Source: a virus
IMG/VR virus record: IMGVR_UViG_3300021389_000012
Span: 12,530-76,529 of that record
Direction: 5' to 3' (one strand)
Length of the DNA stretch: 64,000 nucleotides
Position numbers and translations under genes: made by a program
Shown here: positions 1 to 64,000 of the stretch, piece after piece
Layout: each line of letters starts with the position of its first letter
Numbering within the stretch: position 1 is the first letter of the stretch
Notes under the pieces: model-generated
What the model was told of the DNA's origin: nothing
What the model saw: only the letters and a program-made list of their open reading frames with translations
The model's database searches: none

Positions 1-2
1 GT

Positions 3-140
3 AGAGGCGTACTAAGTTATATGGAAGCAAAAGAACAATTTGACCGTAGAGTATTAGAAACCGATGAATACTACAACGGAATAATTAATGTAAGAGTAGG
101 TAGTTCAAAGATTCTTACAGAACACTTAAAAAAAGGTTGA
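3..140 (+). CDS. 3' end of a T4-like Seg/GIY-YIG-related endonuclease-like protein (5'-truncated by the window)
   Basis: Frame 3 reads RGVLSYMEAKEQFDRRVLETDEYYNGIINVRVGSSKILTEHLKKG*, which resembles the C-terminus (SYxEAKEQF..VL..DEYYNG.INVR) of a conserved GIY-YIG-like family in T4-like phages. The catalytic N-terminus is outside the window. Confidence 0.6.
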   Translation, partial: RGVLSYMEAKEQFDRRVLETDEYYNGIINVRVGSSKILTEHLKKG

Positions 141-165
141 CAACGCATAACTTTCTTGTTATTAT
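137..165 (+). promoter_or_regulatory. sigma70-type promoter
   Basis: TTGACA (137-142), 17 bp spacer, TATTAT (160-165), with an A-tract upstream. It points into a non-coding region. Confidence 0.75.
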
Positions 166-171
166 AACAAA

Positions 172-790
172 AGTAGCGTTTTAACTTTGTTTGAAGCAAA
201 TAATTAAAGCATCAGATAATTAATAGTGTAAAACCAAAACTCACACAGACATAAAGTCAAGCAATTACTGGCACAGTTCAAACCACAATCAGGCTAATAA
301 AAACTAACACAGGCTTCAAAGCTCCGATTGGTCGGCATAGGTCGACTCACCTTGAGGTTACGTAATCACGTGACTAGATACTGGTGTGCTTAATAATGTC
401 AATACACTGATTTGACAAATCAAAAAGATCAAGCTCTACGAACGCTCGTAACTTGAGGATAGTCCAAAAGTCGATACCATGGCTTCGGATGTTTCTGCGT
501 TAGAAAAGCAGTATGTAATAAGGGTACAGCGTAACCGCCCTTCCTAGGTGTTAAACTAGGTTTACTATGGTAATGTGGGTGCTGTTCTATGCCAAGAACT
601 CATTTTACACTTGGCCCGTAGTAGGCTAAGTGTGAATAAAATATCTTGCCAAGTAACCATCTTATAATCACATAAATAATAGTAAGACATAATATTTACA
701 ATAATCACTATTAAACAAATATTAAAAGCGTAAGCAACATACAGTGAACAAAGCGTTAGCTTTGTGAAACTGATGATATCGTAGATATCA
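172..790 (+). ncRNA. candidate large structured ncRNA and/or replication-origin region (family not recognised)
   Basis: About 670 bp with no credible ORF. The core at 324-640 is more GC-rich than its flanks and forms many nested helices with G-U pairs in the + sense. It lies downstream of a sigma70 promoter. Confidence 0.55.
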
Positions 791-815
791 ATTACATGAG
801 AGAACAATAACACAT

Positions 816-1259
816 ATGACGTTGGACGAATTTCAGAGTAAATTTTTAGAGTTTACTGAAAAGCAAGTTGAACCCCTTAAAGATGACGGATATCCAGTAT
901 GTCCGTATGCAAAAAGTGCCAGAATTAAACGGGCGTTGCAGTTCATTGATGGTCGTGATGATTTAACAGTAATGGATACTTTTGATCCTGAAACATATCA
1001 AATGGGTATTGTTTGGTTAGGTGATATTGATGATATTACTCCTGTAGAAAAAATTTGCGAGGAGTACAGAAAAAAGAATCCACATCTCTTATACTTTACT
1101 AGTACAAGACAAAGTGGACATTTTGTTAAAAACTTTACTGATTGTGTGTTTATTCAACGTGCTAACGACTTGTTAGAAAAACGCAAACACTTACATGATA
1201 ATACAAACTATTACGATAGTTGGCCCGAAGATTATTATAAACTAATAATGGGTCACTGA
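816..1259 (+). CDS. hypothetical protein, DUF1415-like (CPYAK motif)
   Basis: 147 aa ORF with VCPYAK, resembling the CP(F/Y)A motif of DUF1415-like proteins. Confidence 0.5.
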   Translation: MTLDEFQSKFLEFTEKQVEPLKDDGYPVCPYAKSARIKRALQFIDGRDDLTVMDTFDPETYQMGIVWLGDIDDITPVEKICEEYRKKNPHLLYFTSTRQSGHFVKNFTDCVFIQRANDLLEKRKHLHDNTNYYDSWPEDYYKLIMGH

Positions 1260-1485
1260 GTAGGACCCTTCCTCATATTATTAATTTCTTCAACACGTTT
1301 ATTCATACGTTCAATTAACAGTCTTATACTGTCAACTGGCATTGTCATAATATCTTGATAATTGATAGAACCTTCGCTACGAATCACTATATCTAAATAG
1401 CTAGCTTCTGTATCTTTTAGAATTTTATTATAACGTTCAATTAGCTCTACGATTTGCTCGGGCTGACGAGAAGCTATCAGCCCCC
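1253..1485 (-). CDS. gp51-like / tail-assembly-chaperone C-terminal extension, probably reached by -1 frameshift from the upstream gene
   Basis: No convincing start codon or RBS of its own. It lies in the -1 frame of 1477..2307 across T_TTT_TTC. SEGSINYQDIMTMPVDSIRLLIERMNK resembles gpGT/gpE'/gp51-type domains. Confidence 0.6.
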
Positions 1486-1492
1486 GAAAAAA
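1442..1492 (-). promoter_or_regulatory. putative -1 programmed ribosomal frameshift signal
   Basis: The mRNA reads AAT TTT TTC GGG GGC TGA, a canonical X_XXY_YYZ heptamer. It is followed by stem GGGCUGA/UCAGCCC, whose loop UAGCUU can pair with downstream GAGCUA. Confidence 0.6.
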
Positions 1493-2307
1493 TTTGCAAT
1501 ATCTAAATCTACACCAGTTTTCCAACTATGTCCACAATCTTGACAGTTAGCATTAAATTCAGTTTCTAATCCACTTTCACTTAATTCTTCTATCTTAGAT
1601 TTGATTAGTTCATAATCTTTTTTAGTAATAGTTTGTAGCCATTCACGAATTGTTTCTTTGTCAGTAATCAAGTCAGTATCTTTGCCCTGAACACTTACAG
1701 TACTATTAGTAATTAAATCAACTGTAAGTTCTGCTATCTCAATAAATGTTTTTCCAAAAAGTTCCTGTTGCATGGCCTCGTCAAGTTTTTGACTTGCTAA
1801 TCCTTGTATCATTTTACTTTGTTTAATTTGCTGAATTTGAAGTATAGTTCTATCTTTTAACGTGTAAGGATTACAAACAATTTTAAATTCACTTGGCAAT
1901 GTTATACTTTTTTCGACAGGCTCTTTTTTAGCCTTTGATAACATTATGTTTGCATCTAACTGTAATTGATTTTCATATTCACATTTGGGACATTTAACAT
2001 CCATTTCAATATGTTTACCATAGCTTGCTTGTCTAATCCCTACTAAGATTACAAGTAAATCACTTACTGGCATTGATTCTGGATTTTCAATGTCAGGGCA
2101 ACAACTTTTAATCAAACTTATTGTAGCTTCTCCGTTAAACAAAGCATCTGGTGTCTTAGTTATAAGTTCATCCCTTGCTGTCATGGCATACACAGCTAGC
2201 TCGTTATCTATACTAAGTTTTGGCTTTGTTTCATAATATTCACCGTTACTTGGTAATGGAACATATAAAGCAGGCTTTCTGTATGCTTGAATTAATGGGT
2301 TTGTCAT
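1477..2307 (-). CDS. T4 gp26-like baseplate hub / tail assembly chaperone
   Basis: 276 aa with LYVPLPSNG, AMTARDEL, two CxxC pairs (CPKC, CQDC) and a terminal NFF, typical of gp26-like proteins. Confidence 0.75.
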   Translation of the reverse strand: MTNPLIQAYRKPALYVPLPSNGEYYETKPKLSIDNELAVYAMTARDELITKTPDALFNGEATISLIKSCCPDIENPESMPVSDLLVILVGIRQASYGKHIEMDVKCPKCEYENQLQLDANIMLSKAKKEPVEKSITLPSEFKIVCNPYTLKDRTILQIQQIKQSKMIQGLASQKLDEAMQQELFGKTFIEIAELTVDLITNSTVSVQGKDTDLITDKETIREWLQTITKKDYELIKSKIEELSESGLETEFNANCQDCGHSWKTGVDLDIANFFGG

Positions 2308-2348
2308 AATTTGTATTTCTCCAATTATCTACATAGTTTATGATTTCC

Positions 2349-2378
2349 ATAAATAGTAGTATATACAATAGTATTTAT
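2349..2378. promoter_or_regulatory. divergent pair of T4-type late promoters
   Basis: ATAAATA on + (2349-2355) and on - (2372-2378) between divergent structural genes. Confidence 0.65.
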
Positions 2379-2409
2379 CTGAATTAAAATACCACTTAAT
2401 AGGAATAAC

Positions 2410-4362
2410 ATGAACCAAGAAGATATCAATAACATATTAGCTAGTTTGCCACCCTGGGTAACTGAAACTACACTACAATCAGTGAGCTCCAGTATGTTCA
2501 AGCAAAATGTTAATATGTCTTCTGTAGCGGCAGTATTAAGCAAAAAAGATGCTGCTACAATCAGAGAGATGGTTGATGACGCTAAAAAAAGTGAGCAACA
2601 ATCAGATAAACTAGGTGACGCATCAGTTAAAGCTGCACAAATAGCCAGTGGCGCAATGGGTAAAATTATGAGTAGCAGTCAGCCAGCTAATGCAGTTGCA
2701 GAACTTTCACATGAAGCAGCCAAACTATTAGCAAATGCAGGTATCGGGTTATCCAATATGGGAACAGGTCTTGGAAAATGGTCTAATATATTAAAAGGAA
2801 TATCCAGGCATGCAGGTACTCCACTTGTAGTTGGTACAGGGTTAGGTGTATTATTTGCAGGAATGTTAACAGAGCAAACAAAACAAGCACAAAAATTAAT
2901 TAGCTTTGGTGCCGTAGTTGCTGATACAGAACACTGGAACTACCTTAGACATGCTACTAGAGATTTAGGTATGGGGTTAAAAGATTTTGAAGGTGTTATG
3001 CAAGAAGCTAAACCATTTATAGTACAAGCCGAAGGTAATGCATTTAATGGTGCATTAAAGTTAGCCGAATTTGCAAAAGCCGTTGATGCTGATAAAACAT
3101 TTCGAGACTATGGTATGGGTTTACAAGACCAAACTAGAGTTATTGCACAAGAAATTGAAACATTATTTGAGTTAGGAGAAATTACTGAATTTAATAATAA
3201 AACTAAAGAACGTGTAATTAGATCATATGCTTCAGCAAATAAACTTGCAATGTTTACAGGTGATATCTTTGGTATGCAACGAGACGAAGCACTAAGACTT
3301 AGAGAAGAAGCAAGAAATAGTGTTGATCTAAGAGTGTCAGTAAAACAAAATGCACAGCATATCAATGACACATTTGGTGAACATGCATCAGAGTACATTG
3401 AACAAGCAGCTGGTATGGTTCATCCTATACTTACACAATTATTAGGAACAGACTTTGCAAATAAAATAAAAACCATGCATGAGAGTTTTGTTGGTGATAT
3501 TGAGTTTGATCAAACAGCAGCAAATGATATAACAGGAGAAATGGTAAAAACATTAGCACGTTCGCCAGATGCAACTCCGGCACTGATTAAACTTGTTGAA
3601 CAAATGGGTACAGGACAATTAAAAAATGAAAAAGAAGTACTAGAGGCCATTAAACCTCTTATATCAGCAATTTCGGATACTGCAATGTCAATAACTACTT
3701 CAGATCCAAATCTAGAAGAATTAAATCAGATAATAGCTAACTTAACAACTGCCGCAGGCTCTGAGGCTTTTTTACAATCAGATACAGATGTAATGTTGTC
3801 AAATTATTATGCTAATTTTGCCGATGCATCTGACACTAGCGTTGAAGTAATAAATAATTTAACAGTTGCATTTCAAAACATGCAAGAATTATTAACACCA
3901 GGGTTTGATACATTATCTGGAGGATTTACTTTACTATCAGACGGTATGATGACATTTGGTAAAGCAATAAGTAAAGCGTTCAATGATGGTGATGATTCAC
4001 ATTTTAAATTAAATTTAAAAGAGTTTGAAGATAAAAGAATAGAAAAGCGTTTATCAATGGTAAACGAACACAATATAGACTCTAACATAGAAATAGTTGA
4101 CATGCAATTAAAAACGTTAAATGAACAGCTTAAACTAAATGAAGAGTTACAAAAGTCTGGAGTGACTCCAGAGGTTGTAGATGAAGAAACTGGCGAAGTA
4201 ACTGGCGGCGTGGCTTTTGAAGAAGAAGATAAATTTATACTTAAACAACAAGCGTTGCAATTAAAAGAGTCTATTCTAGATACAACTGACTACCTGCAAT
4301 TATTAAGAGATAAAGATGCAAAATTGGATGCTAAAAAGGAGGCGACAGTAGTAGATGGCTGA
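2410..4362 (+). CDS. tape-measure-like / baseplate hub protein 1
   Basis: 650 aa, helical and Ala/Gly/Leu-rich. The N-terminal LPPWVTETTL motif is shared with the next gene. It lies next to the chaperone and portal genes. Confidence 0.55.
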   Translation: MNQEDINNILASLPPWVTETTLQSVSSSMFKQNVNMSSVAAVLSKKDAATIREMVDDAKKSEQQSDKLGDASVKAAQIASGAMGKIMSSSQPANAVAELSHEAAKLLANAGIGLSNMGTGLGKWSNILKGISRHAGTPLVVGTGLGVLFAGMLTEQTKQAQKLISFGAVVADTEHWNYLRHATRDLGMGLKDFEGVMQEAKPFIVQAEGNAFNGALKLAEFAKAVDADKTFRDYGMGLQDQTRVIAQEIETLFELGEITEFNNKTKERVIRSYASANKLAMFTGDIFGMQRDEALRLREEARNSVDLRVSVKQNAQHINDTFGEHASEYIEQAAGMVHPILTQLLGTDFANKIKTMHESFVGDIEFDQTAANDITGEMVKTLARSPDATPALIKLVEQMGTGQLKNEKEVLEAIKPLISAISDTAMSITTSDPNLEELNQIIANLTTAAGSEAFLQSDTDVMLSNYYANFADASDTSVEVINNLTVAFQNMQELLTPGFDTLSGGFTLLSDGMMTFGKAISKAFNDGDDSHFKLNLKEFEDKRIEKRLSMVNEHNIDSNIEIVDMQLKTLNEQLKLNEELQKSGVTPEVVDEETGEVTGGVAFEEEDKFILKQQALQLKESILDTTDYLQLLRDKDAKLDAKKEATVVDG

Positions 4363-6334
4363 TAAAACATATAATCTCCCAATAGGAGACGGAGCTATTG
4401 AAGTTCCTGCATGGGCAACCGAATCAACATTAGAAGCATTAGCTAATCAATCTTCTTCTTCAGTACGTCTCACTTCTAAACTTCTAAACACGGTTACAAA
4501 GAATGGTAAACTAGATGATGATATTATTGAAGCAGTTAAAACAAATACACAAATTGGAGTAACCAATGCTAAAGCAAACAGCGAAGAAGCAAGTCATAGA
4601 TCAAGTCTGCTATTAAAAGGAGCTCAAACAGTTAGAGATACTGCTGGTTTCTTTGGTGATTCAGAAAAACCATTATCAAGTATGGTATCGGCTGCAGAAA
4701 AAGTAGTAGGCAGTTTAAAAGGAACAGACGGTAAACTTAGCAAAGCATCTAAAAATCTAATAGCAGGCGACAGTGCAACAAGCGAAGTTTGGAAAAAAAT
4801 TGGTGGTGTTGCAGTAGATATTGGTTTTGCATGGGCAGGTTGGAACGCAGCTAAGTTTGAACAATTTGCTGAAGTTCAAAAAAGTATGATAAACAGTGGT
4901 GCTATTGTGTTTGAAACAGCTGACGCATTTGATGAATTATATACTGATGCATTTAAGTCAGGAATAACATATAAAACATTTGCAGATGTAGTTGCTAACT
5001 TTGGTGGAACAATGGTTGGGCTAGGTGGAAACGTGTCAGTGGGTTCTCAAAACATGATGAAGTTATTTAAAAGATTGGAAGTTAATGCTGATGAATTTGG
5101 AGACTTTGGACTAACAAATAAAGAATTATTAAACACATACGCTCAGTATATTGAAACACAACGTTTGACAGGTTCCCTAGATAGAAAACTAGCTGATGGC
5201 GGAGAATTACTTGAAGCAGGATATAAGGAATTAATGGTTGAATCAACTGCACTAGCTAGCCTATCAGCTTTAGATAGAAGCGATATCTTTCAGAAACAAA
5301 TGTCTGCGTTGAGTGATGTATCTTTAGCAGCAGGTACATCTAAATTAGAAGATCAAGGATTACAAGATACATCTAAGGTTGCTAAGGAACTAGTTAAACA
5401 ATTAGCAGTTCTTGATGGTATTGGACCCTCTGATTTTGTAGGCCAGCTTACCCAAGGAATTAGCAGAGGTATTGCTCAGTATAGTGAGAATCCGGAAAAT
5501 TTTGATATTAGACAAATTATATCTGGAATGGATGGTAAATTAGTAGGGCAATTAGAATACATTATGCCGGGCTTGTTTGACACAATTAATAGTTCAATAA
5601 TAAATGCAGAAGAAACTAATGGAGAAATATCAGAAACCTTAATATTAGATGCGGTACGAGACTTTAATCAAAAAAGGTTAGTAGCAGTTCAGGCAGCAGG
5701 TACTGATATGGGTAATATACAAGATATACAAGATACTTCTTTTCTAATATTAGAAATGTTTGGTAGTGTAACAAGTGAAGCCTATTTACAAGCCAAAAAA
5801 GATGGTAAAAAGCACCTTGATGCAAGTGGAGAAGGAGTAGAGGCAATAAACGATTTGTCAAAAATGTTCTTAACAGCACAAGAATTCATTACATTGCCAA
5901 TGCAAGATTTTGGAGAAAAAATGGATTTTGTATCAGGATTATTAGGCGATGGCGCAGGTTTTTTAAGTAACTTATTTAATGATTATACAGGCGAAAACGA
6001 TGCTAAAGCAGTTGGTGAAAGAGTCGTAGAACAGGTTACAGAACCCTTTAAAAACAATTATACTGGTGTTTCAGACGAAAGACAGGCAGAAATAACTAAC
6101 GCAACAATGCCACAATTAGTACAATGGTTGACAGATAACGAAAAGAATGCTAAAATAATAGAAAATGAATCACATCCTCATAGTAAAATAGCCCGTAAAG
6201 AAATTGGGATATTAAACAGAGAAAATGATTTGATAGAAGCACAAGTGAAAACATTAGAAGAACAAGTAAGGATAAAACAAAATATTCAGAATGCCGAAGA
6301 AGCAAAAATACTAGATGATTTAGTAAATGGTTAA
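4355..6334 (+). CDS. tape-measure-like / baseplate hub protein 2 (paralog)
   Basis: 659 aa with VPAWATESTL and similar architecture; overlaps the stop of the previous gene. Confidence 0.55.
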   Translation: MADKTYNLPIGDGAIEVPAWATESTLEALANQSSSSVRLTSKLLNTVTKNGKLDDDIIEAVKTNTQIGVTNAKANSEEASHRSSLLLKGAQTVRDTAGFFGDSEKPLSSMVSAAEKVVGSLKGTDGKLSKASKNLIAGDSATSEVWKKIGGVAVDIGFAWAGWNAAKFEQFAEVQKSMINSGAIVFETADAFDELYTDAFKSGITYKTFADVVANFGGTMVGLGGNVSVGSQNMMKLFKRLEVNADEFGDFGLTNKELLNTYAQYIETQRLTGSLDRKLADGGELLEAGYKELMVESTALASLSALDRSDIFQKQMSALSDVSLAAGTSKLEDQGLQDTSKVAKELVKQLAVLDGIGPSDFVGQLTQGISRGIAQYSENPENFDIRQIISGMDGKLVGQLEYIMPGLFDTINSSIINAEETNGEISETLILDAVRDFNQKRLVAVQAAGTDMGNIQDIQDTSFLILEMFGSVTSEAYLQAKKDGKKHLDASGEGVEAINDLSKMFLTAQEFITLPMQDFGEKMDFVSGLLGDGAGFLSNLFNDYTGENDAKAVGERVVEQVTEPFKNNYTGVSDERQAEITNATMPQLVQWLTDNEKNAKIIENESHPHSKIARKEIGILNRENDLIEAQVKTLEEQVRIKQNIQNAEEAKILDDLVNG

Positions 6335-6373
6335 TAATATGGATAAATACAAATACAATAAAAGGCACACATT

Positions 6374-8044
6374 ATGAGTTGGAAAAAACACTTTACAAAA
6401 TACGACCCATCGGGTACAAGTAGCGGAAACGCTAAAACAAACCGTTGGCAAAGTTGGTTACCGGAAGTATATTCGGGACAACCAAACCGTATTGAAAGAT
6501 ATACACAGTATGATCAGATGGATCAGGACAGTGAGATAAACGCGGCATTAGATACTATTGCAGAATTTAGTACACAATTAAATCCAGAATCAAATTTGCC
6601 GTTTGAAGTTAATTATAAAACAACTCCAACTGACTCAGAAGTAACTGCATTAGAAACAACACTAAAGCAATGGGTTAATATTAACAACTTTGAACGTAGA
6701 ATATTTACTATGTTTAGATCAGCTATTAAGTATGGTGATCAGTTCTTTATTAGAGATCCGGAAACATACAAACTTATATTTGTACAACCTGGCGATGTTG
6801 CTAAAGCTATTGTTAACGAAAGCGAAGGCAGAGAAATTGATCAATATGTTATTAAAAATATTGCACTTAATCTACAAGACTTAGTTGCAACTGATACTAA
6901 AAAACATTCTGATGCAACTGCGGTAAATCCAACAACAGGTTATACAGTTGGTAAAGGAAACGCAGGAATTGTAACACCAAACTCATCAGGCGGACAAAAT
7001 TCAGAATTTGCAGTAGACTCACAGCATGTTGTTCACGTAAGTTTAAGTGATGGCATGAACAGTAACTGGCCATTTGGTGACAGTATACTAGAACCAGTAT
7101 TTAAAGTATACAAACAAAAAGAATTATTAGAAGATAGTATTATTATCTATCGTGTACAACGTGCACCAGAACGTAGAGTATTTTACATTGACGTTGGTAA
7201 CATGCCAGCACACAAGGCAATGGGCTTTGTAGAAAGAGTTAAAAACGAAGTACACCAAACACGTATTCCAAATATGAGTGGTGGCGGTACAAAAGTTGTT
7301 GACGCTTCATATAACCCATTATCAATTATGGAAGATTACTTCTTTGCCCAAACGGCAGAAGGACGTGGATCTAAAGTTGAAGTATTACCAGGTGGTGAAA
7401 ACCTTGGTGAGATTGATGATTTAAAGTACTTTAATAACAAGTTAATGCGTGGACTTCGTGTACCAACATCGTACCTTCCTACTGGAAGTGAAGACGGTAT
7501 TGCGGCGTTTAATGACGGACGTATAGGTACTGCAATGATCCAAGAATTCCGTTTTGCAAAGTATTGCGAAAGATTACAACTAACACTACAACAAACATTA
7601 GACCACGAGTTTAAATTATTTTGTAAACACAGAGGTCTAGATGTTAGTGCCAGCTTATTTAATTTATCATTTAGTGAGCCACAAAGTTTCTCACAATATA
7701 GAACAATTGAAATTGATGCTCAAAAGGCAAACCTATTCAGTTCTATCGAAGGTGTTCCATACTTATCTAAGAGATTTATACTTCAAAGATATTTGGGTCT
7801 TAACGAAGAAGAAATGGTTGAGAACGAAAGAATGTGGAAAGAAGAAAATCAAGCTGGTAACAAGCCAGCCGGATCAGCAACAGGTGACTTGGGCGGAATG
7901 GGTCTTAGAGGCTCAGATGTAGACAGCTTTGAACCTACAGATGTAGGAGCAGAAAATGCCGATGACGAAGGATTAGATGATCTACCAGACGGCGGCGATG
8001 CCGATCTAGGTGGAGACACAGGAGTACCAGACGATGCGATTTAA
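6374..8044 (+). CDS. portal protein (T4 gp20-like)
   Basis: Contains IIIYRVQRAPERRVFYIDVGNMP, EDYFF and LPGGENLGEIDDLKYF. Late promoter ATAAATA at 6343-6349. Confidence 0.95.
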   Translation: MSWKKHFTKYDPSGTSSGNAKTNRWQSWLPEVYSGQPNRIERYTQYDQMDQDSEINAALDTIAEFSTQLNPESNLPFEVNYKTTPTDSEVTALETTLKQWVNINNFERRIFTMFRSAIKYGDQFFIRDPETYKLIFVQPGDVAKAIVNESEGREIDQYVIKNIALNLQDLVATDTKKHSDATAVNPTTGYTVGKGNAGIVTPNSSGGQNSEFAVDSQHVVHVSLSDGMNSNWPFGDSILEPVFKVYKQKELLEDSIIIYRVQRAPERRVFYIDVGNMPAHKAMGFVERVKNEVHQTRIPNMSGGGTKVVDASYNPLSIMEDYFFAQTAEGRGSKVEVLPGGENLGEIDDLKYFNNKLMRGLRVPTSYLPTGSEDGIAAFNDGRIGTAMIQEFRFAKYCERLQLTLQQTLDHEFKLFCKHRGLDVSASLFNLSFSEPQSFSQYRTIEIDAQKANLFSSIEGVPYLSKRFILQRYLGLNEEEMVENERMWKEENQAGNKPAGSATGDLGGMGLRGSDVDSFEPTDVGAENADDEGLDDLPDGGDADLGGDTGVPDDAI

Positions 8045-8228
8045 TGAATTAGCACAAAACGAAAAAGATGATAACTTCAATAAATGGGACGAGGATGATA
8101 CTCGTAGACCTAAATTGACACTAAAACATCTAAATAAAATGCGTAATAGACGCGAAATGACTCGTAGTGAGCATGCAGATAAGATAGAAGATGTGCAACT
8201 ACAGTACGGCGCTAGCCCCGAAGCATAG
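8034..8228 (+). CDS. small head-associated protein
   Basis: MRFNEL... start overlaps the portal stop; DTRRPKLTLKHLNKMR; located between the portal and core genes. Confidence 0.6.
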   Translation: MRFNELAQNEKDDNFNKWDEDDTRRPKLTLKHLNKMRNRREMTRSEHADKIEDVQLQYGASPEA

Positions 8229-8262
8229 TAAGTAATATACACTTATAATGCACAAAAACCTA

Positions 8263-8291
8263 GCCGTGGCATCAAAACCACGGTTTTTTTT
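8263..8291 (+). terminator. Rho-independent terminator
   Basis: GCCGTGG-catcaaaa-CCACGGT followed by a T-run. Confidence 0.75.
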
Positions 8292-8360
8292 GTATTTAAG
8301 ACATCTTGCCATCGGCCAAGACTAAATACATACGTTATAACCTTTAAAGGAGAATGTCAA

Positions 8361-9221
8361 ATGAGTACTCGCGAACGTTATATTAAAGTAATAGAAAGCC
8401 TAGTGAATGGTGAAGAAGCAAAAGCCTCTGATCTCCTACACGAAGCATTCGTAGAAAAAGCACGTGAAATCTGGAATGACCTAGTCGAAGCTGATGAAGT
8501 TGTTGAAGATGAAGTAGCGGAAGAAGAAATAGATGAAGCGATCGGTGACGAAAAAGCTGACGACTTCATTGACGACATCGAAGAAGATGATGACGAAATC
8601 AAAGCAGAAGAAATGTACGGCGAAGACGAAGAGGGCGAAGACGCTCCTGAATCAGATCTAAGCGACCCTGAAGCTGAAATGGAATTATCAGATGAAGATG
8701 GCGACATGGACTTTGATGGTGATGGTGAAGAATCAGCACACGAAGAAGAGCATGAAGAAATTGAAGATAAGTTAGTAAACGTCGAAGACGCACTAGCAGA
8801 TCTTAAAGCAGAATTTGCCAAAGTAATGGGTGATTCAGAAGAAGAAGCTATGCCAGAAATGGAACCAGAAATGGAACCAGAAATGGACATGGAACCAGAA
8901 ATGGAAGAAGCAGTATCTCCAGTAATTGAAGAAACTGATGCTGAAACTGATGAAGACTCAGAAGAAATCGAAGAAGGTGCAGAACTAAAAGCAGCTCCAG
9001 TAAGTATGCCAGCAGGCGATGACGGTAAATCGTCACCAGTTGCAGGTAAGAACGACATGGGCGGCAAAACAGTAGACATGTCTAAGAAATCTTCAGAAGG
9101 TGCAAAAAAAGGTCTTACAGGCGATGCTAAAGATATGAACGTTGATGGTCCACAAGACATAGACGATCTTAAAGCAGAACCAAAAGGACATGGCGCTGAG
9201 AAAAAAGGCAAAAGTAACTAA
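8361..9221 (+). CDS. acidic prohead core protein
   Basis: 286 aa, extremely D/E-rich, with an EMEP tandem repeat at about 8853-8910. It precedes the prohead protease. RBS AAGGAG; late promoter CTAAATA at 8322. Confidence 0.75.
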   Translation: MSTRERYIKVIESLVNGEEAKASDLLHEAFVEKAREIWNDLVEADEVVEDEVAEEEIDEAIGDEKADDFIDDIEEDDDEIKAEEMYGEDEEGEDAPESDLSDPEAEMELSDEDGDMDFDGDGEESAHEEEHEEIEDKLVNVEDALADLKAEFAKVMGDSEEEAMPEMEPEMEPEMDMEPEMEEAVSPVIEETDAETDEDSEEIEEGAELKAAPVSMPAGDDGKSSPVAGKNDMGGKTVDMSKKSSEGAKKGLTGDAKDMNVDGPQDIDDLKAEPKGHGAEKKGKSN

Positions 9222-9223
9222 TT

Positions 9224-9853
9224 ATGCTTACACTTAAAGAGAACCTAACTTACGATCAAGCGAAAATCATCACTGAGTCAGATCATGATGGTAAGAACTT
9301 GTTTATGCAAGGTATCTTTGTACAAGGTGACAAGCGTAATCAGAATAGTAGAGTTTATCCAGTTAATGAAATTTCAAAAGCCGTTAAGGCAATACAAGAA
9401 AAAATTGAAACTGGTTATTCAGTATTAGGCGAAGCAGATCATCCAGATGATTTGCAAGTCAATTTGGACCGTGTATCTCACATGATTGAAAAAATGTGGA
9501 TGGATGGTCAAGACGGTTATGGTCGTTTAAAACTATTACCTACTCCGATGGGAAATATTTGTAAAACCCTATTAGAGAATGGAGTGAAACTTGGCGTTTC
9601 GTCAAGAGGTAGTGGTAATGTAGCAGAAAGCGGTAATGTTAGTGAGTTTGAAATTCAAACTGTTGATATTGTTGCTAACCCAAGTGCACCAGATGCCTAC
9701 CCAGATCCTTTATATGAACAAATTATGAATGGTCATCGTGGTAACATCTTACTTGACGTTGCTGCAGCGGCAAAAGACGATAATGTAGCCGAAACATACC
9801 TCCAGAAGGAAGTATTAAAGTTCATTGAAAAACTAAACATTAGGAGAAGCTAG
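9224..9853 (+). CDS. prohead protease (T4 gp21-like)
   Basis: NQNSRVYP, LGEADHP, GVSSRGSG and DIVANPSAPDA motifs. Confidence 0.95.
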   Translation: MLTLKENLTYDQAKIITESDHDGKNLFMQGIFVQGDKRNQNSRVYPVNEISKAVKAIQEKIETGYSVLGEADHPDDLQVNLDRVSHMIEKMWMDGQDGYGRLKLLPTPMGNICKTLLENGVKLGVSSRGSGNVAESGNVSEFEIQTVDIVANPSAPDAYPDPLYEQIMNGHRGNILLDVAAAAKDDNVAETYLQKEVLKFIEKLNIRRS

Positions 9854-10951
9854 ATGGCTAATAATGCAATAGAACAACTCCTAAGTTCCGAAGTCCTTTC
9901 TGAGGAAGTGCGTTCAACACTTTCAGAAGCATGGGAAGAACGTTTAACAGAAGCTCGAGAAGAGATCACTGCTGAATTACGTGAAGAATTCGCTAACAGG
10001 TACGAAACTGATAAGACATCAATGGTGGAAGCACTAGATGCCATGGTATCAGATACGATTAATACCGAATTGAAAGAATTTGCAGCGGACAAAAAAGCGG
10101 CAGTAGAAGCTCAAGTTGAGTATAAACGTCAAATTTCGCAACATGCAGAAATACTTGATAAGTTTGTTATGGAAACGCTTAACAAGGAAATTACAGAACT
10201 ACGCAAAGACAGAAAACTTCAAGAAGGTAACTTTGAGAAGTTAGAAGACTTTGTGATGGAACAACTTACTTCAGAACTTAATGAATTCCATAATGACAAG
10301 AAAGACCTTATTGAACAGAAGGTAAAACTTGTCGCGGAAGGTAAAGAAATGATCACTAAAGCTAAAGAAGACTTTATAAACAAAGCTTCAGGTAAACTAG
10401 CTAGTATTGTTGACACAACATTGTCAACAGAATTAGGTACGTTGAAAGAAGATATTAAGCAAGCAAAAGAAAATATGTTTGGACGTAAACTGTTCGAAAC
10501 TTTTGCAGCTGAGTTTATGAGTTCACATATAGCTGAAGGAACACATATTTCTAAACTTTCAAAAGAACTTTCAGATGCGAAGATTCAAATTGAAGAATCG
10601 CAAAAAGAAATTGCAGATAGAGAGGCAAAAATTATTATAGAAACTAATAAAGTTACTAAAATTAATGAAAGCCGTGAGCGTGAGTCAGTTATGACTGAAC
10701 TTATGTCTCCACTATCTAAAGATAAGCGTGAGTTAATGAACAACTTACTTGAAAGCGTAAGCACAAGTAAACTTAAAGCTCAATTCAACAAATACTTACC
10801 AACAGTATTAAACGAATCAAGCACAGTTAAATCACAAAAACTAACAGAATCACAGAAGACTGTGATTACCGGTAACAAGGCAAGCACTACTCAGGAAACT
10901 GAAAGCGAAGCCGAAATTATTAACCTTAAAAAGTTAGCAGGAATCAACTAA
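9854..10951 (+). CDS. prohead scaffold protein (gp22-like)
   Basis: 365 aa coiled-coil protein between the protease and MCP; C-terminal IINLKKLAGIN. Confidence 0.85.
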   Translation: MANNAIEQLLSSEVLSEEVRSTLSEAWEERLTEAREEITAELREEFANRYETDKTSMVEALDAMVSDTINTELKEFAADKKAAVEAQVEYKRQISQHAEILDKFVMETLNKEITELRKDRKLQEGNFEKLEDFVMEQLTSELNEFHNDKKDLIEQKVKLVAEGKEMITKAKEDFINKASGKLASIVDTTLSTELGTLKEDIKQAKENMFGRKLFETFAAEFMSSHIAEGTHISKLSKELSDAKIQIEESQKEIADREAKIIIETNKVTKINESRERESVMTELMSPLSKDKRELMNNLLESVSTSKLKAQFNKYLPTVLNESSTVKSQKLTESQKTVITGNKASTTQETESEAEIINLKKLAGIN

Positions 10952-10963
10952 GGAGAATTCCAA

Positions 10964-12136
10964 ATGACACAGAATCTATTTGAAAATTGGGACGTAACAA
11001 AAGACGCCCTTACAGATGGCTTAGAAGGTAACAAAAAAGTTGTAATGGAGAGCGTTCTTGAGAATACTAAGAGCTATCTTTCAGAATCAGCTGCAGCTGG
11101 CTCAACTATGGCAGGTAACGTTGCATCACTTAACAAAGTGATTCTTCCAGTTATTCGTCGTGTTATGCCAACAGTTATCGCAAACGAACTAGTAGGCGTA
11201 CAGCCTATGACTGGTCCAGTAGGACAAATTCACACACTACGTGTAAGATATGGCCAAACAGCAGCTGGTGTTACAGCTGGTGACGAAGCACTATCACCTT
11301 TCGCAATTGCAAAAGGTTACTCAGGTGACGCATCAAACGGTACGGCAACTTCAACTTCTTCAATGGAAGCAGAAGCTGGTAAGAAACTTTCAATCCAAGT
11401 ATTGAAACAAACTGTTGAAGCGAAAACACGTAAACTATCAGCACGTTGGACTTTTGAAGCGGCACAAGATGCTAATTCAATGCACGGTCTAGATGTTGAA
11501 GCAGAAATCATGCAAGCACTTGCACAAGAGATTACTGCTGAAATCGATCAAGAAGTGATCGGTTCACTACGTACACTTGCTGGAACGGCAACTGATACGT
11601 TTGATCAGGCAGCAATTGCAACAGCTCACCCAGGACATACTTTTGTCGGTGATACGCATGCGGCGTTGGCAGTTCTTATTAACAGATCAGCTAACTTAAT
11701 TGCAGCACGTACACGTCGTGGCGCAGGTAACTACGTGGTGATTTCACCAACTATGTTAACTGTACTACAAAGTGCAACAACTTCAGCGTTCGCAAGAACA
11801 ACTGAAGGTCCATTTGAAGCTCCAACTAACACTAAATTTGTTGGTACTTTAAACGGCACTATGCGTGTTTTTGTTGACCAGTACGCGGCGGATAACGCTC
11901 CTGTACTAGTTGGCTACAAAGGCGACGGTGAAATTGATGCGGCAGCTTTCTATTGCCCATACATCCCACTAATGTCTTCAGGCACAGTACTTGATCCATC
12001 AACTTTCGAGCCAACAGTATCATTTATGACACGTTATGGCTATGTAGAGCTAAACAACCAGGCTTCATCTCTTGGTAACGCAGCTGACTACCTAAGCAAA
12101 ATTGATGTAACAGCAGCTAACCTTTCTTTTGCATAA
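10964..12136 (+). CDS. major capsid protein (T4 gp23-like)
   Basis: ELVGVQPMTGPVGQI, AKTRKLSARWT, AAAFYCPYIPL and FMTRYG; probable maturation site YLSE|S. Confidence 0.97.
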   Translation: MTQNLFENWDVTKDALTDGLEGNKKVVMESVLENTKSYLSESAAAGSTMAGNVASLNKVILPVIRRVMPTVIANELVGVQPMTGPVGQIHTLRVRYGQTAAGVTAGDEALSPFAIAKGYSGDASNGTATSTSSMEAEAGKKLSIQVLKQTVEAKTRKLSARWTFEAAQDANSMHGLDVEAEIMQALAQEITAEIDQEVIGSLRTLAGTATDTFDQAAIATAHPGHTFVGDTHAALAVLINRSANLIAARTRRGAGNYVVISPTMLTVLQSATTSAFARTTEGPFEAPTNTKFVGTLNGTMRVFVDQYAADNAPVLVGYKGDGEIDAAAFYCPYIPLMSSGTVLDPSTFEPTVSFMTRYGYVELNNQASSLGNAADYLSKIDVTAANLSFA

Positions 12137-12160
12137 TATTTGCAAATAAAAAGTTACACT

Positions 12161-12191
12161 AAAATAGGGCCTTTAGGGGCCCTATTTTTTT
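12161..12191 (+). terminator. Rho-independent terminator after the MCP gene
   Basis: AAAATAGGGCC-ttta-GGGGCCCTATTTTTTT. Confidence 0.85.
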
Positions 12192-12196
12192 CACTC

Positions 12197-12243
12197 ACGT
12201 TCATCCTATTATAGGACGGAAGTAGCAATAGCGAAGGAACGCA
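12197..12243 (+). promoter_or_regulatory. glnA / Downstream-peptide-type (glutamine) riboswitch aptamer
   Basis: CGTTCA-TCCTA(tta)TAGGA-CGGAAGTA-GC(aata)GC-GAAGGAACG matches the three-way-junction consensus as I recall it (P1 CGUUC/GAACG, GGAAGUA and GAAG joining strands). Confidence 0.75.
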
Positions 12244-12267
12244 CTTAACTGTAAAAAGGAGAGTGTT

Positions 12268-12420
12268 ATGAATCACAGAGACTTCGAACTAGCTCGTAAA
12301 AAAGAGCGTACAAAACGATCACACAAAGCAATTCACAAGAAACAACTGCAAAGACCTTTGTCTAGACCACGTGCTGACAAGAATATACTAAGTTCAGACC
12401 CTAGATTACAGAAAATTTAA
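12268..12420 (+). CDS. 50-aa Arg/Lys-rich peptide downstream of the riboswitch (absent from the ORF track)
   Basis: RBS AAGGAG at 12256-12261, then MNHRDFELARKKERTKRSHKAIHKKQLQRPLSRPRADKNILSSDPRLQKI*. Confidence 0.7.
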   Translation: MNHRDFELARKKERTKRSHKAIHKKQLQRPLSRPRADKNILSSDPRLQKI

Positions 12421-12439
12421 TTTTTTTTAAAAAAAAAGG

Positions 12440-12468
12440 TTGACCTTTATGCAAAAACGTTGTATATT
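12440..12468 (+). promoter_or_regulatory. sigma70-type promoter
   Basis: TTGACC, 17 bp spacer, TATATT, with an upstream A-tract. Predicted +1 is about 12475. Confidence 0.7.
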
Positions 12469-12474
12469 AAGTAT

Positions 12475-12691
12475 ATAAGCAACAAAGAGTTTAGCGGCTC
12501 AATGTTTATAGTGCAAGGAAGAGGCGTTACCTAGGCGTCGAACTTGACTGCTCAGGGGTTATACCCAGGCTTTACATGGAAAACATGGGGAGTCACATTG
12601 CGGATACGCAGGAGTAGGTGGTAGTGTAAATAGAAAAGGTATCTAGATGTGCTACTTGGAGGTGTACCCCAGTCCTCCCTATTTTGCTTAT
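12475..12691 (+). ncRNA. candidate ~217-nt structured ncRNA (family not recognised)
   Basis: Has its own promoter and terminator. 5' ATAAGCAA pairs with 3' TTGCTTAT. It has multiple internal hairpins, is GC-richer than its surroundings and has no ORF. Confidence 0.7.
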
Positions 12692-12694
12692 TCT

Positions 12695-12718
12695 AAAAAG
12701 ACGCTTCGGCGTCTTTTT
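12695..12718 (+). terminator. Rho-independent terminator (UUCG loop)
   Basis: AAAAAGACGC-TTCG-GCGTCTTTTT. Confidence 0.85.
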
Positions 12719-12801
12719 CTTTGAGCAGCCAAAAAAGGTTTGTCTTTGATAAATACATATATAATAAATAACATATAAGGAAGTAGTAGGAAGAAAGCAT
12801 T

Positions 12802-13404
12802 ATGTCATCACACATTAACCCAGACTCTGGAACATTAGTTGTAGAAAGCACTAACGCATTAGACGTTACAGCATCACCTGTAGATCCTGTTGGCGCAGCT
12901 CTACATGTTAAAGGCGGAACATACACAGAACATAATTTGTATGTTGGTGGAACATTACTTGTAAACGGAGATGTTATCTCGTTAGGTAATGGAAACGCAT
13001 CTATTACAATTAATGCAAATGTTAGCAGTGATGTACTACCAAACGTAGCATCAGGTATACAATATAATTTAGGTAGTAACGGTAATCCGTGGAATAAAGC
13101 ATACTTACAGAAAATAGTAATAACAACTACATCAGTAACTAATTCATCAACCCTCAATACAACAGGTTTAGTATATATAAACTCAAGTACAAGTCTTGCA
13201 TTGGCTTTGGCAAATGGGACAGAAGGTGAGAAAAAATCATTAGTTGTTACTACATCACTACCTAGCACAGTAGTTATAACTCCAGATACTTTTGTAAACG
13301 GTACAAGCGTGTCATTTACAACAATAGGACAAAGTATTGAGTTAATATATACAAGTGCTGGATGGGCTATTACTTCTAGTTTTGGAAATCCTAGCGTAAG
13401 CTAG
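12802..13404 (+). CDS. virion structural / decoration protein
   Basis: 200 aa, S/T/G/V-rich beta-type composition; late promoter at 12749-12755. Confidence 0.6.
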   Translation: MSSHINPDSGTLVVESTNALDVTASPVDPVGAALHVKGGTYTEHNLYVGGTLLVNGDVISLGNGNASITINANVSSDVLPNVASGIQYNLGSNGNPWNKAYLQKIVITTTSVTNSSTLNTTGLVYINSSTSLALALANGTEGEKKSLVVTTSLPSTVVITPDTFVNGTSVSFTTIGQSIELIYTSAGWAITSSFGNPSVS

Positions 13405-13463
13405 TATTCTAAGACATTAAATACAAAAACGCAAGAGCGAAGCGAAATTGTGAGGAATAGAAG

Positions 13464-16400
13464 TTGGCTATAAATATAAACCATCAGGCAGATAAAATTA
13501 AATCTGAATCTGACCTAATACTAGATGCAGGATCAACCAGCAACATTGATGTTTCAACGAAAATTGTTAAAAATGCATCAGACCCAGTAGATCAACAAGA
13601 CCTTGTAACAAAAGCATACTTTGAAGCAAACAGTGGTAGCAATGCTATTGACTTAACATTAGGTGTAAGTTCGGATAGTAGTTGGACAGATGGTGCAATT
13701 GAAGGATGGCTAAGCAGTACAACAGTTGGTGATGCTATTGATGACATTAATGAAGCACTACTAAATGTACAAAATAATACTTTTGTTAAAGGTATTGATT
13801 TTACAGCTGACGTTGTTACAGGTGGCGCAGGACTAACTTCTACTCTTACTATTACCGCTGACGGAAATCCAAACAGATATACTATTAATTGGGGTGATGG
13901 CAACTCAACAACTGCAACAACAGATTCAACTCCAACTCATACTTACGCAACTAATACAGGAAGCCCGTTTGATGTAACAGTAACAGCATTTAATAATACT
14001 GGTGCAGGAACAGGTTCAACTTCTACTAAATTAAGAGAAGATTACATAACAATTTTTACAGGCGATCCAGCAGTTTCATTTGTAGTATACGATGCGCCAA
14101 CTGGCGGCAACGCAATTACATATTGGGATGATGGCGATACTGTCTATTTTGAAAATACAACAACTAACACATCAGGAGCAGTAATTCAATACACATGGGA
14201 TTGGAGCGATGGTTCCGCAGATGATGTTATTAATAGCGATAGTGTAGCAGGCGGTGTAGGCGGAGGACGATTGTCTCATACGTTTGCTCTTAGTACAGAA
14301 GCAGAAGTACAAAGAACCGTTACACTAACATTAGACAGTCATAGCACAGCTACGCCATCAATACTCCCATTAGACGATGATGCTTCATATAAAATTTACG
14401 ATGATCATACACCTGATACTACTTCAAATATTACAACAGGTATTAATGAAGAATCAAATGCAGGACTAACAGTAACATTTACTAACAACACTGAAAATAC
14501 TATAGGAAGTTACAGTACATACGGAACAACTTATAGATGGGACTTTGGTGATGGAACAATTACAACAGTAAATGCAGGCAGTAATCAAAGTGGTGATACT
14601 GGACAAACAATAACGCACAAATACACACTTTCAAATAATAGCACGCCAGCAGATTATACAGGTAACTTACAAGTTTTAAGTAATCACACAAGCAGTCCAT
14701 TTACAAGTTCAGATTTTACAATTCATGTAGAACCAGATGTTAGAGCAAACATCTCAGGTAGTGCAGATACAGTTTCAGATCGCAATAGCGATGACATATA
14801 TGATGTATATGACGGCGTAGATTATAACGGCGTAAACAGAGCATTAGTTACTGTAAGTAACACAAGTGAAAATGGTGACAATCATGAATACGATTGGAAC
14901 GATGGCAGTGCTAATGATAATGAAGCAGGACTAAACAGTGTACAACATGACTTTACAGGAGTAACACCAGGCAACTATCAATTAGATTTTACTGCAACAG
15001 GTACTCCAGATATAACTGCTCAAACAGATTCGGCCAACTTAACTTTTCAAGTTAATGCAGTGCCAAACGCACCGGGTGGATTAAGTACAAAAACAATTAC
15101 ACTTACTGATTCCACACAGGGTATTGATCCTAAACTAGCTAATAACTTTACTGACAATAGTGCAACGTCACCAGTGATTGCTGGAGCAAGTTTAAACACA
15201 AATACCGAAAGACGATATACTAGCGGTAACCTTGACACCAGCATTGCACAAAATGTGTATAATGGTTTAAGTGGTACTGCAACAGCAATTGTTAACGGTT
15301 CGGCAGATGGATCAAAGACGTTTACTACTTCCTTAAATGAAAACGGTACCTTTGATAGTTTAGTAATTAGCGATCAACGTGATGCAAATGATAGTATAAG
15401 TTCTACAACTTACCCCACTGGATTTTATCAAACATTTGACGCAAAAATTACTAAACCATTTGCTGAATACTCAACAGGTGTTAATGATCAAAGAATAGAG
15501 CACAATGCAACAGGAAATACTAACTACGTAACAGTTATTTGTGATGACTTAACTAGCGTTCCTACTATTGACTTAGCAAGTGCTACTTTGACAGAAAGCA
15601 CCGCAGGTAGTTACAGATATATTTCTGGAATTCCTTACTACAACACAGGAAACCCACAACTTACACTAAGTGGTGCATCGCTTTCTAACTGGATTGGTCA
15701 AGCATATAGAGATACAAGCAATGTATTTGAAATTGCTAATGGTACCAATTCAGAAAGCACAAGTGGTGCTACTATTAGTACACAGTATAAAGGGTATTCA
15801 GACCTAGAAGCAGTTTCTTATTTAACAGCAGGTATACCAAATGCTAATACTGGATTTGGTTCATCATATGCATTAGCAGACCAAACAATTAACGTTACTA
15901 CAAGTAGTGTTAAAGCAGTCGAAACGCTTAAATTTAAAGCGAATAATGTAAATGGTAGCTCAAACTATACAGAACTAACAAACACCGCTGTACAGGTGCA
16001 TACTGCTAATCCTACGGGTGTTTTAGAGGATGATATACCAGTAGCAAGTGGATTAGGTAACGGTGTAATTACTGATGACGGAATTCGTATTGCTGACTTT
16101 ATATCTTCTACTACAGATAATCCAGCAATATCAAGTTCTACTAATTATACTTCTACACCATTCACTGGTGCAATTAGTGTAAGTGGAACACAAGAAGCAA
16201 CTGTACGTTGGGGTATATTAAAACATGATACTACTGATTATTCTACTGGATTTTTACCAGTAGGTCCTGATAGAAGCTCAGATACCGGAACACAGTATTT
16301 TACTTTTGCTTTCCGTAGACAAGTTGTTGCTAACTTTAATATCAGTATAAACAGTACGGGTATTGCAGGACTATGGATTGCAGCACCAGGTACTGGTGTA

Positions 16401-16679
16401 GATACTGCAAGTGGATTAAATGGCTGGCTAGATTGTACAGGTCAATATGCTGGTGCAGGTGTTCCTGGTAGTGATACTGGAAACGGAGGTAACGGCAGTG
16501 ACGGTTGTGCCTTGACAGGTTCAGATACAGTACCAACAGGTTCAAGTATTAATTCAAGTTATACAATGACGCTAGGTAGTGAAAATATGAGTAATGCAAC
16601 AAATAATGTTGTGTTAGTTAGAGTAGCATTAGCAAGCGGTAAGCAACTTACAAGTATATCTATCGGGGAGACTAGTTAA
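13464..16679 (+). CDS. large PKD/Ig-like repeat virion protein
   Basis: 1071 aa with repeated YTINWGDG, YTWDWSDG, YRWDFGDG and YDWNDG PKD signatures. TTG start with GAGGAA RBS. Confidence 0.75.
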   Translation: MAININHQADKIKSESDLILDAGSTSNIDVSTKIVKNASDPVDQQDLVTKAYFEANSGSNAIDLTLGVSSDSSWTDGAIEGWLSSTTVGDAIDDINEALLNVQNNTFVKGIDFTADVVTGGAGLTSTLTITADGNPNRYTINWGDGNSTTATTDSTPTHTYATNTGSPFDVTVTAFNNTGAGTGSTSTKLREDYITIFTGDPAVSFVVYDAPTGGNAITYWDDGDTVYFENTTTNTSGAVIQYTWDWSDGSADDVINSDSVAGGVGGGRLSHTFALSTEAEVQRTVTLTLDSHSTATPSILPLDDDASYKIYDDHTPDTTSNITTGINEESNAGLTVTFTNNTENTIGSYSTYGTTYRWDFGDGTITTVNAGSNQSGDTGQTITHKYTLSNNSTPADYTGNLQVLSNHTSSPFTSSDFTIHVEPDVRANISGSADTVSDRNSDDIYDVYDGVDYNGVNRALVTVSNTSENGDNHEYDWNDGSANDNEAGLNSVQHDFTGVTPGNYQLDFTATGTPDITAQTDSANLTFQVNAVPNAPGGLSTKTITLTDSTQGIDPKLANNFTDNSATSPVIAGASLNTNTERRYTSGNLDTSIAQNVYNGLSGTATAIVNGSADGSKTFTTSLNENGTFDSLVISDQRDANDSISSTTYPTGFYQTFDAKITKPFAEYSTGVNDQRIEHNATGNTNYVTVICDDLTSVPTIDLASATLTESTAGSYRYISGIPYYNTGNPQLTLSGASLSNWIGQAYRDTSNVFEIANGTNSESTSGATISTQYKGYSDLEAVSYLTAGIPNANTGFGSSYALADQTINVTTSSVKAVETLKFKANNVNGSSNYTELTNTAVQVHTANPTGVLEDDIPVASGLGNGVITDDGIRIADFISSTTDNPAISSSTNYTSTPFTGAISVSGTQEATVRWGILKHDTTDYSTGFLPVGPDRSSDTGTQYFTFAFRRQVVANFNISINSTGIAGLWIAAPGTGVDTASGLNGWLDCTGQYAGAGVPGSDTGNGGNGSDGCALTGSDTVPTGSSINSSYTMTLGSENMSNATNNVVLVRVALASGKQLTSISIGETS

Positions 16680-18262
16680 TGGCAATTTCCGATAATCAAA
16701 AGTTAGACTATCTATTTAAGAAAGTTGGTTTTGGTGCAACCAAAACTGATATTAATTCTAACAAACTTGCTGCCAACGAAAGCATTGCAAGTCCGTTATT
16801 AATACGTGGTGATACAATTTGGGCAGAATCTGGTAGTATTCCTTCAGTTAAGCCCAGTACTACAACAAGCCCAGTAACAATACAAACAGCCGTTGAAGCA
16901 ACTGCTGATATTACTGCAAGTACTAATAGAACTTGGAAAACAGGAGTAACAGATTGGATTCCAACTGAATTTGGTGCAACATATCTTGTAAATGTTTATA
17001 TTCATACCAGCGGTGATGCCGCAGGTGCTGAATCATTATCTAATAAAGTATTTACAACTGGTAGTGGTAACAATGACGAATGGTTCTTTGATTATCAATC
17101 AGGTGTATTAAACTTTATTGGCACAAACTTACCCAATGGTGTAAACTTCTCAGGTAAGAGTGTTTACATATCTGGTGCAACATATTCTGGAACTAAAGGT
17201 ACTGCATCATCTAGTCAAGCTGCCGACATCAGTACACTACAGACACAAGTAGCTAGTATATTAACAAACACAGATCCAGCCGCATTAGACTCACTTACAG
17301 AGATTGTAAATGCGTTTCAAACAGCTGATGGAACGTTTGCAACATCAACAGAGCTTGCTAACGTAAACACCGCTATACGAAGCGATTTGGCACTTACAGT
17401 TGAAGAAATAAACGATCCAGTATCAAACGTAAGTGTATCAGATGTAACAGGACTAAAATTTGACGTCGACGGTGGTTTTGCACTAACAGACAACAGTGAT
17501 GGTACAGTTACAATTACACTTGAGTCAACCTTTAAAACGTGGCACGTTTACGATACGGCTAGTGACACAACACCAACTGATATTGTTGCAAGTGCAGTTG
17601 ACGAAATTGATATACGTGCTGGTAATAATATTACACTTACTCCAGTTACTACTACTGGTTCTAAAGGGATAACAATTGCTAGTGATATTAGTGATTTATT
17701 AGACCTTGGTATAAGTGATGGTACAGTTGGTCAAGTATTACAAACAGATGGTAACGGTAACTTCTCGTTTACAAATAATAGTATTACATCTAATTCAATT
17801 CCTACTTCTCAAGCATTTACAGGAGACGGATCAACAGTTGATTATACATTAACAGATTCTCCAGCAGATGAAGAATCTATAGACGTTTATGTAAATGATG
17901 TTTTGCAACGTCCTAGCATATACTCGTTAAGTGGAACAACATTATCATTTAATGAGACTCCTGCTAATAATGATGAGATTTATGTTAAGTATAGATATCC
18001 AAATGCAACAAATGTAAGTTTAGTGAATAACTCTGTAGAAAACCAACACTTAGATTTGATATATACTAGTAACCAGTATACAGGAGACAACACTACAACG
18101 CAATATACTATTCCAACTGGACACACAGTTGATAGCGTATTAGCCATAGTAGATGGATTAATTTTGCAACCAACTGAATATAGTGTTAGTGGAGCAACTT
18201 TAACTTTTACAACTGCACCGTCAACTAGTTCAACAGTTGACTTTAGATATTTTCCAATTTAA
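16679..18262 (+). CDS. virion fibre / decoration protein
   Basis: 527 aa with DPAALDSLTEI, GQVLQTDGNGNFSF and two C-terminal (F/Y)TGDG..T.Y beta repeats; coupled to the previous gene by TAATG. Confidence 0.65.
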   Translation: MAISDNQKLDYLFKKVGFGATKTDINSNKLAANESIASPLLIRGDTIWAESGSIPSVKPSTTTSPVTIQTAVEATADITASTNRTWKTGVTDWIPTEFGATYLVNVYIHTSGDAAGAESLSNKVFTTGSGNNDEWFFDYQSGVLNFIGTNLPNGVNFSGKSVYISGATYSGTKGTASSSQAADISTLQTQVASILTNTDPAALDSLTEIVNAFQTADGTFATSTELANVNTAIRSDLALTVEEINDPVSNVSVSDVTGLKFDVDGGFALTDNSDGTVTITLESTFKTWHVYDTASDTTPTDIVASAVDEIDIRAGNNITLTPVTTTGSKGITIASDISDLLDLGISDGTVGQVLQTDGNGNFSFTNNSITSNSIPTSQAFTGDGSTVDYTLTDSPADEESIDVYVNDVLQRPSIYSLSGTTLSFNETPANNDEIYVKYRYPNATNVSLVNNSVENQHLDLIYTSNQYTGDNTTTQYTIPTGHTVDSVLAIVDGLILQPTEYSVSGATLTFTTAPSTSSTVDFRYFPI

Positions 18263-18318
18263 GGAAATATTTTTTTAAAATCCTAGTTCACAAATAACTT
18301 AATTCCACCCAAATATAG

Positions 18319-18422
18319 GTAAATACATTGCACGGGTTCTTACCTGTGTGTTAATTGCGGAGTTCATATACCGCAGTTGACCTTTCCTTATAAAGATTAT
18401 AAGGAATCAAATATATTTGATT
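18319..18422 (+). promoter_or_regulatory. late promoter plus four-hairpin 5' leader
   Basis: GTAAATA at 18319-18325, then hairpins at 18330-18349, 18350-18381, 18384-18406 and 18405-18422 abutting the GGAG RBS. Confidence 0.6.
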
Positions 18423-18434
18423 GGAGAAATCTAT

Positions 18435-21056
18435 ATGGCTTTTAGACAAATTAAAACTCCTGCTCTAGCAGATCAGGCAGTTATCACAGCCAAGCTCGAC
18501 GTTACAGCAGTTTCAGGCCACTCTGCGGTTACTTCGCTTATCGGTGCAGACGAGTTTTTAGTACATGATTCAGCAAACGGTGCCTTGAAAAAGATCACCT
18601 CAGCTAATTTAATTGCTAACTACGACACTGACGATATTACAGAAGGTTCAAGTAACTTATACTATACTGATGCTCGTGTTGAATCAGCAATAGACGGTTA
18701 TGTAACTGGCGGGACTGGTGTTACAGTTTCAAGTGGTGCTATTTCGATTGGACAGGACGTTTCTACTACAGCAAACGTAACGTTTAACAACATAGCAGTA
18801 GACGGTACACTAACAACAGACGACATTACAGCAGCTACAGTAACAGCTTCTGGTAACATGATTGTTGGTGGTGACTTAACAGTTCAAGGTACAACAACAT
18901 CAGTTAACTCAACAACAGTTGAAATTTCTGATAACATTCTTGTATTAAACAAAGACGCAACAAGCGGTACAATAGACGCAGGTATCGTAGTTGAACGTGG
19001 ATCAGATGGCGACAAGCAGTTCATCTGGGACGAAACAAACGATCGTTGGTCAACAGACGGCGAATCACTTGCAGCATCAATAATTGGTAACGTAGTAGGT
19101 AATGTAACTGGTACAGTTTCATCTATTGCTAACCATGACACTGATTCTTTAAGTGAAGGTTCAAGCAACCTATATTATACATCAGCTCGTTTTGATGCAG
19201 CCTTGGCAGCATCAGATACAGATGATTTAAGTGAAGGTTCAAGTAACTTATACTTTACATCAGCTCGTTCAGAAGCATCATTTGACACAAAATTAGCAGC
19301 AGCTGATTCAGATGATTTGAGCGAAGGTTCAACTAACTTATATTTCACAAACGCTCGTGCAGACGCAGTAATTGCCGCAGCATCAGTTGGTGATTTATCA
19401 GACGTTGATATTTCATCTATTGCAGGCGGTAACACTATCGTTTGGGATGGAGTAAATAGCACATTTACAACTGCAGATCATTTTGATTCGGCAGACTTTG
19501 CTACAGCAGTTGCGTTGTTAGACACAAACGATATTGCTGAAGGTACAAACTTGTACTTTACAGACGCAAGAGCACGTGGTGCCATTAGTGCTGGTGGTGA
19601 TTTAGCATATAACTCATCTACGGGTGTTATGTCATTCACACAACGTACAAACTCAGAAGTTGAAGGCTTAGCAAAAGCGGCTTTATCAGCAACTGGCGAT
19701 TTAACATACAACTCATCTACGGGTGCATTTGGTGTTACAACTTATAAGACAGCAGATTTTACTACAGATCTTGCAACAAAAACAACTGACAACTTAACTG
19801 AAGGTTCAAGCAACTTATACTTTACAGATGCTCGTGTAGCCTCTTACCTTTCTTCTAACTCATATGCAACAGAAACATATGTAGATACAGCAGTACAGGC
19901 AGTTATTGACTCAGCTCCAGCAGCTTTAGACACATTGAACGAATTAGCGGCAGCACTAGGTGATGACGCCAACTTCGCAGGTACAATGACAACATCTTTA
20001 GCAGGCAAACTAGCACTAGCTGGTGGAACAATGACTGGCGACATCGCAATGGGTTCAAACTCAATTACAGGTCTTGCAGCTCCGGCAGCAGGTGGCGATG
20101 CAGCTAACAAAACTTACGTTGATGGTGAAGTTACAACAATCAACAGCACAATCTCAGCGTTAGACACTGATGATGTTGCTGAAGGTTCAACTAACTTATA
20201 TTACACATCAGCACGTGGTGAAGCAATGTTTGATACAAAGATTGCAGCAGCTTCAATCAATGCTCTTTTAGACGTTGATACAACAGGCGCAGCAGCTGAT
20301 AAGGTTCTGAAATATGATGCCGTAAACAGCAAATGGGTAGTTGGCGATGCAGCAGCAACAGTTCTAACATTAACAGACGTTACAGATAACGACTATACAA
20401 ACAAAGCTGATTATGTTTTACAAGTAAATACCGGTGCAACCGCTATGGAACTTGTAGATCCAGCAACAGTTGTATGGGGTTCACAAGATCGTGTAGTATT
20501 AAACGGTTCAGGAGTAGCAACTTACTCACTAGGCTTTACTGGCTCACAGAGTCACGCTTATGTGTTTGTAGGTGGTGTTATTCAAGATCCAACAACTCAC
20601 TACACTATCACTGGTTCATCAATTACATTTACTTCTAACATTCCATCTGGAACGCAAGCAGTTGTAATTAACCCAGCAGTAGCTTCAGTACCATACTTAC
20701 AACCAGCGTCAGTTACAGCTGATAAACTAGGTGCAAGCGTTAAAGCGTATGTACAAGGTTCAGATGTATCGGCAACTGGTTCAACTACTATTGATACTTT
20801 TGCAGGCGGAACATACCGTTCAGCAAAATACATCATGCAAGTTGATGATGGTTCTGGTAACTATGAAACAAGAGAAGCATTGGTTGTACACGATGGTACA
20901 ACTGCATACATTACAGAATATGCTATGGTTTATACCGGCGCAGATTTATTGGGTGATGCAAGTGTTACTATGTCGGGCAGCGATGTTTTACTTCAGTATA
21001 CACCAACTTCAGGTACAGTCACAGTGAAAGTTATTGCAACTTACATTGATGTCTAA
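18435..21056 (+). CDS. long fibre protein with repeated DTDDLSEGSxNLY(F/Y)T units
   Basis: Seven repeat units, APAALDTLNELAAALGDD and a C-terminal YRSAKY domain. Start reassigned to ATG 18435 after GGAG. Confidence 0.75.
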   Translation: MAFRQIKTPALADQAVITAKLDVTAVSGHSAVTSLIGADEFLVHDSANGALKKITSANLIANYDTDDITEGSSNLYYTDARVESAIDGYVTGGTGVTVSSGAISIGQDVSTTANVTFNNIAVDGTLTTDDITAATVTASGNMIVGGDLTVQGTTTSVNSTTVEISDNILVLNKDATSGTIDAGIVVERGSDGDKQFIWDETNDRWSTDGESLAASIIGNVVGNVTGTVSSIANHDTDSLSEGSSNLYYTSARFDAALAASDTDDLSEGSSNLYFTSARSEASFDTKLAAADSDDLSEGSTNLYFTNARADAVIAAASVGDLSDVDISSIAGGNTIVWDGVNSTFTTADHFDSADFATAVALLDTNDIAEGTNLYFTDARARGAISAGGDLAYNSSTGVMSFTQRTNSEVEGLAKAALSATGDLTYNSSTGAFGVTTYKTADFTTDLATKTTDNLTEGSSNLYFTDARVASYLSSNSYATETYVDTAVQAVIDSAPAALDTLNELAAALGDDANFAGTMTTSLAGKLALAGGTMTGDIAMGSNSITGLAAPAAGGDAANKTYVDGEVTTINSTISALDTDDVAEGSTNLYYTSARGEAMFDTKIAAASINALLDVDTTGAAADKVLKYDAVNSKWVVGDAAATVLTLTDVTDNDYTNKADYVLQVNTGATAMELVDPATVVWGSQDRVVLNGSGVATYSLGFTGSQSHAYVFVGGVIQDPTTHYTITGSSITFTSNIPSGTQAVVINPAVASVPYLQPASVTADKLGASVKAYVQGSDVSATGSTTIDTFAGGTYRSAKYIMQVDDGSGNYETREALVVHDGTTAYITEYAMVYTGADLLGDASVTMSGSDVLLQYTPTSGTVTVKVIATYIDV

Positions 21057-21202
21057 GTACTAGATTAACATAGGGGCGTTGCGTAAGCGGCGTCCCATTA
21101 ATTGTAAAATTTTTAATAATAGTATTTTACAGTTAAGAAAAAGAGATAAACAAATTCGATACTCTATGTATTGAAAACTTTTTGATCAAAAGGAGTCATA
21201 AA

Positions 21203-22342
21203 ATGGCACAAAGAAAATTTAAAATCGATGGTGGTTTTTCTACTGATGATGCTTCCGAGTTACTAGCTAATTTGACTATGGGTGGTACAATTGATATGGA
21301 TTCTAATAAAATCCTTAACGTTGCTACTCCATCAGCAGACACAGATGCAGCTAACAAGGCATATGTTGACGGCGTTGTTGACGCGGCACCCGGTGCGTTA
21401 GATACATTAAATGAACTAGCAGCAGCACTAGGTGATGATGCAAACTTCAGTACAACAATCACAAACTCAATTGCTACTAAGGCAGCGACAACATATGTTG
21501 ACGCCGAAATAGCAACTGTACAAGGCGAATTTGCAACAGCAGATACAAACTTAACAACAAGTTTGCAATCATATGCAGATACAGCCGAAGCAGATGCAAT
21601 AGCAACTGCGGCAGCAGATGCAACATCTAAAGCAGATGCGGCACAGGCGGCAGCAGAAGCAACGGCGGCAGGTGCAAACACATCACTACAAACTGCTATG
21701 GAAACATATGCAGATACAGCCGAAGCAGACGCAATTTCTACAGCGGCAGCAGATGCAACATCTAAAGCAAATGCGGCAGTTGTAACAGCAAATGGTTACA
21801 CTGATACGCAAGTAGCGGCACTAGTTGACTCAGCTCCAGGTACATTAGATACATTAAATGAACTTGCAGCAGCACTAGGTGATGACGCCAACTATGCGGC
21901 ATCAGTAACATCGGCTATTTCAGCGGCACAAACTGCAGCTCAAAACTATGCAGATGCAAACGATGCCAACACTACATACACAGCAGGTAACGGTATGACG
22001 TTAAGTGGTACTGAATTCTTAATGAGTGGTTCATATACTGGTAGCTTTACAGCAACTGGTGACATTACTGCTTATTCAGATGATAGTTTGAAAACTAACG
22101 TTCAAGTTATTGACGGTGCATTAGGCAAAGTTGAAGCAATTCGCGGTGTTACGTTTGAAAGAATTGAAGACGGTTCAGTATCAACAGGTGTTATCGCCCA
22201 GGAACTTAAAGCAGTACTTCCTGAAGCAGTACACACAGATGCAGAAGGTGTTCATTCAGTAGCATACGGAAACATTACAGGTCTACTAATTGAAGCGGTT
22301 AAGGAATTATCAGCTCAAGTAGAAGAACTTAAAGCTAAGTAA
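21203..22342 (+). CDS. fibre protein with C-terminal peptidase S74 intramolecular chaperone
   Basis: GDITAYSDDSLKTNV...GVIAQEL...VAYGNITGLLIEAVKEL, plus Ala-rich coiled-coil repeats. Start taken after AGGAG. Confidence 0.85.
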   Translation: MAQRKFKIDGGFSTDDASELLANLTMGGTIDMDSNKILNVATPSADTDAANKAYVDGVVDAAPGALDTLNELAAALGDDANFSTTITNSIATKAATTYVDAEIATVQGEFATADTNLTTSLQSYADTAEADAIATAAADATSKADAAQAAAEATAAGANTSLQTAMETYADTAEADAISTAAADATSKANAAVVTANGYTDTQVAALVDSAPGTLDTLNELAAALGDDANYAASVTSAISAAQTAAQNYADANDANTTYTAGNGMTLSGTEFLMSGSYTGSFTATGDITAYSDDSLKTNVQVIDGALGKVEAIRGVTFERIEDGSVSTGVIAQELKAVLPEAVHTDAEGVHSVAYGNITGLLIEAVKELSAQVEELKAK

Positions 22343-22363
22343 TTAGAATTTAATTACAAAACT

Positions 22364-22391
22364 AAAGCAGGGTGAAAGCCCTGCTTTTTTT
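22364..22391 (+). terminator. Rho-independent terminator
   Basis: AAAGCAGGGT-GAAA-GCCCTGCTTTTTTT. Confidence 0.85.
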
Positions 22392-22416
22392 ATGGCCGTA
22401 TAAAAGTTTGTTTGTG

Positions 22417-22454
22417 ATAAATACTACTATAATTAATAAATACTACTATAATTA
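22417..22454 (+). repeat. 19-bp tandem duplication containing the late promoter
   Basis: ATAAATACTACTATAATTA occurs twice. Confidence 0.9.
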
Positions 22455-22469
22455 AAGGAAATTACTATC

Positions 22470-23678
22470 ATGGCGTTTAGAGGAATACAATCAACTAATA
22501 TAATCAGTACAGAAGTCGGATTCACAGATCCAGTTCTTATACTGAACAAAGATGGATCAACTGCTGTTGATGTTGGATTTTTAGGTAAAATAGGATCTAC
22601 ATCATATGCAGGACTTGTTAAAGACAGTACTACAGAAGATTTTCTTTTAATAAAATCAATCAGTATAAATTCAAGTTCAATTAATGATATTGATGCTACA
22701 GATTTAAGTTTAGTAAAAGGTGATCTTGTAGTAGAAACAGTTACAGGTGATCTTGTAGGCGATGTTACCGGACAAGTAAGTGATATCAGCAATTTTAACA
22801 CAGATAGTTTAAGTGAAGGTTCGACTAATCTTTATTATACAACAACACGAGCAGATGCAGATTTTGATACTAGAATTGCAACTAAAAATACAGACAATTT
22901 AAGCGAAGGATCAACTAATTTATATTTTACTAATGCTAGAGCAGACGCAAGAGCACAATTAAAATTTGATGAACTAGTAGGCGCTGCTCCTTCGGCACTA
23001 AACACACTAGATGAACTTGCTGCAGCCTTAGGCGATGATGCTAATTTTAGTACAACTGTTACAAACAGTATTGCCGCAAAGTTACCACTTGCTGGTGGTA
23101 CACTAACAGGTAATTTAGTATTTGGTGATAATGTTAAAGCTACTTTTGGAGATAGCAGTGATTTACAAATATATCACGATGGTTCTAATAGTTTTATTAC
23201 AGAAGCCTCTGGTACAGGTGAGCTTTACATTAGAGGAACAAACATAATATTTAAATCTGGTGCAGACAATGACGATTATATTAAATGTCACGAAAATGGA
23301 GATGTAATACTGTATTATTCAAATGCACAAAAATTAGCAACAACTAGTGCAGGTATATCGGTAACAGGTGCTATTACAGCCTCAGGAGATATTACTGCTT
23401 ACTCAGATGATAGTTTAAAAACCAATGTACAAGTCATTGACAACGCAGTAGGTAAAGTAGAGCAATTACGAGGAGTAACATTTGATCGTATAGAAGATGG
23501 ATCTACTTCTACTGGTGTTATTGCACAAGAACTCAAAGAAGTACTTCCAGAAGCAGTACACACAGATGAACAAGGAGTACACTCTGTTGCATATGGTAAT
23601 GTTGTTGGCTTATTAATTGAAGCAATCAAAGAACAACAGAAACAAATTGATGAACTTATAAAAGCTAATAAGTCATAA
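22470..23678 (+). CDS. fibre protein with peptidase S74 chaperone
   Basis: Two SEGSTNLY repeats, ELAAALGDD and GDITAYSDDSLKTNV...GVIAQEL. Confidence 0.85.
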   Translation: MAFRGIQSTNIISTEVGFTDPVLILNKDGSTAVDVGFLGKIGSTSYAGLVKDSTTEDFLLIKSISINSSSINDIDATDLSLVKGDLVVETVTGDLVGDVTGQVSDISNFNTDSLSEGSTNLYYTTTRADADFDTRIATKNTDNLSEGSTNLYFTNARADARAQLKFDELVGAAPSALNTLDELAAALGDDANFSTTVTNSIAAKLPLAGGTLTGNLVFGDNVKATFGDSSDLQIYHDGSNSFITEASGTGELYIRGTNIIFKSGADNDDYIKCHENGDVILYYSNAQKLATTSAGISVTGAITASGDITAYSDDSLKTNVQVIDNAVGKVEQLRGVTFDRIEDGSTSTGVIAQELKEVLPEAVHTDEQGVHSVAYGNVVGLLIEAIKEQQKQIDELIKANKS

Positions 23679-23706
23679 ATACATTAAATAGAACGGAGAA
23701 AGAGCA

Positions 23707-25290
23707 ATGGCTTTTTATATAGGAACAGACAAAGTAATTGAAGATACAGATGCAACGGCAGGTATTTCCACTAGTAGTAATTTAGATAAATTACAAATTA
23801 ATGGAACTGATGTACTAACGCATGATGGTAGTACAGTTACATTAAAAAATGTAGATATTAATGATGCAATTGAAGGCTCAATAAATACCGATAATCTTAC
23901 AGAAGGTTCTACAAACCTGTTCTATGCAACAAGTTTATTTAATACAGATTTAGCATCTAAATCAACAAGTGATTTAGCAGAAGGCACAAACTTATATTAC
24001 ACAGACGCAAGAGCAGATGCTAGAGTTGACGCAGGATTTAGTGCAAAGTCAACAACAAATTTATCAGAAGGTACTAACTTATATTATACAGACGCAAGAG
24101 TTAGTGCATTATTAGGCGGCGGTGGCGGTACTACTTATGCAACACAAACATACGTTGACACAGCCGAAACAGACGCAAATACATACACAGATACTGCAAT
24201 ATCAAATTTAGTAGATACTGCACCAGCAACATTAGACACATTAAACGAGTTGGCTGCAGCACTTGGCGATGATCCTGCTTTTGCAACAACAGTAACAAAT
24301 AACATTGCAACAAAAATTGGCAATGTTGTAGAAGATACAACACCACAACTTGGTGGAGATTTAGATGTAAATGACCATCGAATAGTTTCAACTGGATCAA
24401 ATGATATTGAAATATTAACAGGTACAGGCGCAGACCAATTGAGTATAGGACTTGGGTCAATAGCAGGTACAGGATACACAGGACAAGGAATGGGAATTGC
24501 ATCATCTACTAATGCAGGGTCAGATCTTATACTATTAGGAGATCTTGATTTTACAGGTAGTGGATATGTAGGTGAATTTATAGGAACAGTAGCACTAGAT
24601 GGAGCAACTAGTAATTTAGGTTATTTTGGATTAACATCATCAACATTTAATGGATCTTCTGTAGCATTTAATACAATGTTTGCGCCATCAATACCTTGCG
24701 AGATAGCAGGTATGACTGGAACAGCAAATGAAGTTGGATTAGTAATAGGCTCATCAACTGAAGCAAGAATTCATCAAATTGATAGTTCCGGTAATACAAT
24801 ATTTAAATTACCAGCAACAGATGGAACAGCAAACCAAGTTTTAAAAACGGATGGTGCTGGAGATCTATCATGGGTTGCACAAACAAGTAATACCAACACT
24901 ACATACACAGCAGGTAATGGATTAACATTAAACACTACAGAATTTGAAATGAGTGGTTCATATACTGGTAGCTTTACAGCAACTGGTGACATTACTGCAT
25001 ATTCAGATGCAAGATTAAAAAGAAACGTAGAAACTATTAGTAACCCAGTAGATTTAGTTAACTGTTTAAGAGGTGTAAACTTTGAAAAAGACGGTAGACA
25101 CAGCACTGGTGTTATTGCACAAGAAGTAGAAGAGTTTTTACCTGAGGTAGTTCATACAGATGCTGAAGGAATGAAGTCTGTAGCATATGGAAATATATCA
25201 GGATTGTTAATCGAAGCAATCAAAGAACAACAAAAGACTATAGAACATCTACAAAAACAAATCACAGATTTGCAAAATAAAAATTCTTAA
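23707..25290 (+). CDS. fibre protein with peptidase S74 chaperone
   Basis: Three EGxxNLY repeats, DTTPQLGGDLD and GDITAYSDARLKRNV...GVIAQEV; late promoter at 23675. Confidence 0.85.
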   Translation: MAFYIGTDKVIEDTDATAGISTSSNLDKLQINGTDVLTHDGSTVTLKNVDINDAIEGSINTDNLTEGSTNLFYATSLFNTDLASKSTSDLAEGTNLYYTDARADARVDAGFSAKSTTNLSEGTNLYYTDARVSALLGGGGGTTYATQTYVDTAETDANTYTDTAISNLVDTAPATLDTLNELAAALGDDPAFATTVTNNIATKIGNVVEDTTPQLGGDLDVNDHRIVSTGSNDIEILTGTGADQLSIGLGSIAGTGYTGQGMGIASSTNAGSDLILLGDLDFTGSGYVGEFIGTVALDGATSNLGYFGLTSSTFNGSSVAFNTMFAPSIPCEIAGMTGTANEVGLVIGSSTEARIHQIDSSGNTIFKLPATDGTANQVLKTDGAGDLSWVAQTSNTNTTYTAGNGLTLNTTEFEMSGSYTGSFTATGDITAYSDARLKRNVETISNPVDLVNCLRGVNFEKDGRHSTGVIAQEVEEFLPEVVHTDAEGMKSVAYGNISGLLIEAIKEQQKTIEHLQKQITDLQNKNS

Positions 25291-25395
25291 TAATACAGAA
25301 TAATATACTACTATATGCTATGAAGCGTTTAGGATAAATATAAATGCAAGCAATAAGCATGCAATTATCGATAATTACAAGCAAGGAGTCAACAC

Positions 25396-25581
25396 ATGGC
25401 ATTACCAGCAACAGGCGCCGCAATAACAATGGGTCAAGTACGAACTTACTTTGGACTTAGTGGAACAATTTCAATGAGTACACTTGGTAACTTCATTTCA
25501 CCATCAGTAACAACAAACATTCAGCTTTCAGCTACGTTTGGCGGATGGCAGAATCCAAACTCAACAGGTGCGGACGGTTAA
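25396..25581 (+). CDS. 61-aa putative fibre-tip cap (minimal gp38-like adhesin attachment domain)
   Basis: MALPATGAAITMGQVRTYFG...ISMS resembles the MALPxSG.ISxxxI N-termini that follow S74 fibres. RBS AAGGAG; late promoter at 25334. Confidence 0.5.
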   Translation: MALPATGAAITMGQVRTYFGLSGTISMSTLGNFISPSVTTNIQLSATFGGWQNPNSTGADG

Positions 25582-25605
25582 TTTAATTAACTAAATAAAA
25601 CTAGT

Positions 25606-25653
25606 AATAACGCTGTTATTTTACTTGACAGCGTTATTCTTTTATAGTAAAAT
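25606..25653 (+). promoter_or_regulatory. terminator hairpin overlapping a sigma70 promoter
   Basis: AATAACGCTGTTA/TGACAGCGTTATT stem. TTGACA (25625-25630), 17 bp spacer, TAAAAT (25648-25653). Confidence 0.7.
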
Positions 25654-25693
25654 ATAATAAATTACAAAAGTAAACTCAACACAGGAGAAAACA

Positions 25694-26116
25694 ATGAGTA
25701 TTAGAACACGCTTCGAAATCGAAACGTTTGTGCTTGGTGCACACCCAACAGCGGCACGTAAGGCACACGCATTAACACAAGAGCTTATGCAAGCTCGAGA
25801 ACAACAACACCCAGACCTTCCAGTATTAGAAGAAATATATGCAAACTTTAGTGCAGAACATGATGTAGATGCATTATTGTCTAGCATTAATGATTCAGAG
25901 GAAGAATATTGGGTACATCGACTAGCCAAGCTAGCGGCAATTGATATTTTAACAATTGGTAAAGTACAACCAGAACATATGAATTATATGGTAGCATTAG
26001 AAGATGAAGCCTTTGCAGCATGTGTTAAAGAAACAACTTCAATTGCTAAACAATTGAATTACGAAGTACAGCAAATTGAAGCTGAACTTCAGTCAGAACT
26101 AGCTTCTGAAAAGTAA
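25694..26116 (+). CDS. hypothetical protein
   Basis: 140 aa helical ORF with AGGAG RBS; first gene of the glycosyltransferase operon. Confidence 0.75.
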   Translation: MSIRTRFEIETFVLGAHPTAARKAHALTQELMQAREQQHPDLPVLEEIYANFSAEHDVDALLSSINDSEEEYWVHRLAKLAAIDILTIGKVQPEHMNYMVALEDEAFAACVKETTSIAKQLNYEVQQIEAELQSELASEK

Positions 26117-26119
26117 TTA

Positions 26120-26770
26120 ATGGTCAGTACAACTAACCATTATTACAAAAAAGACAATTCCGCAAATGTAGCCATTTGTGTTCCTGTGCAGAATCAAACT
26201 ACGGCGGTCTTTGCTTATAGTTTAGCCATGCTTCAAAAAAAGTGTGGCGAGACTGGACTTGCAACTTCATTACATTTTAATATGGGTAGTGAAGTAGCAA
26301 TGCAAAGACAACAGTTAGTAGATCAAGCACTAGAAACAGATTGCACCCACATTATGTGGATTGATGCAGATATGCAATTTCCAGTAGATACGCTAAATAT
26401 ATTATTAGCATCTGATAAAGATATTATAGCTGGAAATTATTCAACAAGAGTTCCGCCCCACAGGCCGGTTGCCTTTAAAAGCAAAACTAATTTAGACAGT
26501 AGAGTTTTTACAGGAAAAGGAATTGAAAAAGTATGGGCAGTAGGAAGTGGAATGATGTTAGTAAAAAGAGAAGTATACGAGAATATTTCTCGCCCTCATT
26601 ATAAAATTGAGTATAACGAAGGTTATACTAGTTTAGTAGGAGAAGATATTTACTTTTGTAATCTAGCAAATGAAAATGGATACGAAGTAAATATTAGTCA
26701 CGATTTAAGTGATAGAATTGCACATATAGGAACTCGTGCATACACAATTAAAGGCGATTGCAATGATTAA
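26120..26770 (+). CDS. GT-A fold glycosyltransferase (GT2-like)
   Basis: VAICVP, HIMWIDADM (DxD), GSGMMLVKREVY and GEDIYFC motifs. Confidence 0.8.
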   Translation: MVSTTNHYYKKDNSANVAICVPVQNQTTAVFAYSLAMLQKKCGETGLATSLHFNMGSEVAMQRQQLVDQALETDCTHIMWIDADMQFPVDTLNILLASDKDIIAGNYSTRVPPHRPVAFKSKTNLDSRVFTGKGIEKVWAVGSGMMLVKREVYENISRPHYKIEYNEGYTSLVGEDIYFCNLANENGYEVNISHDLSDRIAHIGTRAYTIKGDCND

Positions 26771-27845
26771 TTTAGTTAACACAAAAAAAGGATTTCAAGG
26801 ACAAAGTGTAGTAACACCTTGGGATAGATTAAAAAGGTTTATGTTTGATTCATACCCAGTTATTAAGACACCCATTAAAGTAACAGACGAAGGTGCATTA
26901 CTTGATCTAGCATCTAAGTACAAAGATACACACGATATGGTTTGGGTAGTTTTTGATGAAATTGAAGTAAACCCAAATTTTACATGGCAATATAGACCTG
27001 ACGGAGAAATTGGTAAGAGCTTTATTCACACATTTCCTAGAGTAGTCAAAAGAACTAGTAGACCAGTTAGTTGGGGCGATATTCATTTAGTTCCTACACA
27101 CGGAGTATCACATGGAGTACTGCAAAACAAACTTGTATCAAGTTATCACGTAGCAGAATTTGATATATTCATGATTAGTTTCCATGAAGCAGAAGCAGAC
27201 GAAAACTTTCAAAAACTAAGAGAAAGGTTTAAAGATGCACAACATGTTAAAAATGTTGAAGGTATTGGTAATGCACATAGACGTGTAGGAGAATTAGCAA
27301 AAACAGAAATGGTTTATATTGTTGATGCTGATGCAGACATAACAGGACATTTTAGTTTTGATTATATTCCACCAATGAGTAGTAGAAAAAATACAACATT
27401 TGTATGGAGTGCAAGAAATCCAATTAATGATTTAGAATACGGTTATGGTGGTGTTAAATTATTCCCACGCGAACAGTTACTATCATTAGGACATGAGTTA
27501 CCAGACTATACAACAGGTGTAGCATTTTATCAGCCAATCTCTGATATATCAAATATTACACGATTCAATAAAGACCCATATAGAACATGGCGTAGTGCAT
27601 TCCGTGAATGTGTTAAGTTAGCAAGTTCTGTAAATCCAAATCAAAAACAAGAAGAAACAGATGCAAGACTTGAAACTTGGTGTACTGTAGACAACGGTGG
27701 ACGTTTTGGACGCTACTGTCTTAAAGGCGCAAACGAAGGTAAAGCATATGGACTTGAAAACAAAGACAATACAGAAGCATTAAATAAAATTAATGATTTT
27801 GAATGGTTACGTGAACAGTTTGTTGCTAGTATGAAAAAACGATAA
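26763..27845 (+). CDS. glycosyltransferase-like protein
   Basis: FDIFMISFHE, YIVDADA (DxD), NDLEYGYGGVKL and TWRSAFRECVKL. Start reassigned to MINLVN. Confidence 0.7.
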   Translation: MINLVNTKKGFQGQSVVTPWDRLKRFMFDSYPVIKTPIKVTDEGALLDLASKYKDTHDMVWVVFDEIEVNPNFTWQYRPDGEIGKSFIHTFPRVVKRTSRPVSWGDIHLVPTHGVSHGVLQNKLVSSYHVAEFDIFMISFHEAEADENFQKLRERFKDAQHVKNVEGIGNAHRRVGELAKTEMVYIVDADADITGHFSFDYIPPMSSRKNTTFVWSARNPINDLEYGYGGVKLFPREQLLSLGHELPDYTTGVAFYQPISDISNITRFNKDPYRTWRSAFRECVKLASSVNPNQKQEETDARLETWCTVDNGGRFGRYCLKGANEGKAYGLENKDNTEALNKINDFEWLREQFVASMKKR

Positions 27846-27846
27846 G

Positions 27847-28278
27847 TTATTTTTGTTTTGTTTGATGTGTGTATACAGTTTTAAGTTTCTTAATAAACTG
27901 TTTTGAATTAAATTGTATCTTTGCTCCAGGATGAACAGGTCTAGGCCAATTCCCAATTTTAACCCAACAATATCCATCACTTTCGTTGTTTAGTACAGGA
28001 ATGAATTCATCTTCTACTGTAACAACAAAACTGTGATATATAAATTTCTTATTAGGGCTTGTAAATTTGTTTAAAGGAATAACCTTTTCAATAGATGGAA
28101 CTATTCCTACTTCTTCTTCTATTTCTCTATATAAAGTTTCAATAGGTCTCTCATTACCTTCAGATTTGCCACCAAAAAAGCCCCATGTTCTAGGATGATT
28201 AACTTCGCCACTTCTTTGTTGTAGCATTACTCTGCCAGTATCTTTACTTAAAAATATACATCCGCTTGCAGTTATCAT
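27847..28278 (-). CDS. Nudix hydrolase
   Basis: Nudix box GGKSEGNERPIETLYREIEEEVG. Confidence 0.9.
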   Translation of the reverse strand: MITASGCIFLSKDTGRVMLQQRSGEVNHPRTWGFFGGKSEGNERPIETLYREIEEEVGIVPSIEKVIPLNKFTSPNKKFIYHSFVVTVEDEFIPVLNNESDGYCWVKIGNWPRPVHPGAKIQFNSKQFIKKLKTVYTHQTKQK

Positions 28279-28352
28279 ATATGTCCTATCCAGTGTGTAA
28301 CATCATCGCAAGGATCGTCTGTGCTATAAATAGATTCGCCAGTATCCAGCAT
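28275..28352 (-). CDS. putative 25-aa mini-ORF bridging the tail-terminator and Nudix genes
   Basis: AAGGAA then ATG; MLDTGESIYSTDDPCDDVTHWIGHI*. The TGA overlaps the Nudix ATG (ATGA). Confidence 0.4.
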   Translation of the reverse strand: MLDTGESIYSTDDPCDDVTHWIGHI

Positions 28353-29682
28353 TATAAATTCCTTCATAACTGTTGATCCATTCAGTTCCATTCCATTCTA
28401 ACTGATCGTTGCTTGAAGTATTTGTTACGTATTGTGTTGAGTTGTTTGTAGAACTATCAAAACTAATAGTCCATGCAGTACCATTGTACTCTATAATATC
28501 ATTTTTGTGTGCAACTACATTAGTCCATACTGCATTTATAGGAGTATCATTTAATATAATGTAACGTTGTCCGGTAACTGCTGAAGGAACACTTCCATCT
28601 CCAGGATAATTTTTAGTAGGATCTACTATAGCATTTACGGCTGTCAGTGTATTAGTTGGCAATGTTGAATTATCTATAGTAACACTTAAAAGATTTGGAT
28701 CACTTGGGTGGTCTTCTAATCTTCCAATAATATCATTATCATCATCAGTTATATCCGAGCCTTTTTTAAGTCGTAATTGACTTATACCGGATCTTAATGT
28801 GCCAAATGGTAATAATTCTTTGTCCCATTCCATTACTAATCCATCGTCACCTAAATTTGTACCCTTGTCGTTTAAAATTTGTAAATTACCATTTTCGTAT
28901 TTGACTTTTTTATCTTTGTATGTAACGATAGTATATTTTAATGTGTCTTTATCAAACACTTTTTGTTCTTTAAAATTATCTAAATCATCATCGTCTAAAC
29001 TATATAGTTGACTGATGATAGTATGAATTAGTTTTTGTTGTTTTAATTTTGCAGGTGGAGTAATATAAACTGGAATATTAAAAGTTAGTGTAGCAACGTC
29101 AATAATATCGTCAATACTCGATCCTACACTTCTAGTACTCCATGTAGTATTAGTTAGTTCTACATGACTTAATGAAGTCCAGTCAACTGGGCTATCATTA
29201 GTTCTTATATCAAGAGTAGGATTAAACAATACTAGTATCTGTTCCATAAGTTGTAATTTTTGATCTGTATTTGATGTCCATACATCGCAGTTCATTACTA
29301 ACATATAAGGAACGGGTGCATGTCTTTCAACTGTATATTGGTTACCTAATTCGTTTACATATTCTCCAGTTGTTTGATCGTATTTCTTTTCGTTTACTTG
29401 AACTTTATCTACGTGATCTTGATATGTACGTCTTTCAGCAAACATATCTAATGATGTTACATAACAACTAATAAATGGAACAGTGTTAACAATGTTTTCA
29501 CTGTTTTCTCTTGTTATGTGTGCTGCCATACGATTAATATCACCGTAGCGTACAGGTACTTGTTGATAGATAGGTAAGTCGTTATCGTTCTTGCCCATTT
29601 GTACACTGAATCCACTAAACAGTCTTATAAACTGTTGAATGTATCTTCTAATTTGTTTATCGTAAAAGTATTGTTGTGCCAT
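28324..29682 (-). CDS. tail sheath stabiliser / tail terminator (T4 gp15-like)
   Basis: YFYDKQIRRYI.QF, VPVRYG and QKLQLMEQILVLFNP. Confidence 0.8.
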   Translation of the reverse strand: MAQQYFYDKQIRRYIQQFIRLFSGFSVQMGKNDNDLPIYQQVPVRYGDINRMAAHITRENSENIVNTVPFISCYVTSLDMFAERRTYQDHVDKVQVNEKKYDQTTGEYVNELGNQYTVERHAPVPYMLVMNCDVWTSNTDQKLQLMEQILVLFNPTLDIRTNDSPVDWTSLSHVELTNTTWSTRSVGSSIDDIIDVATLTFNIPVYITPPAKLKQQKLIHTIISQLYSLDDDDLDNFKEQKVFDKDTLKYTIVTYKDKKVKYENGNLQILNDKGTNLGDDGLVMEWDKELLPFGTLRSGISQLRLKKGSDITDDDNDIIGRLEDHPSDPNLLSVTIDNSTLPTNTLTAVNAIVDPTKNYPGDGSVPSAVTGQRYIILNDTPINAVWTNVVAHKNDIIEYNGTAWTISFDSSTNNSTQYVTNTSSNDQLEWNGTEWINSYEGIYNAGYWRIYL

Positions 29683-30749
29683 TATTCAAAATCACTCTTT
29701 GGTTTAATTACTTGAGACAGAGGTTGCTTCTCTGGTGTCTCGATATTATCAACTATTGTTGTAGCATCATTGTTAATAAATTGGCTAGCGTTATAAGTCT
29801 TATCACTCCAAGTTTGGGCAGTAATATTATCATATAATCTATGCCATTTACTTCCTCGTCTAACAAAAAGTCTGTTAGGAGTAAAATCTGTTCTTACAAA
29901 ATACTCACCTTCGTTTGGTTGAGCAGGAAATTGATCACCTTGTTGTAATACTTCACCATGATCGTATGTTGTATTAGTATCTTCTTGACCAAATAAATGA
30001 TCAGCTAATGGTAAATTATTTGGATTTGCTGCTTCGGCACTCTTAACAATAGCATTACTAATATTAAGTTCTGTTTTGTAAGAACTGATATCATTTTTAA
30101 GGCTATTTGGATCATTTGCAGTACCAAGTATATCTGCGTATTCTTGTGTATCTGTTAATGGTGCTACTTTAACACGCCAAATATGTGGATACCAAGTTTG
30201 TGAAAATCCTTCACTTCCTCTTGCGGCATCTTGTACAACATAAAACTTATTAATAGCATCTCTATCGTTAGTAAGTAATAATTCATCACGTAAATGTGGT
30301 AACTCAATTACATCACCAGGCATAAGTCTACGCCCCATACGTTCTACCATATCATTGATATGAAAACTAATAAACAACGTATCATTTGTTAAAAACAAAC
30401 CAAATTGTGTTAAATCAAAGTCATTATCACTAACATTGTATACACCTCGTAGTTCAAAAATATCAGGATCGTATTTACGATCTCTGTTTTCCATAAACAG
30501 CAAGTCTTGTATGTTAGTTTCGTCAATTAGACCTTCTGGATTAATTTCTTCACCAGTAATGTTGTCAATTTCTAATCCACTGCCATAGTTAGGCTCACTT
30601 GGGTCATTGCTTTTATTCTGTACATCTGGTCCTAGGTATTTGTGTACATGTATACCTGTTCCACCTATATCAAATTGTTCACGGATACTGTGATCCATAA
30701 AAGTGTAATCATTTCCCTTAAAAGGTTTGTATAAACTGAGTCTTGGCAT
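29682..30749 (-). CDS. neck / head closure protein (gp14-like)
   Basis: IQDLLFMENRDRKYD, DLTQFGLFL and GRRLMPGDVIELPH; late promoter on - at 30771-30777. Confidence 0.7.
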   Translation of the reverse strand: MPRLSLYKPFKGNDYTFMDHSIREQFDIGGTGIHVHKYLGPDVQNKSNDPSEPNYGSGLEIDNITGEEINPEGLIDETNIQDLLFMENRDRKYDPDIFELRGVYNVSDNDFDLTQFGLFLTNDTLFISFHINDMVERMGRRLMPGDVIELPHLRDELLLTNDRDAINKFYVVQDAARGSEGFSQTWYPHIWRVKVAPLTDTQEYADILGTANDPNSLKNDISSYKTELNISNAIVKSAEAANPNNLPLADHLFGQEDTNTTYDHGEVLQQGDQFPAQPNEGEYFVRTDFTPNRLFVRRGSKWHRLYDNITAQTWSDKTYNASQFINNDATTIVDNIETPEKQPLSQVIKPKSDFE

Positions 30750-30860
30750 GTGGTTTTCCTTGTTATAATGTATTTATCCATTTTTATAATAACATATTGC
30801 AGAAAGGCTAAATAGTTATGTATGCAGTTAATAATCTGCATTTTATATAAGGAAAAGACT

Positions 30861-31832
30861 ATGTTTAGATTTTTCACAGAAAAGAAATGGGCATTGTGGT
30901 CCTGGTTAGGATCTGCAATAATTTTATCATCACTTTGGGTTCAGGTCGAAATTGATGTTAAAATTAACGAATGGTTTGGTCAGTTTTATGATATGATCCA
31001 GAAAGCCCTAGCAACACCCAATGCAATCACCATAGGTGAGTATTGGAGTAGTTTAGCAAGTTTCTTATACTTAGCCGCCATATACGTAGGTATTGCAGTT
31101 GTAGTAAGTTATTTTACAGCTCACTTTCTATTTAGATGGCGTACGGCAATGGTAGAATGGTATCATTCAGTATATGACAAAGCTAGAACTATAGAAGGTG
31201 CCGCACAAAGGGTACAAGAAGATACGATTAAGTTTAGTCGTATTATGGAAGGTCTAGGTACAAGTTTTATTGAATCAATTATGGTTCTAGTACAGTTTGT
31301 TCCTATTCTATTAGGATTATCAGTTGGTATTCCAATCTTCTTCTTTGGTGATTGGCAATATGGACTTGTAACAGGTGCCATTATATGGTCAGTAGGTGGA
31401 ACATTATTCTTAATCGCGTTAGGTTGGATATTACGCTTAGTTGGTGTAGAATATGACTTGCAAAAGAAAGAAGCCGCATACAGAAAAATACTTGTTATTG
31501 CAGAAGATGATGAAACTGTAAGACCAAAGACTATTAACGAACTTTTCCAAGATGTTCGTAGTATTCACTTTAAGTCTTATTTGCGTTATTTGTACTTTAA
31601 TGTAGGACGTATTACATACTTACAAGCAAACGTGTTATCAGCTTATGTGTTCTTAGCACCAGCTATTGTAGCCGGCGTTGTAACACTGGGTGTAATGCAA
31701 CAGATTATTCGTGCATTTGGAAGAGTAGAAGGCAGTATGCAATATCTCTTTAGAGCATGGCCAACACTTATTGAGTTAATGAGTGTGTTTAAACGTTTAA
31801 GAGAATTTGAGCGTCAAATTAACGAAAAATAG
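30861..31832 (+). CDS. SbmA/BacA-family inner-membrane peptide transporter
   Basis: Multi-TM protein with INEWFGQFYDMIQKAL, FLFRWRTAM, IEGAAQRVQEDT, QKKEAAYRK.LV.AED and QQIIRAFGRVEGS. Start reassigned to MFRFF. Confidence 0.85.
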   Translation: MFRFFTEKKWALWSWLGSAIILSSLWVQVEIDVKINEWFGQFYDMIQKALATPNAITIGEYWSSLASFLYLAAIYVGIAVVVSYFTAHFLFRWRTAMVEWYHSVYDKARTIEGAAQRVQEDTIKFSRIMEGLGTSFIESIMVLVQFVPILLGLSVGIPIFFFGDWQYGLVTGAIIWSVGGTLFLIALGWILRLVGVEYDLQKKEAAYRKILVIAEDDETVRPKTINELFQDVRSIHFKSYLRYLYFNVGRITYLQANVLSAYVFLAPAIVAGVVTLGVMQQIIRAFGRVEGSMQYLFRAWPTLIELMSVFKRLREFERQINEK

Positions 31833-31866
31833 CAAAAATAACAAAATAAAAGCCAAAAAAAAAATA

Positions 31867-31903
31867 AAAACCCTGTAAGTTATTGAAATTGCAGGGTTTT
31901 TTT
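31867..31903 (+). terminator. Rho-independent terminator
   Basis: AAAACCCTGTAA...TTGCAGGGTTTTTTT. Confidence 0.75.
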
Positions 31904-31916
31904 ATGACTGAAAAGG

Positions 31917-31945
31917 TTGACAAGTAAGACATCTTACCGTATACT
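31917..31945 (+). promoter_or_regulatory. sigma70-type early promoter
   Basis: TTGACA, 17 bp spacer, TATACT. The spacer holds the palindrome TAAGA-CA-TCTTA. Confidence 0.8.
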
Positions 31946-31977
31946 ATATGTATAGTTAATAAAAAAGGAGCTAAAAT

Positions 31978-32280
31978 ATGTTTAAAAAAGAGATGTTTGA
32001 TTATTACGGTGGATACTTAACTTACGAAGGTAACTTTGTTGCTCGTTTTAAATATGTAACTTACCAGGGTTCTTTCAAGAACTTTCTAATTAAGAACTTT
32101 ACTCCTGAAGAGTATTTTACTCGTTACAAAGAAGGTGAATCACCTTTAGCAATTTTAGAGTCAAAAGGATTTATGACTCCTCAGGCAAAGAAATTGTGTA
32201 AACAAAACTTTATGAAACCTACACAAGAAAATTATAAAATTTGTATTCATGCTATAGCAGAAGCAAGGATGTCAGCATAA
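31978..32280 (+). CDS. hypothetical early protein
   Basis: 100 aa with AAGGAG RBS; FLIKNFTPEEYF..ESPLAILESKG. Confidence 0.7.
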   Translation: MFKKEMFDYYGGYLTYEGNFVARFKYVTYQGSFKNFLIKNFTPEEYFTRYKEGESPLAILESKGFMTPQAKKLCKQNFMKPTQENYKICIHAIAEARMSA

Positions 32281-32780
32281 TGAAAGAACTACTTACAGAA
32301 ATTAAATCACGTAACATTAAAGCTAAGGCTTGGATGGAAGAAAATCCAGGTAGTTGGTCAGGTATGTATTCTGAAGATGAAGCTTATTGGATTGAACGTG
32401 GTATTACTAATCTTGTAGAGCTTGAACGTGATGAGTTAGCAACTTATATTTACGAAGGTCATAAAGATGCTTATGGTACAAAAGGTCGTCATTATGATTT
32501 TGAAGCAATGACTACACAAGAGCTTAAAAGTGAAGCTGATAGAATTTCTGTAGCAGTTAATGAACAAATGGAATTAGAAGCCAAATGGGAAGCTGAAGCA
32601 GTTTCTAAGTTTGAAACTTCAATTAAAAAATACATGGATATGGGTCAAACTCGTAAAGATTCTATTCGTTGGATATTGCAAGCAGAAGAACTTGACAATG
32701 AAAGAGATGCAGACTATATTTGTTATAGTCTTGGATTACCGTACAGTATGAAAACTGAATTTAACAACATAGGAGTGTAA
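32280..32780 (+). CDS. hypothetical early protein
   Basis: Start MKELL coupled by TAATG; HKDAYGTKGRHYDF motif. Confidence 0.7.
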   Translation: MKELLTEIKSRNIKAKAWMEENPGSWSGMYSEDEAYWIERGITNLVELERDELATYIYEGHKDAYGTKGRHYDFEAMTTQELKSEADRISVAVNEQMELEAKWEAEAVSKFETSIKKYMDMGQTRKDSIRWILQAEELDNERDADYICYSLGLPYSMKTEFNNIGV

Positions 32781-32782
32781 TA

Positions 32783-33151
32783 ATGGAAAAATTTAAAGTA
32801 TATCAAATTAGACTAACAGACGCTGAAATTGATCTTATTAATGAAGAAGGACATGATGCAGTTCATAAAAATTCTTTGAGATTAGATATGAATCTTGGTA
32901 GAGAAGATACAGGCAGACTTGCCGCAGATGCATTCAACAGAGGATATTACACACATGTTAGTAACATTACTGCACTAGATCTTGAAGGTGTGTTTCATGT
33001 AGGAAACATGGGTCCAGAAGAATTAATTGAAAGATTAGCACCTATGCACAGTCTTAGTGTTGGTGATATTGTTGAAAATGCAGATGGTGAAAAACAGGTA
33101 GTTGCTGACTTTGGATTTAAAAAGGTTGACGAAATTAAAGTTTTAGCGTAA
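32783..33151 (+). CDS. YodL-like domain protein
   Basis: KVYQI...LEGVF...MHSLSVGDIV signature. Confidence 0.6.
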   Translation: MEKFKVYQIRLTDAEIDLINEEGHDAVHKNSLRLDMNLGREDTGRLAADAFNRGYYTHVSNITALDLEGVFHVGNMGPEELIERLAPMHSLSVGDIVENADGEKQVVADFGFKKVDEIKVLA

Positions 33152-33154
33152 ACT
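33126..33154 (+). promoter_or_regulatory. sigma70-type promoter
   Basis: AAAAGG-TTGACG, 17 bp spacer, TAAACT. Confidence 0.55.
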
Positions 33155-33188
33155 TGTTTTAATTTACATCAACTAGGAGTGACAACTA

Positions 33189-33365
33189 ATGATAGAAATT
33201 TTATCTTTCATAGACGAATTAAATGATTTATATTCTAAAACCACTGATTTAACCTCTAAACGACAGATTTCTTCTGTTATTGATAAGTATCAAAAAATAG
33301 CCGACGACATGGAACGTAGGCTATTTGACGAATATAACGGAGACGATAACAATGGCAATGCCTAG
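33189..33365 (+). CDS. 58-aa hypothetical protein (absent from the ORF track)
   Basis: AGGAG RBS; MIEILSFIDELNDLYSKTT...FDEYNGDDNNGNA*; overlaps the next start. Confidence 0.55.
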   Translation: MIEILSFIDELNDLYSKTTDLTSKRQISSVIDKYQKIADDMERRLFDEYNGDDNNGNA

Positions 33366-34638
33366 AACAAAGCGTAAGCAACCTAGAAGACCATCTGAAA
33401 GAATTAGAGCTAATCAACTAAAAGATCCTAGTTGGGAAGGCGCAGACGGATGGTCTGGCAAAGAGTATCATCATGCTCGACAAGCCGCAACTGATTATTA
33501 TTACAGAAATTATAAAACTTCTGTTCTTATTGATTATGCTTGGGATTGGATGCTTGCTAATGGTTATAATAAAAAAGATATAAAATGCGTCAAAGCAGCC
33601 AAAGCCGGAGCCATTAATGCAACTACAGGATATTACTGTCGTATGCTTACAATGGGTTGCCCAGATCAGCATTTGGCCTGGAATGCATATTGGGAAAGTC
33701 TACCCGGCACAATGGGTACTCCAACTTCAATCAGTGAATTTATTAATAAAACAGTTAAACAAGCAATTGAAGATGGCAAAGAACATGTAGAAGAAGCAGA
33801 GCGTTTAGCAGAAGCAGAAGCAAAAAGAAATGCTAGACCAAAGCCAACTATACAACAACTACTACATGCAGCCGCATTGCAAATGACTAATGAAATAGAA
33901 GACTTTCTAGAACAATGGGTAGTTAGCGGATATGATCCAAAACTTGTAAAAGATTTTAAGCCAGATGCATTATTGCGTAGAGCATCGGCTAAACAGGCAC
34001 ATGTAAGAATTATTCGTAATATATACAAAGACAATGTTGTAGAGTTTACTGAGCTTGCTAAAAAAGTTAAAAAAGAAAACAAAGACGATATGCGTTTGCA
34101 GTTGGAAGAAGGATATGAACACATGTCCACTGCACAACAAAAAGGTGCATTAGAATTATATCGTAAAATTACAGATGCATGTGATATTGTAGAGGCAGAA
34201 AGCAAAGCAGGTCGTAAGCCACGCAAAACACGTATAAAGAGCCCAGAAGACATTGTTAAGAAGCTCAAATTTAAGCAAACAGACGCCGAATACGGTTTAG
34301 GTAGCATAACACCAGCAGAAATCGTTTACGCCCGTATACTGGTGGTTTTTAACACTAAAAACCGTAAGGTTGGATTGTATTATGCTAAGAATGTAGACCC
34401 TATGGGATTAAAACGAGAAGGTAGTGGGCTAAGTGTTAAAGGAACTACCATAACAGGATATGATGAAGAAAAGAGTTTACAACGCACAATTCGTAAGCCA
34501 CAAGAATTTCTACCAGAACTTAAAAAAGCCACAAGAGCCAAAACAGAAAAGTTGTTTGAAACACTAAAAACAACTGAAACTAAGTTAAATGGACGTATTA
34601 ATGGAGAGACTATCTTATTAGCCGCCTTTAATAAGTGA
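33352..34638 (+). CDS. hypothetical basic protein
   Basis: Lys/Arg-rich, ending in KLNGRINGETILL; start MAMPRT after GGAG. Confidence 0.7.
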   Translation: MAMPRTKRKQPRRPSERIRANQLKDPSWEGADGWSGKEYHHARQAATDYYYRNYKTSVLIDYAWDWMLANGYNKKDIKCVKAAKAGAINATTGYYCRMLTMGCPDQHLAWNAYWESLPGTMGTPTSISEFINKTVKQAIEDGKEHVEEAERLAEAEAKRNARPKPTIQQLLHAAALQMTNEIEDFLEQWVVSGYDPKLVKDFKPDALLRRASAKQAHVRIIRNIYKDNVVEFTELAKKVKKENKDDMRLQLEEGYEHMSTAQQKGALELYRKITDACDIVEAESKAGRKPRKTRIKSPEDIVKKLKFKQTDAEYGLGSITPAEIVYARILVVFNTKNRKVGLYYAKNVDPMGLKREGSGLSVKGTTITGYDEEKSLQRTIRKPQEFLPELKKATRAKTEKLFETLKTTETKLNGRINGETILLAAFNK

Positions 34639-34670
34639 TACTATGATAAATACATAGTAGGAGAATTTAA

Positions 34671-35408
34671 ATGGCAGCTATAAACAAACTTCAAAAAGAA
34701 ATAGAACTACGCTTAGGCGGTGGAATGGTCGATGTTGAACTCGATCCAGAACACTATGAACTTGCCGCCGAAAAAGCATTAGCAAAATACAGACAACGTG
34801 CCGAAAATGCCGTAGAAGAAAGTTTTATCATTCTTGAAATAATAAAAGATCAAAGTGAATATACACTTCCATCAGAAGTAATGGAAGTACGTGATATTTA
34901 CAGACGTACAACTGGTGTGAGCAGTGGAACAGGAAATGATATAGAACCATTCCAAGCGGCTTACCTTAACACATACTTGTTAGGTAGTAGCAGAAACGGT
35001 GGACTATCAAGTTTTGATTTCCTACAACAAAACAGAGAAACAATGGGTAGACTGTTTGGTGCAGAGCTATTGTTTACTTGGCGCCCACAAGATAAAAAAT
35101 TAATTCTACAAAGAAAAATTAAAGCAGATGACAATGCAGTATTACATTGTTATAACTACAGACCTACAGAAAGTTTACTAGAAGATACATATGCTGGTCC
35201 TTGGATAAAGGATTACGCATTTGCACACGCAAGATTAATGCTTGCAGAAGCACGTGGTAAATTTACACAGATAGCAGGACCACAGGGTGGTACTACAATG
35301 AACGCAGACCAATTACGTACAGATTCTTTAACAGAAATTGATAAGCTAGAGACAGAACTTACATTGTTTAATGATGGAAGTACTGGTCTCGGATTTGTTA
35401 TAGGTTAA
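34671..35408 (+). CDS. neck / head-tail adaptor protein (T4 gp13-like)
   Basis: LRLGGGMVDVELDPEH, WIKDYAFA and ARGKF..IAGPQGGTTMN; late promoter at 34646. Confidence 0.85.
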   Translation: MAAINKLQKEIELRLGGGMVDVELDPEHYELAAEKALAKYRQRAENAVEESFIILEIIKDQSEYTLPSEVMEVRDIYRRTTGVSSGTGNDIEPFQAAYLNTYLLGSSRNGGLSSFDFLQQNRETMGRLFGAELLFTWRPQDKKLILQRKIKADDNAVLHCYNYRPTESLLEDTYAGPWIKDYAFAHARLMLAEARGKFTQIAGPQGGTTMNADQLRTDSLTEIDKLETELTLFNDGSTGLGFVIG

Positions 35409-35669
35409 ATGCATCTCAACACAATCCATGATCACAATGGCGGCTCATGTCAGAATTGTGGTTGGGGATCACATTGTGGAACAGCCAGATATGCAGAAGC
35501 ACAAGACTATGCAATAGACGGCGGAGAATATAGACAAATTAAAATTTGTGATCATTGCAGATGTAATCAATGCATACCTACTATTCCTAAAACATATCTC
35601 ATACCCAAAAAACCAATAGTTACTTGGAAGCAATTATTAAAACACATGCGTGATTTAAGTAAAAGATAA
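35409..35669 (+). CDS. small Cys/His-rich (Zn-binding) protein
   Basis: CQNCGWGSHCG...CDHCRCNQC. Confidence 0.6.
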   Translation: MHLNTIHDHNGGSCQNCGWGSHCGTARYAEAQDYAIDGGEYRQIKICDHCRCNQCIPTIPKTYLIPKKPIVTWKQLLKHMRDLSKR

Positions 35670-35670
35670 C

Positions 35671-35699
35671 TTGACATTTTTATAGAAAGTTAGTATAAT
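35671..35699 (+). promoter_or_regulatory. consensus sigma70 promoter
   Basis: TTGACA, 17 bp spacer, TATAAT. The ATG is 6 nt downstream, implying a leaderless-type mRNA. Confidence 0.85.
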
Positions 35700-35705
35700 A
35701 TACAC

Positions 35706-36347
35706 ATGAAGAAAAAAATAATTGGTATATGTGGACTTATTGGACACGGCAAAGACACTGCAGCCGGATTCTTAATTGAACAAGGATTTGAGCGAGTCAG
35801 TTTTGCTGGTGTGCTAAAAGATGCATGTGCTAATATTTTTGGATGGGATAGAATACTACTAGAAGGTAACACACCAGAAAGCAGAGTTTGGAGAGAAACT
35901 GTTGATGAATGGTGGGCTACACGTTTAAACATTCCAAATTTCACACCTCGCCTTGCATTACAACATGTAGGCACTGATGCACTAAGAACACACTTTCATC
36001 CAGATATATGGGTTGCGGCGTGCGAAAGACAAATTATCAATTCAGAAAAAAATGTAGTTATAAGTGATTGTAGATTTTTTAATGAACTACAAGCAATCAA
36101 AAACTTAGGTGGAGATACTGTAGTTGTATGGAGAGGTGATAAACCAGATTGGTGGAACATCGCTTCTACAACAAACATAGCACATGCATCAGGTAAACGA
36201 ACACACCTCGTAGATGGTATGGCTGGTAAATATTCAGATGTACATAAAAGTGAATGGAGTTGGGCAGGTTGGGAGTTTGATGTAGAACTTCTAAATTCAT
36301 CTACTCTTGAAGAACTTAAACAGCATACTATAGAAAAGCTAGCATAA
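35706..36347 (+). CDS. deoxynucleoside monophosphate kinase (T4 gp1-like)
   Basis: GLIGHGKDT P-loop, SFAGVLKD, TPRLALQHVGT and VISDCRFFNE. Confidence 0.9.
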   Translation: MKKKIIGICGLIGHGKDTAAGFLIEQGFERVSFAGVLKDACANIFGWDRILLEGNTPESRVWRETVDEWWATRLNIPNFTPRLALQHVGTDALRTHFHPDIWVAACERQIINSEKNVVISDCRFFNELQAIKNLGGDTVVVWRGDKPDWWNIASTTNIAHASGKRTHLVDGMAGKYSDVHKSEWSWAGWEFDVELLNSSTLEELKQHTIEKLA

Positions 36348-36402
36348 AACATCACAATTGTTTAACATAAATATATTAAATAATTGATATAAGGAATAAC
36401 GT

Positions 36403-37848
36403 ATGTTTAATGAAACATGGTGGAATAAAAAAAATAAATCAAAAGAATTAACAATAGGTTGGTTATATAATAACAACATTAAAGATGACTTTGCAAAAGG
36501 TTATACAAAAAATTTAACTGACTATTGGACAGTTGAAATGGGGTTGTTTGTGCCAAATCAGTTCGCAGGTGAAACAATAGACGACTTATTAAAACAAGCA
36601 TACGATAGCGGGTTTGCACAAATGATTGTTTTTAAACAAGGTTCTATTCTCAAAGGTGATAACTTTTATAATGAATTTAGAAAATTCTATACAGAAAATA
36701 AAGATACTAAATTTATTGGACACATATTAGATAATAATGAAAGTTATTATAGGGTTCATCCACAAGCATTTTTTATAGATCTTAATTGGTGGGCTGACGC
36801 TGGATTTCCTGAATGGGGCGAGCAAAAACAAAATTCACCATTTGAAACTATAGAACCAATACGTAGTGAAGAAAACCATCATGATCAATATACTCCACAT
36901 TGGATAGCACCAAGTAACCAATTAAAAACATATTCAGGAAAACGTGAAGGTTGGAATATAGTAAAATCATTAATAGAATCAGGTGAAAAGATATTATCAT
37001 GGTCACATAAGTGTAGAGTATCAAAACACTATACGTACGAAGAAGTAAAAGAAGATGGACCTAGACATAGAGCTGACACATTGCTAGAGGCTACTGGACA
37101 CGAAGTATTTTTTATTGCTAATACAGAAAGTTTACCATCTGACCGCCATTTAAAAGAACTATTTACTCATAGAAAAATGGTCACAGATAAAAATTGGAAT
37201 GAAAAATTTCAGCACGTAATTACTCCAGCCGCTGGACTTAGTACACTTTTTTTTGCATTTAAACTTGGGTTAAAAGCAGGAGACCGTATTACTATATACG
37301 ACTGCTCTGCAACAGCTCTTAGGCTTACACGTAGAATACTGCTTCAGTGGGATGGTACAGAATATACTAAATTTGCTAAAAAGTTGATAAAACAAAATAT
37401 AAATACAGAATTCAGAGGCCATGCTCAACTCAAGGATATTGAACAAGCTATAGAAAAATTAAATTGGATAGGATTTAGTGATTGGATTAAAAATGAATTT
37501 AGCCGTATTGAGATTGACGATTATAAAGTTGATATCCTAAATGAGCATAAACAACAGGAGTTAGTAAATCTGATAACAAGCGATGAGATTACTTACTTGC
37601 ATTTAACTAATATATTTCATTACACTCCTACAGCCTTCTATTACAGTCTACAACAAAGATGGCAGTTGTTTAATGATTTATTAATTAAACTAAAGAAACG
37701 ATCTAATAATAATAATATATTGTTATATGCCGCAAGAGGACCTGGCACTGATAATCCAATTATAAATTGGATAGATGATTGGGATCCATATGATTTTTAT
37801 GATATTCCAAAAGACAGTATAATGAGGTTATTAAAATGGAACAAATAA
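36403..37848 (+). CDS. hypothetical two-domain enzyme-like protein
   Basis: 481 aa under a late promoter at 36367. IGHILD in the N-half; TPAAG...IYD in the C-half is weakly Rossmann/MTase-like. Confidence 0.6.
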   Translation: MFNETWWNKKNKSKELTIGWLYNNNIKDDFAKGYTKNLTDYWTVEMGLFVPNQFAGETIDDLLKQAYDSGFAQMIVFKQGSILKGDNFYNEFRKFYTENKDTKFIGHILDNNESYYRVHPQAFFIDLNWWADAGFPEWGEQKQNSPFETIEPIRSEENHHDQYTPHWIAPSNQLKTYSGKREGWNIVKSLIESGEKILSWSHKCRVSKHYTYEEVKEDGPRHRADTLLEATGHEVFFIANTESLPSDRHLKELFTHRKMVTDKNWNEKFQHVITPAAGLSTLFFAFKLGLKAGDRITIYDCSATALRLTRRILLQWDGTEYTKFAKKLIKQNINTEFRGHAQLKDIEQAIEKLNWIGFSDWIKNEFSRIEIDDYKVDILNEHKQQELVNLITSDEITYLHLTNIFHYTPTAFYYSLQQRWQLFNDLLIKLKKRSNNNNILLYAARGPGTDNPIINWIDDWDPYDFYDIPKDSIMRLLKWNK

Positions 37849-38630
37849 AAAAAGATAAAGAATACTTTAGTAACTTAACACAGGTAAAAAGATTTATTAC
37901 TGAATGTGAACAAAAAGAACACTATCAGGATTTAAAAATACCTGGCAATGAATATGACAATTGGAAAACTGATAAACGTATTGAAAATGAATATGCAAAA
38001 TGGATTATAAGACATAGCAATTGTCCTAGTTTACTTTTAAATATACCAGTACCTTATAAAGAAATGACTGCTGAAGCTGAACAGTTTCTTGATAGGTTTG
38101 TTAAACATAGAGGCGGTTGGAATCCAGGATGGAGCAGTATTGCAGTACATGGCCAATCAGCTGAAAGAACACAACCTGCAAATTATTATGTAGAAGAAGG
38201 CATTGATACTGAAGATAATATAGCACCCTATGATTGGACAGAAATTGCAAAAGATTGTCCAGTAACAGTAGAATGGCTAACGAATTCTTTTCCAATAAAA
38301 GAATTTCAAAGAGTTAGATTTATGTTATTAGAACCTGGCGGTTTTATTCAACCACATAGTGATTTTGATGAAAGAAGAATGGCAGCATTTAATATATCTT
38401 TAAGTAATCCAGACGGAGTGCATTTTGCACAGGAAGAAGCAGGACTAATACCATGGCAACCAGGCGAAGCTCGTGCTATTGATATTGGAAGACAGCATAG
38501 TGTATTGCATACAGGAACAGAAAATAGAATCCATATGATTGTTCATGGAAAATGGGCAGATAACTTTGAAAGGTGCATTTGCGAAAGTTTTGAGGCCCTT
38601 TTGATAAATATAGCCTTAAATAACAACTAA
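37836..38630 (+). CDS. Asp/Asn beta-hydroxylase-like 2OG-Fe(II) dioxygenase
   Basis: RVRFMLLEPGGFIQPHSD (HxD)...HSVLH...NRIHMIVH. Confidence 0.85.
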   Translation: MEQIKKDKEYFSNLTQVKRFITECEQKEHYQDLKIPGNEYDNWKTDKRIENEYAKWIIRHSNCPSLLLNIPVPYKEMTAEAEQFLDRFVKHRGGWNPGWSSIAVHGQSAERTQPANYYVEEGIDTEDNIAPYDWTEIAKDCPVTVEWLTNSFPIKEFQRVRFMLLEPGGFIQPHSDFDERRMAAFNISLSNPDGVHFAQEEAGLIPWQPGEARAIDIGRQHSVLHTGTENRIHMIVHGKWADNFERCICESFEALLINIALNNN

Positions 38631-38722
38631 GTTAACTCTGTAAACCCCCGATTTAAGCAAAATCAAATAAATACATGTATAGTAAATTTAGGCATTTAGC
38701 CTATTAGAAAAAGGAGCTTAAC

Positions 38723-41125
38723 ATGGCAAATCTTACTTCACCTGGCGTACAGGTTTCAGTAACAGACGAATCAGTATACGGCCCAGCAGGAGCCGGAACT
38801 GTTCCTATGTTATTTATTGCTACTGGTGAGGATAAGGCAGACCCTACCTCAACTGAAACAGATGGCATTGCAAAATACACAAAGTCTGCACAATCAAAAA
38901 AACCTATTCTAGTTACTTCACAAAGAGAACTTACACAGTACTTTGGAAACATTGATTTCCGTAAAGTAAGTGGTACAGTTCAACAAGGTGACGAAACTAA
39001 CGAATACGGACTTTTGGCAGCATATTCATTTTTAGGACAAGCTTCGGCGGCGTATGTAGTACGTGCTGATGTTAACCTAACAGAACTTAGACCAAGTTCA
39101 TCAGCACCAGGCGGTGCAGCAGCAAATAACACTTATTGGGTCAGTCCAACAGGTGCAAGCTGGGGTATTTTTGAAAGCGATGGTACATCGTGGACTGAAC
39201 AAACTCCAACAGTAGAAATTGTTAATTCAGGTGCACCTACAACTGTAACAACAACTGCAGGTGAATACTTAGTATTAATTACGAATGATACATCAAGTAC
39301 AACTATTAGTTACTTTAAAAGTAACGGTACGGCATGGGTGGCATTAGTAGATGGCGACACTACATTTGCTCCACATTATTCAGCACCATCTAGCCCATCG
39401 GCAGCTGATGTATGGATTAAAACAACTCAAGCAGGTGGTATAAAATTTGTACCAAGTTTGTACACAACAGCATCAGGTTCGTTTGTTGGACAAGCAATTG
39501 AATACGCTGGAGACACAGCACCAACTAATACTGCTGGTATATTTGCAGATGGATCTACATACTCAGCTAGAACGTTATTAGATGGCGATCTTTGGCTTGA
39601 TTTCACTGACGCAAGTTCAAGTATTGAACTTAAACGTTATGATGGATCATCATGGGCCAGTATTGGTTCAACAGGATCATATCCAGTATCAGTATCAACT
39701 ACAGAACCAACTGGTAATCCAGTAAATGGTCAACTTTGGTTTGATCCAGATGTAAACGAATTAGCAGTTTATGAAGTTAAATCAGACTCAGGAACACAAA
39801 AATGGGAACGTGCAGCAGACGTACAATACACTACAACTGCACCAACAACAGACACAGGCGGTAACGCACTAGTTGACGGTGACTATTGGGTTGATACAGA
39901 CGCAAGCGGTTATCCTGTAATTTACAGACATAACGGTACAGCATGGGCAGTAAAAGATGCTACAGATCAAAGCACAAGTGCAGGTGTTGTATTTGGCGAT
40001 ATTACAGCGTTAGACACAACTGCAGGTGGTTTTGAAGCAACTCTATTAGCAGGCGCTCCAGATCCATTAGTACACCCAGTTGGAATGACTGGTATTAATA
40101 TGTGTCGTTCAGCTAACACAGTTAGAGAATATGATACTTCATTAAACACACCTTGGAAATGGCGTAACAAAGCAAGCAATCAAGCAAGCGGCAAAGGTTC
40201 GTTTGGTAGATTAGCTCAGCGTAAAGTTGTTACAACAGCTATGCAGGCAGCAGCAGGCGGATCAGAACTACGTGAAGATACAGTAGCGTTCCGTTTAATT
40301 GCAGCTCCAGGTTATACAGAGTTATATGATGAAATGGTAACATTAAACGCAGACAGAGACGAAACAGCATTTATTATTGTTGACGCTCCATTCCGTTTAA
40401 ATGCAACCGAGGCAGTAGCTTGGAAACAAGGTACAACTGCTACAGAAAATGGCGAAGATGGATTAGTAACATCAAACACTTATAGTGCGGTTTATTATCC
40501 ACACGCATTAACAACTAACCCTTCTACAGGTGATAACGTTGTTGCTCCAGCATCACACATTGCATTATACACATATGCATACAGTGATAACGTGAGCTTT
40601 CAATGGTTTGCACCAGCAGGTTTAACACGTGGTGTTGTACAAAATGCAACTAACGTTGGTTACTTAAATTCAGAAGATGAGTTTGTTAAATTATCATTAA
40701 CTCAAGGTTCTAGAGATGCAATGTATGAGCAGAAGATGAATCCAATTGCAAAATTCCCTACAGAGGGTGTTGTAGTATTTGGACAGAAATCAATGCATGC
40801 AAGTGCTTCTGCATTAGATAGAGTTAACGTAGCAAGACTTACAGCTTATTTAAGAGAACGTTTTGCCGTAATAGCAAGACCTTTCTTGTTTGAGCCAAAT
40901 GATGCAAGTACTCGTTCAAATGCTAAAGCAACATTTGATGGGTTCTTATCAAACATTATGCAACAACGTGGTGTTTATGACTTTGCGGTAGTTTGTGATA
41001 CAACAAACAATACGCCTGCAAGAATTGATGCAAATGAATTTTATGTTGATGTAGCAATTGAGCCTACAAAATCAGCAGAATTTATTTATATTCCAATTAG
41101 AATCGTAAATACTGGCGAAATTTAA
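38723..41125 (+). CDS. tail sheath protein (gp18-like) with a large inserted domain
   Basis: LTSPGVQVSVTDES, WFAPAGLTRG, SALDRVNVARL and FLFEPND. Confidence 0.95.
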   Translation: MANLTSPGVQVSVTDESVYGPAGAGTVPMLFIATGEDKADPTSTETDGIAKYTKSAQSKKPILVTSQRELTQYFGNIDFRKVSGTVQQGDETNEYGLLAAYSFLGQASAAYVVRADVNLTELRPSSSAPGGAAANNTYWVSPTGASWGIFESDGTSWTEQTPTVEIVNSGAPTTVTTTAGEYLVLITNDTSSTTISYFKSNGTAWVALVDGDTTFAPHYSAPSSPSAADVWIKTTQAGGIKFVPSLYTTASGSFVGQAIEYAGDTAPTNTAGIFADGSTYSARTLLDGDLWLDFTDASSSIELKRYDGSSWASIGSTGSYPVSVSTTEPTGNPVNGQLWFDPDVNELAVYEVKSDSGTQKWERAADVQYTTTAPTTDTGGNALVDGDYWVDTDASGYPVIYRHNGTAWAVKDATDQSTSAGVVFGDITALDTTAGGFEATLLAGAPDPLVHPVGMTGINMCRSANTVREYDTSLNTPWKWRNKASNQASGKGSFGRLAQRKVVTTAMQAAAGGSELREDTVAFRLIAAPGYTELYDEMVTLNADRDETAFIIVDAPFRLNATEAVAWKQGTTATENGEDGLVTSNTYSAVYYPHALTTNPSTGDNVVAPASHIALYTYAYSDNVSFQWFAPAGLTRGVVQNATNVGYLNSEDEFVKLSLTQGSRDAMYEQKMNPIAKFPTEGVVVFGQKSMHASASALDRVNVARLTAYLRERFAVIARPFLFEPNDASTRSNAKATFDGFLSNIMQQRGVYDFAVVCDTTNNTPARIDANEFYVDVAIEPTKSAEFIYIPIRIVNTGEI

Positions 41126-41151
41126 GTTAAAAGTTTAATTTAATTAAAAAT

Positions 41152-41181
41152 AAGGGCTACTATAGAAATATAGTAGCCTTT
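41152..41181 (+). terminator. terminator-like hairpin
   Basis: AAGGGCTACTATA-GAAA-TATAGTAGCCTTT. Confidence 0.6.
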
Positions 41182-41277
41182 AATATGACAAATTTTAAAT
41201 ATTGTAATTTTTCAGCAATGATTTGATAAATACAATATAACAGAAATACTACAGTATTAGTATATAGGAGAAAACAA

Positions 41278-41877
41278 ATGGCTGTAATTACAAATTTTGG
41301 TGTACCAACTGATGCAACACCTGGTACAACATTGATGCCTAAACTACAATATAGATTTAGAGTATCATTTAACAATTTAGGTGTATCTGCAACTAGCGAT
41401 ACAACAACACAAAACGTTATTAGTGCTTCAAGACCTAATTTAACACATGAAGAAGTTGTCGTTGATTCATACAACTCAAAAATGTATCTAGCAGGTAAGC
41501 ATACTTGGGAACCAGTAACAGTAGTGTTACGTGATGATATGAATTCACATGTTATTAAAGAGCTAGGTGCACAATTAAACAAACAAGTTGATCATGCAGA
41601 TCAGCAAAGTGCTAAAGCAGGAAGTTCGTATAAATTTGAAACTATTATTGAAACATTAGATGGTGCTAACGGAACAACTAAACCAGAAACTTTTGATAAA
41701 TGGCAACTACAAGGTTGCTTTATTAGTAATATACAATATGGTGATTTAAATTATGCAGATTCAAGTATGGTTCAAGTTACACTAACAATACGTTATGATC
41801 ATGCAGAGCATACAGTAAATAGTGTTGATCTATTATCTGGAGCTGACATGAAAGACGGCTCAGGCGCTACACAATAG
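41278..41877 (+). CDS. tail tube protein (gp19-like)
   Basis: LMPKLQYRFRV, YLAGKHTW, WQLQGCF and VTLTIRYD; follows the sheath gene. Confidence 0.9.
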   Translation: MAVITNFGVPTDATPGTTLMPKLQYRFRVSFNNLGVSATSDTTTQNVISASRPNLTHEEVVVDSYNSKMYLAGKHTWEPVTVVLRDDMNSHVIKELGAQLNKQVDHADQQSAKAGSSYKFETIIETLDGANGTTKPETFDKWQLQGCFISNIQYGDLNYADSSMVQVTLTIRYDHAEHTVNSVDLLSGADMKDGSGATQ

Positions 41878-41897
41878 TAAATTAAGGACTAGTAACA

Positions 41898-42770
41898 ATG
41901 GCAATAGGCAATGACGCACATCTATTGTATGGTCAAACGCTACCGCATAGACCAGACCTTAAGATGACAGCGATACCAAGGAACAAGTATCTCTTCGCAG
42001 TTAGATTAACTATGCATGACGGTAGTAACCTTAATCTTACACGTATAGCTAATGTGTCAATGCCATCGTTTGTATATAGAACACAAACACTTAATAATTA
42101 TAATAATAAAAGCATAGTACAAACAGGAATAGATTATACTCCTATAACACTGACAGCATACGATACCAAAGATGCTGTATTTGAAAATTTCCTTAAGAAG
42201 TACGCTAATCATTATTTTACAGGACCAATGAACGATGATAGTTACGTAGAGTGGCTAAACAGTCCAAAAGGATTTGATTTAAAAACAACAAATCATTACA
42301 TTAAAATGATGACTATTACTAGACTTGATACTAGTGAACAAGAAAATGTAATTGAAATATTTCATCCATTTATACAAAATGCAGATGCTGATACGCTAGA
42401 TTATTCAGATAGTAGCCCTACTACTTTTAGAGTAACACTTGCATACGAAGGTTATAGAATTAAAACTCCTACAAACGATACTTCATCGGAAACGCTAAAA
42501 GCAGTTGCTGATAGACATCCAGACATTTCAAATGCTGTTATAGAAGGAAGCAATACAGTAGACCCAGGTTTATTGAAAGCTCTAGAAGATGCACCAAATG
42601 AAGTTGATCCAGCATTATTAAGAGCTCTCGACGAAGTAAACACTGAATCAGCTCAAACCCAGGCTAAACAACTAGAAAAATTTAAAGAAGCTGAAATTGA
42701 TCACGAAGCATTTGCTAGAGCGTTAGCTGATAACCCTGCTCTTGTTGCCGATATGAAAAACAGATTTTAA
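41898..42770 (+). CDS. tube-fold baseplate-tube junction protein (gp48/gp54-like)
   Basis: VSMPSF...QTGIDYTPITLT...DTLDYSDS..FRVTLAYE. Confidence 0.65.
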   Translation: MAIGNDAHLLYGQTLPHRPDLKMTAIPRNKYLFAVRLTMHDGSNLNLTRIANVSMPSFVYRTQTLNNYNNKSIVQTGIDYTPITLTAYDTKDAVFENFLKKYANHYFTGPMNDDSYVEWLNSPKGFDLKTTNHYIKMMTITRLDTSEQENVIEIFHPFIQNADADTLDYSDSSPTTFRVTLAYEGYRIKTPTNDTSSETLKAVADRHPDISNAVIEGSNTVDPGLLKALEDAPNEVDPALLRALDEVNTESAQTQAKQLEKFKEAEIDHEAFARALADNPALVADMKNRF

Positions 42771-42788
42771 ATATATGGAGTAACACTA

Positions 42789-43235
42789 ATGCCGAAATTC
42801 CAAAATGGAAAATTCGTACCTTCTAACCCAGATAAATACTTAGGTAAAAGAACACCACATTACAGAAGTGGATGGGAATTAGCAGTATTTCGTATGTGTG
42901 ATAATCACCCAGCAATACTAGGTTGGGGCAGCGAAACACACAGAATCCCATATAAAAACCCACTTACTGGAAAAATGAGTACTTATGTACCTGACTTGTT
43001 ATTAGTATACAAAGACAAGAAAGGACAAAATCATGCTGAGATGGTTGAGATTAAACCAGCTAGTCAGACATTGAGCGAAGCAAGAACACAAGCTCAAAAG
43101 GCAGCAGCAGTGGTTAATCACTCAAAATGGGCAGCCGCACATGCCTGGTGTAAACAACAAGGAATGGCGTTTAGGGTTATTACCGAACATCAAATTTTTA
43201 ATAAACCTCAAAACTCTAAAAAGAAAAGAAAATGA
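42789..43235 (+). CDS. head completion nuclease (T4 gp4 / TnsA-like)
   Basis: NPDKYLG, YRSGWE, YVPD, VEIKP, KWAAA..WC and FRVITE. Confidence 0.9.
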   Translation: MPKFQNGKFVPSNPDKYLGKRTPHYRSGWELAVFRMCDNHPAILGWGSETHRIPYKNPLTGKMSTYVPDLLLVYKDKKGQNHAEMVEIKPASQTLSEARTQAQKAAAVVNHSKWAAAHAWCKQQGMAFRVITEHQIFNKPQNSKKKRK

Positions 43236-43768
43236 CAAAAAAATTAGAAGAAGAATTAAATTTACCAGATTTAGATGAATTACTTCCTGATGAAACAGAA
43301 CAGGAAGCGCCTACTACTGAAGAACTTAAAACAGAAATAGCAAACATTGAAGGCGAAATGAGTATGGTAGAACGTGCCAACATTGCATTGCCTACAGTTG
43401 AAGGTTTAGAACAGTTAGATAGAGAAATGGACGAATATGCAAAGAAGGCCATGGAAACATTTGAAGATTTAGTAGATCTTGGTAAAAATGTAGAAGATAG
43501 ACATGCTGCTCCTATATTTGATAGTGCAAGCAAAATGATATCAGCAGCTCTACAGGCAAAACAAGCCAAAATGGACAAGAAAATGAAAATGATTGAGTTA
43601 CAAATGCGTCAAGCTAGACTTGAAAAAGACAGTGAGAAGATAGATGCGTATGTAGCCGGTAAAAAACACGAATTGGGCGAAGAAGAAGAGACAGAAGGGC
43701 GTATAGTTGGTGATAGAACTGCTATGCTTGCCGAAATAATGAAAAACTTGCCTGAAAAAGATAAATAG
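43232..43768 (+). CDS. probable terminase small subunit
   Basis: Helical 178 aa protein after the gp4-like gene; DLVDLGKNVE and DRTAML. Call based on position and size. Confidence 0.5.
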   Translation: MTKKLEEELNLPDLDELLPDETEQEAPTTEELKTEIANIEGEMSMVERANIALPTVEGLEQLDREMDEYAKKAMETFEDLVDLGKNVEDRHAAPIFDSASKMISAALQAKQAKMDKKMKMIELQMRQARLEKDSEKIDAYVAGKKHELGEEEETEGRIVGDRTAMLAEIMKNLPEKDK

Positions 43769-43789
43769 TATTAATAGGAGATAACCGCA

Positions 43790-44284
43790 ATGAAAAAACT
43801 ATTTTCACAATACTTAAACGAATCAAAAAAATCGTGGAAGTTTAGTATTAAAACAATACACGATTTAACTGATGATCAATGTGATCGCATAGAGAAGCAC
43901 CTCGGAAAATACGACTCTAAAGGACTCGGTGCTGCAAAGAAAACAATACTACAAAGTGCACCACGTGATTTTCCAAATCATAAAGGATACGAAGTTTTTA
44001 TACATGAATTTGAATGTGATAGAATTGCTAGCGGTTGGCAAGTACAAAATGACATTCGTAATATGCTTGGTTTAGCAGACGGCGTACTTAAAGTAATAGG
44101 CGAACATGAACCAGATGATTTAATTCCACCTATGAGCGAACGTGTTGAAAGCGTTCTAGCTGATAAAGATTACAAAGATGCAGAAAAAGTAAATGCATCA
44201 GATCATTACGGTGACGAGTATAACTCCAGTTTCATTAAAGAATTAATGAAAGTAAAAAAAGAAAAGGAAAAAGGCAATGAGTGA
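43790..44284 (+). CDS. head-associated protein
   Basis: MKKLFSQYLNE (LxE processing-type N-terminus); late promoter at 43761. Confidence 0.6.
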   Translation: MKKLFSQYLNESKKSWKFSIKTIHDLTDDQCDRIEKHLGKYDSKGLGAAKKTILQSAPRDFPNHKGYEVFIHEFECDRIASGWQVQNDIRNMLGLADGVLKVIGEHEPDDLIPPMSERVESVLADKDYKDAEKVNASDHYGDEYNSSFIKELMKVKKEKEKGNE

Positions 44285-45845
44285 TTTAGACAGAATATTA
44301 AAACTTGCTAGCCACGGCACAGCAGATGCTCAAAGCCAGGCTCCAGCAGAAAGAGAATTAAAAGAAGCACCAGGTAGAGAATTAAAACCACATGCCAAAT
44401 TGGCATTAGAAGATTGGTGTAAAAGATGGTCCAAGTACAAAGGAATGAATGGTGATCCATTACCAATGGGAATGGTACTAGCTAAAGTAGATGCAGGTAT
44501 TACAACAGACGGAATTGAAGCAGGCGAAGCCGATAAAGCAATGGAAATTATATATCCAGGCAAAGGCGCTGAAATGAAAAGCGACATGAACGACGGTGAT
44601 TCTCATGCACATGATGTTGATTGGGGTGATTATGAAATTCAAAAGCACTTGCCAATTACAAATAAAATGCAAGATGAATTTATAGCTATTATGGGCAACG
44701 ATGACGAATCAACAATGCAAGGTGTTTATGATATTGTTAAAAATGCATGTATGGAAACAACACAAGAAGCAGTTGGTGAATTTGCAGATCCAATTTTAGA
44801 TTTATGTGATGAATTAGAATGTGATTCAGATCATCCAGTACTTGGCGAATTAATTCGTTATTTAGATGGCGATACAATTAAAGATTTTGTAGCAGACTTC
44901 CGTAGACACAACGATATGAATGGTGACATGGATGAAGCACAGCAATTAAACGCATCAGACTATCATTGTAGTGACTGTGGTGACACAATGCATAAACCAA
45001 CTACAGATTGTTCAAATGATCCACATGATGAAACAGGTAGTTGGTGGGTTGACAAAGACGGCAATGGTGTTCCAGATTCATTAGAAGAAGCTCCAAATGA
45101 AGGCAATGAATTCTCAGGCGAATTAGCAAAAGCTAAAGCATCTGGTAAAAAAGAATTTGAAGTTGACGGCAAAAAATACAAAGTAGAATCTGAAGAAGCA
45201 GTAACTGAAGGCGATGTTCCTGAATATGCATGTATTAACACTGAAACAGGTGCTTTTGGATATTGTGACAAAGACGAACTTCACAACTTTACACACATGA
45301 TGCCATCAAGTGAATTTACATATTTTGAACCACAAGATAATAACTTCCAAGGCATGGATGACGAAATGGCTGACCAAGAAGGTTGGACAAAAATTGCATC
45401 AATGGAATCTGATACGAACAGATTAAAAGAACTATCTGGAATTAGAGAAGCACAAAGTCAAGCACAAAAAGACGCATTTGCAAAAATGTTAGCTTCTAAA
45501 AAAGGTGCTAAAAAAGATGACAAAGCTGATGAAGTTGAAGAAACTAACAAAGAAGAATTAGAGGAGTCTCCAACTATGGATACAACACAATTAATTAACT
45601 TAATGAAAAATTCAGGTTTAAGCGAAGAGAAAATTAAAACAAAATTAGACGAATGGGCAAACACACCAGCCGGTGCAGCAGAAGAAGAAGCTACATCACA
45701 TGGTGAACCATACGAAAACTTTGCACAAAGCGTTAACCTAAGTTTAAAAAGATATTTAGATGCAGAAGATATGAAAGTAGGCTTAAAAGAACATAAAGTT
45801 GAAGATATCAAAGAAGCATATAAGAAATCTAAAGGGGAAAAGTAA
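44277..45845 (+). CDS. acidic modular internal head protein
   Basis: D/E-rich with many (L/I/V)xE sites, an RLKELSGI module and a CSDC module. Confidence 0.6.
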   Translation: MSDLDRILKLASHGTADAQSQAPAERELKEAPGRELKPHAKLALEDWCKRWSKYKGMNGDPLPMGMVLAKVDAGITTDGIEAGEADKAMEIIYPGKGAEMKSDMNDGDSHAHDVDWGDYEIQKHLPITNKMQDEFIAIMGNDDESTMQGVYDIVKNACMETTQEAVGEFADPILDLCDELECDSDHPVLGELIRYLDGDTIKDFVADFRRHNDMNGDMDEAQQLNASDYHCSDCGDTMHKPTTDCSNDPHDETGSWWVDKDGNGVPDSLEEAPNEGNEFSGELAKAKASGKKEFEVDGKKYKVESEEAVTEGDVPEYACINTETGAFGYCDKDELHNFTHMMPSSEFTYFEPQDNNFQGMDDEMADQEGWTKIASMESDTNRLKELSGIREAQSQAQKDAFAKMLASKKGAKKDDKADEVEETNKEELEESPTMDTTQLINLMKNSGLSEEKIKTKLDEWANTPAGAAEEEATSHGEPYENFAQSVNLSLKRYLDAEDMKVGLKEHKVEDIKEAYKKSKGEK

Positions 45846-46525
45846 TGCATAACGAAGAAATACGCAGATTAAAAGAACTTTCAGGTATTAAAGAAGAAGC
45901 TAAAAGTTCAGAAGTCTTCCAAATAATGAAAAAATCATTATTAAGACACAAGTGGTATCTTGAGAATGAAGAAATGGATCCAAACATGGTTTCATCAGAA
46001 TTACGTGATGTTAACAATATGATTGACGCTGTTGATCAGGGCGAACATGAACCTTATTTTGATACAGCAGTAAACGATGATTACAGATATTTAATGAAAA
46101 ACGTTGTTGACAAGTTAAAAGGCGAAAAGACTTCTATATATGGAGTAGACAATGACGTTCTGTCACCAAATGCAAAACCTAATCCAAATTCAGCATATAA
46201 TTCAGGTGAAGTAGAAAAAGCTGATGCTGAGGAAGACGCTTTAAATCCTACTGAATCAGAATTACGCAGATTAAAAGAACTATCTGGAATTAAAGAAGCT
46301 CCAATCAAAGAGAATTTTGTAGACGATATGCCTTATGGATTACTTGATGGTATGACATTCACAGATGGCGATGCAGACTATGATTATAGAGGTGCTCCAA
46401 TGAATAATGGTGAAGTTGATTGGCCAGAAATTAACGAGTGGCATTTAGATGCAGATGGCAATGTAAAGCCAGAAGCAACAATAAAACCAGAAGATTTTGA
46501 AGTAAGCGATCTTGTTCCATTTTAA
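45845..46525 (+). CDS. acidic internal head protein
   Basis: Contains two RRLKELSGIKE modules. Confidence 0.6.
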   Translation: MHNEEIRRLKELSGIKEEAKSSEVFQIMKKSLLRHKWYLENEEMDPNMVSSELRDVNNMIDAVDQGEHEPYFDTAVNDDYRYLMKNVVDKLKGEKTSIYGVDNDVLSPNAKPNPNSAYNSGEVEKADAEEDALNPTESELRRLKELSGIKEAPIKENFVDDMPYGLLDGMTFTDGDADYDYRGAPMNNGEVDWPEINEWHLDADGNVKPEATIKPEDFEVSDLVPF

Positions 46526-46564
46526 AAAATTTAAAAAGTTCACGTTTCCTCCCAGGTGAAAATT

Positions 46565-46609
46565 AAAGCGGTGTAGTTAATTAACTACGCCGTTTTTTCT
46601 TTATAAATA
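46565..46609 (+). terminator. terminator followed by TATAAATA late promoter
   Basis: GCGGTGTAGTT-AATT-AACTACGCCGTTTTTT; TATAAATA at 46602-46609. Confidence 0.75.
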
Positions 46610-46614
46610 GTAAT

Positions 46615-47307
46615 ATGAAAAGACCTATTGAAACATATACAGATAGTTTTGGTCAAACTATACATTTTACTGTACCAGAACCACATAAACAGATTTGCAT
46701 TAACATCTCAGGTGGAGCCGATAGTGCTATACTGTTATGGATGTTAATACAATACTGTGAAAAACATATACCAGATGCTGAACTACATGTTATAACATCA
46801 GCTAATCCTATTAAGGGCTGGTACAATGCTAAATGGAGTACTAGTGTACTCGATAAAGTACTCCATCTCACAGGAACTAAATTAATTAAAAGCCATTATA
46901 CATTTTATAGTACAGATCAAATTAGATCAGAACTAGATGAGGTAGAAAAAATGCAACAAGATTTACATGGAATAACATTTACTTTACATGGAACTACACA
47001 AAATCCTCCAATGGAAATAGTTGAATTATTAGAAGGTCGTTATGAACCACGTGATGCAGGACATGGTAGAATGATAATTAGAGAATATGTACCAGGAATA
47101 ACACGTTGGACACCATTAATGGAAGTAGATAAACGTATGGTAGCATATTTGTATAAACATTTTGATATGATGGAAATTTTATTTCCATATACTAGAAGTT
47201 GTGAACAAGAGGCACGACACAACAAAGATGAACCAGACTGGATGATAACACACTGTGGCGAATGCTGGTGGTGTAAAGAACGTCACTGGGCATTTGGGAG
47301 ACACTAA
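46615..47307 (+). CDS. QueC-like PP-loop adenine-nucleotide alpha-hydrolase
   Basis: ISGGADSA PP-loop and TRSC...HCGECWWCKER Zn site. Confidence 0.75.
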   Translation: MKRPIETYTDSFGQTIHFTVPEPHKQICINISGGADSAILLWMLIQYCEKHIPDAELHVITSANPIKGWYNAKWSTSVLDKVLHLTGTKLIKSHYTFYSTDQIRSELDEVEKMQQDLHGITFTLHGTTQNPPMEIVELLEGRYEPRDAGHGRMIIREYVPGITRWTPLMEVDKRMVAYLYKHFDMMEILFPYTRSCEQEARHNKDEPDWMITHCGECWWCKERHWAFGRH

Positions 47308-48863
47308 TGGCAGTAGATACAAAATTAACTAAAACCCCATATAGAAAAGAAAAATATACAGAAGAGCAGTTATTAGAACTTGCTTTATGTACACAAGACC
47401 CTAAACACTTTATGAAGGAACACTGTTTTATTCAGCATCCTACACAAGGTCGTATGAAATTTGCATTATATGATTTCCAAGAAGAACTAGTAGATGTATA
47501 TCACAATAATAGATACAGTATTAGTATGCTTGCACGACAAACAGGTAAAAGTACTTGTGCGGCAGGATACTTGTTATGGTATGCAATGTTTAATCCAGAC
47601 CAAACTATTCTTATAGCGGCACACAAGTATAGTGGTGCTAGTGAAATTATGCAACGTATACGTTTTGCGTACGAAACATTACCGGATTATATAAGAGCTG
47701 GTGTTACTGCATATAACAAAGGATCGTTGGAATTTGATAACGGTTCACGTATTGTAGCACAGTCAACAACAGAAAATACTGGACGTGGTTTGAGTATATC
47801 ATTAGCATACTTAGACGAGTTTGCATTTGTGCGTCCAAACATAGCTAAAGAATTTTGGACTTCACTGTCCCCTACACTAGCAACAGGTGGTAAGTGTATT
47901 ATTACATCAACACCAAATATGGACGATGACCAATTTGCACAAATTTGGAGAGATGCACAAAAGAATCAAGACGAATTTGGTAATGCAACAAACGAGGGTA
48001 TTAATGGATTTGCACATTATCTTGCTACATGGGAAGTACACCCAGACAGAGATCAAGAATGGGCAGATATAGAACAAGGTAAAATTGGTGAAGAACGATT
48101 TAGACGTGAACACAAATGTGAGTTTATTGCATTTGATGAAACACTAATTGATAGTATTAAACTTAGTAATATGGAAGCACGTGATCCATACGCTATATCA
48201 GGACAAGTACGCTGGTATGCACCAGTTGCCAAGGGCAAATTATATATGATAGCATTAGATCCTAGTTTAGGTACAGGAGGAGACAATAGTGCTATACAAG
48301 TGTATAGTATGCCAGGAATGAAACAAGTAGCAGAATGGATGCACAATAGAACAACAGTTCAAGGGCAGATAAAAATTTTGCGAGAAATAGCACAGTTTAT
48401 AGAAAGCGAAACAAATGGTGATTGTGAAATATATTACAGTATGGAAAACAATACATTAGGTGAAGCAGCACTAGTTGTTGTAGAAGAAACAGGCGAAGAA
48501 AACTTTCCAGGTACATTTTTAAGTGAAACAAGACAACATGGTAATGCTAAACGTTATAGACGAGGCTTTACAACTACACACAAAAGTAAAATTAGTGCAT
48601 GTAGTAAACTAAAATACTGGGTAGAAACAGAGAAACTAGAAATAGCAAGTAAGCCATTGCTAAGAGAATTAAAAACATTTATTGCACGTGGTAATAGTTA
48701 TGCAGCCAAAGACGGCGAACACGATGACCTTGTAATGGCAGTCAATTTAATAGTGCGTATGAGTTTAGAAGTATCTAAGTATGAAGAAGACGCTTTTGAC
48801 TATTTAAACGATGATTTTGAAGATGGTGATGGCATGGAGCCAATGCCGTTTAGTCTAATATAA
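47307..48863 (+). CDS. terminase large subunit (T4 gp17-like)
   Basis: ARQTGKST, YLDEFAF, ITSTPN, ALDPSLGTGGD and HDDLVMA. Confidence 0.97.
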   Translation: MAVDTKLTKTPYRKEKYTEEQLLELALCTQDPKHFMKEHCFIQHPTQGRMKFALYDFQEELVDVYHNNRYSISMLARQTGKSTCAAGYLLWYAMFNPDQTILIAAHKYSGASEIMQRIRFAYETLPDYIRAGVTAYNKGSLEFDNGSRIVAQSTTENTGRGLSISLAYLDEFAFVRPNIAKEFWTSLSPTLATGGKCIITSTPNMDDDQFAQIWRDAQKNQDEFGNATNEGINGFAHYLATWEVHPDRDQEWADIEQGKIGEERFRREHKCEFIAFDETLIDSIKLSNMEARDPYAISGQVRWYAPVAKGKLYMIALDPSLGTGGDNSAIQVYSMPGMKQVAEWMHNRTTVQGQIKILREIAQFIESETNGDCEIYYSMENNTLGEAALVVVEETGEENFPGTFLSETRQHGNAKRYRRGFTTTHKSKISACSKLKYWVETEKLEIASKPLLRELKTFIARGNSYAAKDGEHDDLVMAVNLIVRMSLEVSKYEEDAFDYLNDDFEDGDGMEPMPFSLI

Positions 48864-48875
48864 GAGAAAAATAAA

Positions 48876-49910
48876 ATGAACAATAAATATAAATCTTGGT
48901 GTAAATGGGATCCATTAAAAACAGTTATGATTGGAAGATCATATTATCCAGAATATTATAGAGATATAAAAAATGCTAAAGTAAAAGACTGCTTAGTTAG
49001 AATAGCAGAAGAAACTGAAGAAGATTTTAAAAATTATGAAAAAGTTTTAAAACAATTTGGTTGCGAAGTTATTAGACCAGAACTAGATATAGATGAAAAT
49101 TTAGCAGAATATATTGAACAACATGAAAGACAGCATAAAAAGTTTACGAGACCACCAGCTCAACCAAGAGATGGACAACAGGTTATGGGCGAAGAAATGC
49201 TTTACTCAATGAGAGATCATCCTAGCATAAAGGCAGCTTTAGATAATTATAATTCAGTTGATTCGTTTGATTTAACAGAAGCAATTACAAAACCTGGCGA
49301 AATGAGAAGCCACTTTTTTGATGCACCTGGAGTAACATGTGTTGGAAATAGAGTTTACGTTGATAAAAAAGAAGTACCAACAGACGTCATTGATATATTA
49401 ACAGAAAGATATCCAGAAAGAGAATTTATATTTGTAAAAATAGGTGGACACAATGATGGGTGCTTTCATACATTAAAACCTGGAGCAATATTATCTTTAG
49501 AAAGATATACACAATATGAAGAAACATTTCCTGGGTGGGATGTATGTTATCTTCCTAATCAGTCTTGGTCGCTAGTACGTGACTTTACAGATCTAAAGAA
49601 GAAAAATAGTGGAAAATGGTGGCTAGCAGGAGAAGAAAAAAATAATAATTTTACTGACTTTGTAGAAACATGGTTAACAGATTGGGTAGGATATTGTGAA
49701 GAAAGTGTATTTGACGTTAATGTACTGATGCTAGATGATAAGCATGTATGTGTAAATGGCTATAATAAGACTGTATTTGATTTTTTAAAGAAACATGATA
49801 TAGAACCAATTATTGTTCCGTTTAGGCATAGATTTTTTTGGGACGGTGGATTGCATTGTGTTTCTTTGGACTTATATCGAGAAGGCGACATGCAAAACTA
49901 CTTTAAATAA
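48876..49910 (+). CDS. amidinotransferase (pentein / L-Arg amidinotransferase family)
   Basis: WDPLKTVMIGR, PRD, GHNDG and the C-terminal catalytic DGGLHC. Confidence 0.85.
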   Translation: MNNKYKSWCKWDPLKTVMIGRSYYPEYYRDIKNAKVKDCLVRIAEETEEDFKNYEKVLKQFGCEVIRPELDIDENLAEYIEQHERQHKKFTRPPAQPRDGQQVMGEEMLYSMRDHPSIKAALDNYNSVDSFDLTEAITKPGEMRSHFFDAPGVTCVGNRVYVDKKEVPTDVIDILTERYPEREFIFVKIGGHNDGCFHTLKPGAILSLERYTQYEETFPGWDVCYLPNQSWSLVRDFTDLKKKNSGKWWLAGEEKNNNFTDFVETWLTDWVGYCEESVFDVNVLMLDDKHVCVNGYNKTVFDFLKKHDIEPIIVPFRHRFFWDGGLHCVSLDLYREGDMQNYFK

Positions 49911-49958
49911 TAACATTTTGAATGTTTATTGATAAATACATTAAAGGAATACTATACA

Positions 49959-52748
49959 ATGCAACTATCACAAGAGATTTTTAACATCCTAAAGGGTGCA
50001 AACATTAAATTAAAATTGTTTGATCCAATGGGAAATAAAACATTAGATCCTGAAATATCAGCGAGATTTTACGCATATGATAATGATTTTCTTGTCACTA
50101 TTAGAGAAGAAGAAGATGGAGTTGAACTAGTTGTACAAGCAGGAGCTAGTTTCAATTTTAATGAACACAAAGATTTATTGAATAGTATTAAAAAAGCAGG
50201 ACACAACGCTATGGCAGAATATAACATTAGAAAATTTGATAAGAATATTGAATTAAAAGACTTCGCTCACGATGTAGTAAAAGAAGATGAGCGTACTGAA
50301 AAGGCAATGAAAGACATGCAACCAAGCGCCGTTACAGGCTATTACGAGATCACAGACTTCTGGAAAGAACACACGCAGATGTGGGACAAAAGTGTCGACG
50401 AAGTGATGCAAATGATTTATGAGTGGACTTGGATTGAAATGACAACAGCCACTCGAGACAGAGATGAATTAGCAAAACGTACATTAGCAATAGTAGTTGA
50501 CGCATTGAGGAACAAAAAAGACGATATGACATTTGATGATATGATTGCTCAGTTGGAATCAAAAAATGAAGAAATACGCAGATTAAAAGAACTATCTGGA
50601 ATTAAAGAAGCAGATAGAAGTGATGTTACACATGCTCAACTTTTACCTCACATTAAAAACGTTAAAGCAGCAATGATAAGACACGCTCAAGAAGATCCTA
50701 GCGAAGCAAATGAATTTATTGAACATCTTGATGATATGATGCAGGTTGGCGATGTAGAGGTTGTAGACATGATGCAACCAGACTATATGGATACTGAAGC
50801 AAGAGATAGCCTAATAGGGTATTTTAAAGTTTCAATATCACAAGATCCTACATTATATAACATGTTATTCCCAGGTGAAGATATTAAGTGGGACCAAAGC
50901 GAATACAAAGACATGTTTGAATCAATGAACGAAGGCGGAAATTCAGTAGAGGCATTTATGGCACATGTAGTTGATCATGCTAAAGAAATTCAAGCAGATA
51001 ACTATAGAATGACTGATAGTTCATATTACGAATTCACAGATGAAATAGATACAGATGATGAAGAATTTATGAGTATGCCACAAGTGCAAGCTATATTAAA
51101 AGCAATACCACATGTGGATATGGAAAACACAGATATTAAACATGCAATTGATGTTTTAGCATCAGGCGAATTACTTGAAGCAGAAACTGAATCATATTCA
51201 CCAGGTGATGAGTATGCTGATTCAGAAGGCATGGTAAGTAATTGCTGTGGTGCTCCTATGTATGATTATGATGATGGACATGGTAGATGTAGCGATTGTC
51301 ACGATATGGCAGCCGGTGAAACTGATGAAGAATTTTATGAAAATACATACGATACTAAAGATTTTGAAGTAAATCCTAGAGCAGGTCACAGAGACCAAAT
51401 GGCACACCCAGAAAATCAAATGGGCACAGGTCCAGGAATTAAAACTAAGCCAAAGTTGCGTCCAAAAAACTTAAAAATGAAATACGATATTAATCAAGCA
51501 GTAAATAAAGCAGTAAACGAAGAAGACGAAGAAGCAATCGCGGCTAGAGACGAATTCTTAAAAGTTATGGATATGAAACCAAAGAGTGGCAACAAAGCAA
51601 TTGATACGATTAAAAAGATTGTAGCAGACAAACAAAACATGCAAGTCAAATTTGACGATGGTAAGATGAAAGTTGATTTATATACAGCATCAGCAGTGTC
51701 ACAAGTATACGATGCTGTAAGCGATGAAAACAAAGAAAAAATTGACAATATGATAAAAACTAAAGTGGGTATGATGAGATTAATTCAATTCGCATTTACC
51801 AAACTTAGTGAACAAGTACAAGTAATGGAAAATGCTAAAAAAGAAGGTAGATTAGATGAAGTACTACCTCTTGTACCATTGGCTATTGGAGCCGCAAGGG
51901 TTCTAGGACCAATGGCAGCGAAAGCATTAGCCAAAAAGTTCGGTAAGAAGGCAGTTAAAAATGCCGCAGGAAAATTCAAGCCAGGAATGAATCCTAATTC
52001 TGTAAAAACTCAAATCAAAAAGGGTGCTGGTGACGGTGTTATAAAGCAAATAATAAAGAAATCACCTGGTCTAAAGACATCAGCAACAGTTTCTGGTTCA
52101 GATATACTGCAAGGCGGCGATGGTACGGGTTCAACTGCTATCGATAATGCTTATGATTTTGTAAGAAGTGGCGGTAGTTCCAATTCTTCTAATAAAACAT
52201 CAAATTCCAAAATGTCTAATTATGCAAGAGATACTGTAAAGGCTTGGGAATCTAAAGAAGATGGTGAAAACATTTCAGAATATGCAGGTAAAGATGTTGT
52301 TTATGATAAAAATGGCAAGCCACACGACCCAAATAGTTCAAAAGGCAAAACAATTGTAAATATGAAATGTAACAATCCTAATGTTAAAGATAAAGAAGGA
52401 TGTGGCACTGGAATAGATAAAGACAAGAAACGCAGAAACGCGGCATTACTTAAAAAGGGTGTCGGAATGGCTAAAACTGGTGTGAAGAAGTTAGGTAAAG
52501 CGGCAGCCAGCAGTGTTACTGATACGGGATTTGCTAATCCATTTGAATCATTAGAAGCCAAAGCGACTAAGATGATTGAAGATGCGGTAGAAAAGACAGA
52601 AAAGATGCCTAAAATTGACCCAACTAAAATTAAAACACCCACTAATATGAAAGTCACATCACACGGAAAGCCTTCGACATCAAAAGATAAGAAAATGCCA
52701 GGTGACCATCATCCAGATTTAAAACTCAGTGCAAAAGTCTTATTTTAA
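49959..52748 (+). CDS. large modular internal head protein
   Basis: Acidic modules separated by xxE sites, RRLKELSGIKE, an SNCCG..CSDC module and a basic C-terminal part. Start reassigned to MQLSQ after the late promoter at 49932. Confidence 0.65.
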   Translation: MQLSQEIFNILKGANIKLKLFDPMGNKTLDPEISARFYAYDNDFLVTIREEEDGVELVVQAGASFNFNEHKDLLNSIKKAGHNAMAEYNIRKFDKNIELKDFAHDVVKEDERTEKAMKDMQPSAVTGYYEITDFWKEHTQMWDKSVDEVMQMIYEWTWIEMTTATRDRDELAKRTLAIVVDALRNKKDDMTFDDMIAQLESKNEEIRRLKELSGIKEADRSDVTHAQLLPHIKNVKAAMIRHAQEDPSEANEFIEHLDDMMQVGDVEVVDMMQPDYMDTEARDSLIGYFKVSISQDPTLYNMLFPGEDIKWDQSEYKDMFESMNEGGNSVEAFMAHVVDHAKEIQADNYRMTDSSYYEFTDEIDTDDEEFMSMPQVQAILKAIPHVDMENTDIKHAIDVLASGELLEAETESYSPGDEYADSEGMVSNCCGAPMYDYDDGHGRCSDCHDMAAGETDEEFYENTYDTKDFEVNPRAGHRDQMAHPENQMGTGPGIKTKPKLRPKNLKMKYDINQAVNKAVNEEDEEAIAARDEFLKVMDMKPKSGNKAIDTIKKIVADKQNMQVKFDDGKMKVDLYTASAVSQVYDAVSDENKEKIDNMIKTKVGMMRLIQFAFTKLSEQVQVMENAKKEGRLDEVLPLVPLAIGAARVLGPMAAKALAKKFGKKAVKNAAGKFKPGMNPNSVKTQIKKGAGDGVIKQIIKKSPGLKTSATVSGSDILQGGDGTGSTAIDNAYDFVRSGGSSNSSNKTSNSKMSNYARDTVKAWESKEDGENISEYAGKDVVYDKNGKPHDPNSSKGKTIVNMKCNNPNVKDKEGCGTGIDKDKKRRNAALLKKGVGMAKTGVKKLGKAAASSVTDTGFANPFESLEAKATKMIEDAVEKTEKMPKIDPTKIKTPTNMKVTSHGKPSTSKDKKMPGDHHPDLKLSAKVLF

Positions 52749-52760
52749 ACAAATAACCTA

Positions 52761-52816
52761 TTGACTTTTTAAGTCAGTTATGTTAATATATAAAGAGTGA
52801 GAAATCACTCTTTTTT
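52761..52816 (+). promoter_or_regulatory. sigma70 promoter overlapping a terminator hairpin
   Basis: TTGACT, 17 bp spacer, TAATAT; AAAGAGTGA-GAAA-TCACTCTTTTTT at 52792-52816. Confidence 0.65.
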
Positions 52817-52841
52817 ATTGCACAACTTATAGGAGATTTAT

Positions 52842-53102
52842 ATGTCAATTGACGCTATCAACGAAGAAGAAAAAGCCAGACTCATTCAACTAGTGAATGA
52901 AGGTTGCCTAGTTCTACAAGAATGTGAAGACCTCAAAGGTGGTTTACGTGACACTGTAAGAGCAATTGCTGAAGAAATGGATGTTAAACCATCGGTACTA
53001 AACAAAGCAATCACGGTCGCACACAAGGCAAAACTTGCTGAAACTCGTGCTGATTTTGAAGATATGGAAACTATCTTAGAGACAGTAGGTCGCACTCTTT
53101 GA
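52842..53102 (+). CDS. small dsDNA-binding protein (T4 DsbA-like)
   Basis: 86 aa; LRDTVRAIAEEMDVKPSVLNKAITVAHK. Confidence 0.65.
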   Translation: MSIDAINEEEKARLIQLVNEGCLVLQECEDLKGGLRDTVRAIAEEMDVKPSVLNKAITVAHKAKLAETRADFEDMETILETVGRTL

Positions 53103-55906
53103 GTTACGTAGATGCATTCTACAACAAAGACAAAGATATAGTTCAAGTTGTAGAAAGAAGTAAAGGCAAACGAGTCTACAATGATTATCCAGCGTGGCGT
53201 ACTTTCTATGTGAAAGACCCACGCGGTGACCACTTAAGTATTCACGGCGACAAAGTTCGTCAAATCAAATGTAAACGCCTCAAAGACCTTCATAAAGAAC
53301 GAAAGATAAATTCAGGTAAAGCATTTTACGAAAGTGATATGAAGCCCGAAGTTAAGTGTTTGAGTGAGAACTATAACGGTATAGACTCGCCAACACTTAA
53401 TACTGCTTTCTTCGATATTGAGACTGACTTTGATGCTAGTCGTGGCTTCGCAGACCCGAGTGACCCATTTATGCCAATTACAGCCATTACAGTTCATCTT
53501 CAATGGTTAGAATTGTTGGTAACTCTTGTTATTCCGCCAAAGGGTATGCGTGAGGGCGAGGGTCTTAAAGAAGCACAACGCATCTGTGAACAATTCGAAA
53601 ACACAGAACTCTATCTAAGTGAAGCAGATATGCTGAATGATTTCATGGATGTCATTGAAGATGCTGATGTGCTAACTGGTTGGAACTCTGAAGGTTATGA
53701 TATTCCATATACTGTTAATCGAATTACTAGAGTATTAAGTAAGTCGCACACACGAAAAATGTGTCTTTGGGATTTATATCCTCAGAAACGTAAGATAGTA
53801 AAGTACGGCAAAGAACAAGAAACGTTTGATTTGTTTGGCAGAATTCACTTAGACTACTTAGAACTATATCGTAAGTATACTTACCACGAAATGCATTCAT
53901 ATGCACTTGATACAATTGGCGAACACGAAGTAGGTGAAAAGAAAGTTGCATATGACGGCACATTAGACCAGTTATATAACAACGACTTCTACAAGTTCGT
54001 GGCATACAACAGACAAGACGTTGCATTACTTGATAAGATTGATAAGAAACTAAGATTTATCGAACTAGCAAACGAGATTGCACACGACAATACTGTGAAC
54101 ATCAAAACAACAATGGGTGCGGTTGCTGTTACTGAACAAGCAATTATCAATGAAGCACACAGAAGAGGCATGGTCGTTCCTGACAGAAAGAGACGTGAAT
54201 GGTCAGACGATGATATAGAATATTCAGACGAAGAACTACAAGCATTAGAATTACAGAAAGCCGCTGGTGCTTTTGTGGCAGTTCCAAAAGCAGGGTTGCA
54301 AAGATGGGTAGCAGGCATTGATATCAACTCTCTTTATCCATCAGTTATTCGTGCGATGAATATGTCTCCTGAAACTATTGCTGGTCAACTTAGACCTGAT
54401 TTAACTGAACAAATGATTGGTAGTAGAATTAAAGAGGGCAGAAAAACTGGTGCAAAGGGATATGGTTCATCTCAAGCGTGGGATGAAACATTTAGTTCAG
54501 AAGAATTTCGTTTAGTTAATGAGAAAGATAAAGCCAGTAACATTACTTTAGTCCTTGAAGACTCAACCGTTGAAGAGAATAAAACTACACAAGACCTTAC
54601 TGGTGCAGAAGCCTATGATTTAGTATTTAATAGTGGACTAAACTGGAGTCTTACTGCTAATGGCACTATATTTAAACAAGATGTTCAAGGTATTATTCCA
54701 AGTCTCTTAGAACGTTGGTATGCAGAACGACAAGTGATGCAACAGCAGAAAAAAGAAGCAATCAAAGACAACGATGCAGTTGCAATTGCTCACTGGGATA
54801 AAAGACAGTTAGTTAAAAAGATTAACTTGAACTCGCTTTACGGTGCGTTACTGAATCAAGGTTGTCGTTTCTATGATAAGCGTATTGGTCAAAGTACAAC
54901 ACTCACAGGTCGTTGTATCACTCGACATATGGGTGCAAAGACGAATGAAGTTATAGCAGGAACTTATGATTATCAAGGTCCAGCAGTTATCTATGGTGAT
55001 ACAGACTCCATTTATTATTCAATGTATCCTGTTTACAAACAAGAGATTGACGATGGAACTATTGAATGGAACAAAGACAAGGTCTTACAGTTGTATGATG
55101 AAGTTGCGAATCAAGTGAACGAAAGTTTTCCAGACTTTATGAAAACATTCTTTAATGTTCCTAGAAAAGAAGGTGAGATTATTGTTGCTGGTCGTGAGAA
55201 CTGTGCAACAATGGGTATCTTTATTAAGAAGAAAAGATATGCGATGCTTATCTATGACGATGATGGTGAACGCAGAGATGTTGATGGCAAACCAGGAAAG
55301 ATTAAAGCAATGGGTCTTGACTTGAAACGAAGTGATACACCGAAGTATATGCAAAACTTTCTTAGTGAAGTATTGTTGAAGATATTGACTGACGGAACAC
55401 GTGAAGTTGTCATCGATATGGTCAAAGAGTTTAAGAAAGAGTTTAGAGCAAAGCCTGGTTGGGAAAAAGGTTCTCAGTCTCGTGTGAATAATTTGACTTC
55501 GTATAAGAACCGTGTGAATGCCGCAAAGAAGGCAATGGCAAGAGATATGAATATGGGTGGTGACAAATCTAAGAGAGATAAAGTACATCTTCCTGGACAC
55601 GTATCAGCCGCCTTGAACTGGAATATGTTACGTGAACTCAACCAAGATAGATACGCAGTAGAAATCGTAGATGGTATGAAGTGTATCATATGCAAACTAA
55701 AGCCAAATACTTTCAAGTTAAAGAGTGTTGCATACCCGACTGATGCTACTAAGATACCTCAGTGGTTCCAAGATTTGCCATTTGACCATGAGTTGATGGA
55801 GCAGACTATTGTTGATAAGAAACTAGATAATTTAATTGGTGTTCTCAAGTGGGACATGAGTGACGCAAATGCATCCGAGACCTTTGATAATTTGTTTGAA
55901 TTATAA
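53099..55906 (+). CDS. family B DNA polymerase (gp43-like)
   Basis: Exonuclease motifs FDIETD, WNSEGYDIPY and YNRQD; polymerase motifs DINSLYPS, KINLNSLYG, YGDTDS and KKRY. Confidence 0.97.
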   Translation: MSYVDAFYNKDKDIVQVVERSKGKRVYNDYPAWRTFYVKDPRGDHLSIHGDKVRQIKCKRLKDLHKERKINSGKAFYESDMKPEVKCLSENYNGIDSPTLNTAFFDIETDFDASRGFADPSDPFMPITAITVHLQWLELLVTLVIPPKGMREGEGLKEAQRICEQFENTELYLSEADMLNDFMDVIEDADVLTGWNSEGYDIPYTVNRITRVLSKSHTRKMCLWDLYPQKRKIVKYGKEQETFDLFGRIHLDYLELYRKYTYHEMHSYALDTIGEHEVGEKKVAYDGTLDQLYNNDFYKFVAYNRQDVALLDKIDKKLRFIELANEIAHDNTVNIKTTMGAVAVTEQAIINEAHRRGMVVPDRKRREWSDDDIEYSDEELQALELQKAAGAFVAVPKAGLQRWVAGIDINSLYPSVIRAMNMSPETIAGQLRPDLTEQMIGSRIKEGRKTGAKGYGSSQAWDETFSSEEFRLVNEKDKASNITLVLEDSTVEENKTTQDLTGAEAYDLVFNSGLNWSLTANGTIFKQDVQGIIPSLLERWYAERQVMQQQKKEAIKDNDAVAIAHWDKRQLVKKINLNSLYGALLNQGCRFYDKRIGQSTTLTGRCITRHMGAKTNEVIAGTYDYQGPAVIYGDTDSIYYSMYPVYKQEIDDGTIEWNKDKVLQLYDEVANQVNESFPDFMKTFFNVPRKEGEIIVAGRENCATMGIFIKKKRYAMLIYDDDGERRDVDGKPGKIKAMGLDLKRSDTPKYMQNFLSEVLLKILTDGTREVVIDMVKEFKKEFRAKPGWEKGSQSRVNNLTSYKNRVNAAKKAMARDMNMGGDKSKRDKVHLPGHVSAALNWNMLRELNQDRYAVEIVDGMKCIICKLKPNTFKLKSVAYPTDATKIPQWFQDLPFDHELMEQTIVDKKLDNLIGVLKWDMSDANASETFDNLFEL

Positions 55907-56445
55907 TGAGCAATACTTACACAGACTTAATTCAGAGACGAGCGAGAAACAAGGAATCAGATGAATGTTATACTCCATCTGACCAAGTTCAACCTCTTCT
56001 GGAATACATCGATAAAGATAAAACCTATTACGAAGCGACTAGTGGAACATCTAATCTAATCGTAGATGGCTTTAACAACAATGGATATAAGATAGTACCA
56101 AGTAATGGTAAAGACTTTTTTGACTGTGAGCCAGATGATGTGTATGACGGAGTTATAACTAATCCTCCATATAGCATCAAAGATAAGTTTATTGAACATT
56201 GTTATGCTCTTGGCAAACCATTTGCATTACTACTGCCAGTCACAAGTTTTCAAGGTGGTAAACGAGGCAGAATGTTTATAGAACACGGAATGTCTACACT
56301 CGTGTATAATAATCGTGTAGATTTTACAGGAAAGGGTAATCCAACATTCGGTAATGCTTGGTTTATTCACGGGTTTTTGCCTCCTAATACGATATATTGG
56401 GTAGATAATCCGAAACAAAATAAGAAAAGAATTGGTCAAATATAG
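55906..56445 (+). CDS. N6-adenine DNA methyltransferase-like protein
   Basis: DECYTP, DFF, ITNPPYS and PFALLLP. Confidence 0.75.
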   Translation: MSNTYTDLIQRRARNKESDECYTPSDQVQPLLEYIDKDKTYYEATSGTSNLIVDGFNNNGYKIVPSNGKDFFDCEPDDVYDGVITNPPYSIKDKFIEHCYALGKPFALLLPVTSFQGGKRGRMFIEHGMSTLVYNNRVDFTGKGNPTFGNAWFIHGFLPPNTIYWVDNPKQNKKRIGQI

Positions 56446-56446
56446 G

Positions 56447-56476
56447 TTGACAACCGACATAGGAATATGTTATAAT
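56447..56476 (+). promoter_or_regulatory. sigma70 promoter (extended -10)
   Basis: TTGACA, 18 bp spacer, TATAAT with an upstream TG. Confidence 0.7.
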
Positions 56477-56503
56477 TAATTAAATTAATCAGGAGAAGTA
56501 AAA

Positions 56504-57259
56504 ATGCGTGACATTTTAAAAGATATCGTAAAACATACACATTCGCTAGGAATCATTCAAGCGGCGAAAGTGACAACAGATGCCGAAGGCACAACTATTG
56601 ATGCGATGGACGAAGACCGTACTGTTGTATTGCGTGGTAAATTACATCAACCAGTTGCTGAATTCGAAGGCAAGTTTGGTCTTGGTAGACTAGGAGTCTT
56701 AAATGGATTACTTAGTTATACTAGTGAAGACAAAGAAGGCAATAAGATGGAGTCTGATGTTAAAGTAGGCACAGAAACACGAAACGGTGAAGATGTTACT
56801 ACTGAACTTAACTTCTCAATGCCTGGTGGTTTTGATAGTTCGTATCGAGTAATCGTAAGTGAATTAGTAGATGCTCAAATTAAAACTGCAAGTTTTCGTG
56901 GTGCCGCATGGAATGTAGAAATTATGCCATCACAAAAAGCAATCAAAGACTTACAATACTTTGCGGGTATTCTAGGTGCATTTGACCCACTGCTTACTGC
57001 AAGAACAGTTAAAGGTGATTTAGTTTTCTATATTGGTGATAGTTCAACAGATAGAGTAGAACTTCCTTTTGCAAGTAATGTAGAAGGTGAACTAAAGACT
57101 GGTTGGTCATTCCCATTATCAACAGTTCTAACTATTCTTAGACTTAGCGATACAAGTACAATGAATATGAAAATCTCAGACCAAGGTGCAATGATGATTG
57201 CAGTTGATAGCGGTCTAGGTTTATATGAATACATTTTACCTGCAAAAGCCGGTAATTAA
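56504..57259 (+). CDS. sliding-clamp-like protein (gp45-like)
   Basis: 251 aa near the polymerase; C-terminal ISDQGAMMIAVDSGLGLYEYILPA. Confidence 0.65.
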   Translation: MRDILKDIVKHTHSLGIIQAAKVTTDAEGTTIDAMDEDRTVVLRGKLHQPVAEFEGKFGLGRLGVLNGLLSYTSEDKEGNKMESDVKVGTETRNGEDVTTELNFSMPGGFDSSYRVIVSELVDAQIKTASFRGAAWNVEIMPSQKAIKDLQYFAGILGAFDPLLTARTVKGDLVFYIGDSSTDRVELPFASNVEGELKTGWSFPLSTVLTILRLSDTSTMNMKISDQGAMMIAVDSGLGLYEYILPAKAGN

Positions 57260-57301
57260 TAATATAAATACATTTAGAGAGGTCTAATATAGGAGAAGCA
57301 T

Positions 57302-57505
57302 ATGACTACACCCGTAAGACCAGATGTAGACGAGAAGAAACGCACTCGCCTCATATACTTAAAAAAACAACATAGAGATTTAGATGATGGTATTATAACT
57401 GCATTTAAAATGCACACAGAAGACCAAATTGTTGCTAAACTAAAACTTAAAAAGTTGCACCTGAAGGAAAAGATTGTCAAACTAGAAAGAGAACTACAAG
57501 ACTAG
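57302..57505 (+). CDS. DUF465/YdcH-family coiled-coil protein
   Basis: LKKQHRDLDD.I...KLKLKKLHLKEKI; late promoter TATAAATA at 57263-57270. Confidence 0.75.
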   Translation: MTTPVRPDVDEKKRTRLIYLKKQHRDLDDGIITAFKMHTEDQIVAKLKLKKLHLKEKIVKLERELQD

Positions 57506-58056
57506 TGACTATCATAAAACCAACTCCGAAGACTATTCAAAATCTGATTAGAGTAATACCAGACCATCCTAGGCCTGGTGTTCTCTATCAGGATATGGCT
57601 AGTATATTTAATGCACCACAAGGACTTCAACACGTGATGACTTTGTTTTCCGACTATATTGAAACAAACAATATTGAGTTTAACAAAATCATTGGACTAG
57701 ATGCTCGTGGATTTCCTATGGCAGGTGCATTAAGTTCAGCAACTGGTATACCCTTTTCTATGGCTAGAAAGAAAGGTAAACTACCAGGAGAAACTATCTT
57801 TACAGAATATGAACTAGAGTATGGAACTGATGAATTGCATTTACAGAAAGGTGCAATACAAAGAGGTGACAAAGTTCTAGTGATAGATGATGTTATCGCA
57901 ACTGGTGGAACATTAGGTGCTGTAATTACATTAACTGATAGATTTGGTGCTGATATTAGTAGTATACTAAGTATAATGGAACTAGAGTTTTTAGGTGGTG
58001 GTGCTAAGTTGAGAGACGAAGGCTATGATGTATACTCTATACTGCAAGAACAATAA
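57505..58056 (+). CDS. apt: adenine phosphoribosyltransferase
   Basis: IPDHPRPGVLYQD, GLDARGF, ARKKGKLPG, YELEYG and PRPP loop VIDDVIATGGT. Confidence 0.92.
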   Translation: MTIIKPTPKTIQNLIRVIPDHPRPGVLYQDMASIFNAPQGLQHVMTLFSDYIETNNIEFNKIIGLDARGFPMAGALSSATGIPFSMARKKGKLPGETIFTEYELEYGTDELHLQKGAIQRGDKVLVIDDVIATGGTLGAVITLTDRFGADISSILSIMELEFLGGGAKLRDEGYDVYSILQEQ

Positions 58057-58074
58057 GAAAATCAAAGGATTTAA

Positions 58075-59163
58075 ATGAACAACTATATTTTTACAAGCGA
58101 AAGTGTAAGCGACGGACACCCAGATAAAGTTTCTGACCAGATTAGTGATGCATTAGTTGATGCAGGACTAAAGAATGGCGATGAAACTACTCGTGTTGCT
58201 ATCGAAACACTTGTAACTACTAACATGGTAACAGTAGCAGGTGAAGTGAAGAACTTCAATGTTCCTAAAGAAGAAGTAGACGACATCATTCGTAGAAAAG
58301 TCAAAGAGATTGGCTATGAACAAGATGGGTTTCATTGGGAAAAACTAAGAATTTACAATGAAATTCATTCACAATCAAGTGACATTGGATTAGGTACTGA
58401 TAGTTTTGGTGCAGGTGACCAAGGTATTATGTTTGGCTATGCAACTAATGAAAACGATGCAATGCTACCAGCACCAATTCATTACTCACATGAAATTCTA
58501 AAGAAACTAAAAGAACTTCGATTAGATGGATATGATTTCTTACTACCAGATGCAAAATCTCAAGTAAGTATTCAGTATGTTGGTGGTCGTGTTCAACGAG
58601 CAGACCAAATTGTTGTAAGTACACAACATAAACAAGGCTTTGAGCATAGTCTCAAGTCACCTGTCAAAGATGCAGTCAACAGTGTAATGGGAGATTTAAT
58701 AGACAATGAAACTACTTGGCATATCAATCCTACAGGCAATTTTGTCATTGGTGGTCCTGATGGCGATACAGGACTCACCGGGCGTAAGATTATCGTTGAT
58801 ACTTATGGTGGCTATGCTCCCCATGGTGGTGGTGCCTTTTCTGGAAAAGACCCCACAAAAGTCGACCGAAGTGCCGCCTACATGGCAAGGTGGTTAGCAA
58901 AGAATGTTGTAGCAGATAATATGGCAGATTGGTGCCAAATTCAATTGTCATATGCTATCGGCGTAAAAGAACCAACAAGTATCTACTTAGATAGTAATGG
59001 ACACAACAGAACTATTCAAAAGTATATTGAAGAAAACATTGACCTAACACCAAAAGGTATCATTGATAGATTTGATTTATTCAAGTTTTATGGTTATAGT
59101 GAAAACTGTACATACGGACACTTTGGTGACAAAGATGTTCCGTGGGAGAAGATAGGGTGGTAA
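58075..59163 (+). CDS. metK: S-adenosylmethionine synthetase
   Basis: FTSESVSDGHPDK, GAGDQG, GLTGRKIIVDTYGG and GGGAFSGKDPTKVDRS. Confidence 0.97.
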   Translation: MNNYIFTSESVSDGHPDKVSDQISDALVDAGLKNGDETTRVAIETLVTTNMVTVAGEVKNFNVPKEEVDDIIRRKVKEIGYEQDGFHWEKLRIYNEIHSQSSDIGLGTDSFGAGDQGIMFGYATNENDAMLPAPIHYSHEILKKLKELRLDGYDFLLPDAKSQVSIQYVGGRVQRADQIVVSTQHKQGFEHSLKSPVKDAVNSVMGDLIDNETTWHINPTGNFVIGGPDGDTGLTGRKIIVDTYGGYAPHGGGAFSGKDPTKVDRSAAYMARWLAKNVVADNMADWCQIQLSYAIGVKEPTSIYLDSNGHNRTIQKYIEENIDLTPKGIIDRFDLFKFYGYSENCTYGHFGDKDVPWEKIGW

Positions 59164-59179
59164 ACAAGGAGAATTTGTA

Positions 59180-59467
59180 ATGATTAAGACGTTATTTGGA
59201 AAAGGTTATTCGAAGAAGTTCATGGACAGAATCGAATTTAGAAGAAAAGAATATTATGAGAAGCGTAGAATTCAAACTATACGGGCGAATGCTATGAAGA
59301 TGGCTCATAACTGGAAACACGAATATCCTGAAGGGACTCCATTAGATTATATTTGTGATGATATTATCGAATGTTGGGAAAGAAATGCAAAAGTAGGCAT
59401 CTTTAGTGGCATAGATAAGAAACAGGATATCAAAATTGATAATCCGAAAGGAGATGATAATGAGTAA
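59180..59467 (+). CDS. hypothetical protein
   Basis: 95 aa with AAGGAG RBS. Confidence 0.65.
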   Translation: MIKTLFGKGYSKKFMDRIEFRRKEYYEKRRIQTIRANAMKMAHNWKHEYPEGTPLDYICDDIIECWERNAKVGIFSGIDKKQDIKIDNPKGDDNE

Positions 59468-59927
59468 GACACTTAATCCAACATCCTGGTTTGGTACGCC
59501 AGAAGAAAAAGAACGAGCAGTTGCTAGGCGAATTACGGATGAAAAAGAACAAGCAATTGCACTTGAAGAAATAAACTTTAAGTACGGACATACTGACCAA
59601 CATACTTATGATAAGAATATGGCAACACACAACGGTGAAGAATATATTCGAGTGATTGGTATGGAATTAGACAAAGACAAACCAGGACAAGGTTTCTTTG
59701 AGTTAGATTTCAATGATAATTTTGTAGAATATCTAGCAAAGGCTGGTTATGATGGGCTAGAACAAGACCAAATCGTAGATAATTGGTTCAGTGATTTGTG
59801 TAAGAACATTGTACTGAATGATTTAGAAGACGAAGAAGGTATTAGAAGAAGTGTACAGTCTGATAGTAAAGAAGGCCTAATCATCAGTAAGATTAAAACT
59901 GACAAAGATACTTCCGAATATTATTAA
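59460..59927 (+). CDS. conserved hypothetical phage protein
   Basis: GFFELDFND.FV..L...GY....IVDNWFSDLCKN; start MSKTL after AGGAG. Confidence 0.7.
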   Translation: MSKTLNPTSWFGTPEEKERAVARRITDEKEQAIALEEINFKYGHTDQHTYDKNMATHNGEEYIRVIGMELDKDKPGQGFFELDFNDNFVEYLAKAGYDGLEQDQIVDNWFSDLCKNIVLNDLEDEEGIRRSVQSDSKEGLIISKIKTDKDTSEYY

Positions 59928-59930
59928 AAC

Positions 59931-59959
59931 TTGACCAATTTCTCAAGTTATGATATAAT
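59931..59959 (+). promoter_or_regulatory. sigma70 promoter
   Basis: TTGACC, 17 bp spacer, TATAAT with an upstream TG. Confidence 0.75.
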
Positions 59960-59990
59960 GGTAGTAACTTAAATATAGAGAGAGAAACAT

Positions 59991-60989
59991 ATGGCAACAT
60001 TCATTCTAGTCGATTCGTTTAATATGTATCATAGAGCAAAGCACGTAGCAATGCGTGGTGCTAGTATTGATATGAAAATTGGTATGGCATATCATATTAT
60101 GCTTAGTAGTGTAAAACTATGTTATAACAAATTCAATGCAGACCATGCCGTGTTCTGCCTAGAGGGTCGCAGTTGGCGTAAAGACTTCTATGAACCTTAT
60201 AAAAAGAATAGACAAGTCGCCCGTATGGCTAAGAGTGTCAGAGAACAAGAAGAAGACCAAATTATGTTTGATTCTTACGCAGATATGGTAGAGTTCTTAG
60301 ATACAAAAACTAATGTAACGATGTTACGAAATCCAGAAGCAGAAGCAGACGATATGATTGCTTTGTTTATTGCGGCACATCCAAATGATAATCATATTAT
60401 CGTATCAAGCGATAGTGATTACTTTCAACTTATCACAGACAATGTAACTATGTATGATGGTGTACAAAATCGTATCATTACTAAAGATGGTTTCTTTAAA
60501 GATGATAAGAATATGACTCCTATCAAAGAGAAGAAGACTGGTGAAATCAAAGAGAAAGTAGACCCAGAGTGGGCATTGTTTGAGAAGTGTGTGCGTGGTG
60601 ATACATCAGATAACATCTTTAGTGCATATCCTGGTTGTCGTAAGAAAGGTACTAAGAACAAAATTGGTATGTTAGAAGCATACGCAGACAGAGATACTGG
60701 TGGGTTCAATTGGAATAACTTTATGTTACAACGCTGGACTGACCATAATGGCGTAGAACATACTGTGCGTGATGATTATGAACGCAATGTTAAATTGGTA
60801 GACTTAACTGCTCAACCACACGACCTTAAAGTAAAGTTTATTGAAACTATTGCAGAGAATAGTATTCCTAAGACTAATGCTGGTGTTGGTATGAACTTCT
60901 TAAAGTTCTGTGGCATACACGATTTACAAAATCTTGCTAAGTCGCCTGACGAACTTGCGAAAATACTCAACAATCCGTATCCTGTATAA
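59991..60989 (+). CDS. T4-type RNase H / 5'-3' flap exonuclease
   Basis: ILVDSFN, SWRKDFY..YKKNR, EADD, SSDSD and GDTSDNI. Confidence 0.92.
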   Translation: MATFILVDSFNMYHRAKHVAMRGASIDMKIGMAYHIMLSSVKLCYNKFNADHAVFCLEGRSWRKDFYEPYKKNRQVARMAKSVREQEEDQIMFDSYADMVEFLDTKTNVTMLRNPEAEADDMIALFIAAHPNDNHIIVSSDSDYFQLITDNVTMYDGVQNRIITKDGFFKDDKNMTPIKEKKTGEIKEKVDPEWALFEKCVRGDTSDNIFSAYPGCRKKGTKNKIGMLEAYADRDTGGFNWNNFMLQRWTDHNGVEHTVRDDYERNVKLVDLTAQPHDLKVKFIETIAENSIPKTNAGVGMNFLKFCGIHDLQNLAKSPDELAKILNNPYPV

Positions 60990-61705
60990 TGCATTATATA
61001 TTTGATGTAGATGGCACTCTTACACCGAGTAGAGATAGAATAGACGAAGACTTTAGACTATGGTTTTTAGACTTTGTTGAATATCATAATGTTTACTTAG
61101 TTACAGGAAGTGACCAAAGCAAAACAGTAGAACAAATAGGGGAAGAACTATTTGCTAAAGTAGAATGTGTATATAATTCATCAGGCAATACTAAACATAA
61201 GAATGGTGTATGTGTATTCAATACTAAAGATTTAGAATTGCCAAGAGATGCATATGCATTCTTACTAAAGAAATCGATTAGTACTGACTTTGATATTGCT
61301 ACTGGAAATCATTTTGAATCCAGACCAGGATTATTAAACTTTAGTATTGTTGGTAGAAATGCTAATAGAGTACAACGAAAGAAATATGTTAAGTTTGATA
61401 ATTCAACTAATGAAAGACGACTTATTTCTGATGAATTTAATAAAAAGTTTACTAAGAAATTAGGTCTAGTTTCACAAGTTGCAGGCGAAACAGGACTAGA
61501 CATTATTGAGATGGGAAAAGATAAAGCACAAATATTAAAAGATTTTACATTCCAAGACGAACTAATGTTCTTTGGTGATAACATTCAACCAGGTGGCAAT
61601 GATTATGGAATTGCACAAGCAATTAAATATGCACCGTATAAATATTCAGAGTGTCATAATGTAAAGAATTGGAAAGAAACTTGGAAGATACTTAAGAAAA
61701 TATGA
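60989..61705 (+). CDS. HAD-IIB phosphomannomutase-like enzyme
   Basis: FDVDGTLTPSR, VTGSD, NFSIVGRNA and FFGD...GGND. Confidence 0.85.
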   Translation: MHYIFDVDGTLTPSRDRIDEDFRLWFLDFVEYHNVYLVTGSDQSKTVEQIGEELFAKVECVYNSSGNTKHKNGVCVFNTKDLELPRDAYAFLLKKSISTDFDIATGNHFESRPGLLNFSIVGRNANRVQRKKYVKFDNSTNERRLISDEFNKKFTKKLGLVSQVAGETGLDIIEMGKDKAQILKDFTFQDELMFFGDNIQPGGNDYGIAQAIKYAPYKYSECHNVKNWKETWKILKKI

Positions 61706-62223
61706 TATACACTACAGAAATAGTTAAAGATAAGTTTTGGATTGTAGAGAATTCAGGAGTTAAAATAGGAACAATACGTTTCTGTTCGTCTGATGATTTT
61801 GAATTGACTATAAAAGAAGACAGTGTTAATGAACATCTATCGTTATCAGAACTTATTAATCGTTATGGTGAAAAGATACTAATACCTAAAGAAACTACAG
61901 TAAACATAATTGATAGAACTGACACTAGGGGCGGATGGCACACTTCTTTAGCAGATATAGAAGGATATCCATCTAAGCATCTAGTTTACAATGTAGAAAT
62001 AATAGAGAAGAACGGAAAACAATTTTACACATATACCAAGAGCAAGACTAGTAGTGTAAGATATGCCGCAGGATATTACGGAGTAAAATACCCTGCTGGT
62101 TGGAGATGGTTCTATGGCGGAAAACTTGAAACTTTAGATACCTACGAGTTCATTGGTCCATTCAAATCTAAATCAGCAATGGATATCGAAACAAAGTTAG
62201 CGACTAAACGTGATGAATTATAA
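61702..62223 (+). CDS. hypothetical protein
   Basis: 173 aa; KFWIVE and YTKSKTS..RYAAGYY..GPFKS. Confidence 0.7.
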   Translation: MIYTTEIVKDKFWIVENSGVKIGTIRFCSSDDFELTIKEDSVNEHLSLSELINRYGEKILIPKETTVNIIDRTDTRGGWHTSLADIEGYPSKHLVYNVEIIEKNGKQFYTYTKSKTSSVRYAAGYYGVKYPAGWRWFYGGKLETLDTYEFIGPFKSKSAMDIETKLATKRDEL

Positions 62224-62401
62224 ACATTTAAAAAACCTATTAGCGACTATCAAACAAGCGAATATAAGAGGCGACAACAAAATAACACTGCCTATAAAAG
62301 AGGCAAATGAAATTCAGAATGATATTGCCTTACTGTTATTAGAACTTAAAACTAAAGATTCGACAGAAGAAAAGACAATCGACGGCGGTAAATTCGACTA
62401 A
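62210..62401 (+). CDS. hypothetical protein
   Basis: 63 aa ending DGGKF. Confidence 0.55.
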   Translation: MMNYKHLKNLLATIKQANIRGDNKITLPIKEANEIQNDIALLLLELKTKDSTEEKTIDGGKFD

Positions 62402-62474
62402 TATATCAATTATATCAGCATATAATACATAAAATTTGATAAATAAGAGTATAACAAATAATAAGGATACTCTT

Positions 62475-62762
62475 ATGGCTAGACCTAAACCTATAATAAT
62501 CTTAGAACATACCGATAATCAAACTTATCGGAGTGAACAAGTTCTCAAGGCAACAGCCGTGTATTCCGTGTTTCATAAAGGGGAAGCAATCAATCTTCGT
62601 AGTCTTAACTCACTCGTAAACTTTCCTGGACCAAAATATAAGAAGGTGTCATTCAGTAACCCAGGACACGCAATCAATCTAGCACAGCGATTGAATAAGT
62701 TATTCAGATGCGATGATTTCGAAGTATATATACTCACAAAGGGTGATAAATTAGAGTTGTAA
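62475..62762 (+). CDS. conserved hypothetical phage protein
   Basis: MARPKP...GPKYKKVSFSNPGHAINLA; late promoter at 62439. Start reassigned. Confidence 0.7.
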   Translation: MARPKPIIILEHTDNQTYRSEQVLKATAVYSVFHKGEAINLRSLNSLVNFPGPKYKKVSFSNPGHAINLAQRLNKLFRCDDFEVYILTKGDKLEL

Positions 62763-62764
62763 CT

Positions 62765-63154
62765 GTGGACAAGAAAGAGTTAATAAGTTATATTAACAAA
62801 CACACAACTGGAAAAACAGCAGGCAGAAAAGAAATCACTATTACTGATATCTTTATCAGTGCCCAGCCTGACACAGGATTTAGAGTATCACCTCTTGGCA
62901 GAGATATTCTCAAAAAACATTTCAAAACATATAAGATAGAACTGAAGTTAGGTTTAGACACTATGCATCAACATAGAAAAAATGCAATAGGAACTGGTCA
63001 TCAAATACTCACACTCGATAAGTATCTTAATACGCCATATTATCTAAGAAAGTCAACATTAGTTTTATTTGAAGAAGTGCCTGCCGCAGAGTTATTAATG
63101 CTTGATGGAGACATAAACCTCTGGGTACAAAATAAAACATTTTATAATACCTAA
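62765..63154 (+). CDS. hypothetical protein
   Basis: 129 aa, GTG start. Confidence 0.65.
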   Translation: MDKKELISYINKHTTGKTAGRKEITITDIFISAQPDTGFRVSPLGRDILKKHFKTYKIELKLGLDTMHQHRKNAIGTGHQILTLDKYLNTPYYLRKSTLVLFEEVPAAELLMLDGDINLWVQNKTFYNT

Positions 63155-63159
63155 AAAAC

Positions 63160-63187
63160 TTGACAAAACCCCGAATCGTGCTATAAT
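63160..63187 (+). promoter_or_regulatory. sigma70 promoter with GANTC in the spacer
   Basis: TTGACA, 16 bp spacer containing CGAATCG, TATAAT. Confidence 0.75.
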
Positions 63188-63217
63188 ACTTGTATAGATA
63201 ATCAAAAAGGGTAACAA

Positions 63218-63460
63218 ATGTCAGTAAATTTCAAAGAATTTTCACGCTTTTTCAACCAATCAGCAAACCTAGAAGAAAACAAACTTTCAGATGGCACTAT
63301 CAACTGGAGTTTTGTTGATGCGGACTGCTGTCTTTCTGGGTGGAACACTAAGATTGGCGATGAATACTTAGATATCTTTGATAAGATGGTAGAAGATTTT
63401 ATCCTAGATGATGCAGGTGAAAAATTAGAAGTATTGAAAAGGGAATATCTGGGTCAATAA
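63218..63460 (+). CDS. hypothetical early protein
   Basis: 80 aa; ENKLSDGTINWSFVDAD. Confidence 0.65.
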   Translation: MSVNFKEFSRFFNQSANLEENKLSDGTINWSFVDADCCLSGWNTKIGDEYLDIFDKMVEDFILDDAGEKLEVLKREYLGQ

Positions 63461-63469
63461 GTCAAAAAC

Positions 63470-63497
63470 TTGACAAATCCAGAATCAGTGTTACAAT
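63470..63497 (+). promoter_or_regulatory. sigma70 promoter with GANTC in the spacer
   Basis: TTGACA, 16 bp spacer containing AGAATCA, TACAAT. Confidence 0.7.
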
Positions 63498-63526
63498 AAT
63501 AGTATATTAAATAGAGAGGTTAATTT

Positions 63527-64000
63527 ATGAATAAAGTATCAACAAACGATTTAGATGTGAGAGTAGTTCGTCCTAGTGATGTTCGTGCTGAAATCAACTA
63601 TGCTATGAACCGAAAGCGTCCTGTGTTTATTTGGGGACCTCCTGGTGTTGGTAAATCAGAGATAGTAGACAGTATTACACAAGAACGCTCTGGTTTTATG
63701 ATTGACCTTCGTCTTGCTCTTATGGAGCCTACAGATTTACGAGGTATTCCATACTTCAATGAGAAGAATGGTACTATGGAATGGGCCACACCTTCAGATT
63801 TGCCTAGCCAAGAACTTGCTGACCAGTATGAAAGTGTTGTTCTTTTCTTAGATGAAATGAACCAAGCACCACAATCAGTTCAAGCCGCGGCTTATCAGTT
63901 AATTCTAAACCGTCGTTTAGGTTCTTATGTACTACCTGACAATGTGTTAATCGTTGCGGCTGGTAACAGAGAGAGTGATAGAGGTGTTGCATATCGTATG
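63527..64000 (+). CDS. MoxR-type AAA+ ATPase (3'-truncated)
   Basis: VFIWGPPGVGKS (Walker A), DLRGIP, LFLDEMN (Walker B) and IVAAGN. Confidence 0.9.
   Translation, partial: MNKVSTNDLDVRVVRPSDVRAEINYAMNRKRPVFIWGPPGVGKSEIVDSITQERSGFMIDLRLALMEPTDLRGIPYFNEKNGTMEWATPSDLPSQELADQYESVVLFLDEMNQAPQSVQAAAYQLILNRRLGSYVLPDNVLIVAAGNRESDRGVAYRM

What the first reader, a model, noticed from the sequence alone, without database searches (positions are those of the whole stretch)
137..660. Independently promoted, multi-domain structured RNA directly behind a GIY-YIG-like nuclease gene
Seen: a sigma70 promoter overlaps the nuclease-like gene's stop and fires into about 670 bp with no ORF. Nested long-range helices are GGCATAG(334-340)/CTATGCC(587-593), TCGACT(342-347)/AGTCGA(469-474) and TACCATGG(475-482)/CTATGGTA(565-572). 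Local hairpins include GGTTACGT/ACGTGACT, GGTGTG/TACACT, TGATTT/AAATCA, TCAAG..TACGA/TCGTA..CTTGA, CTGC/GCAG, CCTAG/CTAGG and TTACACTTGGCC/GGCTAAGTGTGA. Many mismatches resolve as G-U pairs on the + strand only, which points to RNA-level selection. GUGACUA(370-376)/UAGUCC(460-465) also looks like a group I P7 helix. Known: HEARO and omega RNAs sit beside nuclease genes, and large phage ncRNAs such as GOLLD and ROOL exist. Inference: this may be an undescribed large ncRNA, either a partner of the adjacent nuclease or a ribozyme-derived or primer RNA.
Basis: partly seen in the sequence, partly recalled or inferred. Interest (0 to 1): 0.8.

Follow-up and report, generated by a model that had tools for sequence, protein, structure and literature searches.

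The report
Twin-box structured RNA of marine phages
The gene-free 675 bases behind a small nuclease gene of this uncultured marine T4-like phage encode a real, knotted non-coding RNA of about 490 bases with its own early promoter. No RNA catalogue lists it, it carries one 7-letter word twice, its job is unknown, and the nuclease is a replaceable neighbour rather than a shown partner.

Summary
A conserved sigma70 promoter (137-165) overlaps the stop of a SegE-type GIY-YIG gene and faces 675 ORF-free bases. About 42 distinct relatives from marine viral and metagenome contigs, 62-98% identical, show strong compensatory base-pair changes on the + strand. That marks a structured RNA of about 490 nt.

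GGCATAG/CTATGCC, TCGACT/AGTCGA and the "group I P7" fail. New features are a covarying pseudoknot (462-465/487-490) and two identical 7-nt words (590-596 and 647-653) flanking the last hairpin. The word changes between lineages, yet the two copies stay the same.

No Rfam family matches. The 5' domain recurs in divergent RNAs directly behind the same gene in other phages. Further relatives in that slot carry Rfam's orphan Polynucleobacter-1 motif; this window does not.

The nuclease is swappable: nine type-A loci have a PD-(D/E)XK gene instead. A 147-aa ORF is always downstream (62/62).

This scan found the same "twin-box" RNA family before on other phage DNA. Function is unknown. My best guess is a trans-acting folded RNA whose twin words are read twice by one partner.

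The parts
3..140 (+). 3' end of the 150-aa SegE-type GIY-YIG nuclease gene (whole gene G000:C1:12217-12669). It is a neighbour, not shown to be part of the RNA system.
   Evidence: PF19835 E 1e-34; phrog_447 and homing-endonuclease phrogs; ORF list.
137..165 (+). Early-type sigma70 promoter: -35 TTGACA (137-142) and extended -10 TGTTATTAT (157-165). The predicted start is about 172.
   Evidence: 11 of 12 consensus matches with TG. Hexamers and TG are invariant or nearly so in 26 relatives. The transcript start itself is inferred, not mapped.
172..302 (+). AT-rich 5' leader of the RNA, with conserved blocks and a small hairpin GAC(248-250)/GUC(256-258).
   Evidence: Conserved blocks in A1. The hairpin shows CG to UA compensation in 4 sequences.
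303..395 (+). Domain 1: hairpin 330-336/341-347, and helix 348-351/383-386 enclosing hairpin 356-362/369-375. It is shared with the type B and C RNAs of other phages.
   Evidence: Model R1 scores 105 bits here and finds type C loci de novo at E 1e-6 to 1e-4. 8 of 17 pairs change on both sides, 0/500 shuffles.
398..456 (+). Central hairpins: GUCAA/UUGAC (398-402/412-416), or alternatively GAUUU/AAAUC (409-413/417-421), and the bipartite hairpin 429-433,437-440/447-450,452-456.
   Evidence: helices 4-6; GUCAA/UUGAC is invariant. Which of the two small hairpins forms is unresolved.
462..490 (+). Pseudoknot helix GUCC(462-465)/GGAU(487-490). It crosses the 475-482/565-572 helix.
   Evidence: 100% paired; 2 pairs with changes on both sides (UA 24 / CG 18; CG 30 / UA 8 / AU 4) (helix 7). 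First seen in the helix scan.
475..572 (+). Long-range helix 475-482/565-572 closing three hairpins (495-498/508-511, 520-525/537-542, 543-547/556-560). This stretch holds the most conserved single-stranded blocks.
   Evidence: helices 8-11: 4, 0, 2 and 4 pairs with changes on both sides, all 100% paired. Invariant blocks.
584..599 (+). Hairpin presenting word 1 (UGCCAAG, 590-596) in its loop and 3' strand.
   Evidence: Pairs 586-597, 587-596 and 588-595 are mostly kept (helix 13). Word list.
604..636 (+). Terminal 13-bp hairpin lying between the two words.
   Evidence: 96% of cells paired, little variation. Its 3' strand and the linker to word 2 resemble those of types B and D.
647..653 (+). 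Word 2 (UGCCAAG), identical to word 1 and 57 nt downstream of it. The probable 3' region of the RNA ends near 660.
   Evidence: The two 7-mers are identical in 31 of 42 distinct sequences across six different words. Spacing is 55-67 nt. The 3' end is not mapped.
660..727 (+). AT-rich spacer with a T4-late-promoter-like CATAAATA (671-678).
   Evidence: GC 0.24-0.30. ATAAATA is conserved in A1. Promoter function is inferred from the T4 late consensus TATAAATA (own knowledge).
728..790 (+). Three small hairpins ahead of the 147-aa ORF: GC-GUAA-GC (728-735); 742-745,748-754/759-765,769-772; and 774-780/784-790.
   Evidence: RNAalifold pairs with many changes on both sides, for example GC 15 / UA 8 / AU 3, and the helix scan. 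Whether they belong to the early RNA or to the late mRNA leader is unknown.
816..1259 (+). 147-aa ORF of unknown function. It is always downstream of type-A RNAs.
   Evidence: 62 of 62 loci with room. No Pfam family. AlphaFold pLDDT 81 with no convincing fold match.

Best explanation
This is a stand-alone gene for a pseudoknotted non-coding RNA of about 490 nt (about 172 to about 660, + strand).

SHOWN
- Its fold is under RNA-level selection.
- It has a conserved, strong sigma70-type promoter, so host RNA polymerase should make it early in infection.
- It occupies a fixed slot in a lineage of marine T4-like phages, between the gp47-gp46-small-nuclease operon and the convergent gp26 baseplate gene.
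- It is the promoter-bearing branch ("type A") of a wider RNA family. Other branches start directly behind the same nuclease gene, end in a terminator hairpin, and in some cases carry Rfam's Polynucleobacter-1 motif as an extra 5' module.
- All branches share a 3' module in which one 7-8-nt word occurs twice, before and after the last hairpin. The word differs between lineages, but its two copies stay (near-)identical.

INFERRED
- The RNA acts in trans as a folded particle.
- The conserved core supplies the architecture. The twin words, one displayed in a hairpin loop and one in the single-stranded tail, are a lineage-specific element read twice by the same partner. That partner would be a dimeric protein or two copies of a short complementary nucleic acid outside the locus.
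- The nuclease gene is a homing-type lodger beside a conserved RNA gene, not its partner.
For: - Covariation: 24 of 80 pairs change on both sides in 42 distinct sequences, 0/500 shuffles reach this, and slid controls collapse. Domain 1: 8 of 17 pairs.
- Strand: G-U pairs fall on the + strand only.
- The promoter is conserved.
- No conserved ORF; word spacing of 55-67 nt is not in multiples of three.
- No Rfam match and no tRNA or tmRNA.
- Same synteny in all types.
- R1 finds domain 1 in types A and B and, de novo, in type C.
- RF01718 scores 108 and 100 bits behind the same gene in L104 and L110, with twin AGATAAT words and a terminator hairpin.
- Twin words are identical in 31 of 42 type-A sequences over six different words. 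Other types carry ACATGAAG, ACATAAAG, ACATGATG or AGATAATG, each twice.
- The nuclease is swapped for PF24608 in 9 loci.
- Marine metatranscriptome assemblies hold the stretch.
Against: - No transcript ends are mapped. The RNA-library data are contigs, and some are tens of kb long, so DNA carry-over is possible.
- No partner for the twin words was found. There is no complementary or third copy within about 4 kb in any locus, and the word is not enriched in the window.
- Word 2 forms at best a 2-3-bp hairpin (helix 15).
- Type A has no terminator and runs into an AT-rich tract. That also fits a primer or a leader role.
- The central domain of type A is not recognisably homologous to types B-D at covariance-model level. 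The family link therefore rests on domain 1, synteny and the 3' module as judged by eye.
Confidence: 0.5

Rival explanations
1. RNA-primed replication origin. The early promoter makes a folded pre-primer, as ColE1 RNA II does or as the T4 oriF/oriG R-loop transcripts do. Its 3' end would hybridise in the AT-rich tract (660-727) beside the small hairpins and prime leading-strand synthesis.
For: The layout is a strong early promoter, a structured RNA without a terminator, a tract of 24-30% GC, and then hairpins. The position is next to the recombination genes gp46/47 and baseplate gene 26, as T4 oriF is next to uvsY-25-26 (own knowledge of the T4 map). Earlier scan notes made the same guess.
Against: Types B, C and D have no promoter of their own and end in a terminator hairpin right after word 2. 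Cumulative GC skew follows gene orientation and shows no feature here. Nothing in this idea explains the twin words.
Confidence: 0.12
2. Cis-acting leader. The RNA is a very long 5' untranslated region, or a riboswitch-like sensor, that controls the 147-aa ORF downstream.
For: The ORF follows the type-A RNA in 62 of 62 loci. No terminator lies between them. Covarying hairpins sit just ahead of the start codon.
Against: A late-promoter-like CATAAATA lies between the RNA and the ORF. In types B-D the RNA is followed by a terminator and by unrelated genes. The ORF occurs only in the type-A clade, so the linkage may be plain synteny.
Confidence: 0.12
3. Nuclease partner. The RNA guides or regulates the small nuclease encoded beside it, as omega/HEARO RNAs do for IscB or TnpB, with the twin words acting as guides.
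For: A small nuclease gene always precedes the type-A RNA: GIY-YIG in 59 of 68 loci, PD-(D/E)XK in the rest. In types B-D the RNA starts within about 10-50 nt of the GIY-YIG stop. The 150-aa protein is a bare catalytic domain without a DNA-binding domain.
Against: Two unrelated nuclease folds share the slot. 45 of the 80 closest GIY-YIG homologues, including the cultured Melnitz phage, have no such RNA. No sequence matching the words was found nearby.
Confidence: 0.05
4. Ribozyme or intron relic. The RNA is a degenerate group I intron around a GIY-YIG homing gene, or a self-processing ribozyme acting at the two words.
For: There are many invariant unpaired nucleotides and a pseudoknot. GAUAGUCC resembles the group I S element (own knowledge). 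T4 introns do carry GIY-YIG genes.
Against: The P7-like pairing fails covariation. The helix order does not fit P3-P9. There is no Intron_gpI hit, and GIR1 reaches only E 9. The flanking genes gp46 and the 147-aa ORF are intact, so there are no exons. No internal guide complementary to the words exists.
Confidence: 0.05

Closest known systems
Polynucleobacter-1 RNA motif (Rfam RF01718; Weinberg et al. 2010, PMC2864571)
   Same: RNAs that score 100-108 bits for RF01718 sit behind the same GIY-YIG gene (about 80% identical protein) in the same gp47-gp46 ... gp26 slot in L104 and L110. They continue into a 3' module with a word used twice around a hairpin, as here.
   Different: This window has no RF01718 match even at E 10. 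In its place are a promoter and an AT-rich leader. RF01718 covers only the first 141 nt of those relatives, and no function is published for it.
GOLLD and ROOL RNAs (large ornate RNAs of phages and prophages; Rfam)
   Same: Large size (hundreds of nt), multi-domain pseudoknotted fold, phage-borne, many conserved unpaired nucleotides, function unknown.
   Different: No sequence or structure match in Rfam. This RNA is smaller. It has the twin-word module, which those RNAs are not known to have (own knowledge).
HEARO / omega RNAs of IscB and TnpB
   Same: A structured RNA encoded next to a small nuclease gene on a mobile or viral genome.
   Different: The neighbouring proteins are GIY-YIG or PD-(D/E)XK, not RuvC/HNH. 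The neighbour is interchangeable. There is no Rfam HEARO hit and no guide-target match.
ColE1 RNA II and T4 oriF/oriG origin transcripts
   Same: A promoter-driven RNA that runs into an AT-rich tract. ColE1 RNA II is likewise about 550 nt long and must fold correctly (own knowledge).
   Different: No evidence of initiation here. Sister types end in terminators. T4 origin transcripts are not known to need conserved structure (own knowledge).
Group I introns with GIY-YIG homing genes (T4 td / I-TevI)
   Same: A GIY-YIG gene next to a pseudoknotted RNA in a T4-like phage.
   Different: There are no exons, the P7 pairing is not supported, and no Intron_gpI match appears.

Membership tests
Polynucleobacter-1 (RF01718) | Score at or above the family's gathering threshold (37 bits) with the Rfam covariance model | tested here: not met
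   No match at E 10 or below in the own genome or in window 130-820 with lax filters. The positive controls L104 and L110 score 108 and 100 bits.
Polynucleobacter-1 (RF01718) | Same genomic slot and same 3' continuation as RF01718-bearing RNAs | tested here: met
   In L104 and L110 the order is gp46, GIY-YIG, RF01718, word AGATAAT, hairpin, word AGATAAT, terminator hairpin, with gp26 on the opposite strand after it in L104; L110 ends before that gene. The resemblance of the 3' module was judged by eye, not by a model.
Twin-box RNA (unpublished label from earlier notes of this scan) | One short word present twice, flanking the last hairpin, identical within an RNA but differing between lineages | tested here: met
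   590-596 equals 647-653. The words are identical in 31 of 42 distinct type-A sequences over six different words. Other words, each present twice, occur in types B-E.
Twin-box RNA (unpublished label from earlier notes of this scan) | Covariation-supported pseudoknotted core | tested here: met
   Helices 462-465/487-490 and 475-482/565-572 cross, and both covary.
Twin-box RNA (unpublished label from earlier notes of this scan) | Homology of the 5' domain to other subtypes | tested here: met
   R1, built from types A and B, finds type C loci at E 1e-6 to 1e-4 directly behind the GIY-YIG gene.
Twin-box RNA (unpublished label from earlier notes of this scan) | Homology of the central domain to other subtypes | tested here: not met
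   R2 (window 456-576) finds nothing in types B-D, with filters on or off.
Group I intron | P3-P7 pseudoknot with a covarying P7, flanking exons, and an Rfam Intron_gpI match | tested here: not met
   The P7-like helix is 79% paired with no support. No Rfam hit. The neighbouring genes are intact.
tmRNA (including the two-piece forms known in related Melnitz-like phages, PMC9004378) | tRNA-like domain and tag reading frame detectable by ARAGORN or Rfam | tested here: not met
   ARAGORN finds none in the whole window. No tmRNA family appears in Rfam scans.
HEARO / omega RNA | Encoded with IscB or TnpB, and an Rfam HEARO match | tested here: not met
   The neighbour is GIY-YIG or PD-(D/E)XK. No Rfam hit.
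RNA-primed origin (ColE1 RNA II / T4 oriF type) | Replication starts where the transcript ends | not testable with these tools
   Only the layout (promoter, RNA, AT-rich tract) is seen. GC skew is uninformative.

The most novel reading that the evidence does not exclude
The twin words are programmable specificity elements. On this reading the RNA is the guide or bridging component of a so far unknown RNA-directed DNA-cutting or DNA-joining system. Its protein part would be the interchangeable small nuclease always encoded beside it, or the gp46/47 recombination nuclease. The word is read twice because the target is two-fold, for example two ends or both strands.
Probability: 0.04. Interest if true: 0.9.

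Novelty: new variant of a known kind. Interest (0 to 1): 0.6.

Why it matters
Large, intricately folded RNAs with conserved unpaired nucleotides are rare. Those solved so far turned out to be ribozymes, riboswitches, guides or self-assembling particles.

This one is widespread in uncultured marine T4-like phages and is made from a strong early promoter. It also carries an unusual feature: a short word that changes between lineages but is always kept in two identical copies. That implies a specific reader that has not been identified.

Working out its role could reveal a new way in which abundant ocean phages take over, or defend themselves in, their hosts. It would also give a function to the orphan Polynucleobacter-1 motif, catalogued in 2010.

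Tried and rejected
- blastn of types A, B and D against 50,697 phage records: no match, so no cultured phage with this RNA was found. Melnitz has the GIY-YIG gene but no RF01718 and, in the 8.4-kb region around that gene, no R1 match.
- An exact core pattern in 185,579 prokaryote genomes: none.
- A 14-base RF01718-derived pattern in the same collection: 120+ chance hits. Only one weak nhmmer match (L222, E 0.006) was seen and it was not followed. The earlier claim of bacterial islands next to recombinases was therefore not tested.
- Model R2 of the type-A central domain against types B-D: nothing.
- A search for a sequence complementary to the words, or a third copy, inside the RNA and within about 4 kb: none consistent. 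The word is not enriched in the window.
- Coding or translational-bypass reading of the twin words: no conserved frame, and spacing is not in threes.
- GC skew as an origin signal: it follows gene orientation only.
- Read laying: only assembled contigs were available, some very long, so there are no ends, no strand and no reliable level. One run has a contig of depth 24 over 9-572 against 2-5 further downstream, which is a weak hint at most.
- Fold of the 147-aa ORF: pLDDT 81; Foldseek best E 0.1; VIA best Z 6.0. No assignment. Atlas neighbours are all viral hypothetical proteins.
- A generic count of repeated 8-mers is noisy in AT-rich DNA (0.9 per shuffled sequence), so only the specific CTC-word / TCT-word pairs are used.

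Full report
WHERE IT LIES

The window is bases 12530-76529 of a 76.5-kb IMG/VR virus record. The gene order around the finding is:
- gp47-like and gp46-like (Rad50-type) genes;
- a 56-codon ORF;
- a 150-aa protein;
- the 675-base gap;
- a 147-aa ORF;
- a gp26-like baseplate hub gene on the other strand.

The 150-aa protein is a bare SegE-type GIY-YIG domain (PF19835, E 1e-34). Its closest cultured relative, at 82% identity, is in the OM43 phage Melnitz. More distant relatives are found in many cyanophages.

Promoter. A TTGACA-17-TATTAT promoter with an upstream TG sits at 137-165, and the gene's TGA stop lies inside the -35 hexamer.

Relatives. Protein-anchored searches and one exact DNA pattern retrieved relatives only from viral and marine metagenome contigs. 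None came from 185,579 prokaryote genomes or from 50,697 phage records. After removing duplicates there are 42 distinct cores, 62-98% identical to the window. At the far end of that range the 147-aa protein next door is only 41-49% identical. The non-coding stretch is therefore at least as constrained as its coding neighbour.

Conservation and structure.
- The promoter hexamers and the TG are invariant or nearly so.
- RNAalifold on 26 sequences gave 108 pairs, 28 of them with compensatory changes.
- A hand-checked structure on 42 sequences has 24 of 80 pairs with changes on both sides. None of 500 shuffles reaches the observed values, and the signal collapses when partners are slid by 1-3 columns.
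- Many pairs are G-U on the + strand. The selected molecule is therefore a + strand RNA, in line with the promoter.
- No frame is conserved.

Supported:
- the long-range helix 475-482/565-572;
- hairpin 356-362/369-375;
- the bipartite hairpin 429-456;
- CCUAG/CUAGG;
- GAUUU/AAAUC.

Compatible but almost invariant: CUGC/GCAG and the 604-616/624-636 hairpin.

Rejected:
- GGCAUAG/CUAUGCC pairs in only 55% of cells.
- UCGACU/AGUCGA never compensates. Its 5' strand belongs to hairpin 330-336/341-347, which does covary.
- The "group I P7" (GACUA/UAGUC) is broken in up to 18 sequences at a single pair.

GGUGUG/UACACU is compatible but competes with CACC/GGUG. That helix shows a double compensation (CGCU/AGCG) in a type B relative.

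Two features were missed:
- A pseudoknot. GUCC(462-465)/GGAU(487-490) changes to ACCC/GGGU, GCAC/GUGU and GCUC/GAGU, and it crosses the 475-482/565-572 helix.
- A word used twice. UGCCAAG stands at 590-596, in the loop and 3' strand of a small hairpin. It stands again at 647-653, in the tail after the terminal hairpin.

Across the 42 sequences the word is UGCCAAG, UGUCAAG, UGUGAAG, GGUGAAG, UGUAAA(G/A) or GGGAAAU. The two copies are identical in 31 sequences and differ at one or two positions in the rest.

WHAT IS IT RELATED TO?

Catalogues. Rfam 15 gives nothing at E 1 over 3 kb, and nothing beyond noise at E 10 over the region alone. ARAGORN finds no tRNA or tmRNA. That matters because Melnitz-like phages are known to encode two-piece tmRNAs (PMC9004378).

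Domain 1. A profile of the core found an 85-nt match directly behind the GIY-YIG gene in other contigs. A covariance model of this "domain 1", built from types A and B (R1), then found a third group de novo. This type C scores E 1e-6 to 1e-4, again starting at the gene's stop.

Shared 3' module. Aligning these RNAs shows that all end the same way. The order is CUC-word, hairpin, AAUCU-word, then a terminator hairpin. The word is ACAUGAAG, ACAUAAAG or ACAUGAUG, each kept in two identical copies.

The Polynucleobacter-1 lead. Earlier notes of this scan call this family the "twin-box" RNA and point to Rfam's Polynucleobacter-1 motif. I tested that lead.
- RF01718 does not match this genome.
- It does match at 108 and 100 bits about 50 nt behind the same GIY-YIG gene in L104 and L110. 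The RNA there continues into the same 3' module, with AGAUAAU twice and a terminator hairpin.

Limits of the family link.
- A model of the type-A central domain (R2) does not detect types B-D.
- The family link therefore rests on domain 1 (types A-C), on the identical gp47-gp46-nuclease-RNA-...-gp26 slot, and on the 3' module as judged by eye.
- A further group (L054, L071, L111) has yet another 5' domain. The 5' end of the family thus looks modular.

IS THE NUCLEASE A PARTNER?

I used only loci found by the DNA pattern, so they are unbiased with respect to neighbours.
- 59 of 68 with enough upstream DNA have the GIY-YIG gene.
- The other nine, from the most divergent clade, have a 181-aa PF24608 PD-(D/E)XK nuclease in exactly that position.

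In the other direction, 35 of the 80 closest GIY-YIG homologues are followed by an RNA of the family (16 type A, 17 type B/C-like, 2 type D). The other 45 are not. In Melnitz, small ORFs follow the gene instead.

Two unrelated nuclease folds in one slot is the usual picture for free-standing homing-type genes lodging beside a conserved sequence (own knowledge of T-even seg and mob genes). It argues against a dedicated RNA-protein pair, but it does not exclude a looser functional tie.

The 147-aa ORF, by contrast, follows the type-A RNA in 62 of 62 loci.
- It occurs only in this clade.
- It is preceded by a late-promoter-like CATAAATA and three covarying hairpins.
- It has no recognisable family or fold.

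HOW DOES IT MOST LIKELY WORK?

Shown:
- a folded + strand RNA;
- an early-type promoter;
- vertical inheritance at a fixed slot;
- a conserved core with many invariant unpaired blocks;
- a lineage-specific word kept in two copies.

Not shown: transcript ends, abundance, or any partner. Marine metatranscriptome assemblies do hold the stretch. These are contigs only, however, and some are tens of kb long, so they prove neither transcription nor ends.

No sequence complementary to the words, and no third copy, exists within the RNA or within about 4 kb. The word is not enriched in the window. The copies are too short for gene conversion, and their identity is kept while the word itself turns over. 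The most economical inference is selection by one reader that meets the word twice.

I therefore favour a trans-acting folded RNA with the twin words as its specificity element. My confidence is about 0.5 for the whole statement and well above 0.9 for "real structured RNA gene".

Rivals:
- An RNA-primed origin. In its favour are the promoter, the missing terminator and the AT-rich tract. Against it are the terminators in the sister types and an uninformative skew.
- A leader of the 147-aa ORF. In its favour is the perfect linkage. Against it are the late promoter in between and the unrelated downstream genes in the other types.
- A nuclease guide.
- A ribozyme or intron relic.

NOVELTY

Nothing published describes this RNA. 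The only paper that mentions Polynucleobacter-1 is the 2010 catalogue. This scan has met the family repeatedly on other phage DNA.

This window adds three things:
- a branch with its own promoter and without the catalogued module;
- a second nuclease family in the neighbouring slot;
- a perfectly linked downstream ORF.

I rate it a new variant of a known but unexplained kind.

Noticed in passing
window 816-1259: A 147-aa ORF with invariant CP(Y/F)A and SGHF motifs follows every type-A RNA (62/62) and occurs only in this phage clade. It has no Pfam family. The AlphaFold model (pLDDT 81) has no convincing structural match (best Z 6.0).
   Followed up: partly
window 728-790: Three small hairpins (GC-GUAA-GC, 742-772 and 774-790) with many compensatory changes lie between a late-promoter-like CATAAATA (671-678) and the 147-aa ORF. 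Similar GAGCGNNAGCGAAA-plus-hairpin elements follow the terminator in types B-D. They may be a separate late-mRNA leader or terminator element.
   Followed up: partly
L173:3537-4082 and the same slot in L149, L167, L180, L183, L190: In the most divergent type-A clade, a 181-aa PF24608 (PDDEXK_15) nuclease replaces the GIY-YIG gene in exactly the same position between gp46 and the RNA.
   Followed up: yes
L054, L057, L071, L072, L111 (downstream of the GIY-YIG gene): A further subtype has a different, roughly 200-nt 5' domain but the same 3' module, with twin words ACATAAAG, ACATGATG or ACATGAA. The 5' end of the family looks modular.
   Followed up: partly
G000:C1:12217-12669 and GenBank phage records: Homologues of this GIY-YIG protein (phrog_447) are annotated as "NAD synthetase" in many cyanophage and rhizobiophage records. 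This conflicts with the clear SegE GIY-YIG domain and is probably a propagated mis-annotation.
   Followed up: no
window 246-259: The leader hairpin AGACAUAAAGUCAA matches the first 15 positions of Rfam NsiR4 (cyanobacterial sRNA) letter for letter. The overall hit is noise (E 6.5).
   Followed up: no
L001:1046-1216 (window -454 to -284): A 56-codon ORF overlaps both the end of gp46 and the start of the GIY-YIG gene. It has no family, and I did not check whether it is conserved.
   Followed up: no

What the first reader, a model, noticed from the sequence alone, without database searches (positions are those of the whole stretch)
12440..12718. Self-contained ~217-nt ncRNA gene with closing stem and possible pseudoknot
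Seen: a complete transcription unit with a sigma70 promoter whose predicted +1 (12475) coincides with the closing helix ATAAGCAA/TTGCTTAT (12684-12691), followed immediately by a UUCG terminator. Internal arms are AACA..GAGTT/GGCTC..TGTT, CAAG..GGCGTT/GGCGTC..CTTG, a multiloop TGCTC/GAGTA holding CATG/CATG and TGCG-GATA-CGCA, GGTAGT/GCTACT, and GGAGG/CCTCC. The loop ACCCC (12666-12670) of the last arm can pair with GGGGT (12555-12559). It lacks tRNA, tmRNA, RNase P and SRP hallmarks. Inference: a new phage structured RNA (ribozyme-like, decoy or 6S-like) expressed early from within the late region. Together with the adjacent riboswitch-peptide unit it forms an RNA island.
Basis: partly seen in the sequence, partly recalled or inferred. 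Interest (0 to 1): 0.82.

Follow-up and report, generated by a model that had tools for sequence, protein, structure and literature searches.

The report
Free-standing manA-family RNA gene
The flagged stretch is a real gene for a folded RNA of about 220-245 bases in an uncultured marine giant phage. It is a divergent copy of the catalogued "manA" phage RNA, which a 2026 preprint shows forming RNA-only cages in vitro, and here it is laid out as a separate RNA product, not as a switch for the next gene.

Summary
The transcription unit is real: promoter TTGACC-17-TATATT (12440-12468), an RNA whose ends pair (12475-12482 with 12684-12691), and a GACGC-UUCG-GCGUC-U5 terminator (12695-12719). It is not a new class. 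It is 71% identical to a stretch of Pelagibacter phage Mosig that scores 64 bits against Rfam manA (RF01745, cut-off 55.2). Eleven of 12 relatives score 40-62 bits. The window's own clade gets no Rfam hit at all.

At least 115 viral contigs carry a homologue. In a 70-sequence alignment, 86% of cells pair (36-51% in slid controls) and 41 of 70 pairs show changes on both sides. Loop-loop pairs L5-L7 (UAU/AUA here), L3-L8 and L8-L9 are supported. These are the contacts that a 2026 cryo-EM preprint shows holding manA pentamers, decamers and a 60-mer cage together.

Of 80 distinct copies, 73 have the promoter and 52 a terminator of unrelated sequence. I found no antiterminator signal, and the next gene has its own late-type motif. 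My reading is a free-standing, probably self-associating RNA whose function in infection is unknown. Earlier agents of this scan reached the same reading on other phage genomes.

The parts
12440..12468 (+). Sigma-70-type promoter: TTGACC, 17-nt spacer, TATATT
   Evidence: Promoter scan gives 10 of 12 matches. The same box arrangement is found upstream of 73 of 80 distinct homologous copies and is conserved against phage Mosig.
12475..12482 (+). P0 5' strand (ATAAGCAA), at the predicted transcript start
   Evidence: Pairs with 12684-12691. Helix 1: 87% of cells paired, 4 of 8 pairs with changes on both sides (AU/UA, CG/UA). This helix lies outside the Rfam manA model (alignment).
12483..12504 (+). 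First hairpin (CA..GAGUU / GGCUC..UG)
   Evidence: Present in the fold. Helix 2 has 6 of 9 pairs with changes on both sides. It corresponds to the first hairpin of the manA model.
12508..12511 (+). Outer stem of the manA core, 5' strand (AUAG), pairing with CUAU at 12679-12682
   Evidence: Equivalent to the [[[[[ ]]]]] stem in the cmscan alignment of the Mosig copy. 100% of cells paired (helix 3).
12514..12546 (+). P3 hairpin (CAAG..GGCGU / GCGUC..CUUG) with loop L3 UACCUAG (12528-12534)
   Evidence: helices 4 and 5, 98-100% paired. L3 UACCU is complementary to AGGUA in L8.
12548..12617 (+). Four-way junction domain. P4 is 12548-12553 / 12612-12617. P5 is 12555-12566 with loop L5 GUUAUA. P6 is 12568-12594 with loop GAAAA. 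P7 is 12599-12610 with loop L7 GAUA.
   Evidence: helix 6 is 99.5% paired with 5 of 6 pairs covarying, helix 7 is 100% paired, and helices 8 and 9 covary. L5 positions 3-5 (UAU, 12560-12562) are complementary to L7 AUA (12604-12606). The same positions read GGU/ACC, UGU/ACA and UGC/GCA in other clades.
12620..12656 (+). P8 long hairpin with apical loop L8 AAAGGUA (12635-12641)
   Evidence: In one search, helix 10 has 8 of 9 pairs with changes on both sides. GG-AU in the loop is invariant or nearly so.
12658..12678 (+). P9 hairpin GGAGG/CCUCC with loop L9 UGUACCCCAGU
   Evidence: helix 12 is 100% paired with 2 covarying pairs. UACC in L9 (12665-12668) can pair with GGUA in L8.
12679..12691 (+). 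3' strands of the outer stem (CUAU) and of P0 (UUGCUUAU)
12695..12719 (+). Intrinsic terminator: A5, GACGC-UUCG-GCGUC, U5
   Evidence: Read directly and folds as a separate hairpin. 52 of 80 distinct homologous copies have a hairpin plus T-run at this place, in 30 different sequences.
12748..12756 (+). GATAAATAC late-type promoter motif of the next gene (ORF 12802-13404); not part of the RNA but marks its boundary
   Evidence: 9 copies in the window against 1.06 expected. All 9 lie 17-63 nt before the start of an ORF of 113-929 aa.

Best explanation
Window 12475 to about 12718 is a free-standing gene for a divergent member of the manA RNA family (Rfam RF01745). Shown: it has its own sigma-70-type promoter, a fold whose helices covary across at least 70 distinct relatives, and an intrinsic terminator that does not overlap the fold. 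Shown: hairpin loops L5/L7, L3/L8 and L8/L9 are mutually complementary, and the L5-L7 pair keeps its complementarity through several different sequence 'codes' (UAU/AUA in this clade). Inferred: the host polymerase transcribes it early, and it is released as an RNA of about 220-245 nt with paired ends. Inferred: it acts as an RNA product, not as a leader for the next gene. Inferred by analogy with the cryo-EM structures of other manA RNAs: the complementary loops make contacts between molecules, so copies join into closed, pentamer-based oligomers. What such particles do during infection is unknown.
For: Homology: blastn finds 70.9% identity over 227 nt with phage Mosig, and that Mosig stretch scores 64.0 bits against manA with a cut-off of 55.2. 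nhmmer finds the full element in about 115 of 120 fetched viral contigs. 11 of 12 relatives tested match manA over the whole model at 40-62 bits. Structure: 86.1% of cells paired against at most 50.6% in slid controls, covariation score 0.355 against at most 0.12, and invariant G-U pairs that fit the + strand only. Loop contacts: L5-L7 is fully paired in 7 of 9 distinct loop combinations (permutation p about 0.0007); L3-L8 is 92.8% paired with an A-U to U-A swap specific to this clade; L8-L9 is 76.8% paired. The preprint 10.64898/2026.07.01.735769 reports L5-L7', L8-L9' or L3-L8' kissing loops holding manA pentamers, decamers and a 60-mer together. Free-standing layout: 73 of 80 copies have the promoter and 52 of 80 a terminator. 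The 30 distinct terminators start 11-23 nt after the outer stem, show no excess complementarity to the element (mean z -0.4 and -0.7), and the terminator hairpin survives in the minimum-free-energy fold of 29 of 30 full transcripts. The next gene has its own late-type motif. Downstream genes differ widely among relatives: redoxin, gp32, mannose-6-phosphate isomerase, radical SAM, rubrerythrin and unknowns. There is one copy per record in four large records. Expression hint: contigs from two small marine RNA-seq runs of different studies lie wholly inside the element (12498-12686 and 12498-12672, no differences).
Against: The Rfam manA model does not detect the window copy or its closest relative L033, even at permissive thresholds, so membership rests on transitive homology and shared architecture. 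No transcript ends were measured. All RNA runs were contigs, which cannot show ends or levels, and RNA libraries can contain DNA; one X1 contig runs through the terminator into the next gene. Oligomer formation is known only in vitro, at high RNA concentration, and for other family members. The L5-L7 contact here is only three A-U pairs, and covariation cannot tell an intramolecular from an intermolecular contact. Nineteen of 80 relatives lack a terminator and lead straight into a gene or a late promoter, so a leader role exists in part of the family.
Confidence: 0.72

Rival explanations
1. It is a riboswitch or other cis-acting leader, as manA is catalogued. The fold senses a metabolite or condition and controls termination at 12719, and so read-through into the 200-aa gene at 12802.
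For: Weinberg et al. 2010 rated manA as a probable cis-regulator and possible riboswitch. Promoter, aptamer-like fold, terminator and gene is the classic order. 19 of 80 relatives have no terminator and run into an ORF or a late promoter. In Mosig-type copies the ORF starts 22-31 nt after the fold. An RNA-library contig spans the terminator.
Against: The terminator does not overlap the conserved fold. 30 unrelated terminator sequences show no excess complementarity to the element, and the terminator stays folded in 29 of 30 minimum-free-energy folds. Downstream genes are functionally unrelated. The next gene carries its own late-type motif. No ligand is known 16 years after the motif was described.
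Confidence: 0.15
2. It is a monomeric trans-acting RNA such as a protein sponge, decoy, ribozyme or 6S-like polymerase binder, and the loop-loop pairs are intramolecular tertiary contacts that lock a compact fold.
For: The layout is free-standing. L5 and L7 sit on neighbouring arms of one four-way junction, where intramolecular loop kissing is geometrically plausible, as in purine riboswitches (my own knowledge). Covariation cannot tell intramolecular from intermolecular pairing.
Against: The solved manA structures show these same loop pairs made between molecules. There is no Rfam match to 6S, ribozymes or other families. The fold is not the rod with a central bubble that defines 6S RNA.
Confidence: 0.1
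3. It is a new RNA family unrelated to anything catalogued.
For: No Rfam hit to the window copy at any threshold tried.
Against: There is continuous sequence homology to copies that match manA over the full model, with the same order and number of helices.
Confidence: 0.02

Closest known systems
manA RNA motif (Rfam RF01745; Weinberg et al. 2010, PMC2864571; cryo-EM preprint bioRxiv 10.64898/2026.07.01.735769)
   Same: Same helix plan: a first hairpin, an outer stem, P3, a four-way junction with P5-P7, a long P8 and P9. It shares a conserved junction sequence with copies that match the Rfam model. L5/L7, L3/L8 and L8/L9 are complementary, and these are the loop pairs that hold the solved oligomers together. 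The habitat is the same: marine T4-like phages.
   Different: The Rfam model gives no score here. The L5 and L7 loop sequences are changed (GUUAUA/GAUA instead of the GUGGUG/ACCA-type consensus), and L6 is GAAAA rather than a strict GNRA tetraloop. An extra closing helix P0 joins the two transcript ends. It has its own promoter and a non-overlapping terminator, which is not the 5'-UTR position the family is catalogued with. The host phage is a jumbo-phage relative, not a cyanophage (major capsid protein 67% identical to PA5oct and Vibrio 2.275.O). My mapping of helices onto the preprint's P/L numbers is inferred from helix order and from L6 being the GNRA-type loop; I could not see the figures.
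phi29 prohead RNA (pRNA) (from my own knowledge, not tested here)
   Same: A phage-encoded RNA of similar size, transcribed on its own, that forms a closed ring of copies through intermolecular pairing of two short hairpin loops. Those loop sequences covary between related phages.
   Different: There is no sequence or fold relationship. pRNA works on the packaging motor of phi29-like podoviruses, and no such role is indicated here.
Large RNA-only multimers ROOL, GOLLD and OLE (as cited in the preprint's discussion)
   Same: Natural bacterial or phage non-coding RNAs of unknown function that self-assemble without protein.
   Different: Those are several hundred nucleotides long and form dimers or dihedral assemblies. 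This RNA is about 220 nt and belongs to the family reported to build pentamer-based cages.

Membership tests
manA RNA (Rfam RF01745) | Score at or above the curated gathering score (55.2 bits) with the Rfam covariance model | tested here: not met
   No manA hit in the window at gathering, at E<=10 on 801 nt or 261 nt, or in the whole 76.5-kb record. The closest relative L033 also gets no hit at E<=1.
manA RNA (Rfam RF01745) | Sequence homology to members that pass the family threshold | tested here: met
   70.9% identity, E 3e-11, to the Mosig copy, which scores 64.0 bits. L009 scores 61.9 bits and L065 57.7 bits, and nine more score 40-54 bits over model positions 1-192. nhmmer links all of them to the window copy.
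manA RNA (Rfam RF01745) | Helix architecture of the model: 5' hairpin; outer stem enclosing P3, a multiloop with three hairpins, a long hairpin and a last hairpin | tested here: met
   The window fold has the same helices in the same order as the model structure line. All 12 helices are supported on 70 sequences.
manA RNA (Rfam RF01745) | L5-L7 loop complementarity (the 'pseudoknot?' of Weinberg 2010; the L5-L7' kissing loop in the cryo-EM structures) | tested here: met
   UAU (12560-12562) pairs with AUA (12604-12606). The same positions covary as GGU/ACC, UGU/ACA and UGC/GCA, with permutation p about 0.0007. That Weinberg's 'pseudoknot?' is this pair is my inference; the figure is not held.
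manA RNA (Rfam RF01745) | Position in the 5' UTR of a protein gene (catalogued type: cis-regulatory) | tested here: not met
   A terminator at 12695-12719 and a separate late-type motif at 12748 stand between the RNA and the next ORF. 52 of 80 relatives are also terminated.
manA RNA (Rfam RF01745) | Self-assembly into pentamer-based closed oligomers | not testable with these tools
   Known only from cryo-EM of other members. This needs in vitro transcription and native analysis.
Riboswitch with a transcription-termination platform | Terminator that overlaps the aptamer, or competes with it through an alternative pairing | tested here: not met
   The terminator stem begins 11-23 nt after the outer stem. 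The z-score of arm-to-element duplex energy is -0.4 (5' arm) and -0.7 (3' arm) against shuffled arms. The terminator is intact in 29 of 30 minimum-free-energy folds. This is a thermodynamic test only and does not test kinetics.
Two-piece (permuted) tmRNA | tRNA-like acceptor/T-arm ending in CCA, plus a tag reading frame | tested here: not met
   I considered this because the Melnitz hit lay under an SsrA annotation. That match covers only the glutamine-riboswitch part of my query. ARAGORN and the Rfam tmRNA models find nothing in the window.
6S RNA | Long, mostly double-stranded rod with a central open-promoter-like bubble | tested here: not met
   The fold is a multi-junction RNA with six hairpins. 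No Rfam 6S match.

The most novel reading that the evidence does not exclude
The loop pairs that build manA cages in vitro are under selection in nature and have diverged into clade-specific 'kissing codes': UAU/AUA in this clade, and GGUA/UACC, UGU(C)/(G)ACA, UGC/GCA and AGU/ACU elsewhere. That would mean these free-standing, early-transcribed RNAs really do self-assemble into RNA-only particles inside infected marine bacteria. It would also mean that RNAs of different co-infecting phages are kept from mixing, much as phi29 pRNA loop pairs are phage-specific.
Probability: 0.25. Interest if true: 0.8.

Novelty: new variant of a known kind. Interest (0 to 1): 0.45.

Why it matters
manA has been an orphan 'riboswitch candidate' since 2010, and in 2026 it became the first natural RNA reported to form an icosahedral cage, though only in vitro and with no known biology. 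This locus and its relatives add three things. Second, most copies in this clade are complete transcription units with their own promoter and terminator, which fits an RNA product better than a gene leader. Third, the loop pairs used as intermolecular interfaces in the structures are kept complementary through several different sequences. Together these make the question 'do RNA cages form and matter during phage infection?' testable with defined natural variants.

Tried and rejected
1. Rfam on the window at three settings and on the whole record gave no hit to the element. By itself that would have suggested novelty; the homologue route overturned it.

2. The permuted-tmRNA idea came from the SsrA annotation under the Melnitz hits. 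I rejected it because the overlap is with the glutamine riboswitch only.

4. An antiterminator search found no signal.

5. A search for a second copy in the window with a family HMM found only the known site.

6. The terminator scan reports 0 sites, most likely because the A-run/T-run pairing extends the stem past its rule. I read the terminator from the sequence instead.

7. Laying RNA runs gave contigs only, so no ends, strand or level can be claimed. Uncovered parts in X11 and X13 prove nothing.

8. The MAFFT columns for L7 are shifted by one between the clades with a longer and a shorter P7 stem (CGCUC against UGCG or UUCC). I therefore tested L5-L7 on loops extracted per sequence in a script, not with the count of structure pairs.

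9. Five of the 16-mer hits (L019, L031, L037, L049, L093) were chance matches, and I left them out of alignment A3.

Full report
**What is there.**
- Between the 50-codon ORF that ends at 12420 and the ORF that starts at 12802 there is no reading frame longer than 28 codons.
- The sequence carries TTGACC (12440-12445), a 17-nt spacer and TATATT (12463-12468). The promoter scan scores this 10 of 12.
- Seven nucleotides after the -10 box, ATAAGCAA (12475-12482) begins. It pairs with TTGCTTAT (12684-12691).
- Three nucleotides further on lie A5, GACGC-TTCG-GCGTC and T5 (12695-12718).
The minus strand folds less well, at -63.6 kcal/mol.
- ARAGORN finds no tRNA or tmRNA.
- Rfam finds only the glutamine riboswitch at 12196-12245 (55.1 bits). 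It finds nothing for the element, even at E<=10 on short sub-windows.

**What it is.**
- A blastn search of isolated phages finds one relative of the element: a 229-nt intergenic stretch of Pelagibacter phage Mosig, 70.9% identical.
- That stretch scores 64.0 bits against Rfam manA RNA (RF01745, gathering score 55.2) over the whole model.
- Of 12 relatives scanned, 11 match manA over model positions 1-192 at 40-62 bits, two of them above the cut-off. The window's nearest relative, L033, gets no hit at E<=1.
- The window copy therefore sits at the far edge of a continuum that reaches into the catalogued family.
- There is one copy in the window and one per record in four large records.

**Structure.**
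- I aligned 70 distinct copies (A3), after removing five chance hits.
- On that alignment the structure taken from the window fold and the manA model pairs 86.1% of cells, against 35.6-50.6% when the 3' partners are slid by 1-3 columns.
- 41 of 70 pairs show changes on both sides. The covariation score is 0.355, against at most 0.12 in the slid controls and 0.141 in shuffles.
- Invariant G-U pairs (for example columns 102/126) fit an RNA of the + strand, not a DNA cruciform.
- The closing helix P0, which joins the predicted 5' end to the last nucleotides before the terminator, covaries (AU/UA, CG/UA). It lies outside the Rfam model.

**Tertiary contacts.**
- Three of that pseudoknot's guanines form the P5 stem, which itself covaries.
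- Three other loop-loop pairs stand out instead.
  - L5-L7: positions 3-5 of the P5 hexaloop pair with the P7 tetraloop as UAU/AUA in the window clade, and as GGU/ACC, UGU/ACA and UGC/GCA elsewhere. Seven of nine distinct loop combinations are fully paired (permutation p about 0.0007).
  - L3-L8: UACCU (12528-12532) with AGGUA (12637-12641). 92.8% of cells pair, against at most 38% in slid controls. An A-U to U-A swap is specific to the window clade.
  - L8-L9: GGUA (12638-12641) with UACC (12665-12668). 76.8% of cells pair, with one swap in another clade.

**Link to the literature.**
- Weinberg et al. 2010 described manA as a probable cis-regulator and possible riboswitch of marine phages, with a doubtful pseudoknot.
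- A July 2026 preprint (10.64898/2026.07.01.735769) reports cryo-EM structures of five manA RNAs. They form decamers, octamers and a 60-subunit icosahedral cage, all built from pentamers.
- Those pentamers are held by intermolecular kissing loops: L5-L7' with L8-L9' in one RNA, or L5-L7' with L3-L8' plus a GNRA-loop contact of L6 in another.
- Counting helices 5' to 3', my three loop pairs carry the same names, and P6 here ends in GAAA or GAAAA. The mapping is inferred from helix order, because the figures are not held.
- The comparative data therefore pick out, independently, the contacts seen between molecules in the structures.

**Layout and likely mode of action.**
- I compared 80 distinct copies that have enough flanking sequence.
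  - 73 have the promoter boxes.
  - 52 are followed by a hairpin plus T-run.
  - 14 are followed by TATAAATA.
  - 5 are followed by an ORF within 35 nt.
- The 30 distinct terminators start 11-23 nt after the outer stem. They have unrelated stem sequences and show no excess complementarity to the element (mean z -0.4 and -0.7 against shuffled arms). The terminator hairpin stays intact in the minimum-free-energy fold of 29 of 30 full transcripts.
- In the window, the next gene has its own GATAAATAC motif at 12748. That motif occurs 9 times in the window against 1.06 expected, always 17-63 nt before an ORF, so I read it as this phage's late promoter.
- Genes that follow the element in relatives are unrelated to one another: redoxin, gp32, a mannose-6-phosphate isomerase/cytidylyltransferase, a radical SAM/SPASM protein, rubrerythrin and unknowns.
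- All this fits an RNA product better than a switch. A minority of copies, Mosig among them, are true leaders, so both uses may exist.

**Expression.**
- Thirteen runs recorded as RNA hold all or part of the 701-nt stretch I searched (12150-12850). In four runs of one marine study 76-92% of the sampled words are present.
- When laid on the window, two very small RNA-seq runs from different studies each give one contig that lies wholly inside the element with no differences: 12498-12686 in X11 and 12498-12672 in X13. In X13 nothing else of the 1.2-kb stretch is covered.
- These are contigs, so they cannot show ends, strand or abundance, and RNA libraries can contain DNA. I count this only as a weak hint.

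**Host phage.** The record is 76.5 kb, and CheckV estimates it as 21% complete. Its major capsid protein is 67% identical to those of jumbo phages such as Pseudomonas PA5oct and Vibrio 2.275.O. The carrier is therefore probably a marine jumbo myovirus, not a cyanophage.

**Verdict.** The interpretation as a new class does not. This is a divergent, free-standing variant of the known manA RNA. The most likely mechanism is a separately transcribed RNA whose complementary loops join copies into closed oligomers. Its role in infection is unknown. Earlier follow-ups of this scan came to the same reading on other marine phage genomes; I reached it independently before consulting them.

Noticed in passing
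window 12196-12420: A glutamine riboswitch (RF01739, 55.1 bits) is followed by AAGGAG and a 50-codon Lys/Arg-rich ORF with no Pfam or PHROG match. The riboswitch motif lies within 600 nt upstream of the manA-type RNA in 28 of 77 relatives, and Rfam confirms it in L009, L051 and L080. The two RNAs therefore travel together.
   Followed up: partly
window 2371, 6342, 12748, 22416, 30770, 34645, 41225, 42831, 49931: GATAAATAC occurs 9 times against 1.06 expected, each time 17-63 nt upstream of an ORF start. It is probably this phage's late promoter, a variant of T4's TATAAATA. The same TTTGATAAATAC string follows the terminator in many relatives.
   Followed up: partly
L017 954-1040; L080 3486-3559: Matches to freshwater-2 RNA (RF02980) lie downstream of the manA-type RNA, about 90 nt downstream in L080 and about 500 nt in L017. 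L017 scores 77.2 bits (above the cut-off) and L080 scores 46.6 bits (just below). This is a third structured RNA in the same neighbourhood in some phages. It was not found in the window.
   Followed up: no
L013 4516-4781; L026 2105-2378; L044 4554-4828; L001 2086-2538: Permuted (two-piece) tmRNA genes lie 2-2.5 kb from the manA-type RNA in three contigs. In phage Melnitz the tmRNA abuts a glutamine riboswitch, but that genome has no manA match.
   Followed up: no
L112 about 2170-2210; L002 about 2715-2750: In leader-type copies, the Shine-Dalgarno region of the next gene (AAUAGGA in L112, AUAGG in Mosig) is complementary to the 3' strand of the P9/outer stem (UCCUAUU). This could be a translational platform in which folding of the RNA frees the ribosome site. 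I saw this by eye only.
   Followed up: no
window 10964-12136: The major capsid protein is 67% identical to those of jumbo phages (Pseudomonas PA5oct, Vibrio 2.275.O, Sinorhizobium Phosso). With 21% estimated completeness for 76.5 kb, the genome is probably about 350 kb. Several other contigs carrying the RNA (G001-G003) have similar size estimates.
   Followed up: partly
window 12802-13404: The 200-aa Ser/Thr/Asn/Val-rich ORF after the RNA has no Pfam or PHROG match. It precedes a 1071-aa protein of unknown function (its only PHROG match is unannotated) and a 527-aa ORF that matches tail-fibre and virion-structural PHROGs, so it may be a fibre-related virion protein.
   Followed up: no

Follow-up and report, generated by a model that had tools for sequence, protein, structure and literature searches.

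Some viral genomes lack a short palindrome altogether. All GATC sites have been lost from the 140 kb Staphylococcus phage K (PMC6532042), GCGC has been lost from five enterobacterial jumbo phages of 345–359 kb, including NC_019401, and AGCT is totally absent from Pandoravirus dulcis and P. quercus (both bioRxiv 10.1101/712018). Here, we analysed a window of 64,000 nt, the final 64 kb of a 76.5 kb IMG/VR contig (IMGVR_UViG_3300021389_000012). The family B DNA polymerase (PolB) of the window is 42.5 % identical to that of NC_019401, and its identity to the PolB of Sinorhizobium phage Phosso, Atu_ph07 and Rak2-like phages is 45, 44 and 42–43 %, respectively. An abrupt loss of GATC and AGCT near 51.1 kb had been given two readings in the original prediction, of which one was an assembly chimera, and it is this reading that the relatives, the Logan contigs and the uniqueness of the junction favour. 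The contig is very probably a chimera assembled from two related marine giant phages, hereafter lineages X and Y, and it is almost certain that no single genome possesses this boundary. The features of the window are listed in Table 1.

Table 1. Features of the 64,000-nt window, with the evidence for each assignment
Feature	Position	Strand	Evidence
Lineage X part: structural and packaging genes, normal GATC/AGCT density	1–51326	+	85–98 % nucleotide identity to X contigs L068–L079 and L205
Tail sheath (X part)	38723–41125		
TerL (X part)	47307–48863		
Hybrid ORF, 939 aa from TTG	49929–52748	+	X N-terminal part joined to Y C-terminal part
X/Y-identical 42-nt stretch, onset of Y homology	51188–51229	+	Alignments of all Y relatives begin at 51188
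Shared Cys-rich cassette, X-strain-specific version	51230–51326	+	13 of 56 mismatches to Y contig L062 fall here
143-nt exact repeat common to co-occurring X and Y strains; probable misjoin point	51327–51469	+	Logan contigs, L127
Lineage Y block without GATC/AGCT, to contig end	51470–64000	+	Similarity to L062, Y-like signature
Family B DNA polymerase (PolB), lineage Y	53099–55906	+	PF00136, PF03104
179-aa PHROG 799 protein, annotated as DNA methyltransferase (weak assignment)	55906–56445	+	phrog_799, E 1e-31
Phosphoribosyltransferase-domain protein	57505–58056	+	PF00156, E 2e-17
S-adenosylmethionine synthetase (MetK)	58075–59163	+	Three of three MetK domains, E 1e-32 to 1e-58
5'-3' exonuclease (FEN/RNase H type)	59991–60989	+	PF02739, E 9e-19
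Phosphomannomutase-like HAD hydrolase	60989–61705	+	PF03332, E 1e-23
AAA+ ATPase, truncated by contig end	63527–64000	+	PF07728; 376 aa in Y contig G001

Computed counts agreed with the abrupt loss of both words. GATC was found 149 times and AGCT 177 times in positions 1–51092, with the last copies at 50973 and 51089, while neither occurred in positions 51093–64000. About 40 of each had been predicted for the last 12.9 kb, and the rate of the left part indeed gives 37.6 GATC and 44.7 AGCT; with a maximal-order Markov model built on the block, the expected numbers are 44.3 and 22.6. The probability that both words are at zero by chance is below 1e-29, and the next-longest gaps without a site in the contig are 2.3 kb for GATC and 3.0 kb for AGCT. 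GCWGC fell from 89 copies on the left to three on the right, all before 52.6 kb, the point past which it had been described as missing. The reported gap in GCGC is real as a count (22 on the left and none on the right), but we rejected it as a signal because only 3–5 copies are expected on the right and the rates in the GATC-free and the other lineage are alike (0.25 and 0.24 per kb). The boundary itself had been placed at 51093, whereas the origin of the sequence changes within 51327–51469; positions 51093–51326 are left-lineage sequence that happens to carry no site. The tetranucleotide signature, calculated with GATC and AGCT excluded, was X-like in every chunk of the left part and Y-like in the right block, flipping at the junction. 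The purged block extends to the end of the contig, and position 64000 marks its end only in this sense.

We then compared the two sides with their relatives. Lineage X carries GATC and AGCT at normal density throughout its 86–123 kb contigs (about 2.7 and 2.2 per kb), with observed/expected ratios of 0.93 for GATC, 0.71 for AGCT and 0.65 for GCWGC. The right part of the window is 99.56 % identical over 12,813 nt to contig L062 (IMGVR_UViG_3300021375_001184) of lineage Y. In the 227 kb of Y that were examined, which are fragments from uncultured seawater contigs and not a closed genome, we counted two GATC (769 expected), no AGCT (385 expected) and 32 GCWGC (154 expected), the last corresponding to a lineage-wide ratio of 0.21 in the relatives. 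CGCG and GTGCAC were likewise depleted. The two long Y contigs contained neither word in 127 kb (G001), and two GATC and no AGCT in 100 kb (G002), so that every 5 kb bin was empty save for these two GATC. The avoidance spans no less than 127 kb around a central PolB; sites are lacking from Y over at least 67 kb on the upstream side of this gene and at least 57 kb on its downstream side. In all seven cases of a conserved residue with a site in X, Y uses synonymous codons, for example GAC CCN for GAT CCN and GCA for GCT, which accords with the earlier remark that Asp-Pro and Asp-Gln are spelled GAC-C in the block. Host restriction enzymes with MboI/DpnII (GATC), AluI (AGCT) and TseI (GCWGC) specificity would have selected this avoidance. 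The real biology is a lineage-wide site avoidance in Y that is ordinary and known in kind.

The methyltransferase and MetK genes had been pointed out as a peculiarity of the block. Both are annotated there, the methyltransferase weakly: the 179-aa protein had no match in Pfam or NCBIfam, and its PDB matches were all at E≥0.09. A homologue of this gene also adjoins PolB in relatives with normal GATC and AGCT, and it therefore does not account for the avoidance. No DNA methyltransferase of the Dam (PF02086), C5 (PF00145) or N6/N4 (PF01555) type was found in five long X and Y contigs, each representing about one-third of a genome. This search gave no hint as to why X tolerates the sites.

Both X and Y are marine jumbo myoviruses, related yet distinct, and CheckV puts the genome of each at about 360 kb. 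Their orthologues are collinear, at 25–76 % amino-acid identity (43–82 % by global re-alignment), indicating that each is a genome of its own and not half of a shared one. This bears on a single genome with two compositional regimes, in which a replication module acquired long ago by recombination has lived under other restriction pressure, or a segment purged of sites is injected first as in T5 and T7. Such a genome would fit the replication genes in the block, the position of the block at the contig end, and the long contigs, which at first sight are complementary, those of X having TerL without PolB and those of Y having PolB without TerL. Nevertheless, X and Y both carry a shared set of orthologous genes in one order, and Y is devoid of sites far to both sides of PolB. 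There are also GATC- and AGCT-free contigs that encode a TerL, virion gene, SSB and UvsX of their own (L233 and L234, probably of the same lineage as Y); the order TerL, cassette gene, SSB, UvsX is found in X and in these site-free TerL contigs. PolB contigs L130–L137 (71–76 % identity) probably represent X's own PolB. Moreover, no second contig of either lineage switches from site-rich to site-free, and in one seawater run (X4, below) the left side occurs but not the right. Taken together, a genome with two regimes is very improbable. The synteny of the orthologues and run X4 led us to reject X and Y as halves of one genome, and the replication module under separate restriction pressure is not supported, given the extent of the avoidance in Y and the site-free TerL contigs. 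A T5/T7-like segment had already been considered less likely, in line with a Y that is site-free over this length and an X that is site-rich throughout.

Evidence on the junction itself came from Logan contigs of four seawater runs (coded X1–X4), for which the depths given are mean depths of contigs and not per-base read depths. The left side had depths of 23, 121, 45 and 14 in the four runs and the right side 9.95, 129.7, 86.2 and 0, and the right/left ratios of 0.4, 1.07, 1.8 and 0 indicate that the two sides are decoupled across runs. In X1–X3, the 143-nt repeat formed a separate contig with two entries and two exits in the graph, and its depth (35.5, 216.5 and 120.2) was approximately that of X plus Y. 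The 42-nt stretch at 51188–51229 was also a separate contig of approximately summed depth, and the loose end before 51188 was Y upstream sequence. A loose end past 51469 (TCTTGGCAAAAAAC...) was present in all four runs. Runs X1–X3 had both loose ends, the Y upstream one before 51188 and the X downstream one after 51469, and X4 had only the X downstream one. In the latter run, which lacks Y, a 2102-nt contig matches 50582–51469 with 100 % identity and beyond this point passes into other sequence, that of X; the X version of 51230–51326 is present there at 100 % identity. The exact 55-nt X-strain version of this cassette had no further match in IMG/VR. Both parental paths occur wherever the hybrid words occur. 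A minor population of true X-to-Y molecules in X1–X3 would be compatible with the contig graph.

Among the relatives, the right flank was accompanied by Y upstream sequence at 30 loci and the left flank by X downstream sequence at 11, whereas left and right flanks were together at none. About 40 IMG/VR loci and 22 metagenome loci all lacked the junction of the window, and the exact 198-nt junction was absent from 241 million JGI metagenome records. Positions 51327–51469 are identical in the X strain (the run X4 contig and L127) and the Y strain (L062, L285 and L286). IMG/VR contig L127 starts within the repeat and proceeds into the X gene, SSB and UvsX at 95 % identity, L205 likewise runs from the repeat into X sequence, and L062 has Y sequence on both sides. 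The spacing between TerL and PolB is 4 kb on the contig, compared with about 87 kb in PA5oct and Ettore, and the join is non-allelic.

The join lies inside a modular virion gene, as had been noted from the letters. Translation of the ORF likely begins at ATG 49959, yielding 929 aa. The N-terminal part belongs to the TerL-proximal, cassette-built virion gene of X and the C-terminal part to the PolB-proximal, cassette-built gene of Y; residues 1–472 match GATC-rich contigs only, and residues 392–939 match GATC-free contigs only. The native genes encode 810 aa in X and 689 aa in Y and have only short cassettes in common. The exact 929-aa hybrid protein was recorded from one contig, and the native X and Y proteins from three and two.

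These observations suggest how the chimera probably arose. Lineage X would have supplied positions 1 to about 51326 and lineage Y about 51470 to 64000. The virion genes of both phages are built of portable cassettes, and co-occurring strains hold one 143-nt cassette piece at 100 % identity. At this repeat, the assembler very probably connected the entry from X with the exit into Y. We infer that the error in linking lies with the assembler, not with the phages.

Another hybrid contig, independent of the window, was identified: UPTG01003248.1 (L294), whose join is not identical to the one in the window. As far as a neighbouring shared cassette, it is 99.3–99.8 % identical to X strain L069, and beyond that 96.6–98.7 % identical to Y. 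It joins X to Y in the same orientation as the window; no reciprocal Y-to-X contig was seen. With a different cassette and a different X strain in the same gene, L294 counts against an assembly chimera.

Homologous recombination at the shared cassettes, during replication in one cell, could also have produced the join in the window as physical X–Y recombinant DNA. Such a molecule may be a dead-end intracellular product; a viable rearranged phage is less likely. The cassettes have 95–100 % nucleotide identity, against only about 70 % for the conserved genes of X and Y, which points to recent exchange between the lineages, and UvsX-type recombinases are encoded by both phages. The repetition of an X-left to Y-right join in the same gene of two independent contigs, by way of different cassettes and X strains, is in keeping with recombination as well. 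On the other hand, each hybrid is a singleton whose exact protein is recorded from a single contig, the junction is lacking in other JGI records, the sides are not coupled in depth, the right one being missing in X4, and both parental paths accompany the hybrid words. A non-allelic join would, in addition, delete roughly 100 kb, including the SSB, UvsX and helicase genes. The junction did not recur and the coverage of its sides was unlinked, unlike an established natural mosaic. We thus regard a physical recombinant in the window as unlikely. It is similarly doubtful that both X-to-Y joins, in the window and in UPTG01003248.1, are physical recombinants from co-infection of one host by phages only about 70 % identical and with opposite avoidance strategies; if they were, the cassettes would be recombination hot spots connecting otherwise isolated giant-phage gene pools.

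With an assembly chimera as the preferred reading, the IMG/VR record is no basis for inferences on gene order, on the exchange of modules or on host range, the 929-aa hybrid 'protein' does not correspond to a real gene product, and the boundary, being a misjoin, has no importance as a genome feature. The cassette-built virion genes of co-occurring giant phages are a recurring trap for assemblers. Lineage Y with GATC and AGCT erased, its co-occurring sister lineage X with both kept, and other relatives with AGCT and GCWGC erased but GATC kept form a natural series on host restriction and giant-phage genomes, which could aid host prediction.

As in phage K and the enterobacterial jumbo phages, a short palindrome has been eliminated in Y across more than 100 kb. 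The avoidance in Y operates via synonymous codons and is lineage-specific, related lineages avoiding other words; it differs from the described cases in that two 4-mers are dropped together and GCWGC, CGCG and GTGCAC are depleted too. The pandoraviruses resemble Y in that a viral genome of very large size lacks AGCT and the pattern is graded among relatives, but they are eukaryotic giant viruses in which the loss has no accepted cause, whereas in the bacterial setting found here an AluI-type restriction enzyme is an obvious candidate. A terminal block that looks site-free on the contig recalls the first-step-transfer region of T5 and the early region of T7; in contrast, the avoidance in Y is not segmental, and the end of the block is the end of the contig and not of a genome. 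There is also a close likeness to inter-genome chimeric contigs from short-read metagenomes, with which the window shares an exact repeat longer than the usual k-mer sizes in two genomes of the same samples, a node with two entries and two exits and summed depth, a change in composition and coverage, and a junction that is not reproduced. It differs from them in that the repeat is a portable coding cassette in phage virion genes, not a mobile element or rRNA gene, and in that a further hybrid contig, from another data set, arose at a neighbouring cassette.

The predicted loss of GATC and AGCT from the final ~12.9 kb of the window was borne out by counting: positions 1–51092 hold 149 GATC and 177 AGCT, and positions 51093–64000 hold none of either. 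The numbers expected in the last 12.9 kb are 37.6 GATC and 44.7 AGCT at the rate of the left part, and 44.3 and 22.6, respectively, when a Markov model is built on the block. The window makes up the final 64,000 nt of its source contig (76,529 nt, classed as linear, CheckV completeness 21%). Over the whole contig, the tail lacks GATC for 13.0 kb and AGCT for 12.9 kb, and the second-longest site-free gaps are 2.3 and 3.0 kb; the block reaches the contig end, so its length is a minimum for the avoidance. The G+C content is flat across the boundary (0.33–0.38). GCWGC was found 89 times to the left versus three times to the right. GCGC, also predicted to be absent, was indeed counted 22 times versus 0, but this absence is meaningless with only 3–5 sites expected on the right, and is not a lineage property.

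The switch lies inside a cassette-built virion ORF (49929–52748, 939 aa), of which residues 1–472 match site-rich contigs only and residues 392–939 site-free contigs only. In nucleotide alignments, every site-rich relative (lineage X) ends at approximately 51343 and every site-free relative (lineage Y) starts at 51188, including L062 (IMGVR_UViG_3300021375_001184), whose identity over 51188–64000 is 99.56%. The PolB relatives in IMG/VR (59 loci, 86–100% aa identity) are without or nearly without both words on both sides, up to 10 kb each way. The long Y contigs G001 (127 kb) and G002 (100 kb) contain 0 and 2 GATC, respectively, and no AGCT, and the X contigs G003–G005 (86–123 kb) carry ~2.7 GATC and ~2.2 AGCT per kb in each 5-kb bin; no further switch was detected among these five whole contigs. 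The native X gene downstream of TerL encodes 810 aa and is followed by the SSB, UvsX and helicase genes, and the native Y gene upstream of PolB encodes 689 aa and follows other Y genes. The two proteins have only short cassettes in common, one of them Cys-rich (ESYSPGDE...SNCCGA...DGHGRC.DC).

To resolve the join, Logan contigs from four seawater runs were mapped over window positions 49000–54000. The depths of the left flank were 23, 121, 45 and 14, and those of the right flank 9.95, 129.7, 86.2 and 0. A loose end upstream of 51188 proved to be Y upstream sequence, and a loose end after 51469 (TCTTGGCAAAAAAC...) was common to the four runs; a 2102-nt contig from run X4 matched 50582–51469 without mismatch and then entered the TCTTGGCAAAAAAC... 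continuation. The sole IMG/VR contig matching a 30-mer of this loose end was L127, a GATC-rich contig that begins within the repeat and runs on across the remainder of the X gene to SSB and UvsX, with 95% identity to G003 and G005. The same route is taken by the X contig L205, 95–98% identical to the window. Between the window and L062, 13 mismatches fall in 51230–51326, followed by none until 52640. From these parental continuations, the 143-nt repeat therefore has two entries and two exits, and in the window's contig the entry from X is linked to the exit into Y.

Features of the window and of the join (window positions unless stated)
Feature	Position	Part or source	Remarks
Tail sheath	38723–41125	left part	
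40–57-nt cassette copies	45412, 45851, 46258, 50565		in the whole source contig (G000): 57941, 58380, 58787, 63094
TerL	47307–48863	left part	
Y-like cassette	51188–51469		L127 1–118; L062 8090–8371
42-nt shared piece	51188–51229	Logan contigs	
X-specific piece	up to 51356	Logan contigs	
143-nt piece	51327–51469		depth 35.5, 216.5, 120.2; approximately the sum of the flanks
Y piece	51440 onward	Logan contigs	
PolB	53099–55906	right part	
179-aa PHROG-799 'methyltransferase'-like protein		right part	weak assignment
Phosphoribosyltransferase		right part	
MetK		right part	
5'-3' exonuclease		right part	
Phosphomannomutase-like protein		right part	
AAA+ ATPase		right part	truncated by contig end

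This junction was not seen elsewhere. Among the loci crossing the region, 30 join the right flank to Y upstream sequence, 11 join the left flank to X downstream sequence, and none pairs the two flanks. No sequence in the JGI metagenome collection, from which the window's own record may be excluded, matched the 198-nt junction string exactly, and the hybrid protein (likely ATG start 49959) is recorded from a single contig, compared with three for native X and two for native Y. The original prediction had left recombination and assembly chimera side by side; given the repeat with two entries and exits and the non-recurring junction, an assembly chimera is very probably the best explanation of the boundary. 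A physical recombinant molecule is improbable. TerL and PolB are 4 kb apart here versus ~87 kb in phages PA5oct and Ettore, and PolB is absent from the 85 kb downstream of TerL in X; a true crossover at this point would be non-allelic and would have deleted ~100 kb, including the SSB, UvsX and helicase genes.

Bearing on the recombinant alternative, a metagenome search with the cassette detected a second, independent X-to-Y hybrid contig, UPTG01003248.1 (L294, bases 3160–9501). Its TerL and cassette gene start are 99.3–99.8% identical to the X strain L069, and it is 96.6–98.7% identical to Y from the neighbouring shared cassette through the start of PolB, with every GATC/AGCT site left of position 2652. 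In both its X parent and its crossover it departs from the window, and the hybrid protein that it encodes is likewise a singleton. This shows that X-to-Y joins arise repeatedly at shared cassettes, which fits recurrent misassembly and leaves room also for real recombinant molecules from co-infection. The cassette of the X strain is itself Y-like over up to ~280 nt, with 143 nt identical to Y, and other X relatives (L069, L071) diverge after 51343. Because these 143 nt are 100% identical while conserved genes are ~70% identical, this looks like a recent genuine X–Y cassette exchange.

That one genome simply has two compositional regimes is highly improbable. Long X contigs carry TerL without PolB and long Y contigs PolB without TerL, and this split briefly allowed X and Y to be two halves of one ~360-kb genome. 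The two-halves reading was rejected because of four results. First, orthologues run in the same order in X (G005, 42–86 kb) and Y (G001, 11–46 kb; G002, 5–28 kb), with 25–76% identity, or 43–82% by global re-alignment. Second, the site-free contigs L233, L234 and L243 have their own TerL, 59–61% identical to that of X, and their genes are arranged as in X (TerL, cassette-built gene, SSB, UvsX). Third, in the Logan contigs of one run the left side was present at depth 14–19 and the right side was absent. Fourth, when GATC and AGCT were excluded, the tetranucleotide signature resembled that of X in every chunk of the left part and that of Y in the block on the right.

The closest phages in culture are jumbo myoviruses: TerL shares 54% identity with that of Pseudomonas phage PA5oct, and PolB shares 45% with that of Sinorhizobium phage Phosso, 44% with Atu_ph07 and 42–43% with Rak2-like phages. 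The methyltransferase-like gene, mentioned earlier as notable in the purged block, is weakly assigned and not specific to the avoiding lineage. A 344-aa ORF (48876–49910; region 48864–49927) is inserted between TerL and the cassette gene, which directly follows TerL in every X relative (for example, 9992 to 10000 in L069). It matched nothing in Pfam or NCBIfam and only PHROG 25854, of unknown function; ~125–195 nt are similar to a marine single-cell virus record and to a Synechococcus phage region whose annotation is glycine amidinotransferase, and Logan contigs have loose ends at 49042 and 49781. A 40–57-nt coding cassette recurs with 88–98% identity in three adjacent virion genes of the X part. 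Within PolB, a 337-nt patch (55453–55789) diverges by ~7% from the otherwise nearly identical L062 and holds 24 of all 56 mismatches, compared with two over the 4.1 kb before it. The patch resembles a small tract of recombination between Y strains. Lineage Y also has a gene for a 1113-aa protein whose N-terminal domain is cytidylyltransferase-like (L062 1577–4918; upstream of PolB in G001 and G002) and a large array of paralogous ~400-aa genes (G001, 97–107 kb), with weaker paralogues in X.

Finally, we analysed the words avoided in 227 kb of Y. The observed and expected counts were 2 and 769 for GATC, 0 and 385 for AGCT, 32 and 154 for GCWGC, 10 and 77 for CGCG, and 0 and 23 for GTGCAC. In X, GATC is near expectation (observed/expected 0.93) and AGCT mildly low (0.71), and X sites at conserved amino acids are replaced by a synonymous alternative in Y in seven of seven cases. 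The purge is graded inside the Y clade by PolB identity to the window: neither word occurs at 92% or more; at 89–91%, GATC occurs 0–8 times per locus and AGCT is absent; and at 86–88%, GATC reaches 1.4 per kb and AGCT 0–2 per locus. Both words are present in the PolB group at 71–76% identity (GATC near normal, AGCT 0.3–3.1 per kb), and many lineages at ~55% have no AGCT, often no GCWGC, and normal GATC. TerL relatives display the same patchwork. Among marine jumbo-phage relatives matched by PolB and TerL profiles (L138–L202, L209–L276), avoidance profiles differ: many are without AGCT, and often without GCWGC, at normal GATC (L138, for instance, has 74 GATC but 0 AGCT and 0 GCWGC in 22.7 kb), L130, L131 and L215 lack GCWGC only, and L233 and L234 lack GATC and AGCT. 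The Y pattern is lineage-specific restriction-site avoidance. Phage K has no GATC (PMC6532042), and, according to bioRxiv 10.1101/712018, five enterobacterial jumbo phages (345–359 kb) have no GCGC and pandoraviruses no AGCT; one of these five, NC_019401, has a PolB 42.5% identical to that of the window. With these as precedents, what remains real is a marine jumbo phage with lineage-wide loss of GATC and AGCT, a phenomenon already known in kind.
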